From assembly GCA_016214605.1 (NCBI GenBank), contig JACROD010000020.1, forward strand, positions 30,158-94,157: DNA of 64,000 bases, given 5' to 3'. The notes below the pieces were generated by a model that ran no database searches, was not told the origin of the DNA, and saw only the letters and a program-made list of their open reading frames with translations. The position numbers were made by a program, and so were the translations under genes. Position 1 is the first letter of the stretch. Each line of letters opens with the position of its first letter. Shown here piece after piece: positions 1 through 64,000 of the stretch. The stretch comes from Candidatus Kaiserbacteria bacterium. Lineage in GTDB: Bacteria; Patescibacteriota; Minisyncoccia; Phycocordibacterales; UBA2100.

Positions 1-1
1 G

Positions 2-352
2 TGGCTCTACGGCGTGCTCTACTTCTTGCTCGTATTCGTCTTCACGTACTTCTACACGGCGATCACCTTCGAGCCGCATCAACTTGCCAAGAATCTCCAG
101 AAGAACGGTGCCTTCATCCCCGGCGTGCGCCCTGGGATCAATACCGCCGAGTATCTCGCCAACATCATCACGCGCATCACGCTCGTCGGTGCCTTGTTCC
201 TCGGTATTTTGGCGGTCTTGCCGCTGATCCTCAAGGGCCTGACCGGTATCACCGCGATCACAATCGGCGGCACCGCACTCCTCATCGTCGTCTCTGTAGT
301 CCTCGATCTCGTCAAAAAGATCGACGCACAGACTTCGATCCGGGAGTATTAA
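2..352 (+). CDS. secY: Preprotein translocase SecY, C-terminal fragment (5' end cut by window edge)
   Basis: Hydrophobic C-terminal TM segments (…LVGALFLGILAVLPLILKGLTGI…) followed by gmk/adk/map, the canonical end of the spc/secY operon. Confidence 0.8.
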   Translation, partial: WLYGVLYFLLVFVFTYFYTAITFEPHQLAKNLQKNGAFIPGVRPGINTAEYLANIITRITLVGALFLGILAVLPLILKGLTGITAITIGGTALLIVVSVVLDLVKKIDAQTSIREY

Positions 353-441
353 GAGGTTGTCGTCAAGAAACGGCACGGGATAGCCGTGCTGTTTTTGTTT
401 TGTAAACAGGCACAAGAGGATAAATTTGTTATAGTATTCGC

Positions 442-1023
442 ATGGGACAAAAACAAGTCGTCGTCATCGCGGGACCTTCGGGGTCCGGCAAGAATGCGGT
501 GATCGACGGGATCATCAAACAATGTCCGCGCTGCGAGCGCTTGGTGACCGCGACGACGCGCAAGCCGCGAGAAGGGGAGATCAACGGCGTCGATTACCAT
601 TTTCTCCCGCGTGATGAGTTTGATCGCGCGCTCGCGAGTGGTGATATCCTTGAGCACCGCTATGTAAGCGCGCTCAATACACACTATGGCGTCTACCGGC
701 CCGACCTCGAAAGCCGACTCATGCTCGGCGAAGTGGTATTGGCGCACCTCGATATCATCGGTGCGCGCTACCTCAAAGAGCACTACAACGCGACGACAAT
801 CTTCATATTGCCGGATTCGTTTGAGGTTCTCGAGACTCGCGTGCGTGGCCGCAACAAAGGCATGACCGATGGGGAGGTGAGGGAGCGTATGGAGATCGCG
901 CACAAGGAGATAACAGAACATGCACCCGAATATGACTATCGGGTGGTCAACGAGAATGGTAAGCTGAAAGAGACTGTATTGAAAGTATTGGAAATACTAC
1001 ATAAAGAAGGATATACTTTCTAG
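442..1023 (+). CDS. gmk: Guanylate kinase
   Basis: P-loop AGPSGSGK, TATTR motif, overall Gmk-like layout, 193 aa. Confidence 0.8.
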   Translation: MGQKQVVVIAGPSGSGKNAVIDGIIKQCPRCERLVTATTRKPREGEINGVDYHFLPRDEFDRALASGDILEHRYVSALNTHYGVYRPDLESRLMLGEVVLAHLDIIGARYLKEHYNATTIFILPDSFEVLETRVRGRNKGMTDGEVRERMEIAHKEITEHAPEYDYRVVNENGKLKETVLKVLEILHKEGYTF

Positions 1024-1079
1024 GTACTTTCATTTCGTTTACGAATTAATATCAATAATAACTCCAGCAAACAATAGAC

Positions 1080-1718
1080 ATGAGCAATGACCAGGGTATA
1101 GACGCAAACGGTTCAAGTTCAACTCCAAACAAAACACAGCCGGTAACACTCCTTTTTTTCGGTTCTCAAGGCTCAGGTAAGGGTACGCAGGTCAGCAAGA
1201 TCATCGGACATCTCACGACCAAATCGGATACCAAGGTGATCCGTATCGACATGGGTGCAGAATTGCGCGCTATGGTGGCGGAAGGAGGACACACGGGACC
1301 GCTCGTGCATGCAGTGATCAATGCCGGCAAGCGTATATCCGATTTCATGCCGATCTACCTATCGACCAAAAGAATGGTCGAGGAGTTTACGGGAGTCGAG
1401 CATATCATCGCCGACGGCCTCGCGCGTGGTGAAGATCAGACAAGGGGCTTCGACGACATGATGCAGTTTTATGGGCGCGGTGATTATCAGATCATCCACC
1501 TCACGCTTTCTGAAGACACTGCGGTCAAAAGGCTTCTCGCGCGCGGTCGTGCCGACGACACCGAAGAAGCCATCCGGGCGCGTCTCGTCTGGAACAAACA
1601 GATCGTCGAGCCGCAGCTTGAGCTTTTGCGCAGGCGCGGTAAGACCGTCTTTGATATCAACGGCGAGCAGGATGCCGAGGCGGTGCATAGGGATATCCTT
1701 TCCGCGCTAAAGTGGTAA
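1080..1718 (+). CDS. adk: Adenylate kinase (divergent, N-terminal extension)
   Basis: GSQGSGKGTQ P-loop (GxxGxGKGTQ), position between secY and map. Confidence 0.75.
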   Translation: MSNDQGIDANGSSSTPNKTQPVTLLFFGSQGSGKGTQVSKIIGHLTTKSDTKVIRIDMGAELRAMVAEGGHTGPLVHAVINAGKRISDFMPIYLSTKRMVEEFTGVEHIIADGLARGEDQTRGFDDMMQFYGRGDYQIIHLTLSEDTAVKRLLARGRADDTEEAIRARLVWNKQIVEPQLELLRRRGKTVFDINGEQDAEAVHRDILSALKW

Positions 1719-1728
1719 AGTATCCACT

Positions 1729-2499
1729 ATGATAGCTAAAACGCCAGAAGACATCGATGCACTACGCGAAGGCGGTAGACGGCTTGCACGGCATGTGAGC
1801 ACTTTGGTCAATATGCTCAAGCCCGGCCTTGAGGTGACCGAGCTCGAAAAGCGCGCGCGAGAAATGGTGGCTACAGACGGCGACGAACTCGCCTTTTTTG
1901 GGTATCCGTCGGGAAGGCGTGGGGAGAAATATCCGACCGCGATCTGTCTTTCGATCAATGACGCAATCGTGCACGGGATCGCGAGCCAGACCGATTACGT
2001 CCTGCAGGGAGGCGATGTGGTCTCGATCGACTTTGGCGTCAAACACAAAGGCCTCTACACCGATCATGCCAAGACCGCGATCGTGGGATCGCCCTTGAAT
2101 ACCGAGGACGAAAAACTCGTACGCGGCACTTATGAGGCGCTTGCGATAGGGATCGCGGCGGCCAAGCAGGGTGGACGCACAGGTGATATCGGGGCGGCAG
2201 TAGAAGCGATCGCCAAAAAGTACCACTTTGGCTTTCCACGCGATCTCGCCGGACATGGCGTCGGACGCGCATTACACGAGGATCCGCACGTGCCCAATTA
2301 TGGGACCGCCGGTACTGGCGCCTTACTCGAACATAATCTCGTGATCGCGATTGAGCCGATGATGACGCTCGGGTCCGGTGATCTCTATGTCGACAAAGAC
2401 AACTTCACCTATCGCACCAAAGACGGCTCCCGCGCCGCGCACGCCGAGCATACGGTGATCATCACCGAAGTAGGAGTCGAGATACTGACAAAGGAATAA
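1729..2499 (+). CDS. map: Methionine aminopeptidase type I
   Basis: 256 aa, pita-bread fold motifs (…VHGI…DFG…GHGVG…EHTV…), position after adk. Confidence 0.9.
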   Translation: MIAKTPEDIDALREGGRRLARHVSTLVNMLKPGLEVTELEKRAREMVATDGDELAFFGYPSGRRGEKYPTAICLSINDAIVHGIASQTDYVLQGGDVVSIDFGVKHKGLYTDHAKTAIVGSPLNTEDEKLVRGTYEALAIGIAAAKQGGRTGDIGAAVEAIAKKYHFGFPRDLAGHGVGRALHEDPHVPNYGTAGTGALLEHNLVIAIEPMMTLGSGDLYVDKDNFTYRTKDGSRAAHAEHTVIITEVGVEILTKE

Positions 2500-2500
2500 T

Positions 2501-2680
2501 ATGGAAGAGATTCCGCGTCGCAAAGAAAAGGGTCCTGATACGACGTGGGGGAAGCTCGCAAGACCGGCAGATCATATCGTGATCAACGAAGACTCTTCGG
2601 AAGAACACCGAACTCCCAAAGAAGGGTTTGCTTATAGAAATGAGTTGAAGAAAAATAATAAGGAACAATCCGATACATAA
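2501..2680 (+). CDS. Hypothetical Lys/Glu-rich 59-aa protein
   Basis: ATG 2 nt after map stop with AAGGA RBS; not in ORF track (<60 aa); no recognisable family. Confidence 0.2.
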   Translation: MEEIPRRKEKGPDTTWGKLARPADHIVINEDSSEEHRTPKEGFAYRNELKKNNKEQSDT

Positions 2681-2691
2681 GGTCATCCAAG

Positions 2692-2714
2692 TACATAGGG
2701 CTGTCCTGTGTATT
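2692..2714. repeat. 23-bp direct repeat copy A (tacatagggctgtcctgtgtatt), imperfect palindrome TACATAGG-N5-CCTGTGTA
   Basis: Exact second copy at 3018-3040. Confidence 0.9.
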
Positions 2715-3022
2715 CATTGTCCAAGTTCCCGTTTTTGCTCTTCTGTACGACGGGTGCGCTCCTCGCTTTGCCTCTTCAAGCGTTCTAATTGTCTGGCCTT
2801 TGCTTTCTGTAACGACTCTTCTCGATTTACGGGATCCGATCCTTTTTCGTATTCCTCGATAGTCTTTGTCAGTTTCTGTTGTGCAATTTCTAGATCAGCA
2901 TGCGCCCGCTTGTTTTCAGCCAGAGCTTCCTTCAGTCTATGATCGGTTGTCTCTGTATGCTTTTGTAAATGCTTGCCGAAGCCCTTGAAGAATTCCATTT
3001 CTGAATCATAACAAAAATACAT
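2714..3022 (-). CDS. Hypothetical coiled-coil protein (Glu/Lys/Arg-rich)
   Basis: ORF track 102 aa; start ATG lies inside repeat copy B, stop abuts copy A. Confidence 0.4.
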   Translation of the reverse strand: MYFCYDSEMEFFKGFGKHLQKHTETTDHRLKEALAENKRAHADLEIAQQKLTKTIEEYEKGSDPVNREESLQKAKARQLERLKRQSEERTRRTEEQKRELGQ

Positions 3023-3040
3023 AGGGCTGTCCTGTGTATT
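3018..3040. repeat. 23-bp direct repeat copy B
   Basis: Identical to 2692-2714; ~35 bp upstream of extended -10 of the ATPase gene. Confidence 0.9.
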
Positions 3041-3073
3041 GGCGGAGAGTAGCGACCGCGTATCTGTTTGGGG

Positions 3074-3082
3074 TGGTATAAT
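3074..3082 (+). promoter_or_regulatory. Extended -10 (TGgTATAAT) 6 nt upstream of ATG 3089 (possible leaderless transcript)
   Basis: Sequence tggtataat at 3074-3082, ATG at 3089. Confidence 0.35.
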
Positions 3083-3088
3083 TTTCTC

Positions 3089-5857
3089 ATGGAAACGCGC
3101 GGGATGGAGCGGACACGCTCCGCATCAGCGGAAAAATTCAAGTCTCCGCAGGAGGAGCTTGCCTATTTGCGTGAGCGCGTGCGAGAGAAAGAACGCGAGC
3201 TTGATGTCCCGTCGGGTAATCGGGTCGAGAGCGATCGTATCGCCAAGCGCGAGTTGCGTGCATATGGCGAGGTCCCCGCATCACGCGTCTTACACGAGGA
3301 CTTTGTCATACCCGAGCACGAGACGATCCGCCAAATACTCAAGCTCGAACCGGAGACTCACGACAAGCAGATCGACGGCCTTCTCGATATGGTCGCTCAG
3401 CATGGGATCCGCAATGCACTTTCCATCGCCTCGCGCATGAAAAACCCCCACCTCGAAGACGATCTACATCGGGCGATAGTACAGTATATCGCCGAAGGTC
3501 TGCCATCGTCCGGCTATATGCCGGAGAAGGTCCGCAAAGGCCTCAATATGGTGCTTTTTGAGATACATCCGCAGGCGCAGGTCGCTGGCGAACAGGGGCA
3601 AATGCAACAGCACAAACTGGAACAGATGCTCTCATCGTCGGAGCAATTGTATGCCGGACTCTTGTCGCTCGTCGGCGAAGGCGAGTCTTTTTCCCTAGAG
3701 ATCGCGGTAGCCGAGGGTACCGAGGAGGCATCGCTCTATCTCGCCGTACCACGGCAAAAAAAGGACCTGACTGAGCGCCTGATATCATCGGTTTTTCCCA
3801 ATGCGCGCATCGATGAAAACCGCGGCGATTACAATATCTTCAACTACGAAGGTGAACATGCCGCCGCCTATGCCAAGCTTGCCGAGCATCCGGCACGACC
3901 GTTGAAGACCTACGAAGCATTCGAGCACGATCCGCTCAATGTGACCTTGGCCGCCTTTGCACGTATTGCCAAGCACGGTGAAGGTGCGGCTCTGCAGATC
4001 GTCGTCTCGAGCGAAGGAGATCGATACAATCGCCACTACCAAAAGATGCTTCGTGAACTCGAGAAGGGGAAGACCATGGGTGAGGCGCTGCACGTCCCCG
4101 AGACGGTCTTTGGCGAGGTCATACACGATATCGCATCGTCGATATTTACTACGGATGCGGAAAAACAAAAAGAGAAGGAGCACGAAATGCGACGTACATC
4201 CGACTCGGTATCGGCCGAAGCGATCGGTCGCAAGATCAAAAGCCGGATCGTCCCCGTGACGATCCGGCTCGTCACGTCGGCACCGACTGCGGCGCGGGCG
4301 GAGGAATTGCTCAAGAACCTCGCAAGCCCGTTCGGTCAGTTTGACGATGCCAAGGGTAATCGCCTCGTTTTCAAGGAGGTATCGAGCTGGTATCTGGGGG
4401 ACTTTTTGCGCGCGTTTACCTTTCGCGAATTCGACGAGGGGAGTGCTTTGCCGTTTTCGCTCACCGAGATCACGTCGATCTTTCATTTCACCGCCGAGCT
4501 CGTGACCACATCGCGTGAGCTCAAGAAGAGCTACGCCAAACAATCTCCCGCCCCGGTCGAAATGCCGCAAGACGGTATCACGCTTGGTATCAATCGCTAC
4601 GGCGGGTCCGATACGACGGTCAAATTCGGCGCTGCGGATCGTTTGCGTCACGCCTATGTCATCGGCCAGACAGGTACCGGCAAGACGGGCTTGATCAAAA
4701 ACATGATCATGCAAGATATTAAAAATGGCGAGGGTGTCGCTTTCATTGATCCGCACGGCAACGACATCGAAGACGTACTCGCCTCGGTGCCGCCCGAGCG
4801 CTACGACGACGTGATCTACTTCGATCCGGCATATACGGCGCGGCCGATGGGCCTCAATATGCTCGAATACGACGTGACGCGCCCCGAGATGAAGACGCTC
4901 GTCATCGACGAGGTCTACGGCATCTTCCGCAAGCTCTATTCCGATGTGCCGGAAGCGTTTGGCCCGATGTTTGAGCAGTACTATCGCAACGCCGTGCAGC
5001 TCGTACTCGAAGACCCTGATTCGGGCAACACTTTTGTCGAGATCGCACGCATATTCGCCGACGCGGATTTTCGCGATATGAAGCTCGCACACTGCAAGAA
5101 TCCGATCGTCGTGCAGTTTTGGCGCAAAATCGCCGAGCAGGCGCAAGGCGATCCCAGCCTCGAAAACATCGCGCCGTACATCGTCGGCAAGTTCGACGTA
5201 TTCCTCACGAATGATGTCATGCGCCCGATCGTCGCGCAGGAAAAATCCGCTTTCGACTTTCGCGAGATCATGGATGGGCGCAAGATCTTTTTGGCCAATC
5301 TCTCCAAGGGGCGCTTGGGTGATCGCAATACTTCGCTCCTCGGGCTCGTGCTCGTGTCCAAATTCCTCCAGGCGGCATTTTCGCGCGCCGATACACGCGG
5401 GGATATGCCACCTTTCTATTTCTATATCGACGAATTCCAAAACTTTGCCACGCCGTCGATCTCGACGATCCTCTCCGAAGCGCGCAAATACAAACTCTCG
5501 CTCACGATCGCGCACCAATTCATCGCGCAATTGGATGAAAGTATCAGGGATGCCGTGATCGGCAACGTCGGCACCAAGGCGGCGTTCCGTGTTGGCACCA
5601 CCGACGCCGAATTCTTGTCCAAGCAGTTCGAGCCGACCTTCACCGCCGCCGATCTCGAAAACCTCCCCAATCGCAATGCCGTACTCTCGCTCCTGGTCAA
5701 TGGCAAGCCCGCGCGTCCTTTCACTATCGAGACAGTCAACCTCCCACATGTCGACTACAGCGTGGTCGACATGCTCAAAAAACTTTCGTACGATAAATAT
5801 GGAGCCGACCGAGAAGAAGTAGAGGCGGAAATAAGGCGCAAATTTGCCCAATTGTAG
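3089..5857 (+). CDS. TrwB/VirD4/TraG-family (T4SS coupling-protein-like) ATPase with ~520-aa N-terminal extension
   Basis: Walker A GQTGTGKTG, Walker B-like YFYIDEFQNF, QSxxQL-like AHQFIAQL; C-terminal half paralogous to CDS 58920-60203; TTG at 3068 judged less likely than ATG 3089. Confidence 0.75.
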   Translation: METRGMERTRSASAEKFKSPQEELAYLRERVREKERELDVPSGNRVESDRIAKRELRAYGEVPASRVLHEDFVIPEHETIRQILKLEPETHDKQIDGLLDMVAQHGIRNALSIASRMKNPHLEDDLHRAIVQYIAEGLPSSGYMPEKVRKGLNMVLFEIHPQAQVAGEQGQMQQHKLEQMLSSSEQLYAGLLSLVGEGESFSLEIAVAEGTEEASLYLAVPRQKKDLTERLISSVFPNARIDENRGDYNIFNYEGEHAAAYAKLAEHPARPLKTYEAFEHDPLNVTLAAFARIAKHGEGAALQIVVSSEGDRYNRHYQKMLRELEKGKTMGEALHVPETVFGEVIHDIASSIFTTDAEKQKEKEHEMRRTSDSVSAEAIGRKIKSRIVPVTIRLVTSAPTAARAEELLKNLASPFGQFDDAKGNRLVFKEVSSWYLGDFLRAFTFREFDEGSALPFSLTEITSIFHFTAELVTTSRELKKSYAKQSPAPVEMPQDGITLGINRYGGSDTTVKFGAADRLRHAYVIGQTGTGKTGLIKNMIMQDIKNGEGVAFIDPHGNDIEDVLASVPPERYDDVIYFDPAYTARPMGLNMLEYDVTRPEMKTLVIDEVYGIFRKLYSDVPEAFGPMFEQYYRNAVQLVLEDPDSGNTFVEIARIFADADFRDMKLAHCKNPIVVQFWRKIAEQAQGDPSLENIAPYIVGKFDVFLTNDVMRPIVAQEKSAFDFREIMDGRKIFLANLSKGRLGDRNTSLLGLVLVSKFLQAAFSRADTRGDMPPFYFYIDEFQNFATPSISTILSEARKYKLSLTIAHQFIAQLDESIRDAVIGNVGTKAAFRVGTTDAEFLSKQFEPTFTAADLENLPNRNAVLSLLVNGKPARPFTIETVNLPHVDYSVVDMLKKLSYDKYGADREEVEAEIRRKFAQL

Positions 5858-5869
5858 GCCCAATTGTAG
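5846..5869. repeat. Tandem 12-bp duplication (gcccaattgtag x2) spanning the ATPase stop codon
   Basis: Read directly. Confidence 0.8.
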
Positions 5870-5906
5870 GCTTCTTTCCGGGGCGGAAATGTGCTACAGT
5901 GGCGTC

Positions 5907-6491
5907 ATGCAAAAAATAAAAGAAGAGAAGACGTTTGTCATGATTAAGCCCGACGGTGTCCGTAAGGGCCTTATTGGTGAGGTTATTAAAAGGTTTGAAC
6001 AGCGTGATCTTAAGATTGTTGCGTTGGAGATGTTTCAGCCGTCGCATGAGATGATAGACAATCACTATCCGAAAGATGAAGCATGGAAGGAACGGCTTGG
6101 TAATAAGACCCTCGCAACATACGAGAAATATGGCATTGATGCCGTTAAGGAGCTTGGATCCGATGATCCTAAGGTACTTGGTGAATTAGTCCGTAAGTGG
6201 CTCCTGGACTTTATGACGTCTGCTCCCTTGGTGCGTATGGTAGTACAGGGCGTGCATGCAGTAGACATGGTCCGCAAGATCGCGGGGCCGACTATGCCAT
6301 ACGCGGCAGACATGGGGACACTTCGTGGCGATTTTTCGAATGATTCTCCAGCAATTGCCAATAGCGAGAAACGTGCGGTAGCCAACATCCTTCATGCGTC
6401 AGAAACTCCACAGGAGGCAGAGCACGAGATTGAATATTGGTTCGGTAAATCACCAATATTTCAGTATAAACGCTACGGAGTGGATGAGTAG
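5907..6491 (+). CDS. ndk: Nucleoside diphosphate kinase
   Basis: FVMIKPDGV, active-site His context NILHASE, ~195 aa. Confidence 0.85.
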   Translation: MQKIKEEKTFVMIKPDGVRKGLIGEVIKRFEQRDLKIVALEMFQPSHEMIDNHYPKDEAWKERLGNKTLATYEKYGIDAVKELGSDDPKVLGELVRKWLLDFMTSAPLVRMVVQGVHAVDMVRKIAGPTMPYAADMGTLRGDFSNDSPAIANSEKRAVANILHASETPQEAEHEIEYWFGKSPIFQYKRYGVDE

Positions 6492-6509
6492 TGCTATATA
6501 GGGCTGGTT

Positions 6510-6902
6510 ATGGAAAAGGAGTTTGACATCTGGAACGAGGCGAAAAAGCAGATCAATGCCGATGATGTGCGTGCTGATGTCTTTTATCACACACGTGAAG
6601 TTTGGTGGATCGCACTTGGTACCAATATCGGCTTCGAACAAGATGGCACCGGAAAAGGGCATCAGCGCCCCGCCATTATCCTAAAGGGCTTCAGTAAGTC
6701 AGTGTGTCTGATCATCCCGCTTACGACCTCAAAGAAACGGAATAAGTATTATGTGTCTGCGGGAACCATAGACGGAAAGGAAGCGGCCGCCATCGTATCA
6801 CAAGTGCGACTGGTCGATACACGGCGTCTGGTCAATCGAATCGGATTGTTGGATCACGATATTTTTGAGAACATCAGAAAAGCCGTCAAAGACATGCTCT
6901 GA
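6510..6902 (+). CDS. PemK/MazF-family toxin-like protein (no cognate antitoxin seen)
   Basis: 130 aa, MazF-like core (…RPAIIL…CLIIPLTTS…). Confidence 0.6.
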   Translation: MEKEFDIWNEAKKQINADDVRADVFYHTREVWWIALGTNIGFEQDGTGKGHQRPAIILKGFSKSVCLIIPLTTSKKRNKYYVSAGTIDGKEAAAIVSQVRLVDTRRLVNRIGLLDHDIFENIRKAVKDML

Positions 6903-6912
6903 CGGCTTTTCT
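6878..6912 (+). terminator. Rho-independent terminator (10-bp stem aaaagccgtc/gacggctttt + T-rich tail) overlapping mazF-like stop
   Basis: Hairpin read directly. Confidence 0.6.
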
Positions 6913-6999
6913 GATGTTCTCCCTCTTGCGAGGGCGAGGCCGAAGCCATTTGTCCATCAATAATATGCCCACTTAAAAAAAAGTCAACTTTCAGTCTAT

Positions 7000-7296
7000 A
7001 TGCAATACATTCACCAATCACACTACGGCCATGCGGGCGGGCTCCATACCGCCAAGCCCATCATGGCGATAGACAAGGGCCATGTGTACAACATGGTCAA
7101 TGGTCGCCCCGACACCAAAGCACTCTACCAGGTCAAGGGCAACAAGCTCTATGCGACGTCGCTTCACCCCGACGGTGCTTCGAATCATGCCATGTTTGAG
7201 ATCAAGGGCGACAAGATCCATACAACGATCAACCATCCGGCGCATAATCCCGCTTCGCATACCTTCGTCATTAAGCCGGGGGAGATGTACACTTAA
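7000..7296 (+). CDS. His-rich small protein (13 His), putative metal-binding, internal repeat KGNKLYATS/KGDKIHTTI
   Basis: ORF track; context upstream of copA. Confidence 0.4.
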   Translation: MQYIHQSHYGHAGGLHTAKPIMAIDKGHVYNMVNGRPDTKALYQVKGNKLYATSLHPDGASNHAMFEIKGDKIHTTINHPAHNPASHTFVIKPGEMYT

Positions 7297-7305
7297 GCGT
7301 ATCTT

Positions 7306-7698
7306 ATGAACATCTTGCGCAGACATACCATCGCCCTCATCCTTCTTACGGTTTTCGTCTCGATGACCATGGGCGGGGTGTTTTCATATCAAATGATGAT
7401 GCAAGACGGCACAATGCATGATTGCCCTTACATGGGTATCGCCGTGCTGTGCGACATGACGCCGCTTACACACCTTTCAAAGTGGCAAAATATGTTTTCC
7501 GCTACCGTACAGGTGCTCGTCGTCCTCGCGCTCCTTTTACTGCTCGCGGCATTCATCACCTCACGTTTTGTACAAGACCTCTTTTTACCGATGCAATCGC
7601 CGCCGCGAGCCGTATCCCGATACAGATATAGGGAAAGCATAACCGATCCCTTGCGTTTGGCGTTTGCCCGCGGACTCATTCACCCCAAGATCTTCTAA
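7306..7698 (+). CDS. Small membrane protein with Cys/Met motifs (HDCPYMGIAVLCDMTP)
   Basis: ORF track, hydrophobic segments, copper-cluster context. Confidence 0.4.
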   Translation: MNILRRHTIALILLTVFVSMTMGGVFSYQMMMQDGTMHDCPYMGIAVLCDMTPLTHLSKWQNMFSATVQVLVVLALLLLLAAFITSRFVQDLFLPMQSPPRAVSRYRYRESITDPLRLAFARGLIHPKIF

Positions 7699-7756
7699 CG
7701 ACAGGTGATTTTCATGTAGGTTTTTCCTACGGTGCTTTACTCTATAATCATCTGTT

Positions 7757-10054
7757 ATGGATCATATTCAAACATACAAAGTAAAAGGGATGCATTGCGC
7801 TTCGTGCGCGAGCATCATAGAAAAGACGTTCAAGAAAAAAGAAGGCGTACACTCGGTCGAAGTGAACTACGCGACCGAAACTGCGAAGGTCGCGCATGAT
7901 GCAGAAAAAGTCAGTCCAGAGCAGCTATCCAAAATCATCGAACCGCTCGGCTACTCGCTCATCCTGCCGATGGCGAATGATGAAATGAGAATGTTTGCCG
8001 AAGATCATGCCGCTCACCTCGGTCCCAATCAATCAAAGAAAGAGAAATCCACTGAACTTGCCGAGATGAAAACCAAGGTGACGATTGCCATTCCGCTCGC
8101 GATCTTCAGCGGTTTCGTCATGGCGTGGGAAATACTGGCACAATTCAATGCGGTTCCCGCCGTGCCCTATGTGTGGAGTGAGTTTTTTCACCACATCCTG
8201 CCGCTCATGGCGACGTACATGCTCTTCGTCGTCGGCAAGCCGTATCTTCTCGGTATGTATCGGTTCTTTCGATATGGAAGCGCCAACATGGACACACTGA
8301 TTGGCATTGGCACGTCGGCGGCGTATCTCTATAGTGTCATTGTTTCGGCATTTGAGGAGTCATTGCGCCCCTTTCTCAATGTCGATCATACCTACTACGA
8401 CGTGGCGATCGTCGTGATCGCGTTTATCACGCTTGGCAAATATCTGGAAGCGCAATCCAAACTCAAGACGGGTGACGCGATAGAAAAATTACTCAACTTG
8501 CAAGCGAAAACCGCGCTCGTCGTGCGGGATGGGAGGGAAGTCGAAGTGCCGATAGAGAAAATCGTGCATGGCGACATGATCGTCGTGAAGCCCGCAGGCA
8601 AAATACCCGTCGACGGAGTGGTCGTAGACGGTTCATCATACGTGGATGAAGCGATGATCACCGGCGAGCCGATGCCTGTCTCAAAGACAGTCGGAGACAC
8701 AGTGGTCGGAGGCACGCTCAACACTACGGGCGCGTTCACGTTTCGAGCCACAAAAGTCGGCTCGGAGACATTGCTTGCGCATATCATCAAGATGGTCGAG
8801 GAGGCGCAGGGAAGCAAGGCACCGATACAGACATTGGCGGATAAAATCTCAAGTGTTTTCGTGCCTGTTGTGCTTGTGCTCGCGTTCGTGTCTTTGGGGG
8901 CGTGGCTGTTGATCGGCACATCGTACCTCGGCTTCGCACAAGCGCTTTCGTTCGGTCTGGTGTCCTTCGTAGGTATCCTCGTGATCGCGTGTCCGTGTGC
9001 ACTCGGGCTTGCTACGCCCACCGCGATCATCGTCGGCGTGGGCAAGGGTGCGAAGGAAGGAATCCTCATCAAAGACGCGGCGACGCTTGAAAAATTGAAC
9101 AAAGTGAATACAGTGGTGGTCGATAAGACGGGGACCTTGACCAAGGGCAAGCCGGAGTTCATCTCGATACAAAAATTCTCACAGATGAACGATGAAAAAA
9201 TACTGGCAATTCTCGCGGCATTGGAGAAAAAGTCGGAGCATCCGATCGCGCACGCGATTGTCTCTCATGCGGAGGCGAAAGGCGTGTCCTTGCCTGCCGT
9301 GCACTCGTTTGAGGCGATCAAAGGCAAGGGGCTCAGAGGAATAGTTGAGGGTGCGGAGTATTTTGCCGGCAATGCGAAACTCATCACCGATATGCATCTC
9401 ACGATCGATACGGAAGTGCTTGAAAAAGAGACACGGAAGGGCAACACGCCCGTGCTCCTTGCGACCAGAGAACAAGTGCTTGCTCTTGTGATGGTCGCAG
9501 ATCAACTCAAAGAAAACGCAAAAGACGCCATTGATCGGCTCCACAGCCTTGGCATCAAAGTGGTCATGCTCACGGGCGATGATAAGAACACCGCCGCGCA
9601 TATCGCAAGGCGGGTCGGTATCGACGAAGTGATCGCCGAGGTAACACCCGAAGACAAACTCAACACGATTAAAAAATACCAGGCACAGGGACGGATCGTG
9701 GCCATGGCGGGCGACGGTGTCAACGATGCGCCCGCGCTCGCACAAGCCGACGTCGGCATCGCCATGGCGACGGGGACGGATGTAGCGATCGAGACGGCTG
9801 GCATTGCGCTCCTCCACGGCGACATCTCCAAGCTCGTCAAAGCGATCAATCTCTCGAAGATGACGATGCGCGGCATCAAACAGAATCTCTTCTGGGCGTT
9901 TATCTACAACATCGTCGGCATACCGCTCGCGGGAGGATTGTTCTATCCTGTATTCGGCTGGTTGCTCAATCCGGTATTTGCGGGGCTCGCCATGGCGTTT
10001 TCAAGCGTCTCGGTAGTCACCAACTCATTACGCATCAAATCAAAATCACTCTAA
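7757..10054 (+). CDS. copA: Copper-translocating P1B-type ATPase
   Basis: N-terminal [14 protein letters not shown] transmembrane motif, DKTGTLT phosphorylation site, GDGVNDAP. Confidence 0.9.
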
Positions 10055-10100
10055 GTATATGAAGAAGTTGAACCAGAATAAAAAAACAGATGAGGTATTT

Positions 10101-10226
10101 ATGTGTCCCGAATGTGGTCTCTCGTATCGTGAAGCCGAGTGGGCGCAGAAATGTGAAGCATGGTGCAAGCAATATAAGAGTTGCAACCTCGATATTATCC
10201 AGCATGCCATCAACAGTAAAAAATAA
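10101..10226 (+). CDS. 41-aa Cys-rich zinc-ribbon-like peptide (CPECG…CEAWC…SCNLDIIQHA)
   Basis: Not in ORF track (<60 aa); same motif is fused to C-terminus of CDS 55292-56209. Confidence 0.4.
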   Translation: MCPECGLSYREAEWAQKCEAWCKQYKSCNLDIIQHAINSKK

Positions 10227-10228
10227 AT

Positions 10229-11248
10229 ATGAAAACTTACACACTCCATGTCACCGGTATGCACTGTACCGCGTGCCCGATACTCATTGAAAGCGAATTA
10301 GACGATCTGTCCGAGGTGTCCCTAGCCAAAGCATCACTCAAACATCACAGTGTCGAAGTGACCGGAGACTTCGGCGACAAAGAGCCGGAGTATATTGCGC
10401 GAGACTTGAGCGAAGTGTTGAAACCCCACGGGTACTCGCTATCCGTCGAGAGACAGAGGCACGTCGCACAGTGGACCGACTTCAAGTTGGCGCTACCCAT
10501 AGCGCTTGCTTTTGCGGTCGGGTTTCTGCTCTTGCAAAAGGCGGGTCTTGTCAATCTGGTGAACACGGGGACGGTCTCGTATGGTACGGCATTCGCGGTC
10601 GGCATAGTCGCATCGCTCTCTACCTGTATGGCGGTGGTGGGCGGGCTGGTGCTCTCGATGTCTGCGACCTTTGCCAAAGAGGGGGACAAAGTAAAACCTC
10701 AACTCTTATTTCATGCCGGGCGGCTCGTATCCTTCTTCGTGCTTGGCGGCGTGATCGGAGCGATCGGGTCGGCATTTGCGCTCAACACAACAGCGACGTT
10801 TGTATTGAGTATGCTCATCGCGATTGTGATGCTTATACTCGGCATCAATCTGCTCGATGTGTTCCACTGGTCGAAGCGATTGCAGCCCTCAATGCCAAGA
10901 TTCTTGGCGCGGCACGCCTATGGCGCATCCAAACTCAACCACACACTCACACCGCTTCTTGTGGGTATCGCTACGTTCTTCCTGCCGTGCGGATTCACCC
11001 AGTCGATGCAGATATACACACTCTCGACGGGGAGCTTCCTCACGGGTGCCTTCACGATGGGATCATTTGCGCTCGGTACCTTGCCCGTGCTCGGTCTCAT
11101 CAGTTTCAGTTCGTTCAGTATCCACGATCGCGCATATGCCGGCGTCTTCTTCAAGACAGCGGGGCTCATCGTTATCTTGTTCGCCGTGGTCAATCTGATC
11201 AATAGTTTTGTTGTCATTGGCCTTGTCCCGCCATTATTCAGTTTCTAA
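10229..11248 (+). CDS. HMA-domain fused to TauE/SafE-like permease
   Basis: N-terminal GMHCTAC metal-binding motif + multi-TM body. Confidence 0.6.
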   Translation: MKTYTLHVTGMHCTACPILIESELDDLSEVSLAKASLKHHSVEVTGDFGDKEPEYIARDLSEVLKPHGYSLSVERQRHVAQWTDFKLALPIALAFAVGFLLLQKAGLVNLVNTGTVSYGTAFAVGIVASLSTCMAVVGGLVLSMSATFAKEGDKVKPQLLFHAGRLVSFFVLGGVIGAIGSAFALNTTATFVLSMLIAIVMLILGINLLDVFHWSKRLQPSMPRFLARHAYGASKLNHTLTPLLVGIATFFLPCGFTQSMQIYTLSTGSFLTGAFTMGSFALGTLPVLGLISFSSFSIHDRAYAGVFFKTAGLIVILFAVVNLINSFVVIGLVPPLFSF

Positions 11249-11259
11249 TCATCTTATCT

Positions 11260-11646
11260 ATGAAAGGAATTATATTGTCTATCATCGTCGCAGTAACCAT
11301 TATAGGGGGAGCATTCATAATGGCGACCCGTGGATCCCCATCGTCCGCGGATTCCGCACATAATGTCAGTATTGAAGACGGCAAGCAGATCATTGAAATA
11401 TCGGCGAAAGGCGGCTACTTTCCGAAAAAGAGTGTGGCGAAAGCAGGTATGCCGACTGTCTTGAGAGTCAAGACAAACGGCACGTTTGATTGCTCATCTT
11501 CGCTCCGTATTCCGAGTATGAACGTCAGCACGTTCCTCCCGCCATCCGGAACGACCGAGATTGATCTGGGTAGTCCCCAGGTAACGACCTTGCAGGGAAC
11601 ATGTGGGATGGGAATGTATTCATTTCAAGTTGAGTTTCAAAGTTAG
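11260..11646 (+). CDS. Secreted cupredoxin-like small protein (putative copper-binding)
   Basis: Signal/TM anchor, C-terminal TCGMGMYSF; weak family call. Confidence 0.35.
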   Translation: MKGIILSIIVAVTIIGGAFIMATRGSPSSADSAHNVSIEDGKQIIEISAKGGYFPKKSVAKAGMPTVLRVKTNGTFDCSSSLRIPSMNVSTFLPPSGTTEIDLGSPQVTTLQGTCGMGMYSFQVEFQS

Positions 11647-11673
11647 AGAATATGCTGTATTGTTTCGTCAAGT

Positions 11674-12165
11674 ATGTCCGGCATAAAGAAACTTCTTGAA
11701 GAAAAGAATATTCATCTCCTATTCGAGATAAGCCTCATCGGCAAGGGTATTATCGCGCTGTTTGAAATTATCGGCGGTATTTTGGTGTACTTTATAAGCC
11801 AACAGTTTTTACTCGAGCTCGTTCTGGCGATCACACAAGATGAACTCACGGAAGATCCGCGAGACTTCATCTCATACAACCTTCTCCATTCCGCACAAAG
11901 TCTCTCTATTGGTTCACAGCACTTTCTCGCCTTCTTCTTGTTGAGTCACGGAGTCATTAAAATGTTTCTTATAACAGGGCTTATCAGGGAAAAGCTGTCA
12001 TATTACCCCTCGGGTATGATCGTCTTTCTGCTTTTTATCCTCTATCAGTTGTATAGATTCAATTTCACACATTCTTTCTGGTTATTATTGATAACCGCAA
12101 TGGATGTTTTGATAATAGGACTCATTTGGCACGAATACAACTATTTACGGAAAAAACGCAACTAA
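11674..12165 (+). CDS. DUF2127-like membrane protein (AT-rich gene)
   Basis: ORF track, 4 TM, low GC relative to neighbours. Confidence 0.5.
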   Translation: MSGIKKLLEEKNIHLLFEISLIGKGIIALFEIIGGILVYFISQQFLLELVLAITQDELTEDPRDFISYNLLHSAQSLSIGSQHFLAFFLLSHGVIKMFLITGLIREKLSYYPSGMIVFLLFILYQLYRFNFTHSFWLLLITAMDVLIIGLIWHEYNYLRKKRN

Positions 12166-12352
12166 CCGGTGTTTCAGCACCATTCGTTGGTCTGGATTCA
12201 TCAGCGTGTAGTGCTATACTCTATTCAGCGGCTGGTACAACACCTCTTGGATAACGAAACGGGATGCTAATTTTGCTTCATGCATTGCGCTTGATGGCTT
12301 AGGCGACCCACCTGGATTTCCCAGGTTCGTCGTACCCGCCGCTTCGAAAGGA

Positions 12353-12382
12353 CTCCGCGATTTTTATATCGGGGAGTTTTTT
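12353..12382 (+). terminator. Terminator-like hairpin + T6 in the 5' leader, 25 nt upstream of MBL gene ATG (possible attenuator)
   Basis: ctccgcga-N8-tcggggag followed by tttttt. Confidence 0.35.
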
Positions 12383-12406
12383 CATTGGAGATGTTAGAAT
12401 ACTTTA

Positions 12407-13846
12407 ATGAAAGACCACTCAGGCAAAGCATCAGTGACATTTTATGGGGGAGCGGGCACCGTGACCGGTGCCAATTTCTTGCTTGACGCCGGTGACCCCG
12501 CAAATGGACGCGGGGCAGGTGTGAAGATACTCTTTGATTGCGGTGCGCTTGAGCGCGAACATGTCTGCGATACCAGCAATGGCATGCCTTTTGCATATGA
12601 TCTGCGATCGATCGACACACTCATCGTGACCCACGCGCATGCCGATCATATCGGCCGGATACCCAAGCTCGTACATGACGGCTTCAAGGGTACGATCTAC
12701 TCGACCGCCGCCACCAAAGACCTCGCCGAGCTCATGTTTGAGGATGCGATCAAAGTAATGGAAATGGACGTAGAGCGCCACGGATGCGAGATGATCTATC
12801 AAAAAGAGGATGTAGTGGCGGCGCTCACGCTCTGGCGCACGCAGGATTACCACGATCCTTTTGAAGTAGGGTCCGCGACGATCGAATTTTTTGACGCAGG
12901 GCATATCCTGGGCGCGGCGATGGTGAAAGTTACCCATGCGATGGAAGGTCAGACCTTCCATGGAAGGTCTGACCTTCCATCATCGCGTTCCATCCTTTTC
13001 ACCGGTGATCTGGGGAATTCTCCCGAGCCTCTTTTGAACGACACCGAAGCTCCCGCAGGAGTGAATTATGTAGTGATGGAGAGTGTGTATGGAGATCGCC
13101 TACACGAGGGTCGCGATGATCGCACCGATATACTGCGCCGCGCAATCGAGGATACGCGTATGCGCAACGGCGTGCTCTTGATCCCGTCTTTTTCGATCGA
13201 GCGTACGCAGATACTGCTCTACGAGATCGAAAAGATGATCGAAGACGGCGCCATGGAGCCGATCCGCGTGTATCTCGATGCGCCGCTCGCGATCAAGATC
13301 ACCGAGGTATTTCGCCGCCACAAAGATCTCTTGAATGCGCAGGTGCGCGCGCGCTTTGAAGCTGGCAATGACCCCTTCACCTTTGGCGGGCTCAAGCTTA
13401 CGGCCGATGCGTCCGAATCACACGAGATCCACAATGCGCCAAATCCCAAGGTCATCATCGCCGGTGCGGGGATGTCGGCCGGCGGGCGTATACGCTCACA
13501 CGAGAAACAGTATTTGCCCGACGAGAAGGCGACGGTGCTTTTCGTCGGCTACCAGGCACCAGGATCGCTTGGTCGGCAGATCGCCGATGGTAATAAACAT
13601 GTCACTATAGACGGCGAAAAGATCCGTGTGCGTGCGCAGATCGCCACACTCACTGGGTATTCCGGTCATCGCGACCGCGACGGGCTTATGGAATTCGTCG
13701 AGCAATTGGGTGATTCATTGGAGCGCGTGTTTGTCGTGATGGGGGAGCCAAAATCCGAGATGTTTCTTTCCCAGCGCATCCGCGATTTCCTCGGTGTCGA
13801 AGCAATAGCACCCGAGCAAGGTCAAAAGATCGAGATCGATTGGTAA
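12407..13846 (+). CDS. MBL-fold beta-CASP RNA-metabolising hydrolase (RNase J/CPSF73-like)
   Basis: THAHADHIGR (HxHxDH), beta-CASP length 479 aa. Confidence 0.7.
   Translation: MKDHSGKASVTFYGGAGTVTGANFLLDAGDPANGRGAGVKILFDCGALEREHVCDTSNGMPFAYDLRSIDTLIVTHAHADHIGRIPKLVHDGFKGTIYSTAATKDLAELMFEDAIKVMEMDVERHGCEMIYQKEDVVAALTLWRTQDYHDPFEVGSATIEFFDAGHILGAAMVKVTHAMEGQTFHGRSDLPSSRSILFTGDLGNSPEPLLNDTEAPAGVNYVVMESVYGDRLHEGRDDRTDILRRAIEDTRMRNGVLLIPSFSIERTQILLYEIEKMIEDGAMEPIRVYLDAPLAIKITEVFRRHKDLLNAQVRARFEAGNDPFTFGGLKLTADASESHEIHNAPNPKVIIAGAGMSAGGRIRSHEKQYLPDEKATVLFVGYQAPGSLGRQIADGNKHVTIDGEKIRVRAQIATLTGYSGHRDRDGLMEFVEQLGDSLERVFVVMGEPKSEMFLSQRIRDFLGVEAIAPEQGQKIEIDW
12941..12980. repeat. Tandem duplication of a 19-bp palindromic unit (atggaaggtc[a/t]gaccttcc) inside MBL CDS
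   Basis: Read directly; encodes HAMEGQTFHGRSDLP. Confidence 0.7.
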
Positions 13847-13931
13847 GTTATCCCCACCACAAAAAACACATCCCACCCCCCCCATGACACAATAATCCTG
13901 TACCAGGGTCACTCTCATTAATCTCCCCATC

Positions 13932-16900
13932 ATGCCTATCCCACGAAAACGCATAATGTTTGCGATCCCGCTCCTCATCTTCACAGTTGGCGTACAGCTT
14001 TCAGCCACTTTCTATGCGAGTGCACAATCAACACCATCCGCCGCCTGCCCATCCGCTCCACCTACGTGTGCTGCAGGTCAAACTCTCTATTATGTCCCAG
14101 ACGGTAGCACATGCACCAACGCGCAGATGAAATGCCGTGGAGCGGCCGGCACTGTTCCCGCAAGTTCCGCAGGCAACTCTTCGTCCCTTTCCCGCGGTTC
14201 TCGCGGTGCATCCGTCCTTGCATTCCAACAATCACTCATTACCGCAGGCTTCCTCGAAGCCGGCAACGCCACCGGCTTCTTTGGCGCACTCACCGAAGCG
14301 GCGGTCAAGCAATTCCAGAATGCACGCGGTATTGTCTCAAGCGGATCACCCGCAACAACAGGATACGGAGCCATTGGCCCCAAGACACGCCGCGCGCTTG
14401 AAAGCATCGCATCCGCAATTCCTCCCGATATGGATTCGACAAGCTCACCGCAAGCCGAGACGAATCCCGCAACCACCCAGTCACCGGTCGAACAACTCCT
14501 CGCCCAAGTAGCACAGCTACAAAAAAAGATCGCCGCATTTGGCGGCACGCCCGTCTCAATTCCTGCGACACCTTCCACACAGACTTCCGAGATCACCCGC
14601 ACTCTCGCTATCGGCTCCCGTGGTGACGACGTTACTTCTCTCCAGCAATTCCTCATCGCGCAAAACCTCCTTTCCACAGACAGCGCCACCGGCTTTTTCG
14701 GCAAAGCTACCGAAGCTGCGGTCAAGAAGCTGCAAGCGCAGCACAACCTGGAACAAGTCGGACATGTGGGTCGACTAACCAGAGCAGTCATCAATGAGGT
14801 GCGTCGTCCGGCGACACCACCGCCCGACACCACACCATCGCCGAATGAAGGGGGGACGCCAGCGCCATTTGGTGGAGGAGGCGGAGCACCCGCACCCGTA
14901 CCCGTACCCGCAAGCGGTGGCGGAGGTGGCGGGGGAGGAGGATCCTCTGGTGGAGGAGGATCTTCCGCCCCTGTCTCTTCAAGTGGCGGGTTTTCCGGCG
15001 GCAGTGCGGCATTTCCGCCACCTGAGTCAGTGCCAACATCAGATAGTACGATTCCTTCGAATACTACCGATACATCGATACTGGTCTCCGCTCCCGCACT
15101 GGCGCTCACTGCTTCAGCAGGTCCTCTTTCCATCAAGATCATCTCGCCTGATATCAGCACTACTCCCGCAGTGGCTGGCGTCGTCAATCTCGCGGCGACC
15201 GCAAGCAGCACGAGCAGCATCACCGGCGTGCAATTCAAGCTCGACGGTGTGAACCTCGGTCCCAAAGATACGATCCCTCCCTATACCGCAACAGCCACCG
15301 CAAGCGATACCGCGGGGAATGTCGCTTCGACGACGATTAATCTCCTAGGGCGAAGCACTTCATACCTGAGCGTCACACCTGCTCCCGGTACTTACAAAAG
15401 CTCGCCGCAAACTATTTATCTCTCCGCAAGCACCACGATCCGCTATCGCCGTGATGGAATCGTTCCTACCTGTGCGTCCGGCAACTTATATTCAGGTGGA
15501 ATAAATATCGCCACCTCCACCATCATCCGCGCCATCGCCTGCAAGGGCACCAAGGCGGCGTCCCCGGTGACTTCTTTCACTTATGACATCATCAATGCGT
15601 CTCTATACTACACAGCATACGGCGGCAGAATCGTCGTACCACAGCCAGGAGCCGCTACCTCGACCATCCTCAAGCCGGTTATTGCCGATCTTCAAAATTA
15701 CCTCAAACAGATGACCGGCACGGACTTCTACCTCGGTCAGTACGCCACTGCTCCCGGCATCAATCTCATCCTTACGAGTTCTCCCTCTGCTCCTGCTGAT
15801 ACTGTGGCACAGCTCAACGGCAAAGGACCCGAAGCTTTCCTCATTCGCGGCAATGCCACACGGCTCCAGATCATCGCCAACGACGAGCACGGTCTCTCGC
15901 ACGGCGTGTACTACTATCTCGAACAGCTCGGTGTACGTTGGCTCATGTCGGGTAGCAATTGGACGATCGTGCCGAAAAAGGGCAACGTCACGCTCACGAT
16001 CGATAAGCTCGTAGAGCCGGCGTTCTTTACGCGGTCGTATGCGGGTACAGGTGGTTTTGCCACGTATCGCGGGTGGGGCTATAACTGGGGCAACGCGGAT
16101 GATGGGACGAGGGTCTTTGTCAAAGATACCGCCGATTGGCAACGGCGTATGAGGTATGGCGGTCAATCGCTCGGGCATGCCACCGGCGAAGCATTTATCA
16201 CAGCAAATGTGAGCACCCTGAAAGCACACCCTGAGTATCTGGCAAAGATAGATGGTGCGTATTCTCCACTCTTCAGGACGCCATTCGCCGGGCCAGGGAA
16301 AGGTGCATACGTATGGGATGCGGCTACGCATGACTACATCAAGGCGGTGCCGGCATACACTGGTACACATGATCTCAACATCATCGCCAAGCTCAACGCC
16401 GGTAATCCTGATGTGGTCAATCTCTTTTGCAACTATATTCTGAAAGCATTTCGGACTACACGCTCTTTGCCGGGAGGCTCTTTCTATCAGACGGTGAGCG
16501 TGGAGCCATCAGACGGTGGCGGAGAAGGCAACAACTACGCCGAACTGCAAGCACAAGGAGTAGGTGATGGTTCGGAGGCCGATCAGGAATTCTTCATCGG
16601 CAACAAGTGTGCACGCATGGTGCGCGCAGAATTTCCCGATACATCGGTCATCATGCTTGCGTATGTGGCACGCGCAGATCCTCCGAGCTTCCCGCTCGAG
16701 CCCAACTTCATCATCCAACCGGCACTTGCATTCCGTGGCGGCAAGAAAACTGCGGATTTGAGCACTGAAGAGTGGATCGCGTTATGGAAGACGAAAGCCC
16801 CGAGGATGGGAGTATACGACTACTGGTCGATTCCCGACTGGACGCATGAAGAGCCGACGTTCGATTACCTCCACATAGCGGACAAGCTACGCCACTACTA

Positions 16901-18230
16901 TACCAACAACATCAAGGGCATAAATGCCGAATCCAGTTATGGTATGGGCGCTATGGGCATCGGCCACTACCTTGCCCAGCACCTCATGTGGGACATCAAT
17001 CTCGACGACAAGGCGCTTATCGACGAATGGTACACGCTCGCCTTCGGTCCCGCCAAGGCGCCTATGAAGCGGATGCTGGAGCGTTGGTCCACAAGCTACA
17101 TGCCTATCTCCTCGGAGCTTAGTGCTTCGTATCAAGATATCAACGAAGCAGAGCGGCTTGCGGTCAGTAATCCTGCCGTCCAAGCGCGCATCGATGATTA
17201 TGCGGGATATGTTCAGTATCTGCGCCTGCGCGATGAGCTTCTCAATGCGACCGATACGGCAGTGAAGACACAAAAAGCGATGTTGCTCGCCGAACACATC
17301 TTCGATATCAGCGATTCTCATATGGTGCAGACGATGCGAATCTTTGATAGAGATGTTGCCCCAGTGGACCCATCTGTTCTTGTCGCATTCGATTTCAGCG
17401 ATCCTCTGCATCCGGGCCCCGGCTGGGCGCGTGTCCACAAACTCTCGCATGCCGAAATCCTCGCACTCATTTCCGACGGCATAAGCAAGTATCCCGCGCC
17501 GGATTTCACGATCAAGAAATATACCGGAAATCTCGTGCCGCTCCAGACGATCTCGTGGCAGACGCCGACTACGACCGATAAGTGGGGGCCACACATGTTT
17601 ACCGCTGGGGATGCGGATGTAACACTTGAAATTCCGAGCGGACTCTCGAATCTCCCTCTGCGCATATCGCGATTTGTGAACAATCGCATCACGATCACCA
17701 ATACGGCAGGAAATACCGTTTACAATCGTGTGGTAACCGCATTGGCCACCAGCTCGTATGGCAATATTATCAATCCGACATGGGAGGAGCTCAGCATTCC
17801 GCTTGCCCCGGGCCGTTACAAGATCAGCTTCCATGCAACAGGCGCCAGAGTCGGCACGTTCAAATTCCAGACTTGGAAGGAGGTGCCGATCACAATGCAG
17901 AGCTTCCTTATGCCGAGTGTGGTGGGCCAGGCCACCAAACTCTACTTCTACGTTCCAAAAGGTCAGCAAAAGGTCGTCTTCTATCTTCCCCAAGGTGCTG
18001 CCGCTGGCGCCTCCGCACCGAAGTTCTACGATTCGACCGGCGCGCTCATCGCCTCCGAGCGTCGTGATGCAGGCAAGGTTCAGGTCGCGAATGTACCTGT
18101 CGGCCAGGACGGCAAAGTATGGATGGTGGCAAACCTGTACTCGCCAAACTTCCTCTTCGAGACATTCACCGTGCCACAGGCATTCTCCCTCGAACCGCAA
18201 GTCCTCATGGTGCCGAGTGATGCGCTGTAG
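13932..18230 (+). CDS. Large secreted multidomain protein: two PG_binding_1 repeats, Gly/Pro-rich linkers, DUF4838-like glycoside-hydrolase-like domain
   Basis: Signal peptide; duplicated LAFQQSLI…GFFG…AVKQFQ / LQQFLIAQN…GFFGKATEAAVKKLQ; …GLSHGVYYYLEQLGVRW…. Confidence 0.65.
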   Translation: MPIPRKRIMFAIPLLIFTVGVQLSATFYASAQSTPSAACPSAPPTCAAGQTLYYVPDGSTCTNAQMKCRGAAGTVPASSAGNSSSLSRGSRGASVLAFQQSLITAGFLEAGNATGFFGALTEAAVKQFQNARGIVSSGSPATTGYGAIGPKTRRALESIASAIPPDMDSTSSPQAETNPATTQSPVEQLLAQVAQLQKKIAAFGGTPVSIPATPSTQTSEITRTLAIGSRGDDVTSLQQFLIAQNLLSTDSATGFFGKATEAAVKKLQAQHNLEQVGHVGRLTRAVINEVRRPATPPPDTTPSPNEGGTPAPFGGGGGAPAPVPVPASGGGGGGGGGSSGGGGSSAPVSSSGGFSGGSAAFPPPESVPTSDSTIPSNTTDTSILVSAPALALTASAGPLSIKIISPDISTTPAVAGVVNLAATASSTSSITGVQFKLDGVNLGPKDTIPPYTATATASDTAGNVASTTINLLGRSTSYLSVTPAPGTYKSSPQTIYLSASTTIRYRRDGIVPTCASGNLYSGGINIATSTIIRAIACKGTKAASPVTSFTYDIINASLYYTAYGGRIVVPQPGAATSTILKPVIADLQNYLKQMTGTDFYLGQYATAPGINLILTSSPSAPADTVAQLNGKGPEAFLIRGNATRLQIIANDEHGLSHGVYYYLEQLGVRWLMSGSNWTIVPKKGNVTLTIDKLVEPAFFTRSYAGTGGFATYRGWGYNWGNADDGTRVFVKDTADWQRRMRYGGQSLGHATGEAFITANVSTLKAHPEYLAKIDGAYSPLFRTPFAGPGKGAYVWDAATHDYIKAVPAYTGTHDLNIIAKLNAGNPDVVNLFCNYILKAFRTTRSLPGGSFYQTVSVEPSDGGGEGNNYAELQAQGVGDGSEADQEFFIGNKCARMVRAEFPDTSVIMLAYVARADPPSFPLEPNFIIQPALAFRGGKKTADLSTEEWIALWKTKAPRMGVYDYWSIPDWTHEEPTFDYLHIADKLRHYYTNNIKGINAESSYGMGAMGIGHYLAQHLMWDINLDDKALIDEWYTLAFGPAKAPMKRMLERWSTSYMPISSELSASYQDINEAERLAVSNPAVQARIDDYAGYVQYLRLRDELLNATDTAVKTQKAMLLAEHIFDISDSHMVQTMRIFDRDVAPVDPSVLVAFDFSDPLHPGPGWARVHKLSHAEILALISDGISKYPAPDFTIKKYTGNLVPLQTISWQTPTTTDKWGPHMFTAGDADVTLEIPSGLSNLPLRISRFVNNRITITNTAGNTVYNRVVTALATSSYGNIINPTWEELSIPLAPGRYKISFHATGARVGTFKFQTWKEVPITMQSFLMPSVVGQATKLYFYVPKGQQKVVFYLPQGAAAGASAPKFYDSTGALIASERRDAGKVQVANVPVGQDGKVWMVANLYSPNFLFETFTVPQAFSLEPQVLMVPSDAL

Positions 18231-18292
18231 CCGCCACTTCATTACCAATGACTACAAAGAAAGGTGTGTTTTTGAGGTGATATAATAACATC

Positions 18293-18976
18293 ATGGCAAA
18301 ACGTAATGCGAATCCGAATCATAGTGCCCCGCCCAAGAAACTCTGCCGCGTCCCCGACGGATACGGCATCATCAAGATCGGTGTATCCGGGTCGGCGGAT
18401 CTGGCACACCTCGGTCTCGATGTGTTTGAGCGCGCCAAGGAAGTCGGCCGCGAAATTGCGCGCCAAGGTGCGATCATCACGACTGGTGCTACCACTGGCT
18501 TCCCGATGTTTAGCGCACAGGGTGCCAAGGATGAATGCGGCCTCTCCATAGGATTCTCTCCCGCCGCGACCGAGGACGAGCATGTGGGCACCTACAAGCT
18601 CCCACTCGATTTCATGGATGTGATCGTCTATACCGGATTTGGATATTCGGGGCGCGATCTGCTCTTCGTCCGCTCCTCGGATGCGATGATCATCGGCCCA
18701 GGCCGCATTGGCACCTTGAATGAATTTTCTGTAGCATTTGAAGACCAAAAGCCGATGGGCATTCTCGAGGGCAATTGGGATACCGACGAGCTCCTCAAGC
18801 TCGTGATCGATGCTGCACACCGCCCCAATGCCAACATCATCTTTGATTCCGACGCCAAGGCACTCGTGGAGCGCCTGATCGAAATGGTCAACAAACGCAA
18901 GTCAATAGGCGTCCCGGTCTACAACAGTCACGACGGATGGTCGGCGACAGGCAAGAACGCCGAGGTGATCTTGTAA
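18293..18976 (+). CDS. LOG/TIGR00725-family (SLOG Rossmann) protein
   Basis: ITTGATTGF…IIGPGRIGTLNEF motifs. Confidence 0.5.
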   Translation: MAKRNANPNHSAPPKKLCRVPDGYGIIKIGVSGSADLAHLGLDVFERAKEVGREIARQGAIITTGATTGFPMFSAQGAKDECGLSIGFSPAATEDEHVGTYKLPLDFMDVIVYTGFGYSGRDLLFVRSSDAMIIGPGRIGTLNEFSVAFEDQKPMGILEGNWDTDELLKLVIDAAHRPNANIIFDSDAKALVERLIEMVNKRKSIGVPVYNSHDGWSATGKNAEVIL

Positions 18977-19005
18977 AACACAGTAAATTTTGCGTAAAAA
19001 CAAAT

Positions 19006-19041
19006 GCGCCATATAATTCACGGCCGTGAATTATATGGCGC
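19006..19041 (+). terminator. 36-bp perfect palindrome (gcgccatataattcacgg|ccgtgaattatatggcgc) downstream of LOG gene
   Basis: Read directly. Confidence 0.5.
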
Positions 19042-19079
19042 GGGTGATTTTATAGAATCCCTAGCGGGAACCCCCCCAT

Positions 19080-19322
19080 ATGATTTGCAATAAATGCGGT
19101 TATGCTACAATTGCACATATGAAGGTAAACGCTGACCTTACCAAGATCCTCACCAAGGAACATGAAGAAAAGTGGGTCGCCCTGACGAAGAATCACGACA
19201 AACTCGTTGATTGCGCAAGTAATCTCAAGATCCTCAGGGACCGCCTAGGTGAGCACAGGAATGATTATGTGTACATGAGGGTATTGCGTTCGGATATGGA
19301 ATACAGTTTTTCCTTTACATGA
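19080..19322 (+). CDS. Hypothetical 80-aa protein with N-terminal CxxC (MICNKCG)
   Basis: ORF track; stop overlaps next start (ATGA). Confidence 0.35.
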   Translation: MICNKCGYATIAHMKVNADLTKILTKEHEEKWVALTKNHDKLVDCASNLKILRDRLGEHRNDYVYMRVLRSDMEYSFSFT

Positions 19323-19741
19323 CACGGCCCAAGTGGAAAGCATACGACTACAAGATTCAGGCTGGACCCGGCATGAGCTGGGTTCATCGACCAATGATCA
19401 ATATTGAGGTTTGGACGCTCGATGGGCGTGACATGGTGCCGATTTTGGCAATGATCGACTCTGGTACTGATGGAACGGTATTTCACGCTAATATCGCGGA
19501 GTCACTCGGGATCGATGAGTCAATGGGAAGAAAAGGAATACTTGGTGGCATCGGTTCGCTCGACGGTTTTTATACAGAAGTAAAGATCGTTGTCCCGGAT
19601 TTTAATATCTCGTATAAAGCCCCGGTGTTCTTTGGGAAGAATCTCCCTATGGATGGATTGTTGGGGCAGGCTACTTTCTTTCCACAATTCAAGATCAGGT
19701 TTGAAAAAGCTGAAAACAAATTTTATCTCGCGGTCTCGTAG
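19319..19741 (+). CDS. Retropepsin-like (clan AA) aspartic protease domain protein
   Basis: AMIDSGTDGTVF (D-S/T-G motif), ~140 aa. Confidence 0.5.
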   Translation: MTRPKWKAYDYKIQAGPGMSWVHRPMINIEVWTLDGRDMVPILAMIDSGTDGTVFHANIAESLGIDESMGRKGILGGIGSLDGFYTEVKIVVPDFNISYKAPVFFGKNLPMDGLLGQATFFPQFKIRFEKAENKFYLAVS

Positions 19742-19818
19742 TTTGTGGATCTAAAAAAGCTTCAAGTGGGATTTTTTCATTCACGTAAAAGCCATGGGCG
19801 AGCGATTAGAGTGACCTC

Positions 19819-20331
19819 ATGGACCCGTCCGCTTTTCGCCTTGATGACGGCAAGAATGACTGGAATATCTTTTTTGCGGTCTTTTTTCTCGCTGTCCTGA
19901 TCGTCTCTGTCTGGAGTATATGGATGATCCGTGGTGGCTTCCCAGTGTCGGTCCCCATTTTTGATGCGATTCTCATGGCTTTTGCGGCGATGCGGATCGT
20001 GCGGCTCGTCGTTTATGATTCGATCACCGGATTCTTCCGCGAATACTTCATGGAGGTGCGTATCACCGATGTGTCGGGCAAGCGGCTCGTCGAAGTGGTG
20101 CCGGCTAAGCGCGGTGCGCGAGGCACACTCTATGACTTGGTGCGTTGTCCGTGGTGTATCGGCATGTGGGCGGGACTCATTGTCACATTTTGCTACTTCG
20201 TCTTTCCCTGGGCGTGGTATGTCATCCTTTTTCTTGCCGTTTCGGGTGCGGCATCGTCTTTGCAAGTGCTTATGAATCTGATCGGTTGGGAAGCCGAGGA
20301 CTACAAGCTCGACACCTGGTCCAAGGAGTGA
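19819..20331 (+). CDS. DUF1360-like membrane protein
   Basis: CPWCIGMW motif, TM segments. Confidence 0.5.
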   Translation: MDPSAFRLDDGKNDWNIFFAVFFLAVLIVSVWSIWMIRGGFPVSVPIFDAILMAFAAMRIVRLVVYDSITGFFREYFMEVRITDVSGKRLVEVVPAKRGARGTLYDLVRCPWCIGMWAGLIVTFCYFVFPWAWYVILFLAVSGAASSLQVLMNLIGWEAEDYKLDTWSKE

Positions 20332-20341
20332 ACCGGCAACA

Positions 20342-20368
20342 AAAAGCCCCTTGTCGGGGCTTTTTGGT
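20342..20368 (+). terminator. Rho-independent terminator (aaaagcccc ttgtc ggggcttttt)
   Basis: Hairpin + T-run. Confidence 0.65.
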
Positions 20369-20383
20369 TTATTGTGTTTTGGT

Positions 20384-20413
20384 TTATTTGACCTCGCCCA
20401 TGAAGCGGGTGAA
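20384..20413. repeat. 30-bp copy of rplT 3' end (ttatttgacctcgcccatgaagcgggtgaa), orphan
   Basis: Identical to 21209-21238; minus strand encodes …PEEFTRFMGEVK*. Confidence 0.9.
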
Positions 20414-20497
20414 CTCTTCTGGAGACTTTTCCATTGACATTTTATATCTCAACAGGTATCTCTAAGGAAGTGTTCTTTAACAAAAGGAACAACAGAG

Positions 20498-21148
20498 ATG
20501 AGTGTATTGGCCGATAAGCGGGTGCCGTTCGCGGTACTTGTTGTAGATGTGTCCGAAGACTGGGAAGAGGTTGTCAAAGATCATGAGCGAGGATATGCGA
20601 TTGATTTCGAAAATTTTGGGTCAGGAGGATATAAGGCTACAGGATTAACATCCCTCGATATCGAGTATCCGCATGGATCGGTTAGGGCAGGGTTCAATGC
20701 CATCATCGATACGGTGCGTATTGCGTACAAACTCAAGATCCCGACATTTGCGGTCCATACGACTGATGAATGGTCAGATGGTGACGAAGTCACCTGTGAG
20801 TCGCTCCAGTCTTATATACCGAAAGAGCATCAGGCTTACAAGGGAGACTTTAGTGCCTTTGTCGATCCCTGTCGGTTCGAAGGTGAAGGGATCGCTGCCA
20901 AGATCGAACGTGTCCGACCGGAGCATCTCATGATTCTTGGATATGACCGGGATCATTGCGTGCTGGCGACGGTGAAGGATGCGGTAGCGCGCGGATACAA
21001 AGTGGTGACGTCCGAGCACTGTATGCTAACCAAAGCGGATTCGACAAGACGGGATGAGACACTTGCGTATTATCGAGAGCATACCCAACACATCGAGGCG
21101 CTTTCCGAAGTGTGGAACTATCTATGGTCACATCGTTGTCTCTCATAA
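20498..21148 (+). CDS. Isochorismatase-family cysteine hydrolase
   Basis: …MILGYDRDHCVLATVKDAVARGYKVV… (catalytic Cys context). Confidence 0.65.
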   Translation: MSVLADKRVPFAVLVVDVSEDWEEVVKDHERGYAIDFENFGSGGYKATGLTSLDIEYPHGSVRAGFNAIIDTVRIAYKLKIPTFAVHTTDEWSDGDEVTCESLQSYIPKEHQAYKGDFSAFVDPCRFEGEGIAAKIERVRPEHLMILGYDRDHCVLATVKDAVARGYKVVTSEHCMLTKADSTRRDETLAYYREHTQHIEALSEVWNYLWSHRCLS

Positions 21149-21161
21149 TGGGTTCAGATAT

Positions 21162-21196
21162 AAAAAAGCCGCGACTCAACGAGTCGCGGCTTTTCT
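21162..21196. terminator. Bidirectional terminator (A6-gccgcgactc aac gagtcgcggc-T4)
   Basis: Between convergent hydrolase gene and rplT. Confidence 0.65.
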
Positions 21197-21208
21197 TTGA
21201 CATCAAAA

Positions 21209-21238
21209 TTATTTGACCTCGCCCATGAAGCGGGTGAA
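21209..21238. repeat. 30-bp repeat, native 3' end of rplT
   Basis: See 20384-20413. Confidence 0.9.
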
Positions 21239-21553
21239 GACTTCCGGGTGGTCTTTGGCGAGATCGGCCATGACCTTGCGGTCGAGGGCGATGTTGCCTT
21301 TCTTGAGGGTGTCGATGAATTTGGAGTAGGAGATACCCATCGGGCGGACGGCAGCGTTGATGCGGATGGTCCAGACATTGCGGGCAAGGCGTTTCTTGGT
21401 CTTGCGGTCGCGGAACGCATTGCGGCCTGCATGGAAGATGGCCTCCTTGGCGGTGCGCTCTTTGGTGGAGCGGCCGAAGCGGTAGCCCTTGGTCTGAGCC
21501 AAGACATTTCGGCGGCGCTTAAGCTTTGTGGTACCTCGTTTGACGCGTGACAT
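21209..21553 (-). CDS. rplT: 50S ribosomal protein L20
   Basis: MSRVKRGTTKLKRRR…INAAVR…ISYSKFI. Confidence 0.9.
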   Translation of the reverse strand: MSRVKRGTTKLKRRRNVLAQTKGYRFGRSTKERTAKEAIFHAGRNAFRDRKTKKRLARNVWTIRINAAVRPMGISYSKFIDTLKKGNIALDRKVMADLAKDHPEVFTRFMGEVK

Positions 21554-21604
21554 ACGGAATAGTGATTAGCCATTAGGGTTTAGGGTATAGTAAAAAATAC
21601 GAAC

Positions 21605-21787
21605 TCAACTTGGCAAATAACGACTGCGATCACTGATGGACATATTGATGCTCACTGATCGAGCGTGGCGCATGCGGCTACTGCCGGATTGCTTGGCATT
21701 GAAATGGTTTTGGCCCGGAGCGCGGGCAACGATCTTGCCAGTGCGAGTGACACGCAGTCTTTTTGAGAATGATTTGTTGGTTTTCAT
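21605..21787 (-). CDS. rpmI: 50S ribosomal protein L35
   Basis: 60 aa basic protein, KRLRVTRTGKI…, between infC and rplT. Confidence 0.8.
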   Translation of the reverse strand: MKTNKSFSKRLRVTRTGKIVARAPGQNHFNAKQSGSSRMRHARSVSINMSISDRSRYLPS

Positions 21788-21791
21788 AGGT

Positions 21792-22427
21792 TTATTCTTC
21801 TTCCGCTTCAGCTACGTCTGCCTCGGGGAGAGGCTCCTTTGGGGCCACAGGTGCCCTGTCCTTAACAGGGGCGCTTGCTTTCTTGGAGGTATCACGCTCA
21901 AGCACGACCGAGAGGCCCTTGGGGCTTTTCTTGATCTCATCGGCGATTTTATACGATTCCGGGATTATTGCAAGGAAACGCTCAAGACGGTCTTTGAGGA
22001 ACTCAAAATCCATATATTTATAGCGCCCCCAGAGGAATAGGTCGACTTTGACCCGGTGACCCTCCCTCAGCCATTGGGCCGCTTTTGAGGCCTTAATGTG
22101 CATATCGCGCTCGGAGGTGCCGATCTTGACCTGGGTGACCTTGGTCTCGGTCACGACGGCTTTGGCCTTCACATCCTTGTCTTTTTTCTTTTGTTCGTAC
22201 TTGTACTTGCCGTAATCGGTGATCTTGGCCACGGGGGGATTGGCATTGGGGGAGATCTCGATGAGGTCGAGGCCCAGAGCGGCGGCTTTATCGAGGGCTT
22301 CGCGTATCGGCAAGACGCCGACGTTCTCGCCTTCGGGGCCGATGACGCGTACTTCACGCGCACGTATGCCCTCGTTCATCCGGACGCGCTCCTTTTCCGC
22401 TTGTGACGTGTATTTGGTGAATCCCAT
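21792..22427 (-). CDS. infC: Translation initiation factor IF-3
   Basis: …MNEGIRAREVRVIGPEGENVGVLPIREAL…; true start may be a non-ATG codon. Confidence 0.85.
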   Translation of the reverse strand: MGFTKYTSQAEKERVRMNEGIRAREVRVIGPEGENVGVLPIREALDKAAALGLDLIEISPNANPPVAKITDYGKYKYEQKKKDKDVKAKAVVTETKVTQVKIGTSERDMHIKASKAAQWLREGHRVKVDLFLWGRYKYMDFEFLKDRLERFLAIIPESYKIADEIKKSPKGLSVVLERDTSKKASAPVKDRAPVAPKEPLPEADVAEAEEE

Positions 22428-22471
22428 TTGTAGCGATTACTGTACCACGGGTGGAGTCAAAAATATAGGCT

Positions 22472-24397
22472 CTAGAGAGAGGTGGGCGTCGGTTGTTGGA
22501 TGATGCGCAGATAGGTCAGGATGCCCTCGATCGTCCAGCGGATGTTCCTAAAAGCACTCTGCAGGAGGGTCAACTGCGAAGGGGAGTAGGATTCGCTGGC
22601 GATGCCGTTGAATCCGTTCGGGGAAGCTTGTTCGAAGGTGTTGATCGGTATGAAAATATCGGGGATACCATTGGGGTAGATCATGCGCGATCCGCTGAAG
22701 GTCGAGGGAAGTATGTCGCTCAGGGGGGTACCGTTGCCCAGGCCCTGCAGCCGGATCGCGCTTATATCCGCCTCGGTGAGGACAGTGCTGTTGATAATGG
22801 GAACCGGAGCCGCTGTGCCCGCGCCGGTCAGGCGCTCGATCTGCTCGAGGATGCGCGAGGGGATAGTACTCAGAGGCGTGTTTGCAGTGCCGGTGGTCGT
22901 CCCGGTCGATGAGGTGGAGGTTGCCGTGGCGCAGTTGACTCCGTCTGTCGCACAGCCGTATTGGCAGGTCTGAAGCACCTGCATTGCGCAGAGATTCGTC
23001 TGTTGGTAAACGACGCCACTTTGGCAAGCTACGCGTGGTGTGCACTGTGAACTGTCTATCACCGTGGAGCCCTGGCCCGAAGTGCCAGTCCCTCCCGTCT
23101 GGGTGCTCCCTGCGGGCACTGTGCCGCTCGGAGATTGTGATCCGGTCGGCGCTCCGCCGCCTGGAGGCATTCCTCCTTGCATCCCGCCGGGTTGTTGACC
23201 TCCCATTTGTGGCATATTTTGGTTTTGGGAGAAAGGTACGCACTGATTATTGATCATCAGGGATCCCTGCGGACATTGCTGGTTGTATTGTTGCTGGGTA
23301 CAGCTGATTACTTGACCGTTGTAGACAGCATAGGCCGAAGAGCCGTTGCACTGAGTGGGCAAACACTGTCCATTGGCAAAGACGTACCCGAATTGGCAGT
23401 ATGATTGAGATTGAGTGGGCAAGCACCGTATATCAATCGGGTCCATAGATACAGCCGTTGCTGTTGATCCGAGCGGACAAGTGAGAGGAGAATTAGATGG
23501 TATGCATTGGCCGTTGTAGAGGACGTAACCGATTTGGCAGCTTCCACCGACGGGATAAAAAGGATTTTCCGTCGAAGGATCAGCTATGTCAGGGTCTTGA
23601 GCGGGAGATCGAGGAGTGCCTGTGGTGGAGGGCTGTTGAGAGCCGGGTGTTGTGCTACTGGGGGATTGAGTGGGGGTTGTCGCAGAGCCCGCCCCCCTGC
23701 AAGACGATTGAGGCTGCATATGTACTGCATCGGTCGTAGGCAATGTAAAAATAAGATTCATGTTGGATGCAAGCCTTTGGAGCTCGGTCTGTCTGCCGGA
23801 TTGTGATTTGATATCCAAGGCGATGCCGCCGACATGCGGACATGAAGAAAAATTTGTACATTGGTTTTTGCGTCCGCAGACCACCGTATTGCTAGTGTCC
23901 AGACATGAGGCCCTTTGATGTGCGACCGTGCGCAGTGCGGCGGTGATGCACGGATTCAGCCCCTGTGCTTTAGCGGCATTCAAGAACTTGGCGGCACATA
24001 CGAGGAATTTTGGATCCATCCCCTGATTAGGCGAGGTGAAGTATACATTGGTCTGCTTGAGTGTGGCGGCACTAAGGGTTGAATCGTAGCCAACCTTGTA
24101 ACCGGGACACACAAAGCCGGCCAATTCCTGCTGGGACTGCAATGCCCCAGTATTATTGAGACCGAGCTGATCAAGGAGTGTCTGGCTCAGACAAGTGCTG
24201 AGGGGTATGTTTGATCCGTTTAATTTTTGGAAGTTAGATACATCTTCGGTGGTCGCTTTTCGGACCGTCCCGGCGGGGCATCCGGTAATGTCGGCGTGTG
24301 CGGGGGTAGTATATAGTATTGAAATAAGCGCAAACACCAGTACGAAAAGATAAAAAGGAAAAGATGTAAAAGATCCATTTCTGTGGATGAGAAGCAT
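22472..24397 (-). CDS. Secreted Cys-rich repeat protein with N-terminal M15/VanY-like H-x-G-x-A-x-D motif and Ser/Thr/Gly/Pro-rich linker
   Basis: Signal peptide, SCPHVGGIALDI, repeated Y-x-NGQC-P modules. Confidence 0.5.
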   Translation of the reverse strand: MLLIHRNGSFTSFPFYLFVLVFALISILYTTPAHADITGCPAGTVRKATTEDVSNFQKLNGSNIPLSTCLSQTLLDQLGLNNTGALQSQQELAGFVCPGYKVGYDSTLSAATLKQTNVYFTSPNQGMDPKFLVCAAKFLNAAKAQGLNPCITAALRTVAHQRASCLDTSNTVVCGRKNQCTNFSSCPHVGGIALDIKSQSGRQTELQRLASNMNLIFTLPTTDAVHMQPQSSCRGAGSATTPTQSPSSTTPGSQQPSTTGTPRSPAQDPDIADPSTENPFYPVGGSCQIGYVLYNGQCIPSNSPLTCPLGSTATAVSMDPIDIRCLPTQSQSYCQFGYVFANGQCLPTQCNGSSAYAVYNGQVISCTQQQYNQQCPQGSLMINNQCVPFSQNQNMPQMGGQQPGGMQGGMPPGGGAPTGSQSPSGTVPAGSTQTGGTGTSGQGSTVIDSSQCTPRVACQSGVVYQQTNLCAMQVLQTCQYGCATDGVNCATATSTSSTGTTTGTANTPLSTIPSRILEQIERLTGAGTAAPVPIINSTVLTEADISAIRLQGLGNGTPLSDILPSTFSGSRMIYPNGIPDIFIPINTFEQASPNGFNGIASESYSPSQLTLLQSAFRNIRWTIEGILTYLRIIQQPTPTSL

Positions 24398-24539
24398 AGG
24401 TACAGTGTAGCGTATTGAAGACTTATATTATTTGTTATCCACCCTATTTTCATGCTGTTTGTGCAAAAATGATTCACATGGCATGGTTGCAGCAGAGTGT
24501 CGATGCCAAAGATGGAAGTAGATTGGAAGGAGTGAAAAG

Positions 24540-24971
24540 ATGATGAAGTGCGTCATCACTGGGTTTGTAGTCGCTTTCATGTCCATAGGGAGTGCGGTCG
24601 CAGAGCAACAGTACGAGGCGGATGTGGCCACGTCGCAAGAGATGCGGCAAATGGCCAGAAATCGGCAGGCAATGACAAAAGATGCCCTTGCTCCGGCACT
24701 CAGCGAGCAAGGGAAATGGCAGAGTAGGGAATGGATGTTTGTCGTTGGTTATGCTGATGTGAAGGTTACGTTCCATAAGCTCGGGTATGTGGGGTGCGGC
24801 TATATACATCTCCAGAAAACCGGGTATGTTCCTGTCTGCAACTATCGATCGGTCTATGATATGTTGACGTCCAAGGATCAGGATCAGATCAATGAAGCGA
24901 TCACTCTCATCGAGATCTATGCCATGCATGCCGGACTAATACCGTATGGACAGCCAGATTCCCATGACTGA
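24540..24971 (+). CDS. Secreted hypothetical protein (143 aa)
   Basis: ORF track, signal peptide. Confidence 0.4.
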   Translation: MMKCVITGFVVAFMSIGSAVAEQQYEADVATSQEMRQMARNRQAMTKDALAPALSEQGKWQSREWMFVVGYADVKVTFHKLGYVGCGYIHLQKTGYVPVCNYRSVYDMLTSKDQDQINEAITLIEIYAMHAGLIPYGQPDSHD

Positions 24972-25030
24972 CGTTGATCTTTGTCCTATAAAGCTCGCCA
25001 CTGCGCGGGCTTTTCTTTTTCAATAAGAAT

Positions 25031-25067
25031 GCCACGCGAAACCAAAGGTCTCGCGTGGCGTGTTTTT
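25031..25067 (+). terminator. Terminator hairpin (gccacgcga…tcgcgtggc) + T6
   Basis: Read directly. Confidence 0.5.
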
Positions 25068-26084
25068 TCAGAAAGAATATTTGCCTGCTCGTTGCAAGGC
25101 TTCGTTGAGCTCATCGCGCGAGGTCCTGGCTGCTAGAGCGGCCGCGTCGGCATATTTTTCCGGATCGGTCTGATAGGGTCCCTTCATGTATGCGAAGGTG
25201 ATCGCACGTGAAGAGTTGACCGCACAGCCGAGACCGTCTCGTCTTGCGCCAGCGACTGCTTGATCGGCTGTGCCTCCTTGTCCGCCGTATCCCGGCACCA
25301 AAAGCCATGAGTAGGGCAAAGCAGCGCGCATCCAAGGCGCGTCTTCCGGATACGTGGCTCCCATCACCGCGCCGACATTACGGTATCCGTAGATGCCTTC
25401 AGTGCCGACGCCCCATTCATTGATCATCTCTGCCAGTTCTTGCCATACCTTGAGTCCTGACTTCGTATCCAACTGCTCGACACGAGAGTTTGGCTTGAAC
25501 GAGGTCTTGGTGACGACAAAGATACCGGTACCATACTTATTGACTGATGGTCGTACAAATCTCTTCACGCAGTCATCCCCGATGTATCCATGCACGGTTA
25601 CGGCGTCGACTCGAAGAGGGGAACGTATACGGGAGAGCTCCTCGGGAGCATTTTCATTCAAGGACCACCACGGGACTTCGCCGATATGTCCATCTGCGTA
25701 CGCGTCGGCGGTGTCACCGCCGTCTCCACGCTTTGCGTCTTCGATGACAATTAATCCTTTGTCGTAGGCGTACTTGACCGTCTCCTCAAAAGCCCAGATA
25801 CCCCACATTCCGTAGGCTTCGTAGAAAGCCATTTGAGGTTTGACTGCGATTGCGAATTCGGCGATGGCGTCAATGCTCCTCTTGTTAAACTCGAGGAATA
25901 AACGACCAATCCCCTCGAAGCTCTTTCCGTACAAGTTGGCCATAAGCGTCCTCAAGTGCACGGGAATGTAACGGAGCTGTGGGTCGAGACCGGCGACGAG
26001 AATACTTTTTTTCGCATAGGCGGCCTCGACGAGGCTATCTGCGAAGTGTCGTTCCGTGGTCGGCAAATTGGGTCCAGGTATCAT
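25068..26084 (-). CDS. pyrF: Orotidine 5'-phosphate decarboxylase (type 2, long form)
   Basis: KSILVAGLDP…, DAKRGDGGDT; start set at MIPGPN with GGGAG RBS. Confidence 0.8.
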   Translation of the reverse strand: MIPGPNLPTTERHFADSLVEAAYAKKSILVAGLDPQLRYIPVHLRTLMANLYGKSFEGIGRLFLEFNKRSIDAIAEFAIAVKPQMAFYEAYGMWGIWAFEETVKYAYDKGLIVIEDAKRGDGGDTADAYADGHIGEVPWWSLNENAPEELSRIRSPLRVDAVTVHGYIGDDCVKRFVRPSVNKYGTGIFVVTKTSFKPNSRVEQLDTKSGLKVWQELAEMINEWGVGTEGIYGYRNVGAVMGATYPEDAPWMRAALPYSWLLVPGYGGQGGTADQAVAGARRDGLGCAVNSSRAITFAYMKGPYQTDPEKYADAAALAARTSRDELNEALQRAGKYSF

Positions 26085-26200
26085 GTTTCTACTCCCTATA
26101 GTTGCTCGGTCGCGTTGAGCAAGTTCCGCGAGTACTTTACACACAAATCAAAAAAAGAAAAGGCCGGCACTCTGGCGAGTGCCGGCATGATTGTCTTTGA

Positions 26201-26841
26201 TCAGTCTGTTTGCTGACTAAGCTTTGCAAGATATTCTTTTCCCTTGCCGACATTGGTGTTGATCGGTATTTTCTTGAGGTCATCGGGCATATCGGATTCG
26301 TCCCACGCCTCAAACGGTTTGTTGACCAGCGAAGTGAGCAGGGGGACGCTACCGACCATTGATGCGGTGACACCGCCGCGATTCCATAATGCGCCAACAG
26401 CAACCACATGGCCTCCGCAACGTCGCACAGCGTTTATGCCCCCTTCCGCCGATCCTCCAGTATTGAGGATGTCCTCTACAAACGCGACCTTCTTGCCGGA
26501 CATGGCCTCATCATAGCCGCGCTTCAGTATGAAACCGCCACCATCTTTTTCAGCAAATGCTGCCTGTACATCCAGACCAATGAGTTCGGACATATGCAAC
26601 GCAACGAGCTGTGAGAGAATGATGCCGCCTTTTTCAGGTCCGACCACGATTTCGACACCAAGATCCACAAACTCTTCCGCGAGTCCGTAGCAGAGTTCCG
26701 AGCAGATCACGGGATTGAGGTATATCCGGTCTTTGTTGACGTATACATGCCCGTGCTTGCCGGATGTGTAGACGAAGTGGCCGTAAAGAAGTACCCCAGC
26801 CCGCTCCATGAGCTCCAGTGCGCGAGACTCTTCCATACCCA
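26201..26841 (-). CDS. pyrE: Orotate phosphoribosyltransferase
   Basis: …HFVYTSGKHGHVYVNK…, PRTase motif VAFVEDILNTGGS; start at ATG 26841 with AGGAG RBS. Confidence 0.8.
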
Positions 26842-27012
26842 TTAACTCCTCTATTCGAGACCCTATCGTCTCTCCGAGGGAGAGGATATAGGTATTTGGG
26901 TAAAAAGGGAAGCGATTCCTCGTAGTCTGACTACGAGGGGCCGCCAGCATTGATAATTCAGATTTTTCCTGTACAACAATGCGAGCATTGTTCAAAAAAG
27001 AGGAGCGGACAC

Positions 27013-27600
27013 ATGATCTTCGAACCGCTGACCAAGAAGCTTTGGACTCGCATCAATCTAGAGGTCAGGGCTTGTGTCCAAGAAGGGGAAGAGCGCGCGA
27101 CGGTCGCGACCATTATACGGCGTCGCGGCAAGTATTTGATCATCACGAGTAGTCATGGTGCGGGAGGCGGATATTTTAATCCGGGCATCGTGAAAGGGGG
27201 CGTGGAAAGAGGCGAGACCGCGCTCGCGGCGCTCTTTCGAGAGATTCCCCAAGAGCTTGGAATCCGCCGCGCCCTACTCAAGCTCATAGGGTATGGCGGC
27301 GCGTATAGTGTGGCATCGACCAGTGCTCGAAAGAAGGGGTACACGAAAAAACGCTACTATATCTTCTATGTGACATATACCGGTCCGCAAAAGCTGCGGA
27401 TCAATGGCGAATTGTCCGGATTCTATTGGATGACACTGCCGGAGGTACACCGTGTGCTGCAGGTCCTTCTGCTTCCGCCAGAGCGACAAGAAAAATTCGA
27501 CGTCCTGACGGATGCCTTCTCGAGCCTTCAGGAGCAAAAAGGAACGCTGTTCGTCAAGAAGAAAAGGAAGTCCAGCACCAAAAAGCCGCCCCGTCATTGA
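27013..27600 (+). CDS. NUDIX hydrolase
   Basis: Nudix box GGVERGETALAALFREIPQELG. Confidence 0.6.
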   Translation: MIFEPLTKKLWTRINLEVRACVQEGEERATVATIIRRRGKYLIITSSHGAGGGYFNPGIVKGGVERGETALAALFREIPQELGIRRALLKLIGYGGAYSVASTSARKKGYTKKRYYIFYVTYTGPQKLRINGELSGFYWMTLPEVHRVLQVLLLPPERQEKFDVLTDAFSSLQEQKGTLFVKKKRKSSTKKPPRH

Positions 27601-27812
27601 TATGACCGGGCGGCTCTCTCAAGGAGCTACGGCACCGTGGTCTTGGTGCCAGTAAGTGTACGGAACTTTGCGCGCATCTTACCGTCACCGATATAGATCA
27701 CGCTCGCGCTCTGGCCGGTGGCGCTGACCTGCTCATAGTGGCACTGGTGATGGCCCGCCTGCGCGAAGACACTCGTAAAGGTGTGGAAAAATGTCGAGAG
27801 AGTGCAAAAACA

Positions 27813-29285
27813 ATGTCATACTCAGGGTATATGTCCGAAGAGACACCCCTACTTCCCGTAGGACAACCGATGTCGCCGACCGATCCAAAACCGGCACCTT
27901 CGTCTGCACCGACTCCCATCACGCACTCCATGCCGCTTTCGTCCGCTGTATTTTCGGCCTCTATGTCGGATACGCCGATCCCGGCGAAGGTGCCCGCAAC
28001 TCCTGCAGCTCCCGTCTCTCCCATAGCGTCCGCACCTACTCCCAAACCCACCACTCCCGTAGCGCCCATAACTCCGGCGTCGACTCCAATACCTCCGGTC
28101 TCGGCACCAAAAACCGCTCCACCCGTTCAGGTGATGTCGAGTGCGCCAAAAGCGACAGAGTCGGAAATGATCGTTTTCAATCCGTTCATGCCTTCTACGC
28201 AAGAAGAAATCACGCCTGTCAATGCTGTGCCGCTTGCCGTGGCACCCGTTGTACCGAAGAGTCCGACGCCGTCATCGGTGCCACTCTCGACGCCTCAGTC
28301 TATGTCGGATGATTTCGCCACTATTATTCATGAAAGCATTATCCCCAAGAGCACGCCGCTAACACCATCTACGCCGCCCGTCACCAATAGAGCTGCCGAT
28401 CAGCAGTCGCCCGTGCCGACAGATGTTACGCACACAGCACCTGTCGCTCAGAAGCCGGAAGCGCCTCGTACGTCTGAAGTCCCGGACGTCGGCCTGCAGA
28501 GGATGCCAAAGCCGCCGATGCCGGTGAACGGCAAACCCACACTTGCAGAAGCACTCAAGCCCTATGTCAAACAAGCAACCGCGTCGAAAGGTCCGAGTAT
28601 GGCCGTCTCAGTCTTTCTCATCCCGCTGGCCGCCGCCATTGTCATTTTGATGGGTGTGGGGATTCGATTTGTCGCGCCGACGCTCGTCAATACGCTCAAG
28701 GATATTCTCGCGACATCCAATCTTTCACTCCTCGGGACTCAAGTGGGGCCACCTGTGTTTGTGGCATTTGTGCTCATGCTTTTGTGCTGGTGGTGGGGGA
28801 GGGAGATACAGGTCGGTGAGCGGCGCGCGGTCATCGGATTTTTGTGGGGTGTGTCGCTCTATACGCTCCTTACGTATGCGCTCCTTGCCGGCTATAAGTA
28901 CGGATTCGTCCCGTACGCGGCTGCGCAGCCGCAGGACGGCTCGTTTGAGGTCGCACTCATGGCCTCTATAGTCGCGCCCTTGTGGTTTGTCGCCATGTTT
29001 GGCGGCCTGATCCTCACGATGTCTTTTCTCGTGATGTCTTCGACCGCACAACCGCGCATCCCGCCGCTCATGGCGTCCGTGATCACACTCGCGTCTCGAT
29101 GGCTTGTCGTCCTCATCGCGATCATCGCGTCGCTCTATGTATTTGACGCAGCGTCGTACTTCGCGCCGCTCACGCATCAGCCGATGCTTTGCCAGTACCA
29201 ATATAACGCCGCGCATCGAGATTCGTGCATGGGCGCGATGGGCGTTTCCTCTACAGCGTCCGCCGCGATGACGCAGGCGCAGTGA
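27813..29285 (+). CDS. Membrane protein with long Pro/Thr/Ser/Ala-rich N-terminal region and C-terminal multi-TM domain
   Basis: ORF track; low-complexity then TM helices. Confidence 0.5.
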   Translation: MSYSGYMSEETPLLPVGQPMSPTDPKPAPSSAPTPITHSMPLSSAVFSASMSDTPIPAKVPATPAAPVSPIASAPTPKPTTPVAPITPASTPIPPVSAPKTAPPVQVMSSAPKATESEMIVFNPFMPSTQEEITPVNAVPLAVAPVVPKSPTPSSVPLSTPQSMSDDFATIIHESIIPKSTPLTPSTPPVTNRAADQQSPVPTDVTHTAPVAQKPEAPRTSEVPDVGLQRMPKPPMPVNGKPTLAEALKPYVKQATASKGPSMAVSVFLIPLAAAIVILMGVGIRFVAPTLVNTLKDILATSNLSLLGTQVGPPVFVAFVLMLLCWWWGREIQVGERRAVIGFLWGVSLYTLLTYALLAGYKYGFVPYAAAQPQDGSFEVALMASIVAPLWFVAMFGGLILTMSFLVMSSTAQPRIPPLMASVITLASRWLVVLIAIIASLYVFDAASYFAPLTHQPMLCQYQYNAAHRDSCMGAMGVSSTASAAMTQAQ

Positions 29286-29288
29286 TCG

Positions 29289-29501
29289 TCACGTTACTTC
29301 CGCAAGATTTCTTCCATCGGCTTGCCTTTTGTCAGCTCGTCGATTAGTTTGTCGAGATAGCGAATCCCGCATCACTGGCTCCTTGATGTCTTCGACGCGG
29401 ACGCCACAGATCACGCCGGTGATGAGCTTGCGCGCGGGATTCATCTTGGGGGCTTTGGCGAAGAAGGTCTCAAAGTCGATTTGCTGCACTCGCACCTCCA
29501 A
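29289..29501 (-). pseudogene. Small gene apparently split by a +1 frameshift (…GVRVEDIKEPV | GIRYLDKLIDELTKGKPMEEILRK)
   Basis: Two protein-like frames abut at TGA near the middle. Confidence 0.2.
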
Positions 29502-29534
29502 AACAAAACACTCCGCCTCAAGCGGAGTGTTTTG
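29501..29534 (-). terminator. tmRNA terminator (12-bp stem aaaacactccgc/gcggagtgtttt, T-run on minus strand)
   Basis: Read directly. Confidence 0.6.
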
Positions 29535-29539
29535 TAATT

Positions 29540-29929
29540 GGTGGAGGTGCGGGGAATTGAACCCCGGTCCAAAGAAAGATGTCGTGTATGGTCTACGTCG
29601 CGTAGGTCATCTGGTTTTTTTAAGAACAACGTAATCAAGATGAACAGAAATACGGTGTACCGAGCTCTTGTCTTAGATACATGTCGAGCGGCATGTATCA
29701 GTGCCTGATAGGTTTGACGCCTCGCGAATTCTACTCAGGTGATCAAATTCGGAGACGGAGCTTAGGCTACGAGAGCGTAAGCTGGCTGCAAATCTGCCAT
29801 CTGGATAGGTGACAAAACTGCCCGTGCTACTTTGTTCGCACTTAGGTTTTTGTGGCGGTTTGAAAAGTCACCACAGCTTTGCGACGCACATACAGGAATC
29901 GGTTTCCCTGTCGAAGCCAAGTCACCCCC
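29540..29929 (-). ncRNA. ssrA: tmRNA (SsrA)
   Basis: 5' GGGGGUGACUUGGCUUCGACAGGG…, tRNA-like 3' end GGUUCAAUUCCCCGCACCUCCACCA, acceptor G3:U70, tag frame ending …PAYALVA-UAA, smpB adjacent. Confidence 0.85.
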
Positions 29930-30151
29930 CGTGAGATACGAAAACAAAAAGTTCTAGATGCTTTCTCAATTGTTGAATGTAAGAGTAAAAGTAATGTAGG
30001 TGTTCTCTTTTATTCGAGCTGTCGTGAAGTTTGGTATCTCACGGGGACTGGCTGTGCTTGCCCCGTGACAGCCATGCTGTTTTACGGGGTTGATCGAATG
30101 TCGGAATGTGGGGCGGAATCGTGCAACGACTCCGCCACAAGGGTAGCGATG

Positions 30152-30424
30152 CTACCGGAACATCATGTCGAGCGGCACCGGGTCGCCGTATCCATAAGGC
30201 AGCGACGAATAGCCGTCTTCTTCGCTTGACCGCGCCAGCCGCCGCCCATCCTGGAGAACGAGTTCGCCGCCAAGATTGCGCTCTTCAGCGTCGCGTTGAC
30301 GCCATAGGTGACGCAAACTCAACGTCGGGTCGTCGCCCTCGTCGACGAATGGGGCAGTGCGATGTGCGTTAGGCATAGTATCCTCCATAAACGTGGACTC
30401 TCTTTTTGGTCCACATTTCGACAT
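30152..30424 (-). CDS. Hypothetical small acidic protein
   Basis: ORF track; GC3-rich codon usage like neighbouring genes. Confidence 0.3.
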   Translation of the reverse strand: MSKCGPKRESTFMEDTMPNAHRTAPFVDEGDDPTLSLRHLWRQRDAEERNLGGELVLQDGRRLARSSEEDGYSSLPYGYGDPVPLDMMFR

Positions 30425-30448
30425 TCGATCTATGTGCCCCGTGAGTAA

Positions 30449-30928
30449 TTAAAAATTACTTTTACGGGGTTTATTTTTCAAGGTACGTCTCAGCTCTCGC
30501 TCGGTATCGCGCTTTTTTATGGTCTCGCGTTTGTCTTGCTTTTGCTTGCCGCGCGCGATGGCTATTTCGAGCTTCAACCTCCTTTTTCTATTATACACCG
30601 CTATAGGGATGACTGTCAAGCCCTGCTCTCCCTCTGCTGCCGCCACCCGGGCTATTTCCTTCTGATTGAGCAATAGACGGCGCGTTCGCTCGGGATCGTA
30701 GCTCTTTGGTGCGTTGGCTGCCTGCCAAGCGGGGATCGTGGCGCCCACCAGATAGGCCTCTCCAGCGCGCGCCACGACCCTGGCGCCCTTGAGCGAGCCG
30801 AGGCCTGCCCGCAGAGATCGGACCTCATATCCGTGCAATTCTAGACCCGCCTCGATCGTCTCGAGGATATGGTAGTCAAAGGTCGCCCGTTTGTTGTCGA
30901 TGAGGGACATTACTGTATCATGCTTCAT
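30449..30928 (-). CDS. smpB: SsrA-binding protein
   Basis: …ATFDYHILETIEAGLELHGYEVRSLRAG…, basic C-tail. Confidence 0.9.
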   Translation of the reverse strand: MKHDTVMSLIDNKRATFDYHILETIEAGLELHGYEVRSLRAGLGSLKGARVVARAGEAYLVGATIPAWQAANAPKSYDPERTRRLLLNQKEIARVAAAEGEQGLTVIPIAVYNRKRRLKLEIAIARGKQKQDKRETIKKRDTERELRRTLKNKPRKSNF

Positions 30929-30963
30929 AGAAGCCGAATTGGCTATAGTAGTGGGAGGCTCCG

Positions 30964-31194
30964 ATGGGTATCACATTCGAGATCTCGTTGCACAATGTCC
31001 CCCAAAAGATCCTTCAAAACGCTTGTTTTGAAAGGGACTTTATTAAACGTATGCAAAAATTGCTAACCGATTATCAACTGGACAATGATCTGGAGGATAC
31101 CAATATAGAGGCGTATGTCACAGACAAAGACTCGGAAGACAAAGAAGTCTTCATTATTTGCGCAAAGATCGCTGAGGACACAAATTATCGATGA
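30964..31194 (+). CDS. Hypothetical (AT-rich region; may be frameshifted with 31115-31303)
   Basis: ORF track only. Confidence 0.2.
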   Translation: MGITFEISLHNVPQKILQNACFERDFIKRMQKLLTDYQLDNDLEDTNIEAYVTDKDSEDKEVFIICAKIAEDTNYR

Positions 31195-31303
31195 TCTTGA
31201 ACTTGATCTAATGAAGGACATTGCCGAGCTACTTGCGGATCTGGTAGAAAAATATCGCGAAAACGCCGGTAGAAAGGGCAAAAAATCGCAGAAGCACAAG
31301 TGA
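31115..31303 (+). CDS. Hypothetical (overlapping frame)
   Basis: ORF track only. Confidence 0.2.
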   Translation: MSQTKTRKTKKSSLFAQRSLRTQIIDDLELDLMKDIAELLADLVEKYRENAGRKGKKSQKHK

Positions 31304-31313
31304 CAGATGGCCG

Positions 31314-33299
31314 TTGATCCAACGGCCATCTTCTTTTAAAAGACACGTAAATGTGTATAATTCTCCGATGACAGCCTCGGAAAATCATGACAAAAAGAAG
31401 CCAATAAAGCCTTCCGGAGGACCTTCTTTGGGGCAGAATATATGGTTTCAGCTCGTCGTCGCCTTCGGCGTATTTCTCCTCCTTTCCGGCGGGTATTCGC
31501 TCGTCCGCGAGTACGTATTGACCCAAAAGGAAGAAGTGCCGATCTCACAGATCGCTGAAGACATCAATGCGAGCAAGATCTCCAAGATTGTCGTGGCAGG
31601 TGACGCAGTGACCGCGACTTACACCGACAAGACCGAAAAGACTTCTCATAAAGAGACCGAAAATTCTCTCACACAGACACTCTCGAATTACAACATCGTT
31701 CCCGAGAAGCTCGCGTCGACCACGATCGAGATCCAGGATCAGAGCGGTCCGCGTTATTGGTTCCTTACGCTCGCCCCGCTCCTCATCCCCGTCATTCTCC
31801 TTTTTGCGATGATCTGGTATCTCTCGCGTCAGCTGCGCGGCGGCGGCATGCAGGCGCTTTCGTTTGGCCGCTCGATGGCGCGCTTGGTGCGACCTGAGGA
31901 TCAAAAGGTCACCTTCGCCGATGTGGCAGGCGCCAAAGAAGCCAAAGTCGAGCTCTTGGAGATCGTCGACTTCCTCAAGAATCCCGGCAAGTTTATCCAG
32001 ATCGGCGCGAGCATCCCCAAGGGCGTGCTTCTCATGGGTGCACCGGGCACCGGCAAGACCCTGCTCGCGCGCGCAGTCGCGGGCGAGGCGGGCGTGCCAT
32101 TCTTCTCAATTTCGGGATCGGAATTCGTCGAGATGTTTGTCGGCGTGGGCGCATCGCGCGTGCGCGACCTCTTTGATACCGCCAAGAAAGCTTCACCCGC
32201 AATCGTATTCATCGACGAGATCGACGCCGTGGGCCGCGCACGCGGTGCGGGCACCGGCGGAGGCAACGACGAGCGTGAGCAGACCCTCAATCAGATATTG
32301 GTCGAGATGGACGGCTTCGAGCCCAATGAAAAGGTCATCGTCATGGCCGCGACCAATCGCCCCGATGTGCTCGACCCCGCCTTGCTTCGCCCCGGCCGCT
32401 TTGATCGCCGCGTGACCATTGATGTGCCGGATCGCAAAGACCGCGAAGAGATATTGAAGACTCATGCGCGCAAGAAGCCGCTCGGTCCGGATGTAAATCT
32501 CACCGTGATCGCCGAGCGCACGCCGGGATTCTCCGGTGCCGACCTCGCCAATCTCATGAACGAAGCCGCGATCCTCGCCGCGCGCGAAGACCGCCGCGAG
32601 ATCACGCAGTATGATCTGATCCGCAGTATCGAAAAGGTCATGCTCGGACCCGAGCGCCGCTCTCATGTGCTCAATGCGCGCGAGAAAGAGATCACCGCGT
32701 ATCACGAAGCGGGCCATGCGCTCGTCGCGTCGATCCTTCCGCATGCCGATCCGGTGCACAAGATCTCGATTATCAGCCGCGGGCGCGCCGCCGGCTACAC
32801 GCTCAAGCTTCCTTTTGAAGAATCGCGGATGCATTCACGCAAACATTTCCTCGATGATATCGCGGTATCGCTCGGCGGCTATATCGCCGAAAAGATGGTG
32901 TACGACGACGTGACGACCGGCGCCTCCAACGACCTCCAGGTGCTCTCGTCGCTCGCGCGCGACATGGTCACGCGCTACGGTATGTCCGACAAGATGGGGC
33001 CTGTCGCGTATGATGCTGCGGTAGGCCGCACACTCTTTGGTGGCGGGCTCGAAGGGGGCGAGCAGTCGCAAGAGGTGGCTGCGCAGATCGACGCCGAGGT
33101 CAAGTCGATCATCACCCATGCGCACAAGCGCGCACAAGATGTGATGACAGAGCACCGCAAGGCGCTCGACGCGATCGCCAAGGCGCTGGTAGAGGTAGAG
33201 ACGCTCGAACGCGATGATTTTGAAAAGATTCTTATCGCCAACGGTATTACGCCCAAGAAGAAGGACGACGACATTGTAGGGAAGACGATCACGGGTTAA
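31314..33299 (+). CDS. ftsH: ATP-dependent zinc metalloprotease FtsH
   Basis: [20 protein letters not shown] zinc motif; start may be 31368. Confidence 0.9.
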
Positions 33300-33354
33300 A
33301 TAAAAAAAAGAGAAAAGAGAAACTGCAGCGCACACAGTGCGCCGCAGCATTTTC

Positions 33355-33645
33355 TCACTCCAAATAAGGGAGAATGTGTATTTTCTTGCAAGAACTGCAG
33401 CGGTACGCGAGCCCGTCTGACATGCCGCGATCCACCTCTTTTTGAAGTGCATCCTCGGCCTCGATATCGCCCTCGCGTGTTTCATGAAGATCTGCACCGC
33501 AAGAGGTGCATGCGGGTGTTTTCCGCAATTCGTTTTTCTTGGTGCCGTATCTCGCGCATTCATACATGATGCGCCACTCGCGCCATGTGTTGCGGGTTTG
33601 GCGAACGATGCGCCAGTCATGTGAGCATCCAGCCTCTGGTGCCAT
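33355..33645 (-). CDS. Small Cys-rich (zinc-ribbon-like) hypothetical protein
   Basis: C…H…C…CTSC…CSSC pattern. Confidence 0.4.
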   Translation of the reverse strand: MAPEAGCSHDWRIVRQTRNTWREWRIMYECARYGTKKNELRKTPACTSCGADLHETREGDIEAEDALQKEVDRGMSDGLAYRCSSCKKIHILPYLE

Positions 33646-33761
33646 TTTGATATCTCCTCGATTATCCCTCAATACAAGAATAGATCAGTCCTAAAAAGAC
33701 AGTATTCCACAAGACGTACGAATTTGCAATGATATTTGAAATGTTGTCTTATTATTAACCA

Positions 33762-34631
33762 TCAGCTGGTCATAATGAGTGTTTCGGCAGGCGGCATGCT
33801 TGGGAGAGGCTGGAGCGCGCGCATGAGCCGTGTCATGCCGATACCGCCGCCGAAGCGGGGAAAGAATCCGAGCGACAAGAATTCTTCAAGCTCCTTTTCA
33901 ACACGTTGTTTACCGAACTTATCGTACAATAGTTGTGCGTATTTGCCGTCGGAGATCGTATGGAATCGCTCACGCATCTCTTGTGCGTTGGATGATCGTT
34001 CTGCCGATCCAATCGTCTCCATACCGTCGATGATCACATCGATCTTGTGGGCGATCGCCCCATCGCGGCGCATATTCCAAAAGGGCGATGTGTGCTCGGG
34101 GAAGTGCTCGAGAAAGACGACCCTGCCGAATTCCTCTGCCATCTTTTTCTCGTGAGCGGCTGACAAGTCGTCAGTATCATAATGCCTCGCGAGTTCTGCG
34201 TATGAAGCGTGTTTGAATGATTTCTTGGATCCGAGCCTTAGATATTCACACAGATCTTCTTCGAGCGCGCGCAGATCGTCGAGGGTGCCGTGCGACTCGA
34301 ATTCAAACATGGGGAACATACGCTCATGCCGGCCGGGGATTGGATGGGGTTCGTTGCGGTAGCTCGTCGAGAGACAAAACACGCCAGGGAGATGGGGGTT
34401 GGTGAGCAATTCGTATTCGAGCCACATTTGGCCCGTTTGCGGCAGAGGCCACACCTCCCCGCCGTATTCGAACGTCGCCACGGTCGTCGGATCCTCACAG
34501 GCGGCGAGAATCGAAAGTCGATCCTGTGTATGTGCTTCGACGAATCCTTTTGATAAGAAAAAACCGCGGAGTTTCTGCGCGGTCTCTGAGAAAGCGACGA
34601 TATCTGCAGTTGGTTTGTGATTGTGTATCAT
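33762..34631 (-). CDS. Class II aaRS-like catalytic-core protein (archaeal-type AsnA / aspartate-ammonia ligase-like)
   Basis: motif 2 SYRNE, motif 3 GGGIGMTRL, 289 aa. Confidence 0.5.
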   Translation of the reverse strand: MIHNHKPTADIVAFSETAQKLRGFFLSKGFVEAHTQDRLSILAACEDPTTVATFEYGGEVWPLPQTGQMWLEYELLTNPHLPGVFCLSTSYRNEPHPIPGRHERMFPMFEFESHGTLDDLRALEEDLCEYLRLGSKKSFKHASYAELARHYDTDDLSAAHEKKMAEEFGRVVFLEHFPEHTSPFWNMRRDGAIAHKIDVIIDGMETIGSAERSSNAQEMRERFHTISDGKYAQLLYDKFGKQRVEKELEEFLSLGFFPRFGGGIGMTRLMRALQPLPSMPPAETLIMTS

Positions 34632-34858
34632 AGATCTTTTTTAGTGATTAAGAGCCCAATAATAAAAAATCCTCCGGATGGAGGATAAAATGAAACGGCG
34701 TTTGCCAATCTGCCGTCTGTTTTGTTGATAAAAATTGCCATAGGCAAATTACAGGCAGGTTAAACCTTTGCGGGCGGAACGCAAGGAGAGTTATCCCCAG
34801 GGCAAAAAATCCTTTATTTCTGGGGAGAAGTTGCTATAGTGCCTGAAGTCAAAAGAAC

Positions 34859-35788
34859 ATGAAGGGTGTCGACATGGATATCAGAACGGGAATCTTATGC
34901 GATACGGTCGAGCCTTTGGTTATCAGCAGCCTCGACGAACTACAGCGGTACAATGTGCGCGATCTGCGTCCAAAAGTACGCACACGACCACCTTTTATCT
35001 CGATGTGTACACCCGAAGGGTTTCAGGTCAAAGAAGTGCACAATCGCTTCATGGAAGGCAATGTTGAGAAAGTTGATACGGAAAAAGCATTTCGTGAGTG
35101 GTCGGCATTGTATCGGCTTGCCTCGCGCTATGGCCGCGTCGTAATGATGCAGGGCGATTCGACATGTCCCGACATGGTCTTTAAGGCCAATGCCGGATAC
35201 GTCGATCCATACAGCGACCTTGCCATCATGAGCAATATGGTCCATGAGAGTAGGCGCAAAGAGACGCCTTTGTTCAAGAAGTGGCTTGAGGAGCGCTATC
35301 GTGTCGAGTATTTACCTGACACTGTCAGGTGGGAAGGCGGGGGTGATACGATTGAAGACACGAATCGACCGATCACCTGGTGCGGTTATGGTCAGCGCTC
35401 TGAATGGGCGGCTCTGCCTCATGTGAGCAGGTTGCTGCGTCAGCCGGTGATTGCGCTGAAACTCGTATCAAAGCTCTATCATCTTGATACCTGTTTCATC
35501 GTGCTTCCCGGAGGGTTCGTGCTCTATTGTCCTGCTGCGTTCGATGCGGAAGGGCAAGCGATGATTGAATGGATGTTTGATTCGGATCATCGGATCGCGG
35601 TGACGCTCGAAGAAGCCCTGACATTTGTCTGCAACGCACTTGCCTTCGGACGCTACATCTTATTCCCTGCGGGAGCCGAATTCATCGCGTCTCGTGTGGA
35701 GCGATGCGGGTTTGTGCCGCGCTTCACGCCGATGAAAGAGATGTACAAATCGGGCGGATCAAACGCTTGTTGTGGTTTGAAACACTGA
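34859..35788 (+). CDS. Pentein-fold amidinotransferase/DDAH-family protein
   Basis: C-terminal SGGSNACC catalytic-Cys context, ~300 aa. Confidence 0.55.
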   Translation: MKGVDMDIRTGILCDTVEPLVISSLDELQRYNVRDLRPKVRTRPPFISMCTPEGFQVKEVHNRFMEGNVEKVDTEKAFREWSALYRLASRYGRVVMMQGDSTCPDMVFKANAGYVDPYSDLAIMSNMVHESRRKETPLFKKWLEERYRVEYLPDTVRWEGGGDTIEDTNRPITWCGYGQRSEWAALPHVSRLLRQPVIALKLVSKLYHLDTCFIVLPGGFVLYCPAAFDAEGQAMIEWMFDSDHRIAVTLEEALTFVCNALAFGRYILFPAGAEFIASRVERCGFVPRFTPMKEMYKSGGSNACCGLKH

Positions 35789-35849
35789 TCTGCTCATTAA
35801 TGAAAAATCCCCGCGGGCGTTTATACGCGCCCGCGGGTTCTTTTTTGTG

Positions 35850-36959
35850 CTATGCAACGAGCTTCCACCGGATCTTCTCGCCGAGACGGAAGGGGATGAC
35901 CTCTTTTGAAGTCCCGCCATCCGCGATGTGAGGCGAATGGCGCACCGTCCACTCTTCGCGGACGAGCTCGATCGTTTCGTCGGAATCACCGAGGCCGTAG
36001 AAGCGTGCGCCATTGATCGATGCGAATCGTTCGAACCGATCATCGAGTGCACCCATGTTTTCGAATGCTTCGACGTAGAGCTCGATACCCGCATGCGCCA
36101 TCAGTACGCCGCCTGCGCAACAATCCGCACGTTTTTTCTCGACCGGATGCGGTGCGGAATCGCTCCCGAGCCAGACGAATGGTTTGTCGGCTTTGGCGAG
36201 TACACGCAATGCTTCTCGGTGTTCGGTCGGCTGAATGATCGGCCACCAAAACCGCTGCGGATGGAATCCGCCGCGTAACCAATCACGCCGATCGAGCAAG
36301 AGGTGTTGTGCGGTGAGACTGCATCCCAACAAGGGACCACCGTGCTTCAGTAGATACTCGACGCCCCACTTGGTCGACAGATGCTCGACCGATATCTTGA
36401 GCTTGGGATGTGCGTCGCGTATCCGTGGCAAAGTGTGTTCGATAAAGTGTTTCTCTTGATCAAACGGATCAAGTTCGACGCCGTTCTCATCAAAGCCGTC
36501 TGCGGCATGGAGGAGCAAGACGCCGCCGTGTTCTGCGAGCGCTTGCAGACATTCATACGGCCGTGTGCCTGATGTCCAGAGCGATGACGGATTTTTGACT
36601 CCGCTGTCACTGTTGGTCGTGAGGCCGCGGGGATAGTATTTGATCCCCTTCACTGTGCCGACTCCGACCAATGCCTCTACATGACTTGGCTCCAGGGTAT
36701 CGGTAAGATAGAGTGTCATGAGCGGGAGGAAATCCGGTCCCGTTGCCTGCCATATTTCCTTGAGATAACCGCACACCTGAGATTCTGTAGTGATCGGTGG
36801 CACGGTATTGGGCATGACGATCGCCGCGCGAAAACGCTTGGCGACCATCGGGCCGACCATTTTGAGCATCGAATCGCGTCGCAGATGCTCGTGTCCGTCG
36901 AGTGGCTTGCGTATGGCGATCTTCACCGGCAAGCCTTCTGTATCGTGACTTATCTCCAT
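35850..36959 (-). CDS. pyrC: Dihydroorotase (E. coli-type class II)
   Basis: DGHEHLR…MPNTVPP…KYYP…TTNS…LGSDSAPH…. Confidence 0.85.
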   Translation of the reverse strand: MEISHDTEGLPVKIAIRKPLDGHEHLRRDSMLKMVGPMVAKRFRAAIVMPNTVPPITTESQVCGYLKEIWQATGPDFLPLMTLYLTDTLEPSHVEALVGVGTVKGIKYYPRGLTTNSDSGVKNPSSLWTSGTRPYECLQALAEHGGVLLLHAADGFDENGVELDPFDQEKHFIEHTLPRIRDAHPKLKISVEHLSTKWGVEYLLKHGGPLLGCSLTAQHLLLDRRDWLRGGFHPQRFWWPIIQPTEHREALRVLAKADKPFVWLGSDSAPHPVEKKRADCCAGGVLMAHAGIELYVEAFENMGALDDRFERFASINGARFYGLGDSDETIELVREEWTVRHSPHIADGGTSKEVIPFRLGEKIRWKLVA

Positions 36960-37078
36960 TTCTCACTTCCTTTTTGTTGCTTATTATGGACTGGAAGGCA
37001 CTTTAGCAGGAGAGGGGCATAAAAGAAAGCCGGCGGTGCTGCTGCACCGCCAGCCATGAGATACTCTGTTTCCAAAGA

Positions 37079-38035
37079 TCATAAGACTCCCAAAAGGTCT
37101 CCGAGTAGGTGGGTTATGAATCGCGGGTCTTCATTCGCCTCGCGATATCCACTGTTGATCTGTACAAGGACCGATCCGGCGCGGAAATATTTTGCCGCAC
37201 TGTTCACGTCGACCACGCCGCCCACACCGATATCAAACTTGCCTTCAGGCAGTGTCCGTGCCGCAAGCTCGGCTTGGCCCAACGAGCTGGGGAGGACTGC
37301 CGGTCCGCCCATGCCGCCTCGGGTGATGCCGAATTTGTCGGTGCGGATCGTTGGTCGGCCGCTCTCGTCATAGTTGAACGTATTGGCCAGTGTGTTTGAC
37401 GTCACGATGCCGTCGAAGACGCGGGATGTCGCGACCTTCGTTATGTTGTGCATCAGGATCGGATGCGGCATGCCCGCCGATACTTTCCATGTGATGATCG
37501 TGTTAGTGGTTCCAATCTCCTTCTCGGCTCGCTCGAATAGCATATCGATCGATTCCGGATCGAAACACATGATCGGCATCGGTCGGTCTTTGCCGTCGAA
37601 TTTGTTCGGACATGCGCCGTTGACCGTGATGAGGGGAAAGCCGACCGCGAGCGCGCGTTTGATGAGTACGATCGTGTCGTCCACGCTCGTGCCCGAGACA
37701 TTGATGCCGATGGGTTTGCCGTGATCGGCATAGATCCTCACAAGTTCTCGCCCGTGCTTCTCTATGTGTGCGATACCTGGATTGGGTAGGCCGAGCGAGT
37801 TTTGCGTGTACAACAAAACGGGGCGTCCGCCGACATTGATGTATTCGGCATGATAATCGAGCCCGCCGTTTCCGCTCGATTCCATGGTCGTAAAAGACCC
37901 TATTTCCGGTATGACATCGGTCGCGGCTAGAGCCTTGGCTTGTTCAAATGTCTTCACGACCCCGGCGGCTAGCATAATCGGATAGGGGAATACGACCCCC
38001 TTGATCTCTCGCTGCAGCCTTGCAAGTTCTTCCAT
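37079..38035 (-). CDS. pyrD: Dihydroorotate dehydrogenase (class 1)
   Basis: …NSLGLPNPG…NGACPN…. Confidence 0.85.
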   Translation of the reverse strand: MEELARLQREIKGVVFPYPIMLAAGVVKTFEQAKALAATDVIPEIGSFTTMESSGNGGLDYHAEYINVGGRPVLLYTQNSLGLPNPGIAHIEKHGRELVRIYADHGKPIGINVSGTSVDDTIVLIKRALAVGFPLITVNGACPNKFDGKDRPMPIMCFDPESIDMLFERAEKEIGTTNTIITWKVSAGMPHPILMHNITKVATSRVFDGIVTSNTLANTFNYDESGRPTIRTDKFGITRGGMGGPAVLPSSLGQAELAARTLPEGKFDIGVGGVVDVNSAAKYFRAGSVLVQINSGYREANEDPRFITHLLGDLLGVL

Positions 38036-38127
38036 TTTCTACTCCTGTTATAGAACTGAACTGCGTGACACCATACCTTCTGGCGGTTATGTAGGCAAAT
38101 CGAGTGTAGTGGTATACTCCAAAGACC

Positions 38128-39270
38128 ATGAAAAAGACAAATCCTGATATCTCGAAGAAAGCGCTGGCGCTTCACAAGAAGCTGGGTGGCAAGATTCGTG
38201 TCGTGCCGGCTGCTCCGGTACGCAACAAGACGGATCTTTCGCTCATCTATACACCCGGCGTGGCAGCTGTATCTTCTCATGTGGCTGCAAATCCGGAACA
38301 GGCGCGCGAATACACCATGAAAGGCCGGACGGTCGCCGTCATTTCCGATGGTTCTGCCGTGCTCGGTTTGGGCAATATCGGTCCTTTGGGCGCACTACCT
38401 GTCATGGAGGGAAAGGCAGCGCTTTTCAAGACCTTTGCCGATGTCGATGCGGTGCCGATCGTACTCGATACGCAAAATAGCGACGAGATCGTCGAGACGG
38501 TCAAGCGCATTGCCCCCGCATTTGGCGGCATCAATCTCGAAGACATCAGTGCGCCGCGGTGTTTTGATATCGAGAAGCGTCTCATCGAGGCGCTCGATAT
38601 CCCCATTATGCACGACGATCAGCATGGTACGGCGGTCGTGGTGCTCGCAGGGCTCATCAATGCGCTCAAGGTGGTCGGCAAGGATCTTGCGACCGCATGC
38701 ATCGTGATATCGGGTGCGGGTGCCGCTGGGACGGCGATCGCCAAGCTCCTCAAGCTTGCCGGCGCACTCGACATCACCGTCCTCGACAGCAAAGGGATCA
38801 TCTACATGGGGCGTATCGACATAGCGGAGCATAAGCGTGAGCTCGCCATGCTCACCAAGCACGGTGTCGGCGGTCTCAGAGTCGCGCTTACTGGCGCGGA
38901 CGTGCTTGTAGGCGTATCGGGGCCGCGGCTCGCGACTGCAGAGGATATCAGACTCATGGCGCCCCAGGCGATCGTCTTTGCGATGGCAAATCCGACACCC
39001 GAGATCATGCCCGATGAGGCCAAGAAAGGGGGAGCAGCGATCGTGGCGACCGGACGATCCGATTTTCCCAATCAGATCAATAATTCACTCGCTTTCCCGG
39101 GGATATTTCGCGGCGCACTCGATCATCGCGTATCGCGCATCACCGACGAGATGAAGCTCGCCGCGGCGCGCGCGATCGCCGGTCTCGTCAAAAAGCCCAC
39201 CGCCCAAAAGATCGTGCCAGATATGTTTGATAAAAAAGTGGCGCCCACGGTCGCCAAGGTGATACAGTAG
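38128..39270 (+). CDS. NAD(P)-dependent malic enzyme (short form)
   Basis: ~380 aa, …YTPGVA…, Rossmann GAGAAG. Confidence 0.8.
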   Translation: MKKTNPDISKKALALHKKLGGKIRVVPAAPVRNKTDLSLIYTPGVAAVSSHVAANPEQAREYTMKGRTVAVISDGSAVLGLGNIGPLGALPVMEGKAALFKTFADVDAVPIVLDTQNSDEIVETVKRIAPAFGGINLEDISAPRCFDIEKRLIEALDIPIMHDDQHGTAVVVLAGLINALKVVGKDLATACIVISGAGAAGTAIAKLLKLAGALDITVLDSKGIIYMGRIDIAEHKRELAMLTKHGVGGLRVALTGADVLVGVSGPRLATAEDIRLMAPQAIVFAMANPTPEIMPDEAKKGGAAIVATGRSDFPNQINNSLAFPGIFRGALDHRVSRITDEMKLAAARAIAGLVKKPTAQKIVPDMFDKKVAPTVAKVIQ

Positions 39271-39275
39271 TCAAC

Positions 39276-39309
39276 TTGACTTTGAAAATATGTACATTAT
39301 CATGTACAT
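39276..39309 (+). promoter_or_regulatory. Promoter/operator of phd-relE: TTGACT + tandem palindromic ATGTACAT x2
   Basis: ttgact…atgtacattatcatgtacat ATG. Confidence 0.4.
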
Positions 39310-39585
39310 ATGGATTCTCAGTACACACTTTCTATTTCGGAAGCACGAGCGAAGATTTCCGATATTGCCGAAGATGCGCAGGCGCCGCACAAGATATACA
39401 CGCTTACCGAGCACGGCAAGCCCAAGGTAGTGCTCATGTCCGCCGAAGAATTCGAGTCATGGAAAGAGACGGTCGAAGTCTTGCATGAGGTTCCTGATAT
39501 CTTTGAGCGGATCAAAGAAGCAAAAAATCCCAAAAGCCTTATTCCATTCGAAGTTATAAAAAAGAAGTGGTCTAAAAAGAAGTAG
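39310..39585 (+). CDS. Phd/YefM-family antitoxin
   Basis: …ISEARAKISDI…PKVVLMSAEEFESWKET…. Confidence 0.8.
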   Translation: MDSQYTLSISEARAKISDIAEDAQAPHKIYTLTEHGKPKVVLMSAEEFESWKETVEVLHEVPDIFERIKEAKNPKSLIPFEVIKKKWSKKK

Positions 39586-39588
39586 ACT

Positions 39589-39840
39589 ATGCATAGGGTC
39601 TATTTTACCCGTAGTGCTCGAAAAGAAGTTGATGCGCTTGAAGACAAATACCAAGACAAGGCGGCGCGTATTATCGACAGTCTTGCCCACGATCCCTCTC
39701 AAGGCAAGAAATTGCAAGGAGAGCTCGACGGCCAATACTCCGTACGAGCATGGCCCTTTCGTATCGTGTATGAGATCCGAAAGAAACAGCTGTATATTAT
39801 CGTATTGTCGGTCAAGCACCGGAAAGATGCATATCGTTGA
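39589..39840 (+). CDS. RelE/ParE-family toxin
   Basis: …YFTRSARKEVDAL…RIVYEI…LYIIVLSVKHRKDAYR. Confidence 0.8.
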   Translation: MHRVYFTRSARKEVDALEDKYQDKAARIIDSLAHDPSQGKKLQGELDGQYSVRAWPFRIVYEIRKKQLYIIVLSVKHRKDAYR

Positions 39841-39906
39841 GTTTGAAAACATGCCATTATGGGAGTACATTACTATGGCGCTCAAGTATTTGGGAGAACA
39901 GAACAT

Positions 39907-39979
39907 CCGTCCGTAGCTCAATGGTTAGAGCACGAAGCTTATACCTTCGGGGTTCCTGGTTCGAGTCCAGGCGGACGGA
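39907..39979 (+). tRNA. tRNA-Ile (anticodon UAU)
   Basis: Canonical cloverleaf folded by hand: acceptor ccgtccg/cggacgg, D gctc/gagc, anticodon stem cgaag/cttcg, loop cUUAUAc, T-arm cctgg-ttcgagt-ccagg; CCA not encoded. Confidence 0.75.
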
Positions 39980-40012
39980 CACGATATTGGTCTTGGTTTT
40001 ATTTGGTATGCT

Positions 40013-40996
40013 ATGGAGATGTCGCTCGACGCTATTCTCGACCTCGCCAAACAGGTTGATTCAGGGATTGAGGTCAAAGATATCACCCCCCTTCAGGGAG
40101 GGTTTAGTTCGCAGGCCTACAAGGTCGATCGAGGAGATCGTCCTTTTGTACTGCTCGTCGAAAGACCTGGAAGCGTCAGCCCCTCAAACTACGGACACGC
40201 TTATACAGTAATCACGCTCCTACAAAAGCATAATTTCAAATACGCGCCTCTGCCGCTGTGGCTCAAGGAGGATCATAAAGCGTTGGCTATCAGTTTCTTT
40301 GATGGCGTTGCTTCCGATACATTTAACTTTGACTCGAATCATATCGATTCTTCTAGGGTGGCGCTTGAAGTCATAGACAGTCTTTTGGATACGGCAAGTA
40401 TCACGCTTGATGAATATGAAAACACCGCAAAAAACTTTGGTGTTGAGCCGTTACCGATAGAAAGCCCGATGGATGGTGCAAGGAAATACGGTACTGTCTG
40501 GTTGGATATTGTCAGGAAATCATGCCCCGACGAGGATATCGTTGCGTGGCTCGAGCCTCGGGTGGAGCGCTCGATCGAGCTCGCCAAGACTATGGGCAAC
40601 AATCCACCCGTTTTTGGCCATGGTGATCCGAGTAATCCAAACATTTTACTGCGACAGGATGGTTCGTTTATGTTGATCGACTGGGACTCGGCTCGTTTTC
40701 ATACATCGGGCCCGGAATTCTTCGTGGCCTATACGACCAACCTGACCGACTTTATGAAGCCGTATCGTGAAGTTTTGACGAGTCATGTCGCTCAGAAAAT
40801 CGGTGTATCAGTAGAAGAATTTACTCATCGAGTGCATGAATACCGGCGTTATACAGAAGTTTTTGATGTCAACTGGGCTGCAATGATGATGGCCAGGATC
40901 AATGCAGGGGAAGTGTCGGGGGATATTCACGAATTTCGTGCGATCGCGCAGGAGCGCATGAAGATATACGACTCGTCATTTGGGGGAGTCCTGTGA
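40013..40996 (+). CDS. APH/choline-kinase-family phosphotransferase
   Basis: Brenner motif FGHGDPSNPNILL, IDWDSA. Confidence 0.6.
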   Translation: MEMSLDAILDLAKQVDSGIEVKDITPLQGGFSSQAYKVDRGDRPFVLLVERPGSVSPSNYGHAYTVITLLQKHNFKYAPLPLWLKEDHKALAISFFDGVASDTFNFDSNHIDSSRVALEVIDSLLDTASITLDEYENTAKNFGVEPLPIESPMDGARKYGTVWLDIVRKSCPDEDIVAWLEPRVERSIELAKTMGNNPPVFGHGDPSNPNILLRQDGSFMLIDWDSARFHTSGPEFFVAYTTNLTDFMKPYREVLTSHVAQKIGVSVEEFTHRVHEYRRYTEVFDVNWAAMMMARINAGEVSGDIHEFRAIAQERMKIYDSSFGGVL

Positions 40997-41041
40997 ATTA
41001 CACCTTGCGTGGCCTATGTGCCATGCCACAATGATGGGTAT

Positions 41042-43108
41042 ATGAAAAAATTTCTTAGCATCCTTTCTATTATTGGAATGATGATACTGCCGCTTGCAGC
41101 AAGCGCGCAGACGGTTGATATCAACAGTCTCATCGCGCAGACACAAGCGCTCATCGCGCAGATCAATGCGCTCAAAGCGCAACAGGGGTATGCATCCTCC
41201 TCTGTTGTCCCGACCACTTCAACCACAAATACTTCATCCAACGCCGGTGCGCTGACTTCCGGTATTTGTCCCACGCTTTCCCGATCGCTCTCGTACGGTG
41301 CCTCGGGCAACGACGTCTCAAGTCTACAGCAATTTCTTGCGCAAGATGTGAGCGTATATCCCGATCAGCTTGTGACGGGGTATTTTGGCACTTTGACCCA
41401 AGCTGCCGTGCAGCGTTGGCAGATGAAGTATGGCGTCGTCTCGTCCGGTGCGCCGGATTCGACCGGTTTTGGCGTCGTAGGGCCGCGCACAAAAGCCGCT
41501 ATCTTGACTCACTGTGTCCCAGGTGTGAATGCTCAGACGGGGACGCCAAATGTTGCGAGTGGTTTCATTACGGTAACGCCCGCGACCGGAAACGTACCGT
41601 TTACAACGACCATCACGGCGACCGTCAATACGTCGAATTCCTGCGTCGGCGCGACGTATATGCTTGATTTTGGCGACGGAGCGAATACGCGGCAGTACAT
41701 TTCGACAGCGGGCAATTGCAGTCAACAGGTAAAGACATTCACCCACACGTATACATCCGGCGGTGTCTATACGATCACGCTATCTGCTGGCGGGCACGAG
41801 ACGACCACGATCGTTACGGTCAACGGTGCCGGCGCACAGACAGGGGCAGTCGACTCGCTCCATGCTTCGGTTGCTTCAGGGACAGCGCCATTTTTCGTGA
41901 CATTCACTGGTTCGGTGAAGGCTGAAGATGCGGGCACTTGTACCTCCAATTGTACGGATGTTATCAATTTTGGCGACGGCGCATCGGTAGCTGTTCCGCT
42001 TCCTGTGAGAAAAGAGGGGTATCAAATATATACGACATACATCGTCAGTCATACATACACGCAGGCGGGGTCCTACATTGCCAGTCTGGTGTCCTCCTCC
42101 ACTGACCCCAATGTGTCCGTACAGACCTACGCATTCACCCAGATCACTGTGTCCGGTGCTCCGGTAGCGACACCTACGCTTTTGATCACGGTCGGCAGTA
42201 ATGCTGTGCAACAAGGAGGTATATTGCCTGTTTTTTGGTCCAGTACGAACGTCGCGACATCTTCTGCGGTCGGCCTGTGGATGGTCAATACACTCTCCGG
42301 AGCTCTCTATCCGCTTGCCATGACGCTCAACACAACAGGAAGTATGAACGCGCCCATTCCCAAGACTGCGGACGAAGGGACAGTGCCTCCGGTAGGTGTC
42401 TATGTGGCATTGGGCAAGATCTACACTCCTGCAGACGCCGTGCTCACGGGTGTGACTCCGGTATATACGGCTCTCGGGCGCAGCGACACATTCAATGTCT
42501 TAGCGAGCACTGCTGATACCAATGTCCTTCCACCAACCGAATCCTACAAGATCCTTTCAGTCGCGACGGGTGTCGGAGGAAATCAATCAGCAGTATTTAT
42601 GAACATTTCGTATCCGACCTGCTCCACCTACAAGGTGGATTGGGGCGATGGAGGAGCTCTCCAAACGGGCGGCGGTGCTTCTGCAGGATGCGGCACGCAA
42701 ACCAACATCCTACTGACTCATACTTATCAGTACAATGGTACGGCGACGGTACGTCTCATGAACGGAAGTGGTACTCAACAGGCAAGCGCGTCGCTTGCGA
42801 TAGCAAACGCAGGAACAACAAGCAAATACGGCATGCTTTCGGTGACTTCCGGCATCGGCGGAGACCCTCTCTATGTGTCGGTCCAGCTCACTGTGCCGGC
42901 ATGCCCTTCATTCTTGCTCGATTGGGGGGATAACACCCTCCCGGCATCACAGACGGCATCGCCAGGGTGCACCGGGACGACGCGCCAGACGCCGACCTTT
43001 AACCACCCCTATGCGGCGCCGGGTTCTTACATCATCAAATTGAGCGACGCATCAAGTACTTTGCAGTCGAGCTCATCGATCCACCTCTCGACGACTACGA
43101 CGCAATAA
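41042..43108 (+). CDS. Secreted protein: PG_binding_1 domain + four PKD-like repeats
   Basis: Signal peptide; …FGDG…HTYT.GG.YTI.L repeated. Confidence 0.65.
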   Translation: MKKFLSILSIIGMMILPLAASAQTVDINSLIAQTQALIAQINALKAQQGYASSSVVPTTSTTNTSSNAGALTSGICPTLSRSLSYGASGNDVSSLQQFLAQDVSVYPDQLVTGYFGTLTQAAVQRWQMKYGVVSSGAPDSTGFGVVGPRTKAAILTHCVPGVNAQTGTPNVASGFITVTPATGNVPFTTTITATVNTSNSCVGATYMLDFGDGANTRQYISTAGNCSQQVKTFTHTYTSGGVYTITLSAGGHETTTIVTVNGAGAQTGAVDSLHASVASGTAPFFVTFTGSVKAEDAGTCTSNCTDVINFGDGASVAVPLPVRKEGYQIYTTYIVSHTYTQAGSYIASLVSSSTDPNVSVQTYAFTQITVSGAPVATPTLLITVGSNAVQQGGILPVFWSSTNVATSSAVGLWMVNTLSGALYPLAMTLNTTGSMNAPIPKTADEGTVPPVGVYVALGKIYTPADAVLTGVTPVYTALGRSDTFNVLASTADTNVLPPTESYKILSVATGVGGNQSAVFMNISYPTCSTYKVDWGDGGALQTGGGASAGCGTQTNILLTHTYQYNGTATVRLMNGSGTQQASASLAIANAGTTSKYGMLSVTSGIGGDPLYVSVQLTVPACPSFLLDWGDNTLPASQTASPGCTGTTRQTPTFNHPYAAPGSYIIKLSDASSTLQSSSSIHLSTTTTQ

Positions 43109-45409
43109 TCATTCAGAATGGAGCTCCGTATGCGAGGTTTCGGTCCGCATGCGGAGCTCTTCGTGTTGTGCGAGTGTGGGGTCGGCCGCCACGATGCGTA
43201 TTGCTTCTTCGCGTGCTGCCTGGATGAGCTTCACGTTTTGGAGTGCTTCCATGCCGATGTCGGATACGCCCCACTGATGTCCGCCGCGCAAATCGCCTGC
43301 GCCGCGCGTCGCGAGATCGGCCTCGGCGAGTACAAATCCATCGTCGGACTTTTCAAGTGTCTTCAGTCGCTTGAGAGATATCTCCCCGGTCGTCTCAGGG
43401 AGGAGGAAACAGATTGGCGGATGCGAACTGCGCATGACGCGGCCGCGCAGCTGGTGGAGCTGTGCCAAGCCGAAGCGCTCGGCACCCTCGATCATGATCG
43501 CGGTCGCGTTGGGGACATTGACGCCGACTTCGACGACGGAGGTCGCCACGAGGATCTGTATTTCATTGCGTTCGAATCGTTTCATTACCTCGTCCTTTTC
43601 CTTTGGCTTCATCGCTCCGTGCAGAAGGCCGACTTCGTATTCGGGAAAGACGTCTTTTTGCAGGCGCTTTTGCTCGGCTTTGGCGGAGCGCGCCTGCAAG
43701 GCGCCGATCTTCGCCGGGTCCGGCTCTTCGATGCGCGGGCATATGACGTACGCTTGGCGGCCTTTCACCAGCTCCGCGCGGACGAGCTCGTATGCTTCGT
43801 CGCGCTGATCTTTTTTCACGATGCGAGTCGCAATCTTGGCGCGTCCCGGCGGGAGCTCGTCGAGGATGGAGAGATCGAGATCGCCATAGATGGTGAGCGC
43901 AAGCGTGCGCGGGATCGGGGTGGCGGTCATGGAGAGGAAGTGAGGTGAAGGGGCGCGGGACATTCCCACATTTCGCCCTGCGGAACTCCCTTCGGTCAAA
44001 CAGTCCTCGGTCAAAATGTGGGAATGTCCCGCGCCCTCACGGGCGTTTTTCTGCGCTAACGCGCGGCGCTGTTTGGTGCCGAAGCGGTGTTGTTCGTCGA
44101 TGATTGTGTACGCGAGGTGTTGGAACTCGACGGATTTTTGGATGAGCGCGTGCGTGCCGATGAGCATGGCGATCTCTCCATTTTTCACCCACTTGAGGAG
44201 TTGTGCGCGCGACACTTCGGTCGCTTTTCCTCTACCGATCTTGGAGGGGAATTTTTTGCACCCACTGCCGGTGATGAGACCGATGTTGATCGGGAGGTGT
44301 GAGAAGTATTCGATGAAGGATTGAAAATGCTGCGTAGCGAGGATCTCCGTCGGCGCCATATAGGCCACCTGCAAGGTCCCGCTTGTACGCCCCGGCGGGC
44401 GCGCAGTGACGATCGCGTAAGCCGTCGCCGCCGCGACCAGAGTCTTGCCTGAGCCGACGTCGCCTTCGAGGAGGCGCGCCATCGGGTGTGGTTTGCCGAA
44501 GTCTTTGAGGATGTCGTCGATCGCACGGATCTGTGCTTTGGTCGGGGGGAAGGCGATCGAGTCGAGGAATTCGTTGGCGCGCGCGTGCGCATCACTGATG
44601 GGAAATGTCTTGAACGAATCATTTTCCGCACGCTCCATCGCGCGCGTGATCTGTATCGTGAGGATCTCTTCAAAGGCAAATCGTTTGCGTGCGGCCGCCG
44701 CATGAGTGTCTTTCTCCGGTGTGTGGATATAAATGAGCGCCTCGGCGAGGTCGGGGAGATGATACCTTTTGAGGATGTCCGGCGGGATTGGATCGACTAG
44801 GGCCTCGTGTACATGCTGTGCAAAGACACGTTCGAGTGCGTGATAAAACCATCGACTCGTGATGCCTCGACTCTCCGGGTAGATAGGAAACAAAGACTTT
44901 GAATCCACTTCGACTGTGTCCGATGTCTCTCCGTTTGCAAAAAGCCCCTTGCTTGAACTGATCGCCGCCCCCACCATATCCGGCGGGATGATCTCGACCT
45001 CGGGGTTGGTCAGATACACGCGGCCCTCTTTGCCGCCGACCGTGCCGGTGACCTTGGCGACAGCGCCCTCGGGGATATACGAAGCGATGTAGGGCTGGTT
45101 GAACCACATGACCTTGACTCGGCCGGTCCCATCCTCAAACCATCCTTCAGTCGCATTGCGTCGACTCTTCCAAAGCTTCTTCGCTTTGAGTCCGTGAAAG
45201 GTCCCGATGAGCGTCACCTTGGTCCCCGGCACGAGCCCCGCCGCATTGGCCGATGCTCCTGCCGTGTCGAAGCGCACCGGGAAGTGATACAGGAGATCAT
45301 GGATCGTATGCAGTCCCAGCCGCTTCAGAGCCGCCTTCTGGTCCGGCACGAGGCGGAAATAATCGGTGATATTACTTGACGGGTCCATAATTATAGTATA
45401 CAATATCAC
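43109..45409 (-). CDS. recG: ATP-dependent DNA helicase RecG
   Basis: Wedge + helicase motifs (GDVGSGKT, DEQHRFG, TATPIPRT); start may be 45386. Confidence 0.9.
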   Translation of the reverse strand: MILYTIIMDPSSNITDYFRLVPDQKAALKRLGLHTIHDLLYHFPVRFDTAGASANAAGLVPGTKVTLIGTFHGLKAKKLWKSRRNATEGWFEDGTGRVKVMWFNQPYIASYIPEGAVAKVTGTVGGKEGRVYLTNPEVEIIPPDMVGAAISSSKGLFANGETSDTVEVDSKSLFPIYPESRGITSRWFYHALERVFAQHVHEALVDPIPPDILKRYHLPDLAEALIYIHTPEKDTHAAAARKRFAFEEILTIQITRAMERAENDSFKTFPISDAHARANEFLDSIAFPPTKAQIRAIDDILKDFGKPHPMARLLEGDVGSGKTLVAAATAYAIVTARPPGRTSGTLQVAYMAPTEILATQHFQSFIEYFSHLPINIGLITGSGCKKFPSKIGRGKATEVSRAQLLKWVKNGEIAMLIGTHALIQKSVEFQHLAYTIIDEQHRFGTKQRRALAQKNAREGAGHSHILTEDCLTEGSSAGRNVGMSRAPSPHFLSMTATPIPRTLALTIYGDLDLSILDELPPGRAKIATRIVKKDQRDEAYELVRAELVKGRQAYVICPRIEEPDPAKIGALQARSAKAEQKRLQKDVFPEYEVGLLHGAMKPKEKDEVMKRFERNEIQILVATSVVEVGVNVPNATAIMIEGAERFGLAQLHQLRGRVMRSSHPPICFLLPETTGEISLKRLKTLEKSDDGFVLAEADLATRGAGDLRGGHQWGVSDIGMEALQNVKLIQAAREEAIRIVAADPTLAQHEELRMRTETSHTELHSE
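43951..44036. repeat. Perfect 21-bp inverted repeat (gggcgcgggacattcccacat … atgtgggaatgtcccgcgccc) with 44-bp spacer, in-frame inside recG
   Basis: Read directly. Confidence 0.85.
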
Positions 45410-45560
45410 TCGGTTAGATCCTTGAGTTCAAGACATCATATCACTTTATCTCTACTTGAGACGAGCTTTTTGCGGCTTTCCGCCAGTATAGGAAGGCCCC
45501 AGCAAGCTCGTCTCATCTGAGGCAAGTCGCCGCTCGACGGTTCGAGCAAGGAGAACGACG

Positions 45561-46364
45561 ATGACGGCAACCCCGATCACGTCCGAACAAGAGAAACAGT
45601 ACAAGCGCTTCGTCGAAGACACGAGCAATCGTGGCCTCAAGGAAGTGATGGATAAAGACGCCATGCAACGATTGCTGTCGAGGGGAGGCGAGTTTCAAGC
45701 CTATTTTCTCGCTGGCGTGCGCCGATTCAGCACGAAGGCACCGGATTATGCGCTCGCGCGCATGATCCTCGGCAAGGACTTCATCTCGCCCGAGGAGATC
45801 GCGAAGTCGCGCGGTCTCGTCTACACCGATGAGCAACTCGCGAAGTTCGGCGAGACGTTGCCGCCGCAGGAAGCGCTCGAATGGTGCCGCGACAATCGCG
45901 CGGGGCTCATGGCTGGGCCGCCGCGGTCGATGTCTCTGCTCGAAGTCCGCGCACTTAAGGATGTCTACTTCTACTCGAAGGAAGGCGGTTGGTATGCTGG
46001 CGAGACGGAGATATTCGCTCGCAATGACAAGGTCGATCCGGTCTGGATCGCGTTCCTCAAGGAGCCAGTCGAGGAATCGTTCAACAAGAATTGGACCGAA
46101 CAGCAAGTGCTGGTCACCAATCCGATGGTCGTGCCCAATGCGGCCGAGGAAACCTGGTGTCTCACGACATACAAAGCGGTGCGGGGCGTCTATCTGCTCC
46201 CGAGCTGTTACGTGAGGATTTCCAGTGTGGACTCGGACGGTTACCGCGTCGGCGTCGGCGACTTCGGCGGGGCGGGCCTCCACGTCGGCCACTACTGGGA
46301 CGACGATCGGGACTCCGACTTGGGCGTCTCGGCTGTCCGGAAGTTCGGCACCTCGAACTCTTGA
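45561..46364 (+). CDS. DGR target (variable) protein, 267 aa, no signal peptide
   Basis: 3' 120 bp = VR. Confidence 0.7.
   Translation: MTATPITSEQEKQYKRFVEDTSNRGLKEVMDKDAMQRLLSRGGEFQAYFLAGVRRFSTKAPDYALARMILGKDFISPEEIAKSRGLVYTDEQLAKFGETLPPQEALEWCRDNRAGLMAGPPRSMSLLEVRALKDVYFYSKEGGWYAGETEIFARNDKVDPVWIAFLKEPVEESFNKNWTEQQVLVTNPMVVPNAAEETWCLTTYKAVRGVYLLPSCYVRISSVDSDGYRVGVGDFGGAGLHVGHYWDDDRDSDLGVSAVRKFGTSNS
46225..46344 (+). repeat. DGR variable region (VR)
   Basis: 120-bp match to TR with 13 mismatches, all at TR adenines. Confidence 0.85.
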
Positions 46365-46391
46365 ATGTTCGGCTCTTTTTGAACCATTGAA

Positions 46392-46413
46392 CCCTCGCGC
46401 GTCAGCGCGAGGG
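46392..46413 (+). terminator. GC-rich hairpin (ccctcgcgc gtca gcgcgaggg) + T-run, 48 nt downstream of VR
   Basis: Read directly; typical position of DGR VR-flanking stem-loop. Confidence 0.5.
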
Positions 46414-46714
46414 TTTTCTGTTTTGATATTTTCTTGCTATGATTTTGATATCTTGCTAATGAAGATCAGGCTACGGTTTGATCTCGCGGGATGTCTCGCC
46501 TCATACTCGACAGAGTGCCGGCGTTTAAGGATTTCGGCAGAGTGCGAAGAGGATAGAGATTCGAACTTCTTGCTCGTTTCTGGTGGAGATGTCCGCGAGG
46601 GCTACTCCCGGATAAAATTCAGGACCGAGAGGATATAGGATTGAGGGCAACCCATCGGTAAACCTCAAGATCCGGTGCCGCGCACAAGCGGGTCATAGAT
46701 GGAAACGGGCAAAC

Positions 46715-46834
46715 ATGTGGACTCGGACGGTAACCGCGTCAACGTCGGCGACTTCGACGGGACGGGCCTCAACGTCAACAACAACTGGGACGACAATCGG
46801 AACTCCGACTTGGGCGTCTCGGCTGTCCGGAAGT
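46715..46834 (+). repeat. DGR template region (TR)
   Basis: See VR; AAC-rich. Confidence 0.85.
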
Positions 46835-46883
46835 CATATCTCTTTCCTACAAATACTCCCGGTTGAAAGGCTGGAGTATTTCG

Positions 46884-47240
46884 TTACCGATCTCTACTTG
46901 ATCTGATCCATCCGCCGAGCATTCGGCCGATCTCATCAATATCGGATTGGAGAATGACGTATTTCTTATTGTCGATTGCTTTCACATCGGACATGAGTCT
47001 GATGAATACGCGCAAAAGATTCAATCTTGAACTCGCGTTTTCGAGGACGGGTAGTTTTTCGGCTTTTCCGATGTGTCCGGCAAGGAGCACCGCTTCCAAT
47101 ATCTCGAGTATAAGCGATTCGCATTTTTGCCAGATCGTGTAGCGATCCTGCCTCGAGATATCGGCGCGATATCCGTAAAAGGTCTTGTACAGATCGTACG
47201 TTTTCTTGAAGATCGGAGTATCAAAATCATTCATACGCAT
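46884..47240 (-). CDS. avd: Accessory variability determinant (Avd)-like four-helix-bundle protein
   Basis: 118 aa, between TR and RT, start codon overlaps RT start divergently. Confidence 0.6.
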   Translation of the reverse strand: MRMNDFDTPIFKKTYDLYKTFYGYRADISRQDRYTIWQKCESLILEILEAVLLAGHIGKAEKLPVLENASSRLNLLRVFIRLMSDVKAIDNKKYVILQSDIDEIGRMLGGWIRSSRDR

Positions 47241-48287
47241 GAAAATCTACGAAGATGTATACCAGTCTATTATTTCGCCGGAGAATCTCTTTGCCGCATG
47301 GCAAGTATTCAAAAGCGATAAGCGAAACAAGGCAGATGTGGCGGAGTTCGAGCAAAAAGTCGAACGGCACATCTTTCAACTGCATCGCGATTTGCGCTAC
47401 AAGACGTACCGACATGGACCGTATCACGGATTCTGGATCCACGATCCAAAACGCCGCCGGATACACAAAGCGACGGTGCGTGACAGGGTGCTTCATCATG
47501 CAATCTTTCGCGTACTCAATCCCATCTTCGAGCCTACATTCATACCGACTTCTTTTTCCTGTCGGATTGGAAAAGGCACGCACAAAGGCGTGATGGCGGT
47601 AAGCGACATGCTTCGCGCGGAAAGCCACAACAATACGCGCACGTGCTGGGCGCTCAAATGCGACGTGCGGAGATTCTTCGACAGCGTCGATCATGCGATT
47701 CTCCTTCGGATTCTTGAAAAGAGGATCAAAGACACAGACACCTGCGCCCTGCTCCGGCACATAGTAGGGAGTTACTCTGCGGATAGTTGCGGGGGGGGGG
47801 TCTTATGGGTATTCCCATCGGCAATCTCACTTCGCAGCTCTTTGCGAATATCTACATGAATGAACTGGATCAGTTTGTGAAGCATGAGTTGAAGGTAAAG
47901 CGATATGCGCGGTACACGGATGATTTTATCATTGTATCGGCGGATCGCGAGTACCTCGCATTGCTCATCCCACGCATCGAGTTGTTTTTACAGACGAGAC
48001 TTCGGCTCAGCTTGCATCCGCGTAAAGTCGAGATACGTGCATATCACCGAGGAATCGATTTTTTAGGATACGTGATCTTGTCGCATCACATGCGGCTTCG
48101 CACCAAGACGAAGAAGCGCATGATCCGCAAGCTCCGCGAACGTGTCGTAGCGTACCGGAGCGGGCACATCAAAGAAGAGCAACTGCTTGGCTCACTGCGA
48201 TCGTACCTGGGCGTGCTTTCGCACGCCGATGCATATGGTCTGATCGAGGCGCTCAAGAATGACTTTTGGTTTTGGTTGCATGAATAA
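47239..48287 (+). CDS. DGR reverse transcriptase, interrupted by frameshift at G10 tract 47791-47800
   Basis: N-term MKIYEDVYQSIISPENLFAAW, motif 4 IPIGNLTSQ (DGR-type SQ), motif C YTDD; ORFs 47185-47859 and 47787-48287 join across G10. Confidence 0.85.
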
Positions 48288-48415
48288 CACGCCGCTGTTC
48301 GGATTCATCTGCGGATTCGGGATTATTCACGGACGTCAATTACGTGGCGCATTCCCACTGTTGGGAATTCCGATACCTCAGGTGGAACTGGACTGCTTCA
48401 ATCCGCTCACAATGG

Positions 48416-48443
48416 TTGACAACCGCCTCACTGTTGGTATCAT
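48416..48443 (+). promoter_or_regulatory. Sigma70-like promoter (TTGACA-16-TATCAT) upstream of small ORF/mazF-like pair
   Basis: Read directly. Confidence 0.35.
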
Positions 48444-48469
48444 ATGCGTATATGAAAGCTACCTCAACG

Positions 48470-48628
48470 ATGAAAAAAATAAAAAGCTCTCGAACGCGGC
48501 ATGGTATAAAAAAGTTCGCACCAGTTGCCGGGACAAAAACACACGCCAAGTCTTTGAGTGAATTTGCATTTTGGAAACAAATCGCTTTACAACAGCAGGC
48601 GCTTCTCCATGCAAAAAATAGGACATAA
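48470..48628 (+). CDS. Putative small antitoxin (52 aa), overlaps toxin start
   Basis: Position/overlap only. Confidence 0.25.
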   Translation: MKKIKSSRTRHGIKKFAPVAGTKTHAKSLSEFAFWKQIALQQQALLHAKNRT

Positions 48629-48959
48629 GCACATACGGAAGGGAGACGTGTGGCTGATCGAGAATATGGTCGCGATAGGCCATATGCAAAAGGGAACGCG
48701 CCCCCATGTCGTAGTGACGCAAGTGACGGGCGAGACGGTTACCGTCGCACCCTGCACATCCGTTCGCAAGACGATTCGTCATAAATATGTCGTGGAAATA
48801 CGGCCCACCAAAGACAACGGTCTGCGTACCGTTTCGTTCATCTTGCTCTCGCAGTCGTTTGCCGCCGATACCAGTCTCTTGCAAAAAAGAATCGGGCATC
48901 TCGATGTAAACGAGATCGCTCGCGTTCAACTCGAGTATGTGAAGTACGTGACCGATTGA
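48609..48959 (+). CDS. PemK/MazF-family toxin-like protein
   Basis: GDVWLIE…TRPHVVVTQ…VAPCTS…. Confidence 0.6.
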   Translation: MQKIGHKHIRKGDVWLIENMVAIGHMQKGTRPHVVVTQVTGETVTVAPCTSVRKTIRHKYVVEIRPTKDNGLRTVSFILLSQSFAADTSLLQKRIGHLDVNEIARVQLEYVKYVTD

Positions 48960-49057
48960 GTTATACACACCCATATTTTGCCCCCCCTTGCATACTGCGA
49001 ACGCATGGGTAATATAGCGATGTTATAGGTTTTAATTTAGTTTCTTTTCTATATCGT

Positions 49058-49195
49058 ATGGATTACGACGATGACAAGGAGGTAGCGGAGGGGGTAGGGC
49101 TTTCGGATGATGCTTTACTCGAGGAAGAGGTCTCGGAGGATGAGGACGAGGACGAGCTGACCGACGAGGAGGTTACCGAGAAGGATTGGGAATAA
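49058..49195 (+). CDS. 45-aa highly acidic peptide (MDYDDDKEV…)
   Basis: Not in ORF track; alternative antisense Ser-rich ORF is low complexity. Confidence 0.25.
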   Translation: MDYDDDKEVAEGVGLSDDALLEEEVSEDEDEDELTDEEVTEKDWE

Positions 49196-49292
49196 TTTTT
49201 GAACACGATACGATCCAAGCCCCGCGAGATAGGCGCAAGACGCCACCTCGCGGGGCTTGCGATTTTATGGGTACTCGATATCATGGATATGT

Positions 49293-49625
49293 ATGCATGT
49301 ATTCTTGAAATATCTCGGTACGGTTGCCGCTGTCGTACTAACCCTCTCTATCGTGCCGGGCCTGTCGTCGGCCGATTGGGTCACGACGTTTTTGGTCGCA
49401 CTCGTATGGTCGGTGATCGTCACGGTCATCAAGCCGGTGCTCAAGCTGCTCACGCTTCCTATCACGATCATCACGTTCGGTATCTTTTCGTTCGTGCTCA
49501 ATGCGCTCCTTTTCTGGGCGATGACCCTTATCGTGCCGGGATTCATGGTCGCCGGGTTTTGGTCGGCGCTTCTCGGTGCGATCGTACTTTCTATCCTATC
49601 GTGGTTGATACACCAGCTTCTCTAG
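49293..49625 (+). CDS. DUF360/YvlD-like 4-TM membrane protein (holin-superfamily-like)
   Basis: Four TM helices, ~110 aa. Confidence 0.45.
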   Translation: MHVFLKYLGTVAAVVLTLSIVPGLSSADWVTTFLVALVWSVIVTVIKPVLKLLTLPITIITFGIFSFVLNALLFWAMTLIVPGFMVAGFWSALLGAIVLSILSWLIHQLL

Positions 49626-49628
49626 CAC

Positions 49629-50465
49629 ATGTCTGTGTATTGTTATTTCAACGGACAGATCATGCCGATCGACGAAGCGAAGGTCGGTATCAAGGATATC
49701 GGAATCTTACGCGGATTCGGCATCTATGAGGCGATGGGTACCGCCAGCCGCCGACCATTCATGTTTGAGGACCATATGGCGCGCTACCGCCGCACGGCCG
49801 ACGAACTGCATCTCAAGATCCCTGCGACCGAAGACGAGATTCTCGCGGCGATCAACGACCTGATCGCACGCAATGTGTCCGAGGATAAAGAGGCCACGAT
49901 CAAATTTTTCATCACTGGCGGTGCGACGATTCACGGTATCGAATATGATTACGAGCATCCGACGTTCTTCATGCTCGTCGATCCGCATATTCCATTTGAG
50001 TCGCATTACTATACTGAGGGGGCGGTGGTCACGGTTTTCGAACACTTGCGCCAGTTTCCGCAGCTCAAGACGACCAACTACATCCAGGCTGTGATGCTCC
50101 AGCAGGCGCGCAAGGATGCAGGTGCGATCGAGATACTCTACACATGGGGCGGCAAGGTGCTCGAATGCGCGACGAGTAATTTTATGATCGTCAAAGACGG
50201 CAAGATCATTACCGCCAAAGAAGACATTCTCTTCGGTATTACGCGCAAGGTCGCGCTCGATGTGGCACGCCCGCTTTTCACCATCGAAGAGCGCGATGTA
50301 TCGCTCGATGAGCTGTATGCCGCCGACGAAGCATTCCTCACTTCCAGCTTCAAAGACGTCATGCCGGTGGTCAAGGTAGGGGACAAGCTGATCGGCGAGG
50401 GCCGTGTAGGCCCCGTCACCAAGCGCGTCATAGAATTATTTGAAGAATATAAAAAAGCATATTGA
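49629..50465 (+). CDS. Class IV (fold type IV) PLP aminotransferase (BCAT/D-aminotransferase/ADC lyase family)
   Basis: 278 aa, family-typical layout. Confidence 0.7.
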   Translation: MSVYCYFNGQIMPIDEAKVGIKDIGILRGFGIYEAMGTASRRPFMFEDHMARYRRTADELHLKIPATEDEILAAINDLIARNVSEDKEATIKFFITGGATIHGIEYDYEHPTFFMLVDPHIPFESHYYTEGAVVTVFEHLRQFPQLKTTNYIQAVMLQQARKDAGAIEILYTWGGKVLECATSNFMIVKDGKIITAKEDILFGITRKVALDVARPLFTIEERDVSLDELYAADEAFLTSSFKDVMPVVKVGDKLIGEGRVGPVTKRVIELFEEYKKAY

Positions 50466-50914
50466 CTATGACGATGCCGACATTCACATGCCCCTTTTGC
50501 ACCGACCCTGTCGTCCAGGACCGCGCGATCATCAAGGAAAAACTCGCCTGGTCTTTCCCGACCAATATCCCCGTCGTCCCCGGACATACCCTGATATTGC
50601 CGGTACGATGTGTCGCGACCTTTGAAGAATTGACGCCCGAAGAGCGTGTCGCGATATTTGATCTCATGTCGCGCACGATGAGATCGCTCAAGAAGGTATT
50701 CGCCGCCGAGGGTTTCAATGTCGCCTGGAATCAAGGAGAGGTCGCCGGACAATCCGTCCCGCATTTTCATCTCCACGTGCTTCCGCGCAAGTCAGGGGAT
50801 ACCGGCATTACCCAATACGAACCGCGTCAATTCCTCTATCGCCCCGGCGCCCGTGAGACATCGCCCGAAGAAGAACTGAAAGATGTCGCAAAAATAATTC
50901 GTGATAATTTGTAG
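50462..50914 (+). CDS. HIT-family hydrolase
   Basis: Histidine triad HFHLHVLPR. Confidence 0.8.
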   Translation: MTMTMPTFTCPFCTDPVVQDRAIIKEKLAWSFPTNIPVVPGHTLILPVRCVATFEELTPEERVAIFDLMSRTMRSLKKVFAAEGFNVAWNQGEVAGQSVPHFHLHVLPRKSGDTGITQYEPRQFLYRPGARETSPEEELKDVAKIIRDNL

Positions 50915-50918
50915 GGGA

Positions 50919-52307
50919 TCAAGACGCGTAGGTGTCGTAGAGCGAGGGATCTTCGATTGTTTCGATTTTCTCCTCGCACAGGTCGCGCGCCATGCGTGCT
51001 TTGTCGAAATGATAATCCTCGTCGGGAAAGAATCCGGAGATCGCTTCGGCGTCACGCATCGCGTTGTAGAGGCAGACCGATGCACCGGGGGATGGGGACA
51101 TGTTGAAGATGATCTTGTCTCCGATGATCTTGCCTTCACCGAGTAAGAGCTCGCGCGTGCGCGTGTCGACGCGCTGTAAGCGCATACCGCCGTATCCGCG
51201 AGCACGTCGCACATCGCGGCCGCGCAAGGTTGGTACGATCTTGCGTAGCTGCGGGAGCAGAAAATATGTTCCGATGACCGGCAGATCGTAGAAAAAGTTG
51301 CGCAACAGGTACCAAAATCGCAACGGATCGAGGAGGATGGAGCCGAAGCTCGCCCATGTCGCTATCCGGTGCATTCCCGATGCACTGAAGAATTGCCGCA
51401 TGGTAGAGAGCTTGCCCGCCTCAAGTGCCGGATAGAATCGTGCGGTCGGGCCCCAGCGCGTGAGTCCCGGAGCGGTGAGATCGGGATCGCCGTGCACAGC
51501 GGCAAAAGGCATACGTGGATCTTGCACGCGGTATACTTTGCCGCGCAGTTTTTGCGGCGTGAAGTAGAAGCTGCCCGCGATAGGGATGAGGGAAAATTCC
51601 TTGCCGTATCCGAGGCTTTTTGCGAATCCCAAGCTGTGTGCGTCTGCATTGACGACGACGATATCCGCTCTGACGGGGCCCTTGTCGGTATTCAAAATAT
51701 ATACGCCGTCGCGCCGCTCTATCTGCTCGACAGTATGTCCGAGCAAGAGATTGACGGTATTGCCAGCGGCTTCTTGCGCGCGCCTCGCGAATGATCGCGC
51801 GAGAAGGCCAAAATCGACGGCATACCCTTGGCTACTGCAGAGTCCAAGCACGAGTTCGTGCGGATCGCGGCCGCGCATGACTTCCGGTTCCGCTTCTGCG
51901 ATGCCGTGTGCGTCGAGCTTTTGCAATTCGGGAAAAATCTCTTTCAGTGCATCGTGGCGTTTCTCGAGCGTCTCGACTTCGCCCTGCCCGACGGCGAGCA
52001 CCATCTTTTGTACACGTCTGAGGATAGTGTCCCTCTCCTCAGGGGGGAGCGTTTCAGTATAGCGTTTTACCATTCCGGCGGCGCCGCGCACTTGTCGCGC
52101 CTTTTCCGCAGAATAATTCGTCTCAATGTCGCCCATATGCAGTGTTTGGCTGTTGTTCTTCGCGTGTGAGTTGACCTGTCCGAACAAATGATACTTTTCG
52201 ATAAGCGCGATGCGCTGGATATCGGTGTAGTGTGAGAGCGCATACAGGAGCGCCGTACCCGAGACGCCGCCGCCTACTATAACGATATCGTAGCGATCAT
52301 TTTCCAT
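50919..52307 (-). CDS. mqo: Malate:quinone oxidoreductase-like FAD-dependent oxidoreductase
   Basis: DIVIVGGGVSGTA, Mqo-like NNSQT…H and SPSPGAS segments; start at MENDRY. Confidence 0.65.
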   Translation of the reverse strand: MENDRYDIVIVGGGVSGTALLYALSHYTDIQRIALIEKYHLFGQVNSHAKNNSQTLHMGDIETNYSAEKARQVRGAAGMVKRYTETLPPEERDTILRRVQKMVLAVGQGEVETLEKRHDALKEIFPELQKLDAHGIAEAEPEVMRGRDPHELVLGLCSSQGYAVDFGLLARSFARRAQEAAGNTVNLLLGHTVEQIERRDGVYILNTDKGPVRADIVVVNADAHSLGFAKSLGYGKEFSLIPIAGSFYFTPQKLRGKVYRVQDPRMPFAAVHGDPDLTAPGLTRWGPTARFYPALEAGKLSTMRQFFSASGMHRIATWASFGSILLDPLRFWYLLRNFFYDLPVIGTYFLLPQLRKIVPTLRGRDVRRARGYGGMRLQRVDTRTRELLLGEGKIIGDKIIFNMSPSPGASVCLYNAMRDAEAISGFFPDEDYHFDKARMARDLCEEKIETIEDPSLYDTYAS

Positions 52308-52399
52308 ATTTTTTAGAGTTGTACACAGACGCTTCCTTGCGCATTCATTGACGCCGAGTACTATTGCTATATTACTAGTAATACAGTAATATAGCATGA

Positions 52400-52702
52400 A
52401 TGGAAACAAAGAAATATAAAAAGATCCCGATCGATCCGGACCTTACCAAGCGAGCCAGGCTTTTGGCGCTTGCCGGGGACGAGACGCGGATCCGGATCTT
52501 CTGCTTCATGTTTGAGTACGGCGAAGCGTGCGTGTCGGATATAGCGGAGAGTCTGGATATGAACATCAACACCATTTCGCATCATCTGCGAATGATGAAA
52601 GACAACGGTTTGTTCGTCTGTGAGCGCATGGGCACCAATATCTGCTACAAGCTCGTGCGCGATGAATTCGTAGATAATCTCGAAAAGACGATCTGCGGGT
52701 AA
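52400..52702 (+). CDS. ArsR/SmtB-family metalloregulator
   Basis: wHTH; ~100 aa. Confidence 0.7.
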   Translation: METKKYKKIPIDPDLTKRARLLALAGDETRIRIFCFMFEYGEACVSDIAESLDMNINTISHHLRMMKDNGLFVCERMGTNICYKLVRDEFVDNLEKTICG

Positions 52703-52743
52703 TCTGTCGTTTATTAATTATTATTTATTTTCTACAATTACAT

Positions 52744-53178
52744 ATGGATCAAAAAGTAATAGGCGGAGTAGTGGGAGGTCTTGCGGGCGGCGTCATCTTC
52801 GGCATGCTCATGCAGATGATGGGCATGATGCCGATGATCGCGAGCATGATCGGAAGTACGGCGACCGCCGTCGGATGGATCATACACCTTGTTATCAGCG
52901 CAGTTACGGGGGCGATCTTCGTGCTGGTGTTCTCAAAATTCGTGCGCAATTACGCGGAAGGTTTCGGATACGGCCTGCTTTACGGCATGATCTGGTGGGT
53001 GCTCGGCGCTCTTATTGCGATGCCGGTCATTCTCGGCATGGGAGTGCAGATTCAAAATGCTTTCGACACGATGCGTCTTATGTCCTTGATGGGACATGTG
53101 ATCTTCGGTGTGATCCTCGGTGTCGTGTATGTGTGGTACACGGTGAAAGGTCATGAAAGCATGGAACACACCCACTAA
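52744..53178 (+). CDS. Met-rich small membrane protein
   Basis: MLMQMMGMMPMIASMIG…, 4 TM. Confidence 0.4.
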   Translation: MDQKVIGGVVGGLAGGVIFGMLMQMMGMMPMIASMIGSTATAVGWIIHLVISAVTGAIFVLVFSKFVRNYAEGFGYGLLYGMIWWVLGALIAMPVILGMGVQIQNAFDTMRLMSLMGHVIFGVILGVVYVWYTVKGHESMEHTH

Positions 53179-53198
53179 CTCAATAATTATTCCCCAGT

Positions 53199-53435
53199 AT
53201 GAAAAACGTAACGATATATACCACACCGACCTGTCACTTCTGTCACGGCGCGAAAGAGTTCTTCAAAGAGCATAATGTGACATATACAGAAAAGGATGTT
53301 TCCAGCGACATAGCTGCACGTACGGAAATGGTCGAGAAGTCGGGTCAGATGGGCGTGCCCCTCATCGATATCGAGGGCAAGCTGATCATTGGTTTCGATG
53401 AGAGCGCGTTGCGCAAGGAATTGCAGATCGCGTAG
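53199..53435 (+). CDS. Glutaredoxin-like protein (NrdH/Grx)
   Basis: TPTCHFCH CxxC, 78 aa. Confidence 0.75.
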   Translation: MKNVTIYTTPTCHFCHGAKEFFKEHNVTYTEKDVSSDIAARTEMVEKSGQMGVPLIDIEGKLIIGFDESALRKELQIA

Positions 53436-53478
53436 CACATGGAAAGCTTATTTCTGATCATTATTTTCTTTCCCTCAT

Positions 53479-54003
53479 ATGAAAACCACTTTAATCGTTC
53501 TCGGAGTCGTTGTAGTGATCGCGGCAGTGTTCGCGTGGTCGCGGCCGACGCCGCAAGCGGCGGTGCATGCCGATGCTGCGGCGGATCAAACGGGATCGAC
53601 CCTTCGTCCCGCCCCCGATTTTTCGCTTGAGAAGGTTGGCGGCGGCACGATCACGCTTGCCGACTTCAGGGGCAAGAAGCCGGTCATTCTCGATTTCTGG
53701 ACGACCTGGTGCCCCAATTGCCGTCGCGACATGCCGCGCCAAAATGAATGGTACAAGAAATACAAAGATTCGGTCGAAGTGATCGGCATCGACATGCAAG
53801 AGGATTCGAGCGTCGTCAAAGCGTTTGTCGAGAAGCTTAGTATTGTGTACCCGATAGCGCTCGATCCGCGGGCGCAGGCGACGAGGAGCTACAATGTCAT
53901 CTACACGAATTATCATGTGCTCGTCGACAAACAAGGCACTGTCGTAAAGACGATCCCGGGCGACATTAGCGAGCAGGATTTCTTGTCGCTCATCAATTTG
54001 TAA
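53479..54003 (+). CDS. TlpA/ResA-like membrane-anchored thiol:disulfide oxidoreductase
   Basis: WCPNC. Confidence 0.75.
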   Translation: MKTTLIVLGVVVVIAAVFAWSRPTPQAAVHADAAADQTGSTLRPAPDFSLEKVGGGTITLADFRGKKPVILDFWTTWCPNCRRDMPRQNEWYKKYKDSVEVIGIDMQEDSSVVKAFVEKLSIVYPIALDPRAQATRSYNVIYTNYHVLVDKQGTVVKTIPGDISEQDFLSLINL

Positions 54004-54005
54004 CC

Positions 54006-55022
54006 ATGACCATCCTGCGTCCTGTCATCGTGATCGTTCTTCTGCTCGGCATAGGAGCCGCCGTGCTCTATGGTCTGTGGCATGTGATGAATAGTTCCGG
54101 CGCCGCGCGTACGGCCTCTTCGTCTACCCCTGGAGGCCGTAGGCTTGGCGCCGGAGGTGCGCTTACGACGAATACCGCCAAGCACTCCATTCCGCTCGAG
54201 GCTGTGCTCGACGGCGGCCCGGGCAAAGATGGCATCCCCACACTCGTCGATCCGACCTTCACATCCATTGAAGACGTCGATTCCGACATCACCGATACAG
54301 TCGATGGTATTCTCGTAACGGTCGGCGATGTCGCGAAATTCTATCCGTACAACATCATGGTATGGCATGAGATCGTAAATGATACGGTAGGCGGCAAGTC
54401 GCTCATCGTCACGTTTTGTCCGCTGTGCGGCTCGGCGATCGTGTATGAGGCGGAGGTCAATGGCAAGACAGAGCTATTCGGCGTCTCCGGTAAGCTCTAC
54501 AATTCCAATCTCTTGATGTACGACAAGACGACGGAGAGCTTGTGGTCGCAGGTGCAAGGCGAGGCCGTCGTCGGTGATCTGACTGGCGTCTCGCTCACGC
54601 TCTATCCGTCGCAAGTCATTTCGTTCAAGACGCTTCGCGAGAAATATCCGCAGGCGCACGTGTTGAGTACCGATACCGGGTACCGGCGCGACTACTCATT
54701 TTACCCATACGGCAACTACGATACTTCAAGCGACTTGTATTTCCCGATCGCCATCACCGACACGCGCCTGCCGACCAAAGAGATCATGCACGTAGTGAAT
54801 TACAACAATCACTCGATTGCCTTCAAGGTCAAAGACTTGAAGCCGGGAGTTGTGGCAAACGTGGATGTGTCAGGCAAGAAATTGATCGGCAAACTTGAGG
54901 GGGGAGAAATAATCATTACTGCGGAGAGTGGCGAGAAACTCCCTGGTTACACGACGATGTGGTTCGCCTGGGCAGTGCATCATCAGCAAGACGGTATTGT
55001 ATGGACCGTCGCGCCGGAATAG
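54006..55022 (+). CDS. DUF3179-family protein
   Basis: TFCPLCGS motif, N-terminal TM. Confidence 0.65.
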   Translation: MTILRPVIVIVLLLGIGAAVLYGLWHVMNSSGAARTASSSTPGGRRLGAGGALTTNTAKHSIPLEAVLDGGPGKDGIPTLVDPTFTSIEDVDSDITDTVDGILVTVGDVAKFYPYNIMVWHEIVNDTVGGKSLIVTFCPLCGSAIVYEAEVNGKTELFGVSGKLYNSNLLMYDKTTESLWSQVQGEAVVGDLTGVSLTLYPSQVISFKTLREKYPQAHVLSTDTGYRRDYSFYPYGNYDTSSDLYFPIAITDTRLPTKEIMHVVNYNNHSIAFKVKDLKPGVVANVDVSGKKLIGKLEGGEIIITAESGEKLPGYTTMWFAWAVHHQQDGIVWTVAPE

Positions 55023-55291
55023 CAAGATACGATGGAGGTATTATTCGTTAACTCAAGATCTACATTTTATGAACAAAAAAGTCATTATCGCCGGTCTCGT
55101 AGCAAGCATGGTGGCACCTGCGACTGCGGGTGCGGAAAATAGGACAAATGGACCGCCGCCGAGGTGGTACCGCTTCGGTGGCGGTCCATAACAAGTAAGG
55201 AATAGGTGAATAGTATGGGTATGTATGGTCACCGTAAACTATATTATCAAGATTATATTCAACGCTTGAATCCGCGATACACATTTTATTT

Positions 55292-56209
55292 ATGGAACAA
55301 TTCATTCTTACCGTAAAAGCGCAACAACAGAAATATGCGAACCCTCTCGTACTTATCCACGGCTCATGGGGGTCATCCGCCATGTGGATGGGTTACACAC
55401 AATTCTTATCAATGAAAGGTTTTGATGTATATGCGCCTGATCTGCGCGGACACGGCAAGAGCGAGGGCGCACTCGCGGGAGCGACGATGTCTGATTACGT
55501 CGCCGATGTCGTGCGTGCCGTAGCCGATCATGGCCTCAAGGATCCGGTCGTTGTCGGGCACTCCATGGGCGGACTCATTGCGCTCATGTATGCGGCAGAG
55601 TATGGCGCCAAAGCGGTTATCGCTATTGATCCGAGTCCTTCCAAGGAGGTGCAGGGCGAGGGAGTGCACAAAGACTATCTCGCGATCTATTCCCCGATGG
55701 ATGCGGGTATGCCCGCTGATCCGATGGAGGTCATGAAAGCGCTTCCGGACATACCGCAAGAGATGCTCATGAAAATGAAAGACATGCTCGGCATGGAATC
55801 CGGTGTGGCGCGAAGCGAGCGCAAGCTTGGCATCTCGATACCGAAAGAAAAACTCCCGATGCCGATACTCTTTGTCGGGGGCGAGCTTGGCGAGTCGGTG
55901 CCATTCGGTATCGGCATCAAGACCGCTCGCGCCATGGCCGACTTTTATGGGAAAGAAGTGCTGGAGATCAAGGGTGCCACGCACCCCGGCATTCTCATCG
56001 GCGAGCATGCGATGGAGGCTGTACAAGGGATTGAGCAGTGGATCGCGAAAACGTCAGAAGGATCGAATAGAGTATTCACCTGTCCCGTATGCGGCATGCA
56101 GTACAAGGACGAAGAGATCGCAAAGCGATGCGAGGCGTGGTGTACGGAGCACCATAGCTGTAATCTCGACATCATCTCGCACGCCGTCAAACATTCCTCA
56201 ATTGCTTAG
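55292..56209 (+). CDS. Alpha/beta hydrolase fused to C-terminal Cys-rich CPxCG…CEAWC…SCNLDII module
   Basis: GHSMGG nucleophile elbow; C-terminal 40 aa homologous to peptide 10101-10226. Confidence 0.6.
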   Translation: MEQFILTVKAQQQKYANPLVLIHGSWGSSAMWMGYTQFLSMKGFDVYAPDLRGHGKSEGALAGATMSDYVADVVRAVADHGLKDPVVVGHSMGGLIALMYAAEYGAKAVIAIDPSPSKEVQGEGVHKDYLAIYSPMDAGMPADPMEVMKALPDIPQEMLMKMKDMLGMESGVARSERKLGISIPKEKLPMPILFVGGELGESVPFGIGIKTARAMADFYGKEVLEIKGATHPGILIGEHAMEAVQGIEQWIAKTSEGSNRVFTCPVCGMQYKDEEIAKRCEAWCTEHHSCNLDIISHAVKHSSIA

Positions 56210-56217
56210 GGTGAGGA

Positions 56218-56862
56218 GTGTATACTACAAGTATGAAAGGCAATAACACACAAAAAGGTTTCGCGTCTTCCGCACTTATCGGTGTGATCGTTTTCGTGGT
56301 AGTGGTGGGGACGGTCGCGTATCTCACCGTGTCCAAGCAGTCACAAAATACCATGGAGCCGACGGCAGACCATGTCGTCCCCATGGAGGGTGATCAGAGT
56401 ATGACGGGAGAAGTGATGAAAGGGGATGAGATGAAGGCAGGAGATGATGCCATGACAAAAAAAGACGGCGGCGTGATGATGCAAAAATATACGGGCACAG
56501 TCTTGGCCGGTACGTCGGCTCCGCTCTTGGATTTCAACAAAGCCGATTATGATGCTGCCGTACGATCAGGCAAGCTCGTGGTGCTGTATTTCTACGCCAA
56601 CTGGTGTCCGGTCTGCAAAGCGGAGTTTCCGAAGGCGCAGGCTGCGTTCAATGCGCTTACCACGGACGAGGTGATCGGATTTCGCGTCAACTACAAGGAC
56701 AATGAGACGGATAAGGATGAAGAAGCGCTGGCGCGTCAGTTTGGCGTCCCGTATCAACACACCAAGGTTTTCCTCAAAGACGGCAAACAAGTGCTCAAGG
56801 CGCCCGATCAGTGGGACGCGGCGCGCTATACTGTAGAGATACAGAAAGCGCTTACTCAATAA
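56218..56862 (+). CDS. Membrane-anchored thioredoxin-like protein
   Basis: WCPVC. Confidence 0.65.
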   Translation: MYTTSMKGNNTQKGFASSALIGVIVFVVVVGTVAYLTVSKQSQNTMEPTADHVVPMEGDQSMTGEVMKGDEMKAGDDAMTKKDGGVMMQKYTGTVLAGTSAPLLDFNKADYDAAVRSGKLVVLYFYANWCPVCKAEFPKAQAAFNALTTDEVIGFRVNYKDNETDKDEEALARQFGVPYQHTKVFLKDGKQVLKAPDQWDAARYTVEIQKALTQ

Positions 56863-56890
56863 TTATTAACTGCACTAAATTGAATTAATT

Positions 56891-57682
56891 ATGGAAAACG
56901 ATACTCAGCTTCCCATGCCACAGCCGCCCGCGCGTGATTGGAGTATCTTTTTTGCGAGTGTGTTCTTTGTGCTCGGATTTTCGTTCGTGTTCTCGCTCTT
57001 GGGTGTGCTTTTGCAGACCGTGCTCAGTAATTCTTCATATGCCGTACAGGAATGGCTCGGCCGCATCGGCGGCATCATTATCATCCTCTTCGGTCTCTTC
57101 GTGCTCGGTCTCTTCACGCCAGCATTCCTCAAGCGTGATCACAAAGTCGCGGTGAAACGTCGCTTCAAGTCAAAATATCTTACATCCTTCGTATTCGGTG
57201 CCGCGTTCGCGGTCGGGTGGACCCCATGTGTCTCGGCGGCGCTCGGCGCGATCCTCGTACTTGCGGCGACCAATGCGACGAGCGCGTTTCTCCTGCTCTT
57301 CGCATATACGCTCGGTATTGGCGTACCGTTTCTCGTCGTTGGGCTCTTTACCAATCAGGCGCAAGGGTTCATCGATAGGGCAGGACCGTGGCTGCGCTAT
57401 GTCGAATATGTATTTGGCGTGCTTCTTATCATAATCGGCGTATTCATTTTCGTCGGGGAGCTGAGTAGGATCGCGAATTTTGCCTTCCTTACTGATGTGC
57501 TTACATCGCTCAATATTGGCACCGAAGCTGGCGCCGACATCGCAGGATTGTCCGTCACCAACTTCGTCGTTGCACTGTTTGCCGGCCTCGCATCCTTCCT
57601 CTCGCCGTGTGTGCTGCCTATCATCCCCGGATTCCTTTCATATCTCGCGCAGGTGAGCATCGACCCCAAGATCCAACAATAA
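56891..57682 (+). CDS. ccdA: CcdA/DsbD-family transmembrane thiol-disulfide transporter
   Basis: Two conserved Cys (WTPCV, SPCVLP), 6+ TM. Confidence 0.7.
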   Translation: MENDTQLPMPQPPARDWSIFFASVFFVLGFSFVFSLLGVLLQTVLSNSSYAVQEWLGRIGGIIIILFGLFVLGLFTPAFLKRDHKVAVKRRFKSKYLTSFVFGAAFAVGWTPCVSAALGAILVLAATNATSAFLLLFAYTLGIGVPFLVVGLFTNQAQGFIDRAGPWLRYVEYVFGVLLIIIGVFIFVGELSRIANFAFLTDVLTSLNIGTEAGADIAGLSVTNFVVALFAGLASFLSPCVLPIIPGFLSYLAQVSIDPKIQQ

Positions 57683-57688
57683 ATCTCT

Positions 57689-58912
57689 ATGAACCATGCC
57701 GTTAGAAACGCCCTTCTGATCGTCGTAAGCTCGATCATTGTCGCTTCGATCGTCTTCCTCGAAAGTCAAAAAGTCCATTCATCCGGCCCGTCGTCGGATT
57801 CCAATGCCGCAATCGACCTCGATGCGCTCTTCCAGGCGACGCCGACTCCTTCAGATACTACGTCAGCGATCGCGGGAGCCCCACAGGAGAGCACTCCGAC
57901 CAAGCTGCCGCGGACCAGCGACTTTGAAGCGCTTCGTGCCAAATATTCGCCTGCGGTCGAGCTCGTATCTCCGGATGCGTACATCAACACAGGCCTCAAT
58001 CCCGATGGTTCTGCTAAGCCGATCACTATCGCCTCGCTCATCGGCAAGAAGGTGATCATCGTCGATTTCTGGACGTACAGCTGCATCAACTGTCAGCGCA
58101 ACATCCCGTACATTGAGGCCTGGTACGAGAAGTACAAAGACGCGGGGCTCGTAGTCATCGGCGTGCATTCTCCGGAGTTCGAATTCGAAAAGAATCTTGG
58201 GAACGTACAAGATGCGGTGAAAAAATTCGGCATCACATATCCGGTCATTCTCGACAGCGAGATGCGCACGTGGAATGCGTATTCCAATCTCTATTGGCCG
58301 GCGCACTACATCATCGATATTAACGGTCTTATTGTGGACAAGCATTTTGGCGAAGGTGGGTACGCGCAGACAGAAAGCCAGATCCAGAAGCTCTTGAAGG
58401 AGCGGCAGCAGGTGCTTGGCAGTACGGTGTCGGTGCCTGCGGGCACGGTGAATATCGCGCAGGTCGTGCAGGCCAATAGTCCGGAGACGTATTTCGGCGC
58501 TTCGCGCAACGAATACCTTGGCAATGGCGCACCATTCCTTGGTGGTATGCAGACATACGCGCGCCCCGACGACGCGTCGATTGATCGCAACAATCTCTAC
58601 CTCTCCGGCGCATGGAATCTCGACGCGGAGTACGCGGAGAATCGCTCGTCCGATGCGCGCATCATCTACAAATACACCGCGCGCAATGTCTACTTTGTCG
58701 CGAGCTCGGATGAGGGCTCCTCGATCACTGTCTTGCGCGACGGCGTGCCGGTCGATGGTTCGCACGGGGAAGACGTGTCTCCCGACGGCACCGTCATGAT
58801 CAAAAATGCGCGCCTCTACAAGCTCATATCGGAGACGCAGATGGGCACGCACACCCTCGAGATCATCATCAAAAACCCCGGCCTCAAGGCCTACACGTTT
58901 ACGTTTGGATAG
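57689..58912 (+). CDS. Thioredoxin-like (CINC) domain fused to DipZ-like C-terminal domain
   Basis: FWTYSCINCQ; together with ccdA resembles a split DipZ. Confidence 0.6.
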   Translation: MNHAVRNALLIVVSSIIVASIVFLESQKVHSSGPSSDSNAAIDLDALFQATPTPSDTTSAIAGAPQESTPTKLPRTSDFEALRAKYSPAVELVSPDAYINTGLNPDGSAKPITIASLIGKKVIIVDFWTYSCINCQRNIPYIEAWYEKYKDAGLVVIGVHSPEFEFEKNLGNVQDAVKKFGITYPVILDSEMRTWNAYSNLYWPAHYIIDINGLIVDKHFGEGGYAQTESQIQKLLKERQQVLGSTVSVPAGTVNIAQVVQANSPETYFGASRNEYLGNGAPFLGGMQTYARPDDASIDRNNLYLSGAWNLDAEYAENRSSDARIIYKYTARNVYFVASSDEGSSITVLRDGVPVDGSHGEDVSPDGTVMIKNARLYKLISETQMGTHTLEIIIKNPGLKAYTFTFG

Positions 58913-58919
58913 TGTTTCC

Positions 58920-60203
58920 TTATGAATGCAGCTGGCGTGCGAGGGATTTTTCGACGAGCAGGCGGGGCCAGCCGTAGGCGAGGCGATTGAGAGTCGTCAC
59001 CTTTGCTTTGGTCGATGAGTCTTTGGATATTTCTTCTGGCGGCAGCGTGATGCCCGAAAAGGCCTCGCTCGTTTTGCCGTCGATCATGAGCTTGATGTAG
59101 AAATTGAAACGCGGCAGGCCGATGAAGTCGCGCTCCGTGATCGGCGCGAACTCTCGCGCGAGGATCCGCGCATCTTCAATCCCGACCTCGAAGGCGAGGA
59201 GCGTGCCGACGTTGCCGAACAAGCTGTCTCGGATCGTATCCGGCAGCTGCGAAAGGTATTGATTCGCGAGATGCATACCGAGGCCGTATTTGCGCGATTC
59301 GCTCAGGAGGCTCGCAAACGTATCAGTGATGAAGTTTTGGAATTCGTCCACATACAGATAGAATGGCGTCCGCGCGGATGCACCTCGGTCGGCACGCTTC
59401 ATGACGGCGGCCTGCAGGCGCGAGATCAGGATGAGTCCGAGCATATGTGCATTCATCTCGCCGATCTTCCCCTTGGACAGGTTTACGAGCAGGATGCTCT
59501 TTTTGTCCATCAGCTCGTCAAATTCGAAGCTGTTGATGCGGTGGCCCATGATGTTGCGCATGAGCGGGCTGTTGATGAAGGGGCCGAATTTGGACATGAA
59601 GTAATTGAGCATCTCGCTTTTGTGGAAGCCGGAAGTTTTCGCCATTTGTTTGGTCCAGAAGTCGATCACGAGGGGATCGGTGAGGTGCGACCGCTTCGTC
59701 TTTTCGAATGCGGGATCGACGAAGAGCTTGGGGATCTCGAGTATGCTGCCGCCCTCGGGCCCCGCCATGACGGTGAGCGCCGCGTTGCGCAGCCAGTGTT
59801 CAAACTGTGGTCCGATAAGGCCGGTCTTTTCCGGGTCGAAGAGCTTGTAGAAGATCTGGATGCATTCGTTGACGAGGAAGTCCTTTTCGAATTCGTCGTG
59901 TGCTTCCAGGAGATTGAGTCCGAAGGGAAAATCCTTGTCGCTCGGATCGAAGAGGATCACGTCTTGCAGGCGGTTTTGGGGGATGTGCTCGAGCAGCCAG
60001 TCGATCGAATCTCCGTGCGGGTCGATAAAGCAGACGCCGTGGCCGCTTTGGATGTCTTGTAGGCACATGTTTTGGAAGATGGTCGATTTGCCGACGCCGG
60101 TCTTGCCGACCATGTACATGTGCCGCAAGCGGTCCTTTTCGGCGTACTCGATCAGCCGCCTGCGTCCGCGAAATTCATTGATGCCGATAGATACGTTTGC
60201 CAT
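58920..60203 (-). CDS. TrwB/VirD4/TraG-family ATPase (short paralog)
   Basis: VGKTGVGKS Walker A, YLYVDEFQNF, ANQYLSQL; paralog of 3089-5857. Confidence 0.75.
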   Translation of the reverse strand: MANVSIGINEFRGRRRLIEYAEKDRLRHMYMVGKTGVGKSTIFQNMCLQDIQSGHGVCFIDPHGDSIDWLLEHIPQNRLQDVILFDPSDKDFPFGLNLLEAHDEFEKDFLVNECIQIFYKLFDPEKTGLIGPQFEHWLRNAALTVMAGPEGGSILEIPKLFVDPAFEKTKRSHLTDPLVIDFWTKQMAKTSGFHKSEMLNYFMSKFGPFINSPLMRNIMGHRINSFEFDELMDKKSILLVNLSKGKIGEMNAHMLGLILISRLQAAVMKRADRGASARTPFYLYVDEFQNFITDTFASLLSESRKYGLGMHLANQYLSQLPDTIRDSLFGNVGTLLAFEVGIEDARILAREFAPITERDFIGLPRFNFYIKLMIDGKTSEAFSGITLPPEEISKDSSTKAKVTTLNRLAYGWPRLLVEKSLARQLHS

Positions 60204-60207
60204 ATTT

Positions 60208-60525
60208 TTAAATGTGAGTATCGAGGGGCTTTTGTACGAAGTATTCGGACTTGAGGGTCTTATTCAGGCGCTTTTTCATGGCGGCGATCTTGGCCTCCGA
60301 TTCGACGACCGAGAGCAAGAACTCCCGCTCATACTCTATCTTGGTACGCAGTGCGTCGAAGAGTGTGCGGCTGATGTCCGCGTGGATCGATGCGAGCATT
60401 TCGCTGCGCTCGGTATACACGCTCTGGGCCTGCGGCAGTGTGAGGCCTGCTGGGGGAGCATCTTGAGGAGATTCGTCGCTGCGGAATCGTTCGGTATGGT
60501 GCATGTGTTCGTGAGGATTGTTCAT
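60208..60525 (-). CDS. Hypothetical 105-aa protein, operon partner
   Basis: ORF track; 4-nt overlap with upstream Clp-like gene. Confidence 0.4.
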   Translation of the reverse strand: MNNPHEHMHHTERFRSDESPQDAPPAGLTLPQAQSVYTERSEMLASIHADISRTLFDALRTKIEYEREFLLSVVESEAKIAAMKKRLNKTLKSEYFVQKPLDTHI

Positions 60526-62201
60526 AGGTATGAGTGCTCGGTATGTGCCTCCAAGAGCGAATCCATGAGTAATGTCTCGCAGGTTTCTTCGACGAATCGC
60601 TTCACGGGCCGGGCGCCGAAGCGGGGATCGGCAATGTGCCGTATTCGCTCTTCGAGTGTCTCTGGTTCGATGGCGAAACGCACACGATGTTTGGAGAGCC
60701 GTTTCTCGATCTTTTGGATCTCGAGCTGTGCGACCTGCACTAGGCTCGATACGGTGAGCGGCTGAAAGACCAAAATACTGTCGAAGCGATTGATGAATTC
60801 GAGTCGGAAGGTCTTGGCGAGTATCGGTAGGACCGTCTCTGCCACAAATGCATCATTGTCGATGCGCGTATGGCGCGCATGCGCCGCCAGTATCTCCTGC
60901 ACAGCTGCGTTGGAGGTCGCCATGAAGATCGCATTGCGGGCGTCGACCGTCTCGCTTTGTCCCGAGGTGAGGCGCCCGTCGTCGAGTACCTGGAGAAACA
61001 CGTCGAATACTTTGGGATGCGCTTTTTCGATCTCGTCGAGCAGGATGAGGGAGTGGGGCTCCTTGCGCAGGGCATTGGTGAGCGCGCCGCCTTCTTCGTA
61101 GCCGACGTATCCCGGCGGGGCGCCGATCAGGCGCTGGACCGAGTGTTCTTGCTGGAATTCGGACATGTCGATGCGTGTGAAGCTCTCGGCGCGCCCAAAC
61201 ATGATCTCGGCCACGCACTTGGCGGTCTCTGTCTTGCCGACTCCCGAGGGCCCGAGCAAGAGGAACGAGCCGAGCGGACGATCGGGATTCCTGAGCCCGA
61301 GCCTGGCCCGCTGCAGGGTCGCTGCAATCTTTGCCGTGGCGCCTTTTTGGTCGACGATGCGTTTGTCGAGCGTGTCCGCGAGGTCTTTGATCCCCTGGAG
61401 CTCGCCCTGCTTCATGCGAGCGCTCGGGACGCCGGTCTTTGCTTCGATCAGATGCATGACCGATTCGGGCGTGAGAATCTTGTGATCTTGGGCGGCGCAC
61501 GACGAGATGCTTTCGTCGAGCAGGTGGATCGCCGATCGCGGCATCTGCCCGAGGACGGGAAAGCGCTGCGCGAGTGCGACGATCTCTTGCAGGGCATCGT
61601 CGGGCACGATGACGTGGTGGTGAGCATTGAGGAGGGGGATCTTTTTCGACAGGATGCGCCGGTATTCGGACGCGGTCTGTTCTTTGAGGGTGATGGTCTC
61701 GAAGAGATGTATGAACGCGGGATACTCACGCTCGAGCCACGCGTATTCGTGAGTCTCCAGGGCGAGCACGACGTGCACATCCGGGCGCGCGAGCAGATGC
61801 TTGTACAGGCGATGGATGTGCTGGGCGAACGCCGTGTTTTTGGAAAGTTCTCGCCCGAAATCATCGACGAACAAGACGCATGCAGGCAGGTGCTCGAATG
61901 CCTCGGCGTACCGCTCTTCGAGGCTCGCGTCGTTGACGGCTTCAAACACATGCTCGGTGTCCAATTGCAAGAGTGCGTATGCATCGTAGCGGGATCGTCC
62001 GATCATGTGCCGTACCCAGCCGTAGGCCAAGGCTGTTTTGCCGATGCCGCTTGGCCCTACGATGAGCGCGTTGTTGTTGATCCGGCGGCCGAGCAGGCGA
62101 TTGATCCGGCTGATCTCGTCGCGGCGACCGACGAGGGCGGGCAGGCGGCCCTTGTGCGCTTCTTCTCGCAGGTCATAGTAGGTGATCTTTTTGTTGCTCA
62201 T
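60522..62201 (-). CDS. ClpA/ClpB-family two-AAA ATPase lacking N- and M-domains (NBD1 Walker B degenerate)
   Basis: NBD1 GPSGIGKTA; NBD2 LLGPSGVGKTE…LLDEIEKAHP…DDGRLT…; 559 aa. Confidence 0.8.
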   Translation of the reverse strand: MSNKKITYYDLREEAHKGRLPALVGRRDEISRINRLLGRRINNNALIVGPSGIGKTALAYGWVRHMIGRSRYDAYALLQLDTEHVFEAVNDASLEERYAEAFEHLPACVLFVDDFGRELSKNTAFAQHIHRLYKHLLARPDVHVVLALETHEYAWLEREYPAFIHLFETITLKEQTASEYRRILSKKIPLLNAHHHVIVPDDALQEIVALAQRFPVLGQMPRSAIHLLDESISSCAAQDHKILTPESVMHLIEAKTGVPSARMKQGELQGIKDLADTLDKRIVDQKGATAKIAATLQRARLGLRNPDRPLGSFLLLGPSGVGKTETAKCVAEIMFGRAESFTRIDMSEFQQEHSVQRLIGAPPGYVGYEEGGALTNALRKEPHSLILLDEIEKAHPKVFDVFLQVLDDGRLTSGQSETVDARNAIFMATSNAAVQEILAAHARHTRIDNDAFVAETVLPILAKTFRLEFINRFDSILVFQPLTVSSLVQVAQLEIQKIEKRLSKHRVRFAIEPETLEERIRHIADPRFGARPVKRFVEETCETLLMDSLLEAHTEHSYL

Positions 62202-62216
62202 AAGTGATCTTTAGTA

Positions 62217-63104
62217 TTAGGCGGCCATCTCCAGGATAATCCCGTCTTTGCTGACACGGCTGCGCAAAGGGCTGCGGGGACGGATGATCTCGGTGTTGTC
62301 GTTTTGCGGCGGCGCGGCGACGGATCGCTGTGTGTTCGGGAGACTATAGCGGGCTGGTAGCTCGGGGCTTCGGGCGAGACGCGTCATAGGTACGCCGATC
62401 GCGTGCAGAATACTCTCTGCTTGTGCGACGGGCTCTTGCTCGCTGTTTTTTTCTCCTTCTTGTTTTTCGTTTTCGGTCACGGCCTCGTGTGCTATCGCCT
62501 CGAAAGCGAGGACTTCATTGATCGTCTCTTGTGCTTCACTTGGGATAGTGTCTTCAGGCTGCTCTGTGCGCACGATCGCGGATGTCTCGGCGACCCCTGT
62601 CTCTTCTTGCACCATGCGTTCATCTTCGGCACGCATGATCTCGTGTTTGTGGATCTCGTAGGTGACCAATCCGTTCTCGCCGAGAATGAGCTGCGTCACA
62701 TACAATATCTCTCCGTCGGCGGTCTGCTCGCGATAATCCGGCAAGAAGAAGACTCTGTCGCCGCCCTCGCGCCATTGGGCGAGCATCTCTTGGTGCAGGG
62801 TAGTGTCTTCATTCATCCACACATTGCCCTCGGGATCGCGGATATTTTGTCCGTCAAACCAGTATCCGCTGTCGCCGCTGTACGCATGCTCCCAGTCGTC
62901 CTCCTCGCCGCCTTTTTGTTCGAGGACGGCTTGTTCGCCCGGCTCGGCTGGCTCTTGGCGTTCTGCTTCTTCACTATCCTCGGATTTTTCGTACTCGGCC
63001 GTCTCGCGGGATTCGCGCTCCGAGGCAGAAGCGTACTCGACGTCCTCATTAAGTCCTTCCACGTATTCTTCTTCGTCGATAAAATCTTGGATCTCGGTCT
63101 GCAT
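62217..63104 (-). CDS. Highly acidic hypothetical protein, first gene of the operon
   Basis: ORF track (ATG at 63104; TTG 63131 rejected). Confidence 0.45.
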   Translation of the reverse strand: MQTEIQDFIDEEEYVEGLNEDVEYASASERESRETAEYEKSEDSEEAERQEPAEPGEQAVLEQKGGEEDDWEHAYSGDSGYWFDGQNIRDPEGNVWMNEDTTLHQEMLAQWREGGDRVFFLPDYREQTADGEILYVTQLILGENGLVTYEIHKHEIMRAEDERMVQEETGVAETSAIVRTEQPEDTIPSEAQETINEVLAFEAIAHEAVTENEKQEGEKNSEQEPVAQAESILHAIGVPMTRLARSPELPARYSLPNTQRSVAAPPQNDNTEIIRPRSPLRSRVSKDGIILEMAA

Positions 63105-63134
63105 AGTGATTTTTCTTGGGATAAAAAACAAAAA

Positions 63135-63150
63135 CTCCGCCCAAGCGGAG
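63135..63150 (-). terminator. Hairpin ctccgc-ccaa-gcggag followed by U-run on minus strand
   Basis: Read directly. Confidence 0.5.
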
Positions 63151-63159
63151 ATCCTTAAA

Positions 63160-63445
63160 AATGCCTTTCAGCATCGAATCCTGCTCGGGAAAAACCGGAT
63201 TGATGAAGATCGGACTCGTACCCGTGAGATGGCGAAGCCCATATCTCCGGGTCATTACCGTTGCGGCACAGTAGGGGAATCTCACCCCACTTCCTATCCG
63301 TACTTTTTCAGCACGGACCCGACTCTACTTCAGTCGGCTATCAACCGTACGTTTGATTATATGCTCGGACTTTTTCGGTGCAAACATTTTGCCCGACATG
63401 AATGTGAATAGCGAGTGTGTCAATAGAAAAAACAGACGACCGAGA
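63160..63445 (-). ncRNA. Structured ncRNA candidate, possibly minimal RNase P RNA (rnpB-like)
   Basis: No ORF; bounded by two terminators; P4-like pseudoknot AAAAG(U)CCG / CCGGUUUUU with bulged U, adjacent P2-like UCGGG/CCCGA, segments resembling AGUCCGGGC and ACGGUAA…CCCGGAG. Confidence 0.3.
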
Positions 63446-63475
63446 GCAAAGCTGACGCATGGATATCAAAAGTAT

Positions 63476-63504
63476 AGGACCACGAGATTTTGTCTCGTGG
63501 TCCT
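63476..63504 (-). terminator. Terminator of lipoprotein gene (11-bp stem aggaccacgag/ctcgtggtcct)
   Basis: Read directly. Confidence 0.55.
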
Positions 63505-63524
63505 GTTTGTTGAGACAGCGTGTC

Positions 63525-63782
63525 TCAGTAATCGCAGATGTCCTTCCCCCCGTAGTGGGGACTCGGGATCGCTTGTTTGATCTGGGCGGCCATCAACTGG
63601 GCGTCGTGGCGATCGCGGACCTTTGGCAACTGACTTGCCAGGGCAAACCGCTGCTGCCATATGGCTTCGCATTTCAACACGTCTTGTGCGTAGCGGGCGA
63701 CATACACCGAATAGGCGGAAAGGCCGCAAGACGCAAGCGCGAAGGCAACGGCGAAAGCCGGTAAGATAAGCTGCTTTTTCAA
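63525..63782 (-). CDS. Small lipoprotein (signal peptide + Cys lipobox …LASCG)
   Basis: ORF track. Confidence 0.5.
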   Translation of the reverse strand: MKKQLILPAFAVAFALASCGLSAYSVYVARYAQDVLKCEAIWQQRFALASQLPKVRDRHDAQLMAAQIKQAIPSPHYGGKDICDY

Positions 63783-64000
63783 GGAACCCTCCTGGGGGTT
63801 ATTACCGGTTTATAGTGTACACTAGTACACATAGTATGTCAAGCTTGAAAGTGCCGAGTCATATGCTCAGTTTCCCGTACCATCTCTCTCGTCGTTTAGT
63901 TTAGCTAGATAGAATCCAAGGCGTCCTATTGCATACATTGACAATGTACGCACGTTGTATATACTTGCCTTATGACTACGGTAAATGTGAGAATTGAAGA

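Follow-up and report, generated by a model that had tools for sequence, protein, structure and literature searches.

Introduction

In homology-facilitated illegitimate recombination, foreign DNA that is contiguous with a homologous anchor joins the chromosome at its other end at a non-homologous point, with no enzymes of a dedicated element. The mechanism, with joints of 3-10 bp, is known from Acinetobacter, Streptococcus pneumoniae and Pseudomonas stutzeri (original reports by de Vries & Wackernagel 2002, Prudhomme et al. 2002 and Meier & Wackernagel 2003, summarised in PMC6382021), and genes for natural competence and recombination are documented in Patescibacteria (PMC10633639; PMC12455944). 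Genomic islands that enter the 3' ends of tRNA, tmRNA or protein-coding genes leave the target intact, with repeats of the target end (attL and attR) flanking the insert and an empty site in relatives. A Campbell-type single crossover duplicates the shared segment as direct repeats around an insert, which can be lost again between them. Pangenomes also contain hotspots of variable genes bounded by conserved core genes, and integrons hold single-gene cassettes in varying order at one locus beside a fixed gene.

Here, we describe a locus in a 64-kb stretch of Candidatus Kaiserbacteria DNA (the window) that resembles each of these systems in part. The 3' end of rplT, the terminal gene of the infC-rpmI-rplT operon, is repeated on the far side of an 825-bp module that carries an isochorismatase-like hydrolase gene. 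As in homology-facilitated illegitimate recombination, one end of the foreign DNA continues into a homologous anchor (the rplT operon, or else the side of a SLOG/LDcluster4 gene) and the other lies at a non-homologous point, dedicated element enzymes need not be invoked, and the host phylum is naturally competent (PMC10633639). What differs is that the event is reconstructed from a natural genome and that the joint falls within the final 39 nt of a gene that is essential. Because the incoming DNA replaced the end of that gene, the event would have been tolerated and would have left a recognisable gene fragment.

The locus shares with genomic islands the flanking repeats of the target end, the intact target and the empty site in relatives; unlike them, neither the insert nor its surroundings contain an integrase, only 825 bp with a single gene of housekeeping type have been added, other genomes do not reuse the site, and the downstream copy has allele-type differences and the native terminator. 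The direct repeats around a losable insert recall a Campbell-type crossover, but a segment of 30-39 bp only just reaches, or falls short of, the length that efficient RecA recombination usually requires, and we know of no circular intermediate for the rplT module. Like a pangenome hotspot, the interval between rplT and the SLOG gene holds variable genes (HAD, NUDIX, MOSC, DUF1360, isochorismatase, methyltransferase and a two-component pair); it is distinguished by lying in Kaiserbacteria, by single-gene modules that each have a terminator, and by repeated breakpoints at the rplT stop codon. With integron cassettes it has in common single-gene modules in varying order at one locus beside a fixed gene, whereas IntI and attC-like boundary repeats are absent and the modules have their own promoters and mixed orientations. 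We favour, at a probability of roughly 60%, the reading that the duplication is a scar, left when alternative versions of a hypervariable locus recombined in a way that was anchored by homology but partly illegitimate. The footprint is of a known kind, an ordinary recombination scar, and no new class of mobile element.

Results

The rplT 3' end is present twice in the window

An earlier note on this DNA, made from its sequence, had reported that the last 30 bp of rplT are duplicated around the hydrolase gene and that degenerate similarity extends further. The 30-mer TTATTTGACCTCGCCCATGAAGCGGGTGAA has two exact occurrences in the window, both of them on the plus strand: 20384-20413 and 21209-21238. 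With up to three mismatches permitted no additional copy appeared in the window, and 100 dinucleotide-preserving shuffles gave 0 matches, so the duplication is real. The right copy comprises the final nine codons and the stop codon of the 114-aa L20 ORF on the minus strand, and the left copy, translated on the minus strand, reads MEKSPEEFTRFMGEVK followed by a stop codon. The two copies are:

21209-21553, minus strand: functional rplT (L20, 114 aa; Pfam Ribosomal_L20, E = 1.6e-33), whose last 39 nt (21209-21247) form the second repeat copy
20384-20422, minus strand: rplT' relic, corresponding to the final 39 nt of one rplT allele, of which 30 nt are exact and 9 nt have diverged

The comparison drew on a set of 80 species-representative Kaiserbacteria/Paceibacteria loci and, for gene content, on 96 loci (L001-L096); exact and near-exact protein look-ups gave 14 contigs from relatives with L20 at least 93% identical. 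The closest protein relatives of the window's L20 come from Candidatus Kaiserbacteria and other Paceibacteria MAGs, and its C-terminus, FTRFMGEVK, is restricted to the window's immediate clade.

The degenerate similarity past 30 bp also holds up, to 39 nt with 36 of 39 positions identical and all three mismatches outside the 30-bp block. Built from the final 45 nt of rplT in ten clade members, a sequence profile finds the left copy along its positions 7-45 (E = 7e-12). Over positions 31-39, the relic agrees with the window's own rplT at 6 of 9 positions (an anchored-extension control gives p of about 0.05-0.1, weak alone) and with the rplT allele of L093 (CCAGAAGTG) at 8 of 9; given the latter fit, we take 39 bp as the true extent of the repeat. 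We tested for similarity past 39 bp and found none that was credible. At the other end, the identity of the copies stops exactly at the rplT stop codon. The final 24 nt of rplT are almost invariant within the clade, which makes the exact identity of the distal 30 nt less striking.

A copy this well preserved might have been kept for a function, as a 16-aa peptide (MEKSPEEFTRFMGEVK), as a decoy in L20 autoregulation, or as part of the hydrolase promoter; it is exact over 30 bp, contains an ATG-initiated ORF, and is followed 12-50 bp downstream by the hydrolase -35 box. However, no ribosome-binding site precedes the ATG, and L20 operators are known at the 5' end of the operon, not at its 3' end. 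Moreover, L084 has the same hydrolase gene and upstream region without the fragment, and the fragment is found in just 1 of 13 clade members, the window itself. We regard a functional role as scarcely credible. The relic is the original rplT 3' end, stranded and non-functional.

The left copy adjoins a terminator found behind rplT in relatives

The earlier note had placed the hydrolase gene and two terminators between the copies. The gene does lie there, together with just one of the terminators (term1); the other (term2) lies outside the left copy:

21164-21194: term1, bidirectional terminator with perfect 14-nt arms, common to the hydrolase gene and functional rplT
20340-20366: term2, bidirectional hairpin (AAAAAGCCCC-loop-GGGGCTTTTT) identified by terminator scan and fold
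20367-20383: spacer of 17 nt from term2 to the relic stop codon, homologous to the spacer behind the real rplT in relatives

The position of term2, just outside the left copy, is informative in itself. The two hairpins fold with -28.2 and -24 kcal/mol (term1; z of -7 and -5.3) and with -18.7 and -19.4 kcal/mol (term2) on the two strands. Hairpins homologous to term1 stand behind rplT in L084/L001, with an isochorismatase gene, and in L090, L094 and L096, with a HAD gene, while the term2 hairpin stands behind the real rplT in L093, L095 and L088/L089.

The relic, spacer and term2 together (20340-20422) match the real rplT end plus term2 of L095 at 92.9% over 84 bp, and the real rplT end plus terminator of L093 at 87%; from the stop codon through the hairpin, the window and L095 differ at 2 of 44 nt. 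Because of these matches, the left copy is identified as the original rplT terminus, and the right copy as the one that came with term1. The left copy is no product of an insertion machinery, and term2 is the native rplT terminator, now serving DUF1360 alone. This native unit now lies 825 bp downstream of the working rplT.

The two copies also represent different alleles. Relic positions 31-39 read CCAGAAGAG and those of the functional gene CCGGAAGTC, the latter as in L084, L001, L095 and L090. At rplT position 315 the relic has G, as do L088, L089, L093, L094 and L096, and at position 309 it has A, as does L093; the functional copy has the C/G allele that is common to L084, L001 and L095. Since the alleles at 315 and 309 differ, the relic did not arise by simple copying of the gene as it now stands. 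At position 314 the relic has A, which gives Glu where the 80 relatives have Val, Ala, Thr, Ile, Ser, Leu or Phe, and which is probably a later mutation in dead DNA.

One site counts against the recombination scar that we favour. Position 333 gives GGC in both window copies and GGA in 12 of 12 relatives, and this shared GGC demands that the parents belonged to the same local population, or that heteroduplex repair, gene conversion or in-situ copying took place. Along the whole window rplT the SNPs are mixed (15 B-like sites and 5 interspersed D-like sites), and sliding identity along the operon gives a pattern that points to no particular donor or recipient.

Relatives carry a variable set of genes between rplT and SLOG

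The far boundary of the variable interval is conserved:

18293-18976, plus strand: SLOG/LDcluster4 gene (Pfam E = 8.3e-31)

This gene is convergent to rplT in 57 of the 80 species-representative loci, and in 33 of these 57 the gap is shorter than 200 bp. Other gaps hold up to 3.3 kb of unrelated genes (among them methyltransferase, RNase T-like exonuclease, two-component pair, HAD and PaaX-like genes). Among relatives with L20 at least 93% identical we found eight gene arrangements behind rplT, nine with the window:

L093 and L097/L098: rplT, terminator, SLOG; the basal state (hairpin confirmed as term2 for L093 only)
L091/L092: rplT, another hairpin, two small ORFs, SLOG
L095: rplT, term2, MOSC, NUDIX 3' remnant, SLOG
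L094 and L096: rplT, term1, HAD; in L096 then NUDIX and aldolase, while L094 ends inside the first downstream gene
L090: rplT, term1, HAD, DUF1360, term2-like hairpin, NUDIX
L088/L089: rplT, term2, DUF1360, HAD
L084 (equal to L001, 100% over 1197 bp): rplT, term1, isochorismatase, half of term2, NUDIX remnant, SLOG
Window: rplT, term1, isochorismatase, junction, rplT', term2, DUF1360, retropepsin, orf80, SLOG

The rplT-SLOG interval is thus a newly described hypervariable locus in Kaiserbacteria. L084 and L095, which are the same species, illustrate the exchange: both flanks are 96-97% identical, and in between the two diverge 4 nt past the rplT stop codon, one with term1 and isochorismatase and the other with term2 and MOSC. 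term1 accompanies rplT beside two different cargo genes, and terminator type is independent of the rplT allele; because the two do not track each other, exchange with breakpoints at the rplT stop codon is recurrent. The module is contiguous with rplT-rpmI-infC sequence that is 87-100% identical in relatives carrying another arrangement.

Two relatives preserve the empty site. In L088 and L089 an unbroken alignment runs over window positions 19771-20422 and continues from 21209 onward, with no hydrolase gene, so that the comparison of relatives proposed in the earlier note shows an uninterrupted DUF1360-term2-rplT order. A search of the 80 genome loci, and of 14 additional loci from relatives, for duplicates of their own rplT tails came back empty; the lone tail-like match, in L053, has 5 mismatches and is at chance level. 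An CTATTTGATCCTGCTC next to the term2-like hairpin of L090, considered as a second, older relic, is without statistical support.

L084 is the most instructive relative. It carries the hydrolase (88% identical), its upstream region and term1 beside rplT, without the relic, and thus formally presents the case that the earlier note named as refuting its reading. Its bearing is ambiguous: directly before the equivalent of 20432 it reads CCAAAAAGCCCC, which is the arm of term2 distal to rplT and touches the module, so L084 may have lost the fragment by deletion. Upstream of CCAAAAAGCCCC lies the 3' remnant of a NUDIX gene that is also found in L090 and L095. Two histories would fit, a deletion of ~79 bp from a window-like state (junction, relic, spacer and half of term2) or an independent entry of the module at a slightly different point. 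We also considered whether the 135-bp spacer of L084 is a decayed end of DUF1360, and rejected this, as it equals the NUDIX 3' remnant of L090 and L095.

The hydrolase module ends in a unique junction

The 825-bp module consists of the new rplT tail, term1, the isochorismatase-like gene and its putative promoter. Its remaining parts, and the DNA that joins it to the relic, are:

20498-21148, plus strand: isochorismatase-like cysteine hydrolase, 216 aa (PF00857, E = 2.2e-7), the inserted cargo gene
20432-20497, plus strand: hydrolase upstream region, with TTGACA (20434-20439), a weak candidate -10 (20457-20462), and AAGGAA ahead of the ATG
20423-20431: junction of 9 nt, absent from rplT and from L084

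The hydrolase scores 31.6 bits against PF00857, above the Pfam gathering cut-off of 27, and has 35 homologues, of which all 34 that are full-length match PF00857 and a close one is named 'nicotinamidase-related amidase' by one source. Matches to solved isochorismatases and nicotinamidases are weak. Of the catalytic Asp-Lys-Cys triad, Cys153 (...YDRDHCV...) aligns with ...SGCV... of 3ot4, while Asp17 and Lys114 are putative members picked out by eye. The hydrolase is 88% identical to that of L084 at the amino acid level with a dN/dS of 0.11, and is under purifying selection. An exact look-up of the window hydrolase returned no record, although proteins 100% identical to it and to DUF1360 are listed for a 100,913-bp Kaiserbacteria contig at NCBI, and a scan of JGI metagenome data returned the single known contig and no further filled sites. 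The upstream region may act as a promoter, although a consensus promoter scan did not flag it. Positions 20432-20531 are 91% identical to L084, and the 3' half of the hydrolase gene is 76-82% identical.

Homology to D-type relatives stops at 20422 and homology to L084 begins at 20432. The recombination joint thus lies somewhere in 20414-20431, giving 9-18 nt of junction DNA. From the left copy the sequence runs on into CTCTTCTGGAGACTTTTC, which has no other occurrence and no k-mer in common with rplT.

This junction bears on whether the arrangement could be an assembly artefact, a chimera of co-occurring DUF1360-term2-rplT and hydrolase-term1-rplT strains, fused through the 30-mer that they have in common. 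The window is part of a metagenome-assembled genome, variants of the locus co-occur in one sample (L084 and L095 both come from JGI 3300037810), and 30 bases is near common k-mer sizes. But an assembler jump at the 30-mer would run into true rplT, whereas the left copy runs into CTCTTCTGGAGACTTTTC; because that sequence is unique, there must be a molecule in which an rplT-like tail precedes the hydrolase promoter. Just the link to DUF1360 could then be chimeric, yet this has the natural rplT-term2-DUF1360 order of L088/L089. We reject the chimera, which we hold to be very improbable, on the unique junction sequence.

Two features of transposable elements were also considered. A 14-nt inverted pair (20440-20453 and 21152-21165) is AT-rich, matches at 13 of 14 positions (11 of 14 in L084), and is at chance level as terminal inverted repeats, about 2 such pairs being expected per 5-kb region by our own estimate. 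A transposon or IS with a target-site duplication, for which 2-14 bp is expected, was rejected, as the duplication spans 30-39 bp and the window has no transposase.

A model for the origin of the scar

In the recombination scar that we favour, two haplotypes, rplT-term2-DUF1360 and rplT-term1-isochorismatase, would have existed in related strains, and one recombination event would have joined them. The anchored side would have used ordinary homology, whether to the rplT/rpmI/infC operon, to the short tail of rplT or towards SLOG, and the other side would be an illegitimate joint ~39 nt inside the resident rplT. The process would be homology-facilitated illegitimate recombination following uptake of DNA; an equivalent product would result if a fragment circularised and then entered through the tail by a Campbell-type single crossover. 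No dedicated integrase would be needed, and the event would be one among many in the locus between rplT and SLOG. It could be tolerated because the incoming DNA brought an intact rplT end and the strong bidirectional term1. In the outcome every gene has kept a terminator, rplT is intact, and DUF1360 retains term2. The window itself encodes RecG (43109-45388). The sequence comparisons show what the relic is, the empty site, the origin from two alleles, the hypervariability of the locus and the lack of a recombinase in the window; we infer the enzymology, the recipient parent and the age of the event.

The earlier note had offered two readings, an integration targeted to the rplT 3' end and an illegitimate-recombination cassette insertion. 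An insertion at the infC-rpmI-rplT terminus that left the rplT 3' end intact did take place, as the empty site in L088/L089 and the match of the relic and term2 to the native end in L093, L095 and L088 support. Integrase-type targeting is not supported, with no integrase in the 64 kb. The second reading comes close to the scar proposed here.

Site-specific integration would make the module an 825-bp mobilisable cassette with the 30-bp rplT tail as attachment site, a recombinase encoded elsewhere, and a regenerated rplT end. In keeping with it, exact 30-bp direct repeats surround a compact one-gene module, identity ends precisely at the stop codon, a lineage-specific SNP is common to both copies, and the promoter-side boundary at 20432 recurs in L084 with differing DNA beyond it. 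The exact end at the stop codon and this shared boundary, both of which a discrete mobile cassette would also show, are further points against our favoured reading. However, a Pfam scan found no integrase, transposase or resolvase domain among about 55 ORFs across the 64 kb, so that the integrase sought elsewhere by the earlier note has no match in the window. Nor does any of the 80 genome loci or 14 further relative loci duplicate the tail. The rplT tail pattern gave 0 matches in 2.9 million viral contigs, and the hydrolase has no homologue in phage and plasmid collections. Its more distant homologues (55% identical) sit in unrelated neighbourhoods, with a ClpX-type zinc-finger protein and an acetyltransferase, and not beside rplT. 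Finally, relic positions 31-39 resemble another rplT allele and not element DNA. We consider site-specific integration unlikely.

A broader variant holds that the last 30 bp of rplT plus a terminator form a reused docking site for single-gene modules in Kaiserbacteria, at which isochorismatase, HAD, MOSC and DUF1360 modules are exchanged through some unrecognised mechanism or a recombinase whose gene lies elsewhere, the window being a module caught with both copies of the site. This is speculative and, in our view, decidedly improbable. If true, it would amount to an integron-like cassette system in this phylum, where to our knowledge none is known.

The insertion may instead be old and look young. 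The module would have entered once, before the window and L084 split; L084 would then have lost the relic by the ~79-bp deletion, from the module boundary into the term2 loop, and gene conversion would have kept the 30 bp identical. That L084 retains the rplT-distal arm of term2 (CCAAAAAGCCCC) against the module, at the equivalent of 20432, fits such a history. Divergence between the window and L084 is at a dS of about 0.55, and the hydrolase (0.58) is close to the neighbouring SLOG gene (0.53), as vertical co-inheritance predicts. The shared GGC is compatible with conversion, and the three mismatches all lie beyond the 30-bp block, but such clustering is expected without conversion where the last 24 nt are nearly invariant. 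Gene conversion over only 30-39 bp of homology is also inefficient. The relic shows 2-4 changes against roughly 5-11 expected for a neutral 39-mer (by our own Poisson estimate, whose low end does not decide the matter). In addition, the spacer and term2 are 95% identical between the window and L095, but the term1 region is 74% identical (26% differing) between the window and L084, which suggests a recent exchange of the term2 unit. We therefore keep an old insertion as a tentative alternative, and the few relic changes and the unusually well conserved term2 unit mildly favour a younger event.

Use of the locus

The scar shows, base by base, how an accessory gene can be gained beside an essential ribosomal operon that stays undamaged, in a streamlined, uncultured bacterium. 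The rplT-SLOG interval is a fast-changing locus of Kaiserbacteria, and with nine arrangements among near relatives it is convenient for strain typing and for studies of recombination in Patescibacteria. The 30-bp direct repeats lead us to predict that the 825-bp module can be deleted precisely, restoring rplT-term2.

The AT-rich block has a separate history

The earlier note had raised the possibility that an AT-rich block at 19.0-20.3 kb, with a retropepsin and DUF1360, belongs to the same insertion. The block holds:

19080-19741, plus strand: orf80 and a retropepsin-like ORF (weak Asp_protease_2 match), with flanking non-coding DNA over 18977-19770
19819-20331, plus strand: DUF1360 gene (Pfam E = 7.5e-21), which adjoins rplT in L088/L089 and is present in L090

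Its two parts have different origins, neither of them in that insertion. GC content is 0.42-0.48 over about 19050-19800, against ~0.53-0.57 around it, and 0.52-0.56 in DUF1360. orf80 and the retropepsin-like ORF have no homologue in any of the 96 loci and are unique to this genome, and are therefore a separate acquisition unrelated to the rplT duplication. DUF1360 belongs to the older DUF1360-term2-rplT arrangement: together with 48 bp upstream it is common to L088-L090, where three different genes precede it.

Shared base change and inverted pair around the hydrolase gene

The two copies of the rplT tail, in the functional gene and in the relic (the stranded original rplT 3' end), share a base change: position 333 of rplT falls in GGC (Gly) in both (window 21221 and 20396), and in GGA in 12 of 12 relatives of the clade. 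This lineage-specific GGC might stem from gene conversion, from repair of a heteroduplex or from parents that both belonged to a single population, and none of the explanations proposed accounts fully for its presence in both copies. The hydrolase gene is also bracketed by a short inverted pair:

20440-20453 and 21152-21165: 14-nt inverted pair, TTTTATATCTCAAC / GTTCAGATATAAAA, matching at 13/14, flanking the hydrolase gene on both sides

This pair is AT-rich, its match falls to 11/14 in the rplT locus of one close relative (L084), and its frequency in 5 kb is about that expected by chance.

Gene decay and a second indel around SLOG

In the rplT loci of two close relatives, a truncated NUDIX remnant begins directly at the SLOG stop codon:

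L084:2089-2223 and L095:5613-5722: 5'-truncated NUDIX remnant, ending ...IAELIWLASTDKDKTTTPGAMVLDWLKEHDLID*

The intact end of the NUDIX gene is present in a third locus, L090 (216-344). The remnant points to gene decay within the variable rplT–SLOG interval. Between NUDIX and DUF1360 in L090 (345-395), a hairpin resembling the native rplT terminator is followed by CTATTTGATCCTGCTC. This stretch resembles the rplT tail TTATTTGACCTCTC at 13/16 positions, with two gaps. It may represent a more ancient and degraded counterpart of the relic in the window, but nhmmer did not detect it.

The opposite side of the same SLOG gene carries a second large indel, defined by presence or absence of the first of these genes:

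13932-18230: 1432-aa protein with DUF4838, two PG_binding_1, CHB_HEX_C and Big_7 domains
12407-13846: beta-CASP/RMMBL gene

L084, L091 and L097 lack the 1432-aa protein gene, and there the beta-CASP/RMMBL gene adjoins SLOG. In another relative's locus, L093, an RVT_1 gene immediately adjoins SLOG.

Other genes of the window

Further features are as follows:

46884-47240 (-): bAvd-like ORF, adjoining the RVT_1 ORFs
47239-47859 and 47805-48287 (+): reverse transcriptase (RVT_1), in two overlapping ORFs
29539-29929 and 30449-30928: tmRNA gene (tag ANKVARAVLSPIQMADLQPAYALVA*) near smpB
39907-39980: tRNA-Ile(TAT)
6510-6902: PemK/MazF-like toxin ORF
3089-5857 and 58920-60203: one TraG/VirD4-like coupling-protein ATPase in each interval (TraG-D_C, TrwB_AAD_bind)

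The bAvd-like and RVT_1 ORFs (46884-48287) form a diversity-generating-retroelement-like pair, in which the division of RVT_1 may reflect a frameshift or sequencing error. No island-like insertion was noted at the tmRNA gene or tRNA-Ile(TAT). Coupling-protein ATPases of the TraG/VirD4-like type are reported for the machinery of type IV secretion or DNA transfer in Patescibacteria.

Follow-up and report, generated by a model that had tools for sequence, protein, structure and literature searches.

The recG hairpin is an in-frame insertion

How does a long, perfect palindrome come to stand within the reading frame of a helicase gene, and is it peculiar to that gene? The recG gene in question belongs to the genome of a Candidatus Kaiserbacteria bacterium, a CPR bacterium, and lies in a stretch of 64,000 nucleotides that was analysed as a whole and is called the window here. 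The NCBI annotation gives RecG as 759 aa (P0001), compared to the slightly longer ORF that results when counting from the first GTG. The relevant features are:

43109-45409, minus strand: recG ORF of 766 codons, counted from its first GTG, helicase motifs all intact
44087-44098, minus strand: codons of helicase motif II (DEQH), upstream edge of the variable RecG loop
43904-43927, minus strand: codons of helicase motif III (TATPIPRT), downstream edge of the variable RecG loop
43951-44036, minus strand: complete hairpin element of 86 nt, 23-bp perfect arms and a 40-nt centre, in the RecG frame
44014-44036, minus strand: 5' arm in mRNA/core sense, GGGCGCGGGACATTCCCACATTT, of lineage-specific sequence
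43951-43973, minus strand: 3' arm, AAATGTGGGAATGTCCCGCGCCC, pairing with the 5' arm at every position
43992-44000, plus strand: first copy of the direct repeat TCGGTCAAA, particular to the recG copy of the window
44007-44015, plus strand: second copy of TCGGTCAAA, likewise particular to this copy
43978-44009, minus strand: family core C-GA-GGAC-UGUUUGA-CCGAAGG-GA-GUUC-CGCA-G, common to the dispersed copies
44003-44006, minus strand: GGAC, 5' strand of the invariant 4-bp helix, partner of GUUC
43983-43986, minus strand: GUUC, 3' strand of the invariant 4-bp helix, partner of GGAC
43989-43995, minus strand: apical mini-hairpin CCGAAGG with a GAA triloop and C-G closing; the family equivalent is GCGNAGC (PMC13037366)

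A perfect 21-bp inverted repeat with a 44-bp spacer had originally been predicted at these coordinates, which are correct; the arms proved longer and the spacer shorter, as listed. Pairing continues to 28 nt at 93% complementarity, and a 2-nt bulge is followed by four further pairs (GTGA/TCAC). The two arms are the sole occurrences of the 23-mer in the window (chance expectation 0), and no further copies of the predicted 21-mer were found there. The predicted repetition of cggtcaaa within the spacer is real and takes the form of two copies of TCGGTCAAA, which other copies of the element do not possess. It arises because UUUGACCGA stands both at the inner arm and at the junction of the core UGUUUGA with the apical CCGAAGG hairpin. 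Compared to shuffled controls, the region is predicted to fold much more stably, with -65.5 kcal/mol (z = -7.5) for the mRNA-sense RNA strand and -57.8 kcal/mol (z = -5.5) for the opposite one. Folding of the two strands as ssDNA yielded -37.9 (z = -8.1) and -33.2 kcal/mol.

Across the hairpin, RecG reads in frame as ...AR-EGAGHSHILTEDCLTEGSSAGRNVGMSRA-PS... between motifs II and III, and the encoded peptide includes stretches such as ILTEDCLTEGSSAGR. HMMER alignment with the RecG proteins of T. maritima (1gm5) and E. coli (9wm0) left query residues ~456-490 unaligned. The closest RecG ortholog (P0002, 88-91% identity) has an empty site and 27 codons fewer, and at the DNA level motifs II and III are 171 nt apart in the window compared to a family baseline of 81 nt. 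Thus, the hairpin is a true in-frame insertion, because the closest ortholog shows the empty site and the RecG sequences of both PDB entries lack the segment. Alignment of orthologs therefore bore out the original prediction of an indel ahead of TATPIPRT that keeps the frame. The additional residues are missing from P0002, but the orthologs P0004 and P0005 carry a homologous insert, which is therefore not confined to the genome of the window.

In the AF2 model the insert forms a coil with a pLDDT of 25-38, within a region of low confidence that covers residues 438-524 and not the insert alone. Together with a range of 0 to +41 codons at this site among orthologs, this agrees with the insertion-tolerant region that had been proposed. 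The ~27-30 inserted residues are probably disordered and leave the helicase motifs undisturbed. The recG copy would thus appear to be tolerated by RecG rather than useful to it.

A conserved core recurs at dispersed loci

The repeated unit is the asymmetric centre of the hairpin and not the arm. The family-wide core, C-GA-GGAC-UGUYUGA-(mini-hairpin)-GA-GUUC-CGCA-G, is ~32 nt in length, asymmetric and nearly identical between many bacterial phyla. From the outside in, it is built of an internal loop, the GGAC/GUUC helix, a second internal loop with opposed GA and a variable mini-hairpin, which usually ends in a GNA triloop. Such triloops are very stable DNA mini-hairpins and are found in enterobacterial REPs (PMC13037366); we counted them in 55/130 copies among the matches listed. 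In the same set, CGA precedes GGAC on its 5' side in 125-129 of 130 copies, and 129/130 keep a G.U wobble in the GGAC/GUUC helix, though the pattern permitted C. Conservation therefore reaches beyond the search pattern.

The degenerate core pattern matched at least 120 loci of the genome collection in ~10 phyla, among them Proteobacteria, Nitrospirota, Spirochaetes, Firmicutes, Actinobacteria and Bacteroidota as well as many CPR lineages. Each dispersed match caps a hairpin with lineage-specific complementary arms, and the elements measure 60-150 nt. Most copies are intergenic (119/135 core matches among those listed lie outside long ORFs). In other CPR bacteria, in-frame copies occur in genes for a GT2 glycosyltransferase, IleRS (two genomes) and RecJ, with those in ileS and recJ in reverse orientation. 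Some genomes carry several copies, such as Marinobacterium (4 loci), Dechloromonas (3 in 8 kb), Nitrospirales and Halieaceae, and intergenic, unannotated copies of the core are present on Ralstonia megaplasmids. Some betaproteobacterial copies have internal GAGTAGCGCAG boxes, away from their termini. A covariance model (R1) scored the window element at 70.4 bits (E~2e-15, 43960-44024), and an unfiltered scan of the 64-kb window returned it as the sole copy. The window has a second palindrome, of 42 nt and without the core, in frame inside another gene.

The core was not found in the 5,426 E. coli genomes of the annotated collection or in the annotated phage collection, and only 5 viral contigs carry it. 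We dismissed a viral vector or guide-like arms on account of these few contigs and since a search with the window arm gave no viral match.

Arms differ between lineages and remain paired

Arm sequence differs by lineage while complementarity is kept, with 15/16 arm pairs changing on both sides. In the arm alignment, 72.6% of cells are paired compared to 34-42% with slid partners, and the covariation score of 0.40 (vs 0.145) was reached in 0/500 shuffles. G:T exceeded A:C combinations (63 vs 39, p = 0.02), a modest excess among copies that are not independent. The arms of the window copy, P0004 and P0005 are recognisably homologous, each pair still being perfectly complementary; outer arms show no relationship from one copy to the next, and this holds even for recG orthologs within one clade. 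Covariation of this kind suggests that complementarity is maintained, through either selection acting on the hairpin or correction templated by the hairpin itself.

Long and probably repeated occupation of the recG site in Kaiserbacteria

We compared 83 recG loci as DNA, disregarding the reading frame. Extra sequence at the motif II-III site was present in 21/83 loci and was in frame and stop-free in 21/21, and all these inserts are palindromic, including the shortest at +18 nt. At the protein level, 30 of 120 RecG orthologs bear an insert, all in frame and without stops, in a set of full-length matches that is biased toward intact frames. The core is common to the inserts of the window, L002, L004, L026 and L205-L210; those of P0003/L211 and L025 are long hairpins without it. 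Within recG the core stands in both orientations and in at least four frame/orientation combinations, all of them open.

A tree with state mapping placed both orientations, several frames, palindromic remnants and empty sites within Kaiserbacteria. From this pattern of sequences, we regard the recG site as a long-lived insertion hot spot in this group. Inserts would have been passed on vertically over a long time there, with the core at times flipped, and some would have shrunk to short palindromes or been lost; repeated gains are probable. Recurrent occupation of the same codon in many RecG lineages is not accounted for by random insertion.

Relation to described repeats

The element most closely recalls several classes of bacterial repeats. 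Rickettsia palindromic elements (RPEs; Ogata et al. 2000, as summarised in PMC3184786) are likewise palindromes, of ~100 bp, that lie between genes and in frame in housekeeping genes, add a peptide segment and are present or absent between orthologs. In-frame palindromes within conserved genes, missing from orthologs, were found here in recG and in the genes for IleRS, RecJ and the GT2 glycosyltransferase. As a distinction, only the ~32-nt apical core is conserved in our element, over ~10 phyla, and the arms vary; RPEs are not known outside Rickettsia and are conserved from end to end.

REP/REPIN elements are mobilised by RAYT (HUH Y1) transposases (PMC2817692, PMC3733652). With these the element has in common GC-rich imperfect palindromes, GNA-type apical loops such as GCGaaGC, a dispersed and mostly intergenic distribution without TSDs or terminal inverted repeats, often as inverted pairs, and no enzyme beside most copies. 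Our copies are indeed mostly extragenic and without TSDs, and action as an ssDNA hairpin would fit this likeness. REPs, however, are 20-40 nt in length with a conserved GTAG or CGTC tag at the 5' end, and each kind belongs to one species or genus, whereas the element is longer and conserved at the tip of the hairpin, not its foot. The arms in the window begin GGGCGCGGG, and neither terminal tag was found on them.

Bacterial MITEs (Correia/NEMIS, ERIC, BOX/RUP/SPRITE, Nezha; PMC3184786, PMC3049150) are similarly non-autonomous long hairpins that occasionally fuse with or insert into ORFs in frame, but their definition rests on conserved terminal inverted repeats that match a parent IS, and on TSDs. 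We found neither. Only the centre is conserved among copies, with no conserved terminal repeats; abutting direct repeats of 0-2 nt in 23 cleanly bounded elements were at chance level, no target-site duplication was seen when the window copy was compared with the empty site in L001, and no target motif was found around the elements. Furthermore, all-against-all clustering of the 1,063 ORFs within 2.5 kb of matches (120 loci listed) revealed no recurrent protein family, the top clusters being spurious frames that run through the element itself. Among the inverted pairs inspected, no RAYT-like ORF was recognised by eye between the copies; the ORFs there encode small hypothetical proteins and, in L134, an apparent DDE-type transposase, also judged by eye. 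The original prediction of a MITE- or REP-like element was therefore apt as to the kind, a hairpin repeat of the REP/MITE/RPE type, and missed on the MITE hallmarks that could be tested (terminal inverted repeats, TSD, linked transposase).

The BRE/bprJ sRNA repeat of betaproteobacteria, a GC-rich hairpin of ~90 bp (Hot et al. 2011, PMC3110155), also is mostly intergenic with some copies in coding sequences and has GCNGC-GNA-type mini-hairpins. Identity with the Bordetella BRE was rejected since the core strings are absent from the published List S1 and the BRE consensus (…GGCAGCAAGCCCGCATAGCGGGCGCAGCG…) differs; by sequence, we consider the two to be different families. Integron attC sites resemble the element in that structure is conserved while stem sequence varies, and they are recognised as folded single strands. 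In attC, the R''/R' boxes (RYYYAAC/GTTRRRY) are conserved at the foot, the centre varies and one orientation prevails between cassettes; the element shows the opposite pattern, and R boxes were not seen by inspection. Mitochondrial GC-cluster or 'byp' elements (Lang et al. 2014) are reportedly mobile GC-rich palindromes that land in protein genes, where they are said to interrupt the frame and to be skipped by the ribosome, whereas the frame is always preserved here.

Rfam 15, including hammerhead, twister, twister-sister, pistol, hatchet, HDV-like and Y RNA/YrlA models, contained no family matching the element. Generic long-hairpin miRNA models scored best for the window region, but their 31 bits fall far short of the threshold of 168. 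Scans of 15 other loci and of the Gallionella and Nitrospira versions, at gathering and permissive settings, found no family either. The core letters matched only unrelated primers among sequences printed in papers, and the searchable literature yielded no published description. A hairpin repeat family with a conserved tip thus is apparently undescribed.

Interpretation

Taken together, the recG feature is probably one copy of a small, non-autonomous, REP/RPE-like hairpin interspersed element that is translated as a tolerated loop. Such an element would have two parts, the ~32-nt apical core and long arms that are free to vary as long as they remain complementary. We regard it as non-autonomous because no protein family recurs in its neighbourhood. 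Its distribution suggests that the element is or was mobilised in trans, with one specific strand folding as ssDNA in the manner of REPs, and the mobilising enzyme would be encoded elsewhere, not beside the element. That the ribosome reads through the recG insert is suggested by the conserved frame.

It is possible, though we hold it only tentatively, that the core is the recognition or catalytic module of a hitherto unrecognised class of hairpin elements in ~10 phyla, being either an enzyme substrate or a structured RNA or ribozyme. Near-identity of the core across phyla is odd for a purely selfish repeat and may point to a cellular function. If the core defines the substrates of a widespread single-strand-specific enzyme, this would be a new mobility mechanism without terminal inverted repeats or TSDs, by which arms evolve freely and yet stay paired. 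In gene-dense CPR genomes, such elements would then persist where a housekeeping protein has a loop that can take an in-frame addition, and the RecG motif II-III loop would be a site on which they preferentially land.

Less likely, in our judgement, is a reading in which the core functions as a structured RNA on a variable helix, for example as a k-turn-like protein-binding motif, a processing signal or an unrecognised self-cleaving ribozyme; the copies at other loci would serve as RNA genes or regulate in cis, and the recG copy would act on its mRNA through stability, pausing or cleavage. Conservation of the core is strand-specific and includes the nearly invariant G.U wobble noted above, the helix covaries strongly, folding is better for the sense than for the antisense strand, and GGAC-bulge-GA...GA-GUUC resembles a k-turn by inspection. 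Moreover, the spread across phyla is similar to that of small ribozymes and other structured RNAs. Orientation, however, is mixed relative to co-directional flanking genes (11 antisense, 6 sense), which is uninformative as to a bias for the transcribed strand. Both orientations occur in recG and the reverse one in ileS and recJ, and the sense RNA is therefore often not on the mRNA strand. The apical loops are the GNA triloops typical of DNA, not GNRA or UNCG, no Rfam family matches, known small ribozymes included, and a self-cleaving RNA would be harmful within an essential-looking ORF.

There is very little room for the insert being left untranslated, either by excision of an intron-like hairpin (by an endonuclease together with a ligase, RtcB for instance) or by ribosome bypass, which is exemplified by T4 gene 60 and the mitochondrial 'byp' elements. 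Such a reading can point to a hairpin of -65 kcal/mol within an ORF, to pseudo-symmetric loops beside a 4-bp helix that by inspection loosely resemble bulge-helix-bulge or IRE1-type sites, and to the unusual intervening sequences in rRNA for which CPR bacteria are known. Excision or bypass would remove any constraint on frame and stops, and the intact frames of all insert-bearing recG loci, and of the orthologs with the bias stated above, count against it, as does a core that is open in each of the combinations of frame and orientation in use. With unpaired stretches of 2x4 and 7x2, the core lacks the 3-nt bulges of a canonical BHB, and neither matched take-off and landing codons nor an adjacent stop, as for bypass, are present.

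By inspection, several familiar motifs were rejected. A hammerhead (CUGAUGA...GAAA) was dismissed since the core, CUGUYUGA...GAGUU, lies in a linear stack with no three-way junction; a BHB intron motif because of the loop sizes just given; an IRE1/XBP1-like CCGCAGC site because the motif lies outside any 7-nt hairpin loop; and a SECIS (UGA plus hairpin) since in recG the UGA does not fall in the reading frame.

Finally, a palindrome formed de novo by template switching or replication slippage, or an ancestral variable loop of RecG in Kaiserbacteria, in either case unrelated to the dispersed element, would fit the single copy in the window, the palindromic nature of all length variants at the recG site including short core-less ones, the core-less long hairpins of P0003/L211 and L025 and the core-less 42-nt palindrome, but appears largely refuted by sequence comparison and is highly improbable, as the hairpin centre matches the core of >120 unrelated loci and other genes, a model built from dispersed copies gives the window element 70 bits, and the closest ortholog lacks the insert.

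Rickettsia provides the best-known palindromic repeats within reading frames, which have been viewed as a curiosity of few lineages. The same behaviour is now seen in CPR/Patescibacteria, in recG, ileS, recJ and a glycosyltransferase gene. If upheld, the REP/RPE-like hairpin element would represent a family of structured repeats that crosses phyla and is recorded neither in Rfam nor in the searchable literature, and a natural experiment in compensatory evolution, in which arms are randomised between species and pairing stays essentially perfect; a trans-acting factor that reads the core would be implied. Such inserts enlarge and diversify CPR proteins and can lead annotation, alignment and structure prediction astray, and covariance model R1 can flag them.

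The recG hairpin is an in-frame insertion

The recG locus of the window, from a Candidatus Kaiserbacteria (CPR) bacterium, carries the following features:

43109-45409, minus strand: recG ORF of 766 codons, with every RecG domain present
43951-43973 and 44014-44036, inside recG: perfect inverted-repeat arms of 23 nt each, with 40 nt between them
45457-45515: inverted repeat between recG and its neighbour, immediately preceding the start codon of recG, with 25-nt arms that are 84% complementary
41009-43108, plus strand: gene of a large secreted repeat protein, downstream of recG and convergent on its 3' end

The original prediction had placed a palindrome inside recG, which is real, with arms of 23 rather than 21 nt and a spacer of 40 rather than 44 nt; extended to 28 nt, the arms are 93% complementary. 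The region folds far more stably than shuffled controls, both as the mRNA-sense RNA (-65.5 kcal/mol, z = -7.5) and as ssDNA (-37.9, z = -8.1). In both cases, the strand in the sense of the conserved hairpin centre (the core) is the more stable of the two.

That the palindrome is an in-frame insertion upstream of TATPIPRT was borne out by two comparisons. HMMER alignments to RecG from T. maritima (1gm5) and E. coli (9wm0) split at the insert, leaving residues ~456-490 between motif II (DEQH) and motif III (TATPIPRT) unmatched, and the nearest ortholog (P0002, encoded at locus L001; 88-91% identity) has 27 codons fewer at this site. We also compared 83 metagenome recG loci as DNA, ignoring the reading frame. 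The DEQH-to-ATPIPR distance is 81 nt in 62 of these versus 171 nt in the window, and all 21 loci with extra sequence hold motifs II and III in frame with no stop codon. Since the frame is kept in every case, the sequences argue that the insert is translated as part of RecG. The helicase motifs of the window protein are all intact, and AF2 models the insert as coil (pLDDT 25-38; low confidence throughout 438-524). We infer a surface excursion that RecG tolerates rather than uses.

The recG site is an insertion hot spot

One codon position of recG is occupied repeatedly among orthologs, and each insert in the 21 loci (+18 to +123 nt) folds into a hairpin; the motif II-III site is an insertion hot spot where every insert is palindromic. 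Among the 120 closest RecG proteins, the site is empty in 90, extended by +4 to +13 residues in 11 and filled by a large insert in 19. Occupied sites group in two clades of the RecG tree, plus isolated tips. Clade A comprises P0001 (identical to the window protein), P0004 and P0005, with P0002 secondarily empty, while in clade B both core orientations, several frames, remnants and empty sites are intermingled. The loci L211 (encoding the ortholog P0003) and L025 carry long core-less hairpins in this loop (about 130-140 nt, folding at -74 kcal/mol), so other palindromic sequences also use the hot spot. The neighbours of the orthologous recG genes in L206, L208, L209 and L210 show PG_binding_1 and PKD matches, and synteny around recG is therefore conserved in the clade.

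The core, not the arm, is conserved

The prediction, broadly right overall, had proposed a search for further copies of the arm. The 23-mer has no further match in the window with 3 mismatches permitted (chance expectation none), and the conserved unit is the centre. Large recG inserts have in common an asymmetric core, which in Kaiserbacteria reads ATTTTGACC-GAGGACTGTYTGA-[GCGNAGC]-GAGTTCCGCAGG-GCGAAAT. The outer arms (21-30 bp) are essentially perfect within a copy and unrelated between species; recognisable arm homology is confined to the window copy, P0004 and P0005, each still perfectly paired. Such pairing despite sequence drift could be upheld by hairpin-templated correction, or the hairpin itself may be under selection. 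A covariance model built from family copies (R1) finds a single copy in the window (70.4 bits; remaining matches all ≤15 bits).

Both orientations of the core are seen in recG, with at least four frame/orientation combinations that give the peptides EDCLS..SSAG, GLSEQSEFR, LRNSLRSDSPR and CGTRSAQTVL. As the arms are inverted repeats, recombination between them could invert the core in situ, so that a change of orientation alone would be no proof of independent insertion.

A core family across phyla

The degenerate pattern GGACTGTYTGA-N5-35-GAGTYCCGCAG, searched against one-genome-per-species contigs, matched at least 120 loci. Hosts among the matches listed include Beta-, Gamma-, Delta- and Epsilonproteobacteria, Nitrospirales, Spirochaetes, Lachnospiraceae, Coriobacteriia, Bacteroidales, Planctomycetes, Myxococcota, Gastranaerophilales and many CPR groups, with cultured isolates among the listed carriers; the core was absent from E. 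coli and phages in the collections searched. Nearly every listed match sits atop a hairpin with its own arms, and 119 of 135 lie outside long ORFs. In-frame copies are found in a Paceibacterota GT2 glycosyltransferase, in IleRS (two Saccharibacteria) and in RecJ (a Microsaccharimonas).

From phylum to phylum, the ~32-nt core hardly changes. CGA directly precedes GGAC in 125-129 of 130 copies listed, which the pattern did not impose, and 129 of 130 retain the G.U wobble of the 4-bp helix, though the pattern permitted C. Across 43 aligned sequences, both sides have changed in 15 of the 16 arm pairs, paired cells amount to 72.6% (34-42% with slid partners), and the covariation score is 0.40 versus 0.145, a value reached by 0 of 500 shuffles. 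R1 also detects diverged non-recG copies on a Ralstonia megaplasmid and on the CPR contigs L015 and L017, the latter related to the window:

L017, 9655-9752: diverged copy with 22-bp perfect arms and core variant GCACUGUUUGAG...CGAGUUUGC; a recG with an empty site follows ~250-350 nt downstream

Over all variants, the constant part is CUGUYUGAG-[stem]-CGAGUU.

Betaproteobacterial versions (L154, L093, L096, L136, L148 and further loci of Gallionellaceae and other Betaproteobacteria) are larger (~150 nt) and modular, with three similar GAG-NNN-CGCAG boxes, e.g. GAGTAGCGCAG, the core's GAGTTCCGCAG and GAGCAACGCAG. Boxes one and three are opposed across the stem, and an additional GNA-loop hairpin follows. 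These copies often form inverted pairs, 0.2-1.7 kb apart, around small hypothetical ORFs. At L134 (1815-3566), a 440-aa ORF resembling a DDE-type transposase by eye lies between two opposite-orientation copies with unlike arms, an arrangement that suggests an IS inserted in or beside a cluster of these elements. IS insertion in or near REP clusters is known.

The kind of element

The prediction had offered a MITE, a REP-like element or a hairpin-forming insertion. We found no recurrent protein family near copies, no target-site duplication or flanking motif among 23 cleanly bounded elements and no conserved terminal repeats among copies, which excludes a classical DDE-type MITE. The Rickettsia palindromic element, with its in-frame insertions (PMC3184786), comes closest in behaviour, and a REP-like single-stranded hairpin element comes closest in mechanism; these are analogues rather than assignments. 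A C-G-closed GNA triloop forms the apex in 55 of 130 copies listed (GCGAAGC 16 times; CCGAAGG in the window). GNA mini-hairpins are very stable DNA structures (PMC13037366) and also occur in enterobacterial REPs (PMC2817692). Arm mismatches are G:T more often than A:C (63 versus 39, p = 0.02), and copies face both ways with respect to the genes beside them.

Other hairpins and RNA genes in the window

12940-12981, plus strand: second in-frame palindrome, perfect, 42 nt (GATGGAAGGTCAGACCTTCCA and TGGAAGGTCTGACCTTCCATC), in ORF 12407-13846
4224-4286: imperfect inverted repeat in the 934-aa ORF 3053-5857 (plus strand), with 29-nt arms that are 72% complementary and a 5-nt loop
39907-39980: tRNA-Ile with anticodon UAU, which is uncommon in bacteria
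29539-29929: tmRNA gene, its 5' end overlapped by an imperfect inverted repeat (29914-30059)

ORF 12407-13846 is a beta-CASP/MBL RNase gene, in which the 42-nt palindrome is read as ..AMEGQTFHGRSDLPS.., corresponding to ~14 inserted residues that T. thermophilus RNase TTHA0252 (PDB 3ie2) lacks. It contains no conserved core and, by analogy with the short palindromes of other recG genes, may be a remnant. The repeat at 4224-4286 could represent a third in-frame hairpin that has decayed. The one upstream of recG (45457-45515) scores below significance with the family model; it could be a terminator, or else a further element of the hairpin type.

Relation to known repeats

Rfam 15 gave no match to the window element or the other family versions scanned, the Ralstonia copies are unannotated, and the Bordetella repeat element (BRE) is a separate family. 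The core sequence or a description of it was not found in the literature searched, whose limited reach makes 'undescribed' provisional. In-frame palindromic repeats are a kind already known, of which this is a variant, and the cross-phylum core family is apparently undescribed; this family and the recG hot spot are the more interesting outcome.

Follow-up and report, generated by a model that had tools for sequence, protein, structure and literature searches.

A chromosomal diversity-generating retroelement of Candidatus Kaiserbacteria with a reverse transcriptase interrupted at a G10 tract, a probable on/off switch for targeted mutagenesis

Introduction

The diversity-generating retroelement (DGR) of phage BPP-1, arranged mtd-VR / avd / TR / brt, transfers sequence from TR to VR with adenine-specific changes and encodes the protein Avd. 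The target gene carries VR at its 3' end and encodes a protein with a C-type-lectin fold, and AAC codons hold most of the mutable adenines; all of these features are shared by the locus described here. A GC-rich inverted repeat downstream of VR is likewise common to both (PMC5758913). In the Bordetella phage, 140 nt of spacer downstream of TR are required for cis-priming (bioRxiv 10.1101/2023.10.23.563531).

The regulation of cellular DGRs has to spare a useful variant and yet keep the ability to diversify. DGRs of the Candidate Phyla Radiation (CPR), reportedly the subject of a study by Paul et al. in 2017, have their host group in common with the present locus (Patescibacteria/Paceibacterota). 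In the CPR set of Wu et al. (2018, PMC5758913), the reverse transcriptases (RTs) cluster apart from those of other DGRs, and the targets carry no recognisable domains. The CPR DGR papers searched make no mention of repeats or frameshifts in the RT or of a 5' leader RNA; such surveys begin with intact RT open reading frames (ORFs), so split alleles would be left out. Gene switching by simple repeats is represented by the contingency loci of Campylobacter, Neisseria, Haemophilus and Helicobacter; the tracts of C. jejuni have a modal length of 9 (PMC3401435).

The locus described here is a genuine chromosomal DGR of Candidatus Kaiserbacteria (Patescibacteria), contained in a stretch of 64,000 nt (GCA_016214605.1, contig JACROD010000020.1, positions 30,158-94,157 of the forward strand), hereafter the window. 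Its RT frame is broken within a run of ten G's. This break, which is conserved, and the polymorphic repeats of relatives make up the more interesting side of the locus. Judged from many relatives, the tract is probably a slippery on/off switch for targeted mutagenesis.

Results

Target gene, VR and TR

The DGR adjoins recG and is chromosomal, not phage-borne. A preliminary description of the window had presented it as a complete DGR. The four components, their order (target-VR / TR / avd / RT) and the exact adenine signature stand, but the RT frame is interrupted inside G10 as sequenced. The features of the target gene and of the two repeats are as follows:

45376-45404, plus strand: TTGACG-17-TACAAT, a promoter-like site ahead of the target gene that agrees with the scanned consensus at 10 of 12 positions
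45561-46364, plus strand: DGR target gene, 267 aa, with a helical N-terminal part and a C-terminal C-type-lectin-fold domain that contains VR
46226-46345, plus strand: VR, the final 40 codons of the variable domain; TR has an adenine at each of the 12 internal positions where the two copies differ
46312-46345, plus strand: IMH-like segment at the 3' end of VR, where 34 nt match TR without a difference and none of the four A's is mutated
46389-46416, plus strand: GC-rich hairpin with a 12-bp stem (-25.4 kcal/mol) and a T-run after it, 3' of VR
46716-46835, plus strand: TR, with 26 A's and seven AAC codons in the target frame

The repeat search paired 46226-46344 with 46716-46834 at an offset of 490, and the match runs one base further, to 46345 and 46835. 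Together with pairwise comparison, this recovers the 120-nt VR/TR pair of the preliminary description and sets its boundaries at 46226-46345 and 46716-46835. The two copies differ at 12 internal positions and at one position on the 5' boundary (46225/46715). As had been reported, TR carries A at each of these 13 positions, where VR has G (nine times), T (twice) or C (twice), and mismatches at other TR bases are absent, also after the alignment is extended by one base. The chance that 13 randomly placed mismatches would all fall on the 27 A's among 120 positions is 2.3e-10; the adenine-only pattern (P ~2e-10) thus supports the identity of the locus as a DGR. All internal changes in VR affect codon positions 1 or 2 of the coding sequence 45561-46364. 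The bias of the mutable adenines toward AAC codons was also borne out, with nine of the 13 changes in such codons, of which TR holds seven.

The unmutated 3' segment of VR may be the counterpart of the IMH of the Bordetella phage DGR (PMC5758913). Two relatives, L001 and L097, show one difference there: 4 nt before the end of the repeat, VR reads A and TR reads C. The GC hairpin with T-run that had been noted after VR was located by folding at 46389-46416. Its stem is maintained in L001 through compensatory changes, and in that form the inverted repeat is absent after TR. It would serve as an intrinsic terminator of the target gene, as an inverted repeat marking the DGR target site, or as both. 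The site at 45376-45404, ahead of the target gene, could function as a promoter, judging from its match to the consensus.

The variable domain of the target has a C-type-lectin fold, and in the family alignment the columns that correspond to VR are hypervariable. Inspection of the target by eye revealed no obvious signal peptide. A search of the window with the 28-nt 3' end of TR, allowing up to three mismatches, retrieved only VR and TR and hence no second VR.

avd and a structured RNA leader

Four features occupy the region around TR and between TR and the RT gene:

46438-46443, plus strand: conserved -10-like box TATGAT in front of the DGR RNA leader (family consensus TATAAT in the alignment)
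46450-46715, plus strand: conserved structured RNA leader of ~270 nt directly 5' of TR, recognised by conservation and covariation
46849-46883, plus strand: hairpin between TR and the avd stop codon (-12.7 kcal/mol)
46884-47240, minus strand: avd (accessory variability determinant), 118 aa, Pfam PF22296 bAvd

The minus-strand ORF previously called Avd-like is avd, as it matches Pfam PF22296 bAvd with an E value of 1.4e-16 and 61.3 bits (cutoff, 40); its score against NCBIfam NF033474 DivGenRetAVD is 77.7 bits, just under the cutoff of 80. The product would have 116 aa if translation started at the second ATG (47234), as in relatives. The divergent overlap of start codons that had been described is present, with the avd ATG at 47240-47238 and the RT ATG at 47239-47241, and the two genes are head-to-head in every relative inspected.

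The leader precedes TR in 65 loci identified by nhmmer. Between the window and L001 it is 86.8% identical, compared with 78-84% in the flanking genes. RNAalifold predicted 61 base pairs in the leader, 45 of them with compensatory changes. In the alignment, 95.8% of cells are paired, versus 80.0% in shuffled alignments (0 of 500 shuffles), and the covariation score is 0.553, versus 0.08-0.14 in slid controls. The leader is assigned to the plus strand because many of its G-U pairs are invariant, and from the position of the TATGAT box its transcription would start ~7 nt downstream of that box. The leader had no match in Rfam at gathering or permissive thresholds.

TR and the avd stop codon are only 48 nt apart, a distance that includes a single hairpin. 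An alignment places this hairpin at the same position in more than 20 relatives, with differing stem sequences, and it is probably the terminator of the leader-TR RNA and, on the opposite strand, of avd. A structured 3' spacer RNA of the Bordetella-phage type was not found after TR; the structured RNA lies 5' of TR instead. No covariation-supported pairing was found between the leader and the region after TR, for which RNAalifold gives only an invariant GACUC/GCAGUC pairing across TR.

Reverse transcriptase in two frames

The RT is encoded by two ORFs in different frames, 47239-47859 (206 aa) and 47787-48287 (166 aa), which meet at the longest homopolymer of the window:

47239-47790, plus strand: N-terminal half of the RT, 184 aa, with the N-terminal extension, fingers and motifs 1-3 (frame 1; RVT_1 positions 9-99)
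47791-47800, plus strand: G10, a simple-sequence repeat within the linker that codes for a loop immediately ahead of RT motif 4, and the site of the -1 frame break
47799-48287, plus strand: C-terminal half of the RT, 162 aa, with GLMGIPIGNLTSQ, YTDD and the thumb (-1 frame; RVT_1 positions 118-205)

The motifs IGNLTSQ and YTDD of the preliminary description are present, but the change of frame had gone unnoticed there: both lie in the -1 frame relative to the first ORF. As sequenced, the N-terminal frame continues to a stop at 47859. The resulting 206-aa product lacks motif 4 (IGNLTSQ) and YTDD because G10 interrupts the frame, and the NCBI annotation lists this half as hypothetical protein HZC00_03690. 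An RT of 349-350 aa is regained only by adding one G (G11) or removing two (G8).

Residues 6-343 of the merged RT align to the Bordetella-phage bRT (PDB 8ub7_A) with an E value of 1.3e-48, whereas RTs of other classes, group-II-like ones among them, reach 1.6e-24 or worse, in support of an RT of the DGR type. A group II intron RT/maturase was rejected (TIGR04416, 150.7 bits against a cutoff of 300), and Rfam detected no group II intron RNA in the window. A retron was rejected as well, the St85 model scoring 57 bits against a cutoff of 235 and no retron RNA family of Rfam being matched.

Conservation of the tract and selection on the RT halves

The closest relative, L001, shares 78-83% nucleotide identity with the window in the RT, at a dS of 0.76-1.08. 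G10 is found at the same codon, with the same frame break, in L001, L082 and L084. L001 is represented by three independent assemblies, each with G10, and the tract is G10 in four assemblies that differ in project and assembler (an NCBI MAG, an ENA k141 contig and two JGI metagenomes). No ON allele or variation in tract length was found in this lineage, as the window, L001, L082 and L084 all carry G10. The three closest poly-G lineages, namely, the window, L001 and probably P0243, are exactly one G short of being in frame.

Both halves of the RT are under strong purifying selection. Between the window and L001, dN/dS is 0.115 upstream of the tract and 0.12 downstream of it, with no further lesions. 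In its other two frames, the downstream half gives dN/dS values of 1.1-1.9 and four to nine stops; the low ratio seen only in the -1 frame indicates that this half is still coding.

Simple repeats in the RT linker of relatives

RT relatives were gathered with the truncated first ORF as the query, because ranking by full-length similarity returned in-frame RTs only, an ascertainment bias. Among the 169 relatives, linkers without a repeat are nearly always in frame (111, against 5 truncated), while those with (GA)n are mostly split (28, against 5 in frame), as are those with poly-G (13 split, 4 in frame). About four-fifths of the repeat-bearing RTs in the sample are thus split. The out-of-frame tails represent both alternative frames, for poly-G and (GA)n alike, and one allele was found in 10 contigs from different samples. 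The 120-nt RT linker holds long repeats at ~42 times the density seen in the remainder of the 644 kb of related loci. A more distant subclade instead has its repeats, (GT)n, poly-G or (CT)n, immediately before the RT start.

Within clusters of at least 90% identity, full-length and split alleles occur side by side and differ only at the repeat. The L097 population provides contigs that are 99.2-99.9% identical and have the same flanks, with G9 (in frame) in three, G10 in four and G11 in one. This ON/OFF polymorphism comes from sister clades, whose RTs are 60-70% identical to that of the window, and the tract lengths are those of consensus assemblies, in which short-read homopolymer calls may err by one base. 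VR does not differ among near-identical contigs: it is the same across the three assemblies of the L001 strain, and the consensus VR is the same across the G9, G10 and G11 contigs of the L097 population (seven assemblies). A link between repeat state and VR turnover is therefore not visible at the consensus level.

Discussion

Following the established DGR mechanism, the locus would produce an RNA composed of the ~270-nt structured leader, the 120-nt TR and the short terminator hairpin. The RT, together with Avd, would copy TR into cDNA with misincorporation opposite adenines, and the cDNA would replace VR at the 3' end of the target gene, so that ~12-22 adenine-templated positions would be re-randomised in the ligand-binding face of the C-type-lectin-fold domain. 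The G10 tract sits in the loop-coding linker between the finger and palm motifs of the RT. A gene in this state would give only the catalytically dead 206-aa fragment, and slippage during replication, to G11 or G8, would bring back the 349-350-aa RT. Since G10 breaks the frame and G11 or G8 restores it, the tract is proposed to be a stochastic, heritable and reversible ON/OFF switch on hypermutation, by which the majority of cells would retain the current VR and a minority would diversify. Phase variation of the RT through G10, with the window captured in the OFF state, is the reading favored here, with confidence somewhat above even; slippage would then occur in the window's own lineage and might act as a physiological regulator.

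An unlikely, though not negligible, alternative is programmed recoding, in which G10 would be the functional genotype and full-length RT would be made constitutively at a low level, either through transcriptional slippage, in which RNA polymerase on the C10 template would insert an extra G, or through ribosomes that shift by -1 on G GGG GGG. A fixed -1 event would fit the shortage of exactly one G in the window, L001 (in its three assemblies) and probably P0243, the stability of G10 in four assemblies and the purifying selection on both halves. However, the relatives occur in the right frame and in both wrong frames, with two types of repeat of variable length, and in-frame and out-of-frame alleles are found within one population. 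In many relatives the repeat is (GA)n, and neither process is known to use such a tract as a slippery site. Efficient transcriptional slippage in bacteria is documented for A/T runs and is not known to be so for G runs, which also counts against recoding. No conserved downstream stimulator was found near the tract, and the predicted fold pairs the G-run with nearby pyrimidines only. The same spread of frames bears on sequencing or assembly error, by which the true tract would be G11 (or G8), the RT intact and the DGR standard and active. Homopolymers of at least 10 are error prone and the evidence consists of consensus assemblies, but a systematic undercount of one base would not yield both wrong frames. 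Identical G10 tracts in four assemblies from differing projects and assemblers, the dozens of relatives split at repeats that include (GA)n tracts, and the recurrence of one allele in 10 contigs make such an error a poor explanation, even less plausible than recoding.

Least credible of all are two further readings. In a decaying element, the RT would be a pseudogene and the TR/VR differences relics of earlier activity, as the broken ORF and the invariance of VR across assemblies of related strains might suggest. This is at odds with a dN/dS of 0.12 in the downstream half over a dS of ~1, with the lack of added stops or frameshifts in either lineage, and with avd, TR, leader RNA and target that are all intact and conserved. 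Alternatively, the two halves might be translated separately, the second from the TTG at 47787 in its own frame, and assemble into an active enzyme. In the window, L001 and the P0016 cluster, a TTG or GTG codon in frame with the C-terminal half does closely precede the tract. The loop in which the break falls is variable, and the solved bRT has a shorter one. Yet no good ribosome-binding site lies at the right spacing; GGGAG is found 14 nt upstream, where it encodes the conserved VGSY; alleles in the other wrong frame have no such start; and without a repeat, single-chain in-frame alleles are the norm (111 of 116). A split enzyme is accordingly given as little credence as decay.

If the RT is gated by its repeat, the question of how cellular DGRs are regulated would have a simple and testable answer, with mutagenesis limited to a small, heritable and reversible subpopulation, and targeted protein hypermutation would be switched stochastically by a second, simpler hypermutation device. 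The chances appear evenly balanced that this holds family-wide, with Patescibacteria DGRs governed by hypermutable simple repeats (poly-G or (GA)n in the RT loop of one subclade, and (GT)n, poly-G or (CT)n immediately before the RT start in another) and having a permuted DGR RNA in which a ~270-nt 5' leader replaces the 3' spacer. A DGR survey restricted to intact RT ORFs will overlook much of the DGR repertoire of Patescibacteria or take it for inactive. The leader may represent a second natural solution to the priming of DGR cDNA, to be compared with the phage ribonucleoprotein structure, and may aid the engineering of compact DGR-based mutagenesis tools. In the literature searched, which did not extend to Paul et al. 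2017, no prior report of a repeat or frameshift in a DGR RT or of a 5' leader RNA was found.

Compared with BPP-1, whose bRT is the closest solved match to the RT of the window (PDB 8ub7_A), the present DGR has the order target-TR-avd(reversed)-RT, is chromosomal, and has an RT interrupted by G10. In place of a long 3' spacer it has 48 nt with one hairpin, together with a covarying leader of ~270 nt 5' of TR, and its IMH-like segment is the same in VR and TR. Its target shares only 9-15% identity with TvpA of Treponema denticola and TaqVP of Thermus aquaticus, in which the N-terminal helical part of ~110 residues has no counterpart. The RT repeats resemble the poly-G/C and dinucleotide contingency loci, including those of phasevarion methyltransferases, where intragenic runs of 9-11 G's likewise set the frame, ON and OFF alleles coexist in populations and the gated enzyme alters other phenotypes. 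In contrast to these loci of host-adapted pathogens, the DGR belongs to uncultivated environmental ultra-small bacteria, and the enzyme that would be gated is a targeted mutator, so that one hypermutable site would control another.

A diversity-generating retroelement with a divided reverse transcriptase gene

The preliminary description had reported that a variable repeat (VR) at the 3' end of the target gene and a template repeat (TR) downstream of it differ only at template adenines. A repeat search recovers the pair at 46226-46344 and 46716-46834, offset by 490 nt, and base-by-base comparison lengthens the match to 46345/46835. The copies differ at 12 internal positions and at one position on the 5' edge (46225/46715). 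The TR base is A at 13 of 13 mismatches, the VR carrying G at nine, T at two and C at two, and the extension adds no mismatch at a non-A position. Since 27 of the 120 positions are A's, 13 mismatches placed at random would all hit an A with a probability of 2.3e-10. In the target CDS all internal changes fall at the first or second codon position, and 9 of the 13 changes lie in AAC codons, in keeping with the earlier remark on these codons. None of the four A's in the final 34 nt of the repeat is changed, as would be expected of an IMH-like homing segment. The hairpin and T-run described after the VR are present, and no additional VR was found in the 64 kb.

Features of the retroelement in the window
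45561-46364, plus strand: target gene
46389-46416: GC-rich hairpin of 12 bp with T-run
46426-46715: leader, non-coding RNA of about 270 nt
46884-47240, minus strand: avd
47239-47859, plus strand: RT ORF1, 206 aa, RVT_1 profile positions 9-99
47787-48287, plus strand: RT ORF2, RVT_1 profile positions 118-205, with IGNLTSQ and YTDD
47791-47800: run of ten G's

The proposed accessory protein is indeed an Avd, scoring 61.3 bits with Pfam bAvd (cutoff, 40) and 77.7 bits with NCBIfam DivGenRetAVD, slightly below the cutoff of 80. The target protein matches NCBI HZC00_03675 (Candidatus Kaiserbacteria bacterium) exactly and belongs to a family of at least 353 Patescibacteria members without a Pfam domain. 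In an alignment of 43 members, the first ~220 residues are well conserved and the last ~45 are hypervariable at columns matching TR adenines. When the two parts of the reverse transcriptase (RT) are joined, residues 6 to 343 align to PDB 8ub7_A, the sequence of the Bordetella-phage bRT (E = 1.3e-48), with the next RT classes at 1e-24 or worse. The RT did not pass either the group II maturase or the retron model. On these grounds the locus is a DGR.

The RT had been described by its motifs IGNLTSQ and YTDD. Both motifs are there, on the plus strand, but the gene is split into two ORFs in different frames, the first annotated by NCBI as a hypothetical protein. The frames meet at the G10 run, the longest homopolymer in the window. 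Adding one G gives a continuous RT of 350 aa and removing two gives one of 349 aa, either of which matches full-length relatives end to end.

The frame break is shared with the closest relative

The target has its closest relative, at 75% identity, on ENA contig L001, which has the same layout, G10 at the same codon and the same -1 break. G10 is also present in two JGI metagenome contigs that match L001 at 99.85% identity, and it is the only tract length found in the window's own lineage. A random sequencing error is not expected to recur in four assemblies from different pipelines; an undercount of the tract during assembly is quite improbable. Between the window and L001 the RT is 78 to 83% identical in nucleotides. 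Upstream of the tract dS is 0.76 and dN/dS 0.115; downstream, in its own frame, dS is 1.08 and dN/dS 0.12, whereas the other two frames give dN/dS of 1.1 to 1.9 and 4 to 9 stops. A gene dead since the common ancestor of the window and L001 would not be expected to look like this, because both halves retain a dN/dS of about 0.12 without other lesions. Plain decay of the element is thus very improbable.

L001 and the 99.85%-identical contigs L082 and L084 show just 8 differences, clustered in 80 nt (L001 6737-6815) inside a 120-aa minus-strand ORF without known domain; they are not adenine-specific.

Simple repeats recur at the break across the RT family

Species-representative genomes ranked by full-length similarity gave 80 in-frame RTs and 0 with poly-G, an absence that was a selection effect. 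ORF1 including its out-of-frame tail served as a query of the protein database and retrieved dozens of N-terminal RT fragments of 183 to 218 aa. They end in one shared variable loop directly ahead of GIPIGNLTSQ, and in every case a simple repeat marks the break, either poly-G or (GA)n, the latter read as RERERE.

Repeats in the RT loop among 169 RT relatives
No repeat: in frame 111; truncated or split 5
(GA)n: in frame 5; truncated or split 28
Poly-G: in frame 4; truncated or split 13

Out-of-frame tails occupy both alternative frames, whether the repeat is (GA)n or poly-G. Clusters at ≥90% identity hold full-length RTs (344 to 364 aa) alongside fragments that differ at the repeat only, for example SASAGGGSKGIPIGN versus SASAGGGF* and SASAGGGVLKAFR*, or CERERERESKTL versus TRERERVKRC.... 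Eight contigs, 99.2 to 99.9% identical and with the same flanks, carry G9 (three, in frame), G10 (four) or G11 (one); different samples of a single groundwater project account for several of them. Further relatives have G18 or an out-of-frame (GA)8.5, and (GA)n tracts in in-frame representatives reach 39 nt. Consensus VRs are identical among related assemblies, regardless of tract length.

Long repeats are concentrated in the 120-nt RT linker, at a density ~42 times that of the remaining sequence in 644 kb of non-redundant related loci. Of 21 repeats outside the linker, 13 belong to a more distant subclade and precede the RT start codon by at most ~70 nt (L058, L062-L065, L067, L070, L073-L075, L078-L080; about locus position 3430-3490). 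These are (GT)6-13, poly-G of 9 to 12 or (CT)18 in the short avd-RT divergent region, and form a putative second position for a repeat switch.

RT fragments P0255, P0258, P0260, P0261, P0264, P0269, P0275 and P0288 end inside the RERERE repeat with no stop, at the contig end, and several contigs (among L091 and L094-L096) begin ~430 nt upstream of avd, near the TR. This suggests that assemblies break at the RT repeat and at the TR/VR duplication.

Judged from sequence, the RT repeats bear the hallmark of contingency loci subject to slipped-strand mispairing, because two repeat chemistries occur at one site, with a second site in another subclade, because all three frame states occur, and because both ON (in-frame) and OFF (frame-broken) alleles are found within populations. 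A programmed frameshift in a fixed direction does not fit a pattern in which both wrong frames and the right one are seen with two repeat types. Low-level recoding on the G run is an unlikely explanation, and it is very doubtful that the two ORFs encode a split, two-chain enzyme. Under the slippage model, which is the mechanism proposed, the DGR would run by the established mechanism with its RT gated by the tract. A gene at G10 could yield only a fragment lacking the catalytic palm; slippage to G11 or G8 would switch mutagenesis on in a minority of cells, and a return slip would switch it off again and lock in the new VR.

Genomic setting

The DGR is chromosomal, flanked by recG (43109-45409, minus strand) on one side and by a MazF/PemK-like toxin gene on the other. 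The order recG-target-TR-avd-RT also occurs in the L097 population, with recG on the minus strand at positions 1-1553 of L097, L098, L100 and L102. Vertical inheritance at a fixed position in the chromosome is suggested, since recG adjoins the DGR both in the window and in a population whose RT is ~68% identical. The neighbor in L001 is ruvA.

Other features were observed nearby. The toxin gene (48558-48959, plus strand; Pfam E = 8e-16) lies directly 3' of the RT, with a promoter-like site at 48416-48443; a 100-aa ORF ahead of it (48259-48561) could be its antitoxin. An inverted repeat in the target 5' untranslated region (45457-45515; 25-nt arms, 84% complementary, 9 nt apart) has a promoter-like site on one side and the start codon on the other. 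The gene upstream of recG (41009-43108, plus strand) encodes a protein of 699 aa, probably exposed at the cell surface, that combines a peptidoglycan-binding domain with PKD repeats. The tRNA-Ile at 39907-39980 (plus strand) has the anticodon TAT, unusual in bacteria; apart from it, a tmRNA (29539-29929, minus strand) is the sole RNA gene found in the window.

A structured leader RNA precedes the template repeat

The 290 nt from the target's terminator to the TR are 86.8% identical between the window and L001, above every gene. With nhmmer, this leader was found directly 5' of the TR in 65 of the loci fetched (among them L001 2163-2455 and L097 2704-2985, with ~60 others). An alignment of 31 sequences contains a conserved -10-like TATAAT box, and RNAalifold predicts nine helices; of their 61 pairs, 45 show compensatory changes. 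Paired alignment cells amount to 95.8% versus 80.0% in shuffles (0/500 reach the observed value), and the covariation score is 0.553 versus 0.227 in shuffles and 0.08 to 0.14 in slid controls. Invariant G-U pairs set the RNA on the TR strand, and no Rfam family matched.

Merely 48 nt follow the TR before the stop codon of the reversed avd; they form a hairpin that persists across relatives with a different stem sequence. In every relative inspected avd and RT stand head to head, with start codons overlapping or abutting (window 47234-47241; 3500/3501 in both L097 and L086). This arrangement leaves no intergenic space in which promoters or ribosome-binding sites could lie. Transcription of the RT may come from the leader-TR promoter, by read-through across antisense avd.

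No earlier account of a 5' leader RNA, or of DGR RTs with repeats or frameshifts, turned up in the literature searched, a scope outside which the main CPR DGR survey (Paul et al. 2017) falls. In the Bordetella phage DGR, a structured spacer of 140 nt 3' of the TR is required for cis-priming (bioRxiv 10.1101/2023.10.23.563531), whereas the conserved structured RNA here lies 5' of the TR. By analogy, the priming role of the phage spacer may have moved to the 5' leader, which would then be its permuted equivalent.

Follow-up and report, generated by a model that had tools for sequence, protein, structure and literature searches.

The RT gene of a DGR is split by a homopolymer of ten guanines (G10), and we consider it probable, though by no means certain, that G10 is a real, hypermutable simple-sequence tract that acts as a heritable and reversible ON/OFF (phase-variation) switch of this gene. 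The tract lies in a stretch of 64,000 nucleotides of Candidatus Kaiserbacteria DNA from groundwater, the whole of which was analyzed and is called the window below. The features of the window that are relevant to this proposal are as follows (numbering from the first base of the window).

45561..46364, + strand: DGR target gene, 267 aa (MBI5004166.1); its 3′ end contains the variable region, which ends 20 nt short of the stop codon
46226..46344, + strand: variable region (VR), a 119-nt direct repeat of the template region, 90% identical
46716..46834, + strand: template region (TR), 119 nt, 26 adenines
46884..47240, − strand: Avd, 118 aa (Pfam PF22296 bAvd, E = 1.4e-16), adjoining the RT gene
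47239..48287, + strand: whole DGR RT gene, 349 aa if the tract is G11; Pfam RVT_1 across residues 72-280 of the restored protein
47239..47859, + strand: RT N-terminal ORF, 206 aa; covers the fingers and some of the palm, then a 19-codon out-of-frame tail 3′ of the tract
47791..47800, + strand: G10 tract and frameshift point; Gly codons in the loop directly before RT motif 4 (GIPIGNLTSQ)
47806..48287, + strand: RT C-terminal ORF with the thumb and motifs 4-7, YTDD among them; its length is 160 aa if translation starts at ATG 47806 and 166 aa if it starts at TTG 47787

The DGR around G10 is complete, with a target gene carrying the VR, a TR, Avd and the RT, and it shows every defining feature of such an element except an uninterrupted RT frame, which is broken at G10 in the sequence as assembled. 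All 12 mismatches between TR and VR fall on TR adenines (12/12; with 26 A in the TR, the chance of this is about 1e-9), from which we conclude that the DGR diversified its target in the past. A Pfam search with the 267-aa target protein gave no match.

The position of the homopolymer within the RT gene, 47791-47800, follows from direct reading of the sequence; its context at 47780-47810 is CGGATAGTTGC-G10-TCTTATGGGT. It is the longest homopolymer and the only run of at least nine bases in the 64 kb of the window, where the runners-up do not exceed six bases for G and are A8 (two cases) and C8 (one case) for any base. In dinucleotide-preserving shuffles, 0.02 G10 matches are expected. GGG is the rarest Gly codon in the window’s long ORFs (16% of 1,252 Gly codons), so three or four GGG codons in a row are unlikely to result from codon choice alone (P = 0.004 for three and 0.0007 for four consecutive codons).

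A sequence-only reading of this DNA had claimed that the RT frame changes exactly at G10, and both ORFs and their coordinates were confirmed. The 5′ ORF starts at ATG 47239, reads ...GSYSADSCGGGVLWVF..., passes across G10 and stops at 47859 after 206 aa. The 3′ ORF, which is in the -1 frame, extends from the tract to the stop at 48287, reads (M)RGGGLMGIPIGNLTSQ... and includes ...GGGLMGIPIGNLTSQ.... The same reading had held that either G11 or G8 would restore one ORF, and the rebuilt gene behaved in this way: in an in silico series of tract lengths, G11 gave a single ORF of 349 aa and G8 a single ORF of 348 aa, and lengths of G9, G10 and G12 all truncated the RT at 206-208 aa. Exact-sequence look-ups with Avd, both RT pieces and the G11- or G8-restored RT matched only the source NCBI contig, which is 100,913 bp long and belongs to a MAG, and retrieved no second assembly of the strain.

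The restored protein is an RT of the DGR clade. It matches Pfam RVT_1 (E = 3e-21), carries the DGR-clade motifs GIPIGNLTSQ and YTDD, and has ca. 7,900 homologs, mostly of exactly 349 aa, the best of which is 71% identical; their source names indicate Patescibacteria/Paceibacterota. By phmmer, it is related to the Bordetella bRT 8ub7_A (E = 1.3e-48). An AF2 model of the G11-restored RT was built on 32 homologs (pLDDT 87.8), and the best structural match of this model found by Foldseek was the same Bordetella phage DGR RT, 8ub7_A, determined by cryo-EM (TM 0.83/0.88).

In this model, pLDDT falls below 50 at residues 183-187 alone, C-G-G-G-G, i.e., the tract itself. Alignment of the 32 homologs places the break in a loop that is variable in both length and sequence and is flanked by the conserved elements I-V-x-S-Y/F and G-I/V-P-I-G-N-L-T-S-Q (RT motif 4). 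Most of the loop is absent from Bordetella bRT, relative to which it is an insertion. The tract is thus predicted to encode a disordered, length-tolerant surface loop of the RT. Since the loop is modeled with low confidence, varies in length and is mostly missing in bRT, one Gly more or fewer should be tolerated, as an in-frame repeat switch requires.

We then asked how common such tracts are at this position of other RTs. Most related RTs carry no tract of any kind, which counts against the proposed switch. GGG or GGGG was present in the loop of five of the best intact homologs (ca. 4% of the top intact protein matches), and the DNA of four of these contained G9 (three cases) or G12 (one case), all in frame. 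An RT-alignment scan of GTDB genomes, which covered the best-scoring 80 relatives, all of them intact, and is therefore biased against split genes, revealed a long homopolymer in the loop of none of 78 genome loci. Because searches with intact proteins are blind to broken genes, metagenome contigs were scanned with a frame-blind DNA pattern that requires at least seven G within 30 nt upstream of degenerate PIGNLTSQ codons. The scan retrieved 69 RT loci with G7-G14 in the loop, with very varied flanks and distances to the motif. The same pattern gave no matches in viral contigs.

After removal of four duplicates, 65 loci remained, with the following tract lengths: G7, 9 loci; G8, 8; G9, 21; G10, 17; G11, 8; G13, 1; and G14, 1. 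The peak at G9-G10 contrasts with the geometric decay, a four-fold drop per added base, that is expected of chance runs. To determine the frame state of each locus, the frame in which tblastn detected N-terminal RT homology was compared with that of the PIGNLTSQ motif. As a result, 42 of the de-duplicated loci were scored as OFF and 17 as ON, 6 being undeterminable, so that OFF loci make up 71% of the 59 judged. Frame offsets of 0, +1 and +2 were found in 17, 23 and 19 loci, respectively (chi-square p = 0.62). In OFF loci, the N part has an open frame of 175-250 codons, and the C part continues for 135-160 aa up to its normal stop; apart from a few loci, no lesion other than the tract is present. 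An adenine-specific TR/VR pair is kept in 21 OFF and nine ON loci among those with enough flanking sequence.

The tract-bearing RTs are diverse, forming ca. 55 clusters at 90% amino acid identity, 41 at 70% and 17 at 60%, and their identity to the window RT goes down to 32-38%. By source names, they belong to Kaiserbacteria, Paceibacterota, Saccharibacteria and Peregrinibacteria; the distant groups are named as Saccharibacteria (from termite gut), Peregrinibacteria and Altimarinota, all of which are CPR. The nearest relatives of the window RT (L118/L132, 86% aa identity in the N part) share G10, its flanking sequence and the frame offset with it. With one odd G-rich contig (L117) set aside, the ca. 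340 kb of sequence around the tract-bearing RTs held no more than two further G/C runs of at least eight bases. The flanks being nearly free of such runs, the tract is a specific feature of the RT loop, not a habit of the genome as a whole.

Tract lengths also differ between nearly identical sequences; these comparisons are between samples or strains, which also differ by a few SNPs. Over 1.1 kb, loci L085 (G10) and L103 (G11) are 99.9% identical and align with a single gap, at the tract; this is also true of L106 (G10) and L145 (G11). Two protein clusters formed at 90% identity, P0001 and P0016, hold full-length RTs of 346 aa (G9) and 345 aa (G6) together with N-terminal fragments of 188 aa ending in ...AGGGF* (G10), 193 aa ending in ...AGGGVLKAFR* (G11) and 192 aa ending in ...AGGVLKAFR* (G8). 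The clusters also contain C-terminal fragments of 164 aa, the ‘MRGGGSKGIPIGN’ products.

A further series comes from one Rifle aquifer strain (PRJNA268031/PRJNA292723), whose recG-target-TR-Avd-RT synteny is the same as in the window. G10 (OFF) is present in six sample assemblies of this strain (L154-L159) that were produced by three pipelines with different assemblers, G9 (ON) in three assemblies (L160-L162) and G11 (OFF) in L103; over 5 kb, these alleles are more than 99.8% identical. A G10 and a G9 representative (L154 and L160), compared over 5.1 kb, show 99.8% identity and differ at nine scattered SNPs and by one base in tract length, and two G10 representatives (L154 and L156) are one SNP apart. 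At the level of the consensus, which cannot show minority VR variants, the VR of the Rifle ON assemblies is the same as that of the OFF assemblies, and tract state therefore showed no link to DGR activity. A candidate case of alleles coexisting in the same sample (L175 and L183, sample 3300029908) was rejected, since the two sequences are only 91% identical and represent two species.

A different repeat occupies the same loop in other RTs. In several intact genome loci, the loop contains a (GA)8-15 repeat that is translated as ERERER, and in some metagenome loci (GA)n is directly joined to Gn. A protein search with the 184-aa N part of the window RT, in which all matches were 177-318 aa long, nearly all of them truncated, and which therefore gives no ON:OFF ratio, yielded 119 truncated N-fragments, of which 80 end just after (GA)n/ERER in the loop and 16 after GGG. 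Clusters formed at 90% identity comprise full allelic series in all three frames. At the DNA level, (GA)12 (OFF, 13 contigs) and (GA)14 (ON) sequences are otherwise 99.8% identical, and the (GA)13 of a sister species is OFF in the remaining frame. Miscalls of length are far rarer in dinucleotide repeats than in homopolymers. Since (GA)n is less prone to miscounting and shows the same allelic pattern, we argue that the variation in the loop is biological.

The proposed switch would operate in the following way. Slipped-strand mispairing during replication would add or remove G’s. Tracts of G8 or G11 (mod 3) would give a full-length RT with three to four Gly in the disordered surface loop; at other lengths, translation would end 19-22 codons past the tract and thus not reach the catalytic YxDD motif. 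In the OFF state, TR cDNA would not be made and the VR variant would be frozen. The allele in the window would be OFF, one +1 slip away from ON (leading to the 349-aa RT), or one -2 slip. At the level of the population, most cells would retain the current variant of the target protein, and rare ON revertants would restart mutagenic retrohoming with its adenine mutagenesis. G10 would then be the true majority state in the population from which the window comes, switching would be frequent and reversible, and the switch would control retrohoming and be maintained by selection.

Several other explanations of the split gene have to be considered. Homopolymers this long are a classic site of length miscalls, and the window contig could contain a sequencing or assembly miscount of a gene that is in fact G11 (or G8) and intact; G11 gives 349 aa, the commonest homolog length, and the strain is known from one assembly alone. 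We nevertheless regard a miscount as rather improbable, because out-of-frame lengths recur in independent assemblies of relatives, G10 being found in six that were made by different assemblers, and because the proportion of OFF among the 59 frame-blind loci is far over a plausible consensus error rate. The fact that both of the closest RT relatives also have G10 in the same frame, and the presence of (GA)n tracts with the same pattern at the same site, point in the same direction. The sequence-only reading had weighed slipped-strand contingency and sequencing error equally; the tracts of the homologs, their frames, the allelic series and the (GA)n repeats now favor contingency. One can also imagine that the G10 allele yields full-length RT through recoding, i.e., by RNA polymerase slippage or by -1 ribosomal frameshifting (G GGG GGG), the tract setting a low level of expression. 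The window gene needs a -1 shift, for which the G heptamer allows perfect tRNA re-pairing, and the majority of loci with a tract are intact apart from being out of frame. Homologs, however, need +1 and -1 corrections about equally often (23 and 19 loci), so the direction of the shift is not conserved, and in-frame alleles exist. No stimulatory structure was found 3′ of the tract (MFE of 47801-47900, -21.4; shuffle mean, -20.4; z = -0.33), and transcriptional slippage is best documented on A/T runs and not on G runs, which also counts against recoding. Programmed frameshifting was therefore rejected as the main mechanism, given the lack of both a downstream structure and a conserved shift direction, and recoding in general appears very improbable; some leaky RNA-level rescue of the G10 allele may occur. 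The least credible alternative is a split enzyme, in which both ORFs would be translated and the products would reassemble into an active RT, the C part starting from TTG 47787 or ATG 47806 and the G run acting in the manner of a Shine-Dalgarno element. The break does sit in the only disordered loop, the ATG is 5 nt past the G run, and C-terminal ORFs (the 164-aa products mentioned above) have been called in many relatives. The start context is not conserved, however, relatives having no ATG after the tract, and the tails and stops are unlike between the two OFF frames.

A more serious competitor, though still an unlikely one, is non-adaptive decay at a mutational hotspot: both the tract and the frameshift would be real, the tract being a fragile site in an often dispensable gene, and OFF alleles would be young pseudogenes with no selected switching. 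The frame offsets (17/23/19) are as expected without selection, and a neutral hotspot in a dispensable gene also gives uniform frames; the consensus VR is the same in ON and OFF samples. Precedents are available as well: recently frameshifted RTs with intact TR/VR are described in PMC3521204, and according to PMC5758913 more than half of candidate DGRs are discarded as inactivated in surveys. Decay does not readily explain, however, why pure tracts last in ca. 55 lineages when synonymous GGN codons would stabilize them and GGG is the rarest Gly codon, nor why tracts arise at differing positions of one loop, as G runs or as (GA)n, when the flanking DNA is essentially without them. Also against decay, OFF alleles have no second lesion, and long-tract ON alleles are found alongside OFF alleles within the same species. 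The selected ON/OFF switch accordingly remains our preferred reading of G10.

The organization of the tract resembles that of SSR contingency loci with polyG/polyC in Campylobacter jejuni, Neisseria and Haemophilus, where an uninterrupted run of at least seven G in an ORF toggles the frame by its length; as in the homologous tracts analyzed here, lengths are centered on G9-G10, and both ON and OFF alleles occur among closely related strains. In C. jejuni NCTC11168, 29 loci with tracts of at least seven are given in PMC4965091. Unlike the genes of those loci, which are involved in surface structures or restriction-modification, the gene studied here is a DGR RT, and its hosts are uncultured CPR bacteria. 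Phasevarions, as presented in PMC5909438 and PMC7383803, are similar in that an SSR in the ORF of a nucleic-acid enzyme (mod/hsdS methyltransferases) is a master switch of population diversity; their output is a methylation-dependent regulon, whereas here it would be targeted hypermutation of the VR of one gene. With the canonical DGR of Bordetella phage BPP-1 (mtd/VR, TR, avd, brt), the window element shares an RT of the IGxxxSQ type with the bRT fold, Avd, and adenine-specific TR/VR differences at the 3′ end of the target; it differs from it by the order VR-TR-Avd(reverse)-RT, by the SSR-bearing loop before motif 4 and by the RT ORF being interrupted as assembled.

Frameshifted or truncated RTs beside intact TR/VR, similar to the one described here, are known from the work of Schillinger et al. 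(2012, PMC3521204) and Wu et al. (2018, PMC5758913). In the passages on inactivated RTs in these two papers, they are taken as recent, sporadic mutations or possible sequencing errors; inactivated RTs are described as frequent but no shared cause is given, and a recurrent repeat tract at a fixed loop is not mentioned in those passages. In the literature searched, the scope of which did not include Paul et al. (2017, PMC5436926), a key CPR-DGR paper, there was no report of an SSR in a DGR RT or of phase variation in CPR bacteria. As far as checked, i.e., within this literature, the recurrent loop repeat in CPR DGR RTs is previously undescribed.

The proposed switch bears on the way in which DGR mutagenesis is restrained. 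Unchecked retrohoming would destroy those variants of the target protein that are useful. A repeat in the RT gene that is prone to slippage would provide simple, heritable and reversible control at the level of the population without a regulator; control of this kind would fit CPR episymbionts, whose genomes are tiny. It is quite conceivable, although we would not count on it, that one surface loop of DGR RTs across the CPR harbors a contingency repeat under selection, either poly-G or (GA)n, so that targeted hypermutation is itself phase-variable in a kind of two-tier bet-hedging: most cells would be locked OFF, and rare slippage revertants would reopen diversification. If true, a CPR-wide contingency repeat would also explain the large number of DGR RTs that look ‘broken’ in genome surveys. 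Pipelines that discard DGRs with ‘frameshifted’ RTs, or annotate the halves separately, would systematically miss or misjudge such elements. The window is a case in point: NCBI annotates the RT halves as two proteins, MBI5004169.1, an exact match to the N part, and MBI5004170.1, an exact match to the C part.

In many DGR reverse transcriptases (RTs) of CPR bacteria, the loop that elsewhere holds poly-G carries instead a (GA)n dinucleotide repeat, translated as ERERER.

L010:1850-1900, (GA)n in the RT loop
L045:2520-2575, (GA)n in the RT loop
L046:1200-1258, (GA)n in the RT loop
L058:3550-3610, (GA)n in the RT loop
P0161-P0270, (GA)n/ERERER loop at the protein level

The dinucleotide repeat outnumbers poly-G among truncated RT products, being present in 80 of the 119 N-terminal fragments, and all three reading frames are represented in its allelic series. 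Apart from the repeat, the (GA)12 allele, which is OFF (frame broken), and the (GA)14 allele, which is ON (frame intact), are 99.8% identical. As a side observation, (GA)n is directly continuous with Gn in the RT loop of loci L088, L111, L115, L120, L125, L151, L148 and L087. L115 and L120 are 98.7% identical, and differ in the (GA)n part, the Gn part and the ON/OFF state.

In several metagenome contigs the sequence stops short of the G tract on its upstream side, within 20-60 nt of it, an outcome that would be expected if heterogeneity in repeat length breaks assemblies.

L089:19, G tract close to contig end
L114:22, G tract close to contig end
L129:29, G tract close to contig end
L108:58, G tract close to contig end

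The RT of a Saccharibacteria contig from termite gut (L097) has a G13 tract, and a G10 tract lies in the DGR target gene of the same contig. Since each gene holds such a tract, both the enzyme and its target may be phase-variable in this element.

L097:5185-5967, ORF of the DGR target gene, with the variable region (VR) at 5840-5954
L097:5198-5207, second G10 tract, 13 nt inside the target gene

The scan for G tracts also picked up metagenome contig L117 (Ga0179593_1321684, 1-9297), in which no RT homology was found. In addition to the pattern match, it contains 14 G runs of 8-15; it is possibly artefactual, or else an unusual element rich in such runs.

The order recG(-), target, template region (TR), Avd(-) and RT is common to the window (43109-48287) and its Rifle-aquifer relatives L154-L165. 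This order is kept despite RT identity of only about 62-68%, and the DGR therefore appears, as judged from gene order, to occupy a conserved chromosomal site beside recG. Because the contigs L082 and L103 have identical TR and identical VR while their RT regions are only 94.7% identical, comparison of the two suggests a mosaic or recombinant cassette history.

Two further features of the window are listed below. The C8 run, apparently intergenic, is the sole further G/C run of 8 within the window and could influence expression of the downstream gene.

48558-48959, PemK/MazF-like toxin ORF (PF02452, E = 8e-16), 270 nt downstream of the RT
13876-13883, C8 run directly preceding an ATG (CCCACCCCCCCCATGACA)
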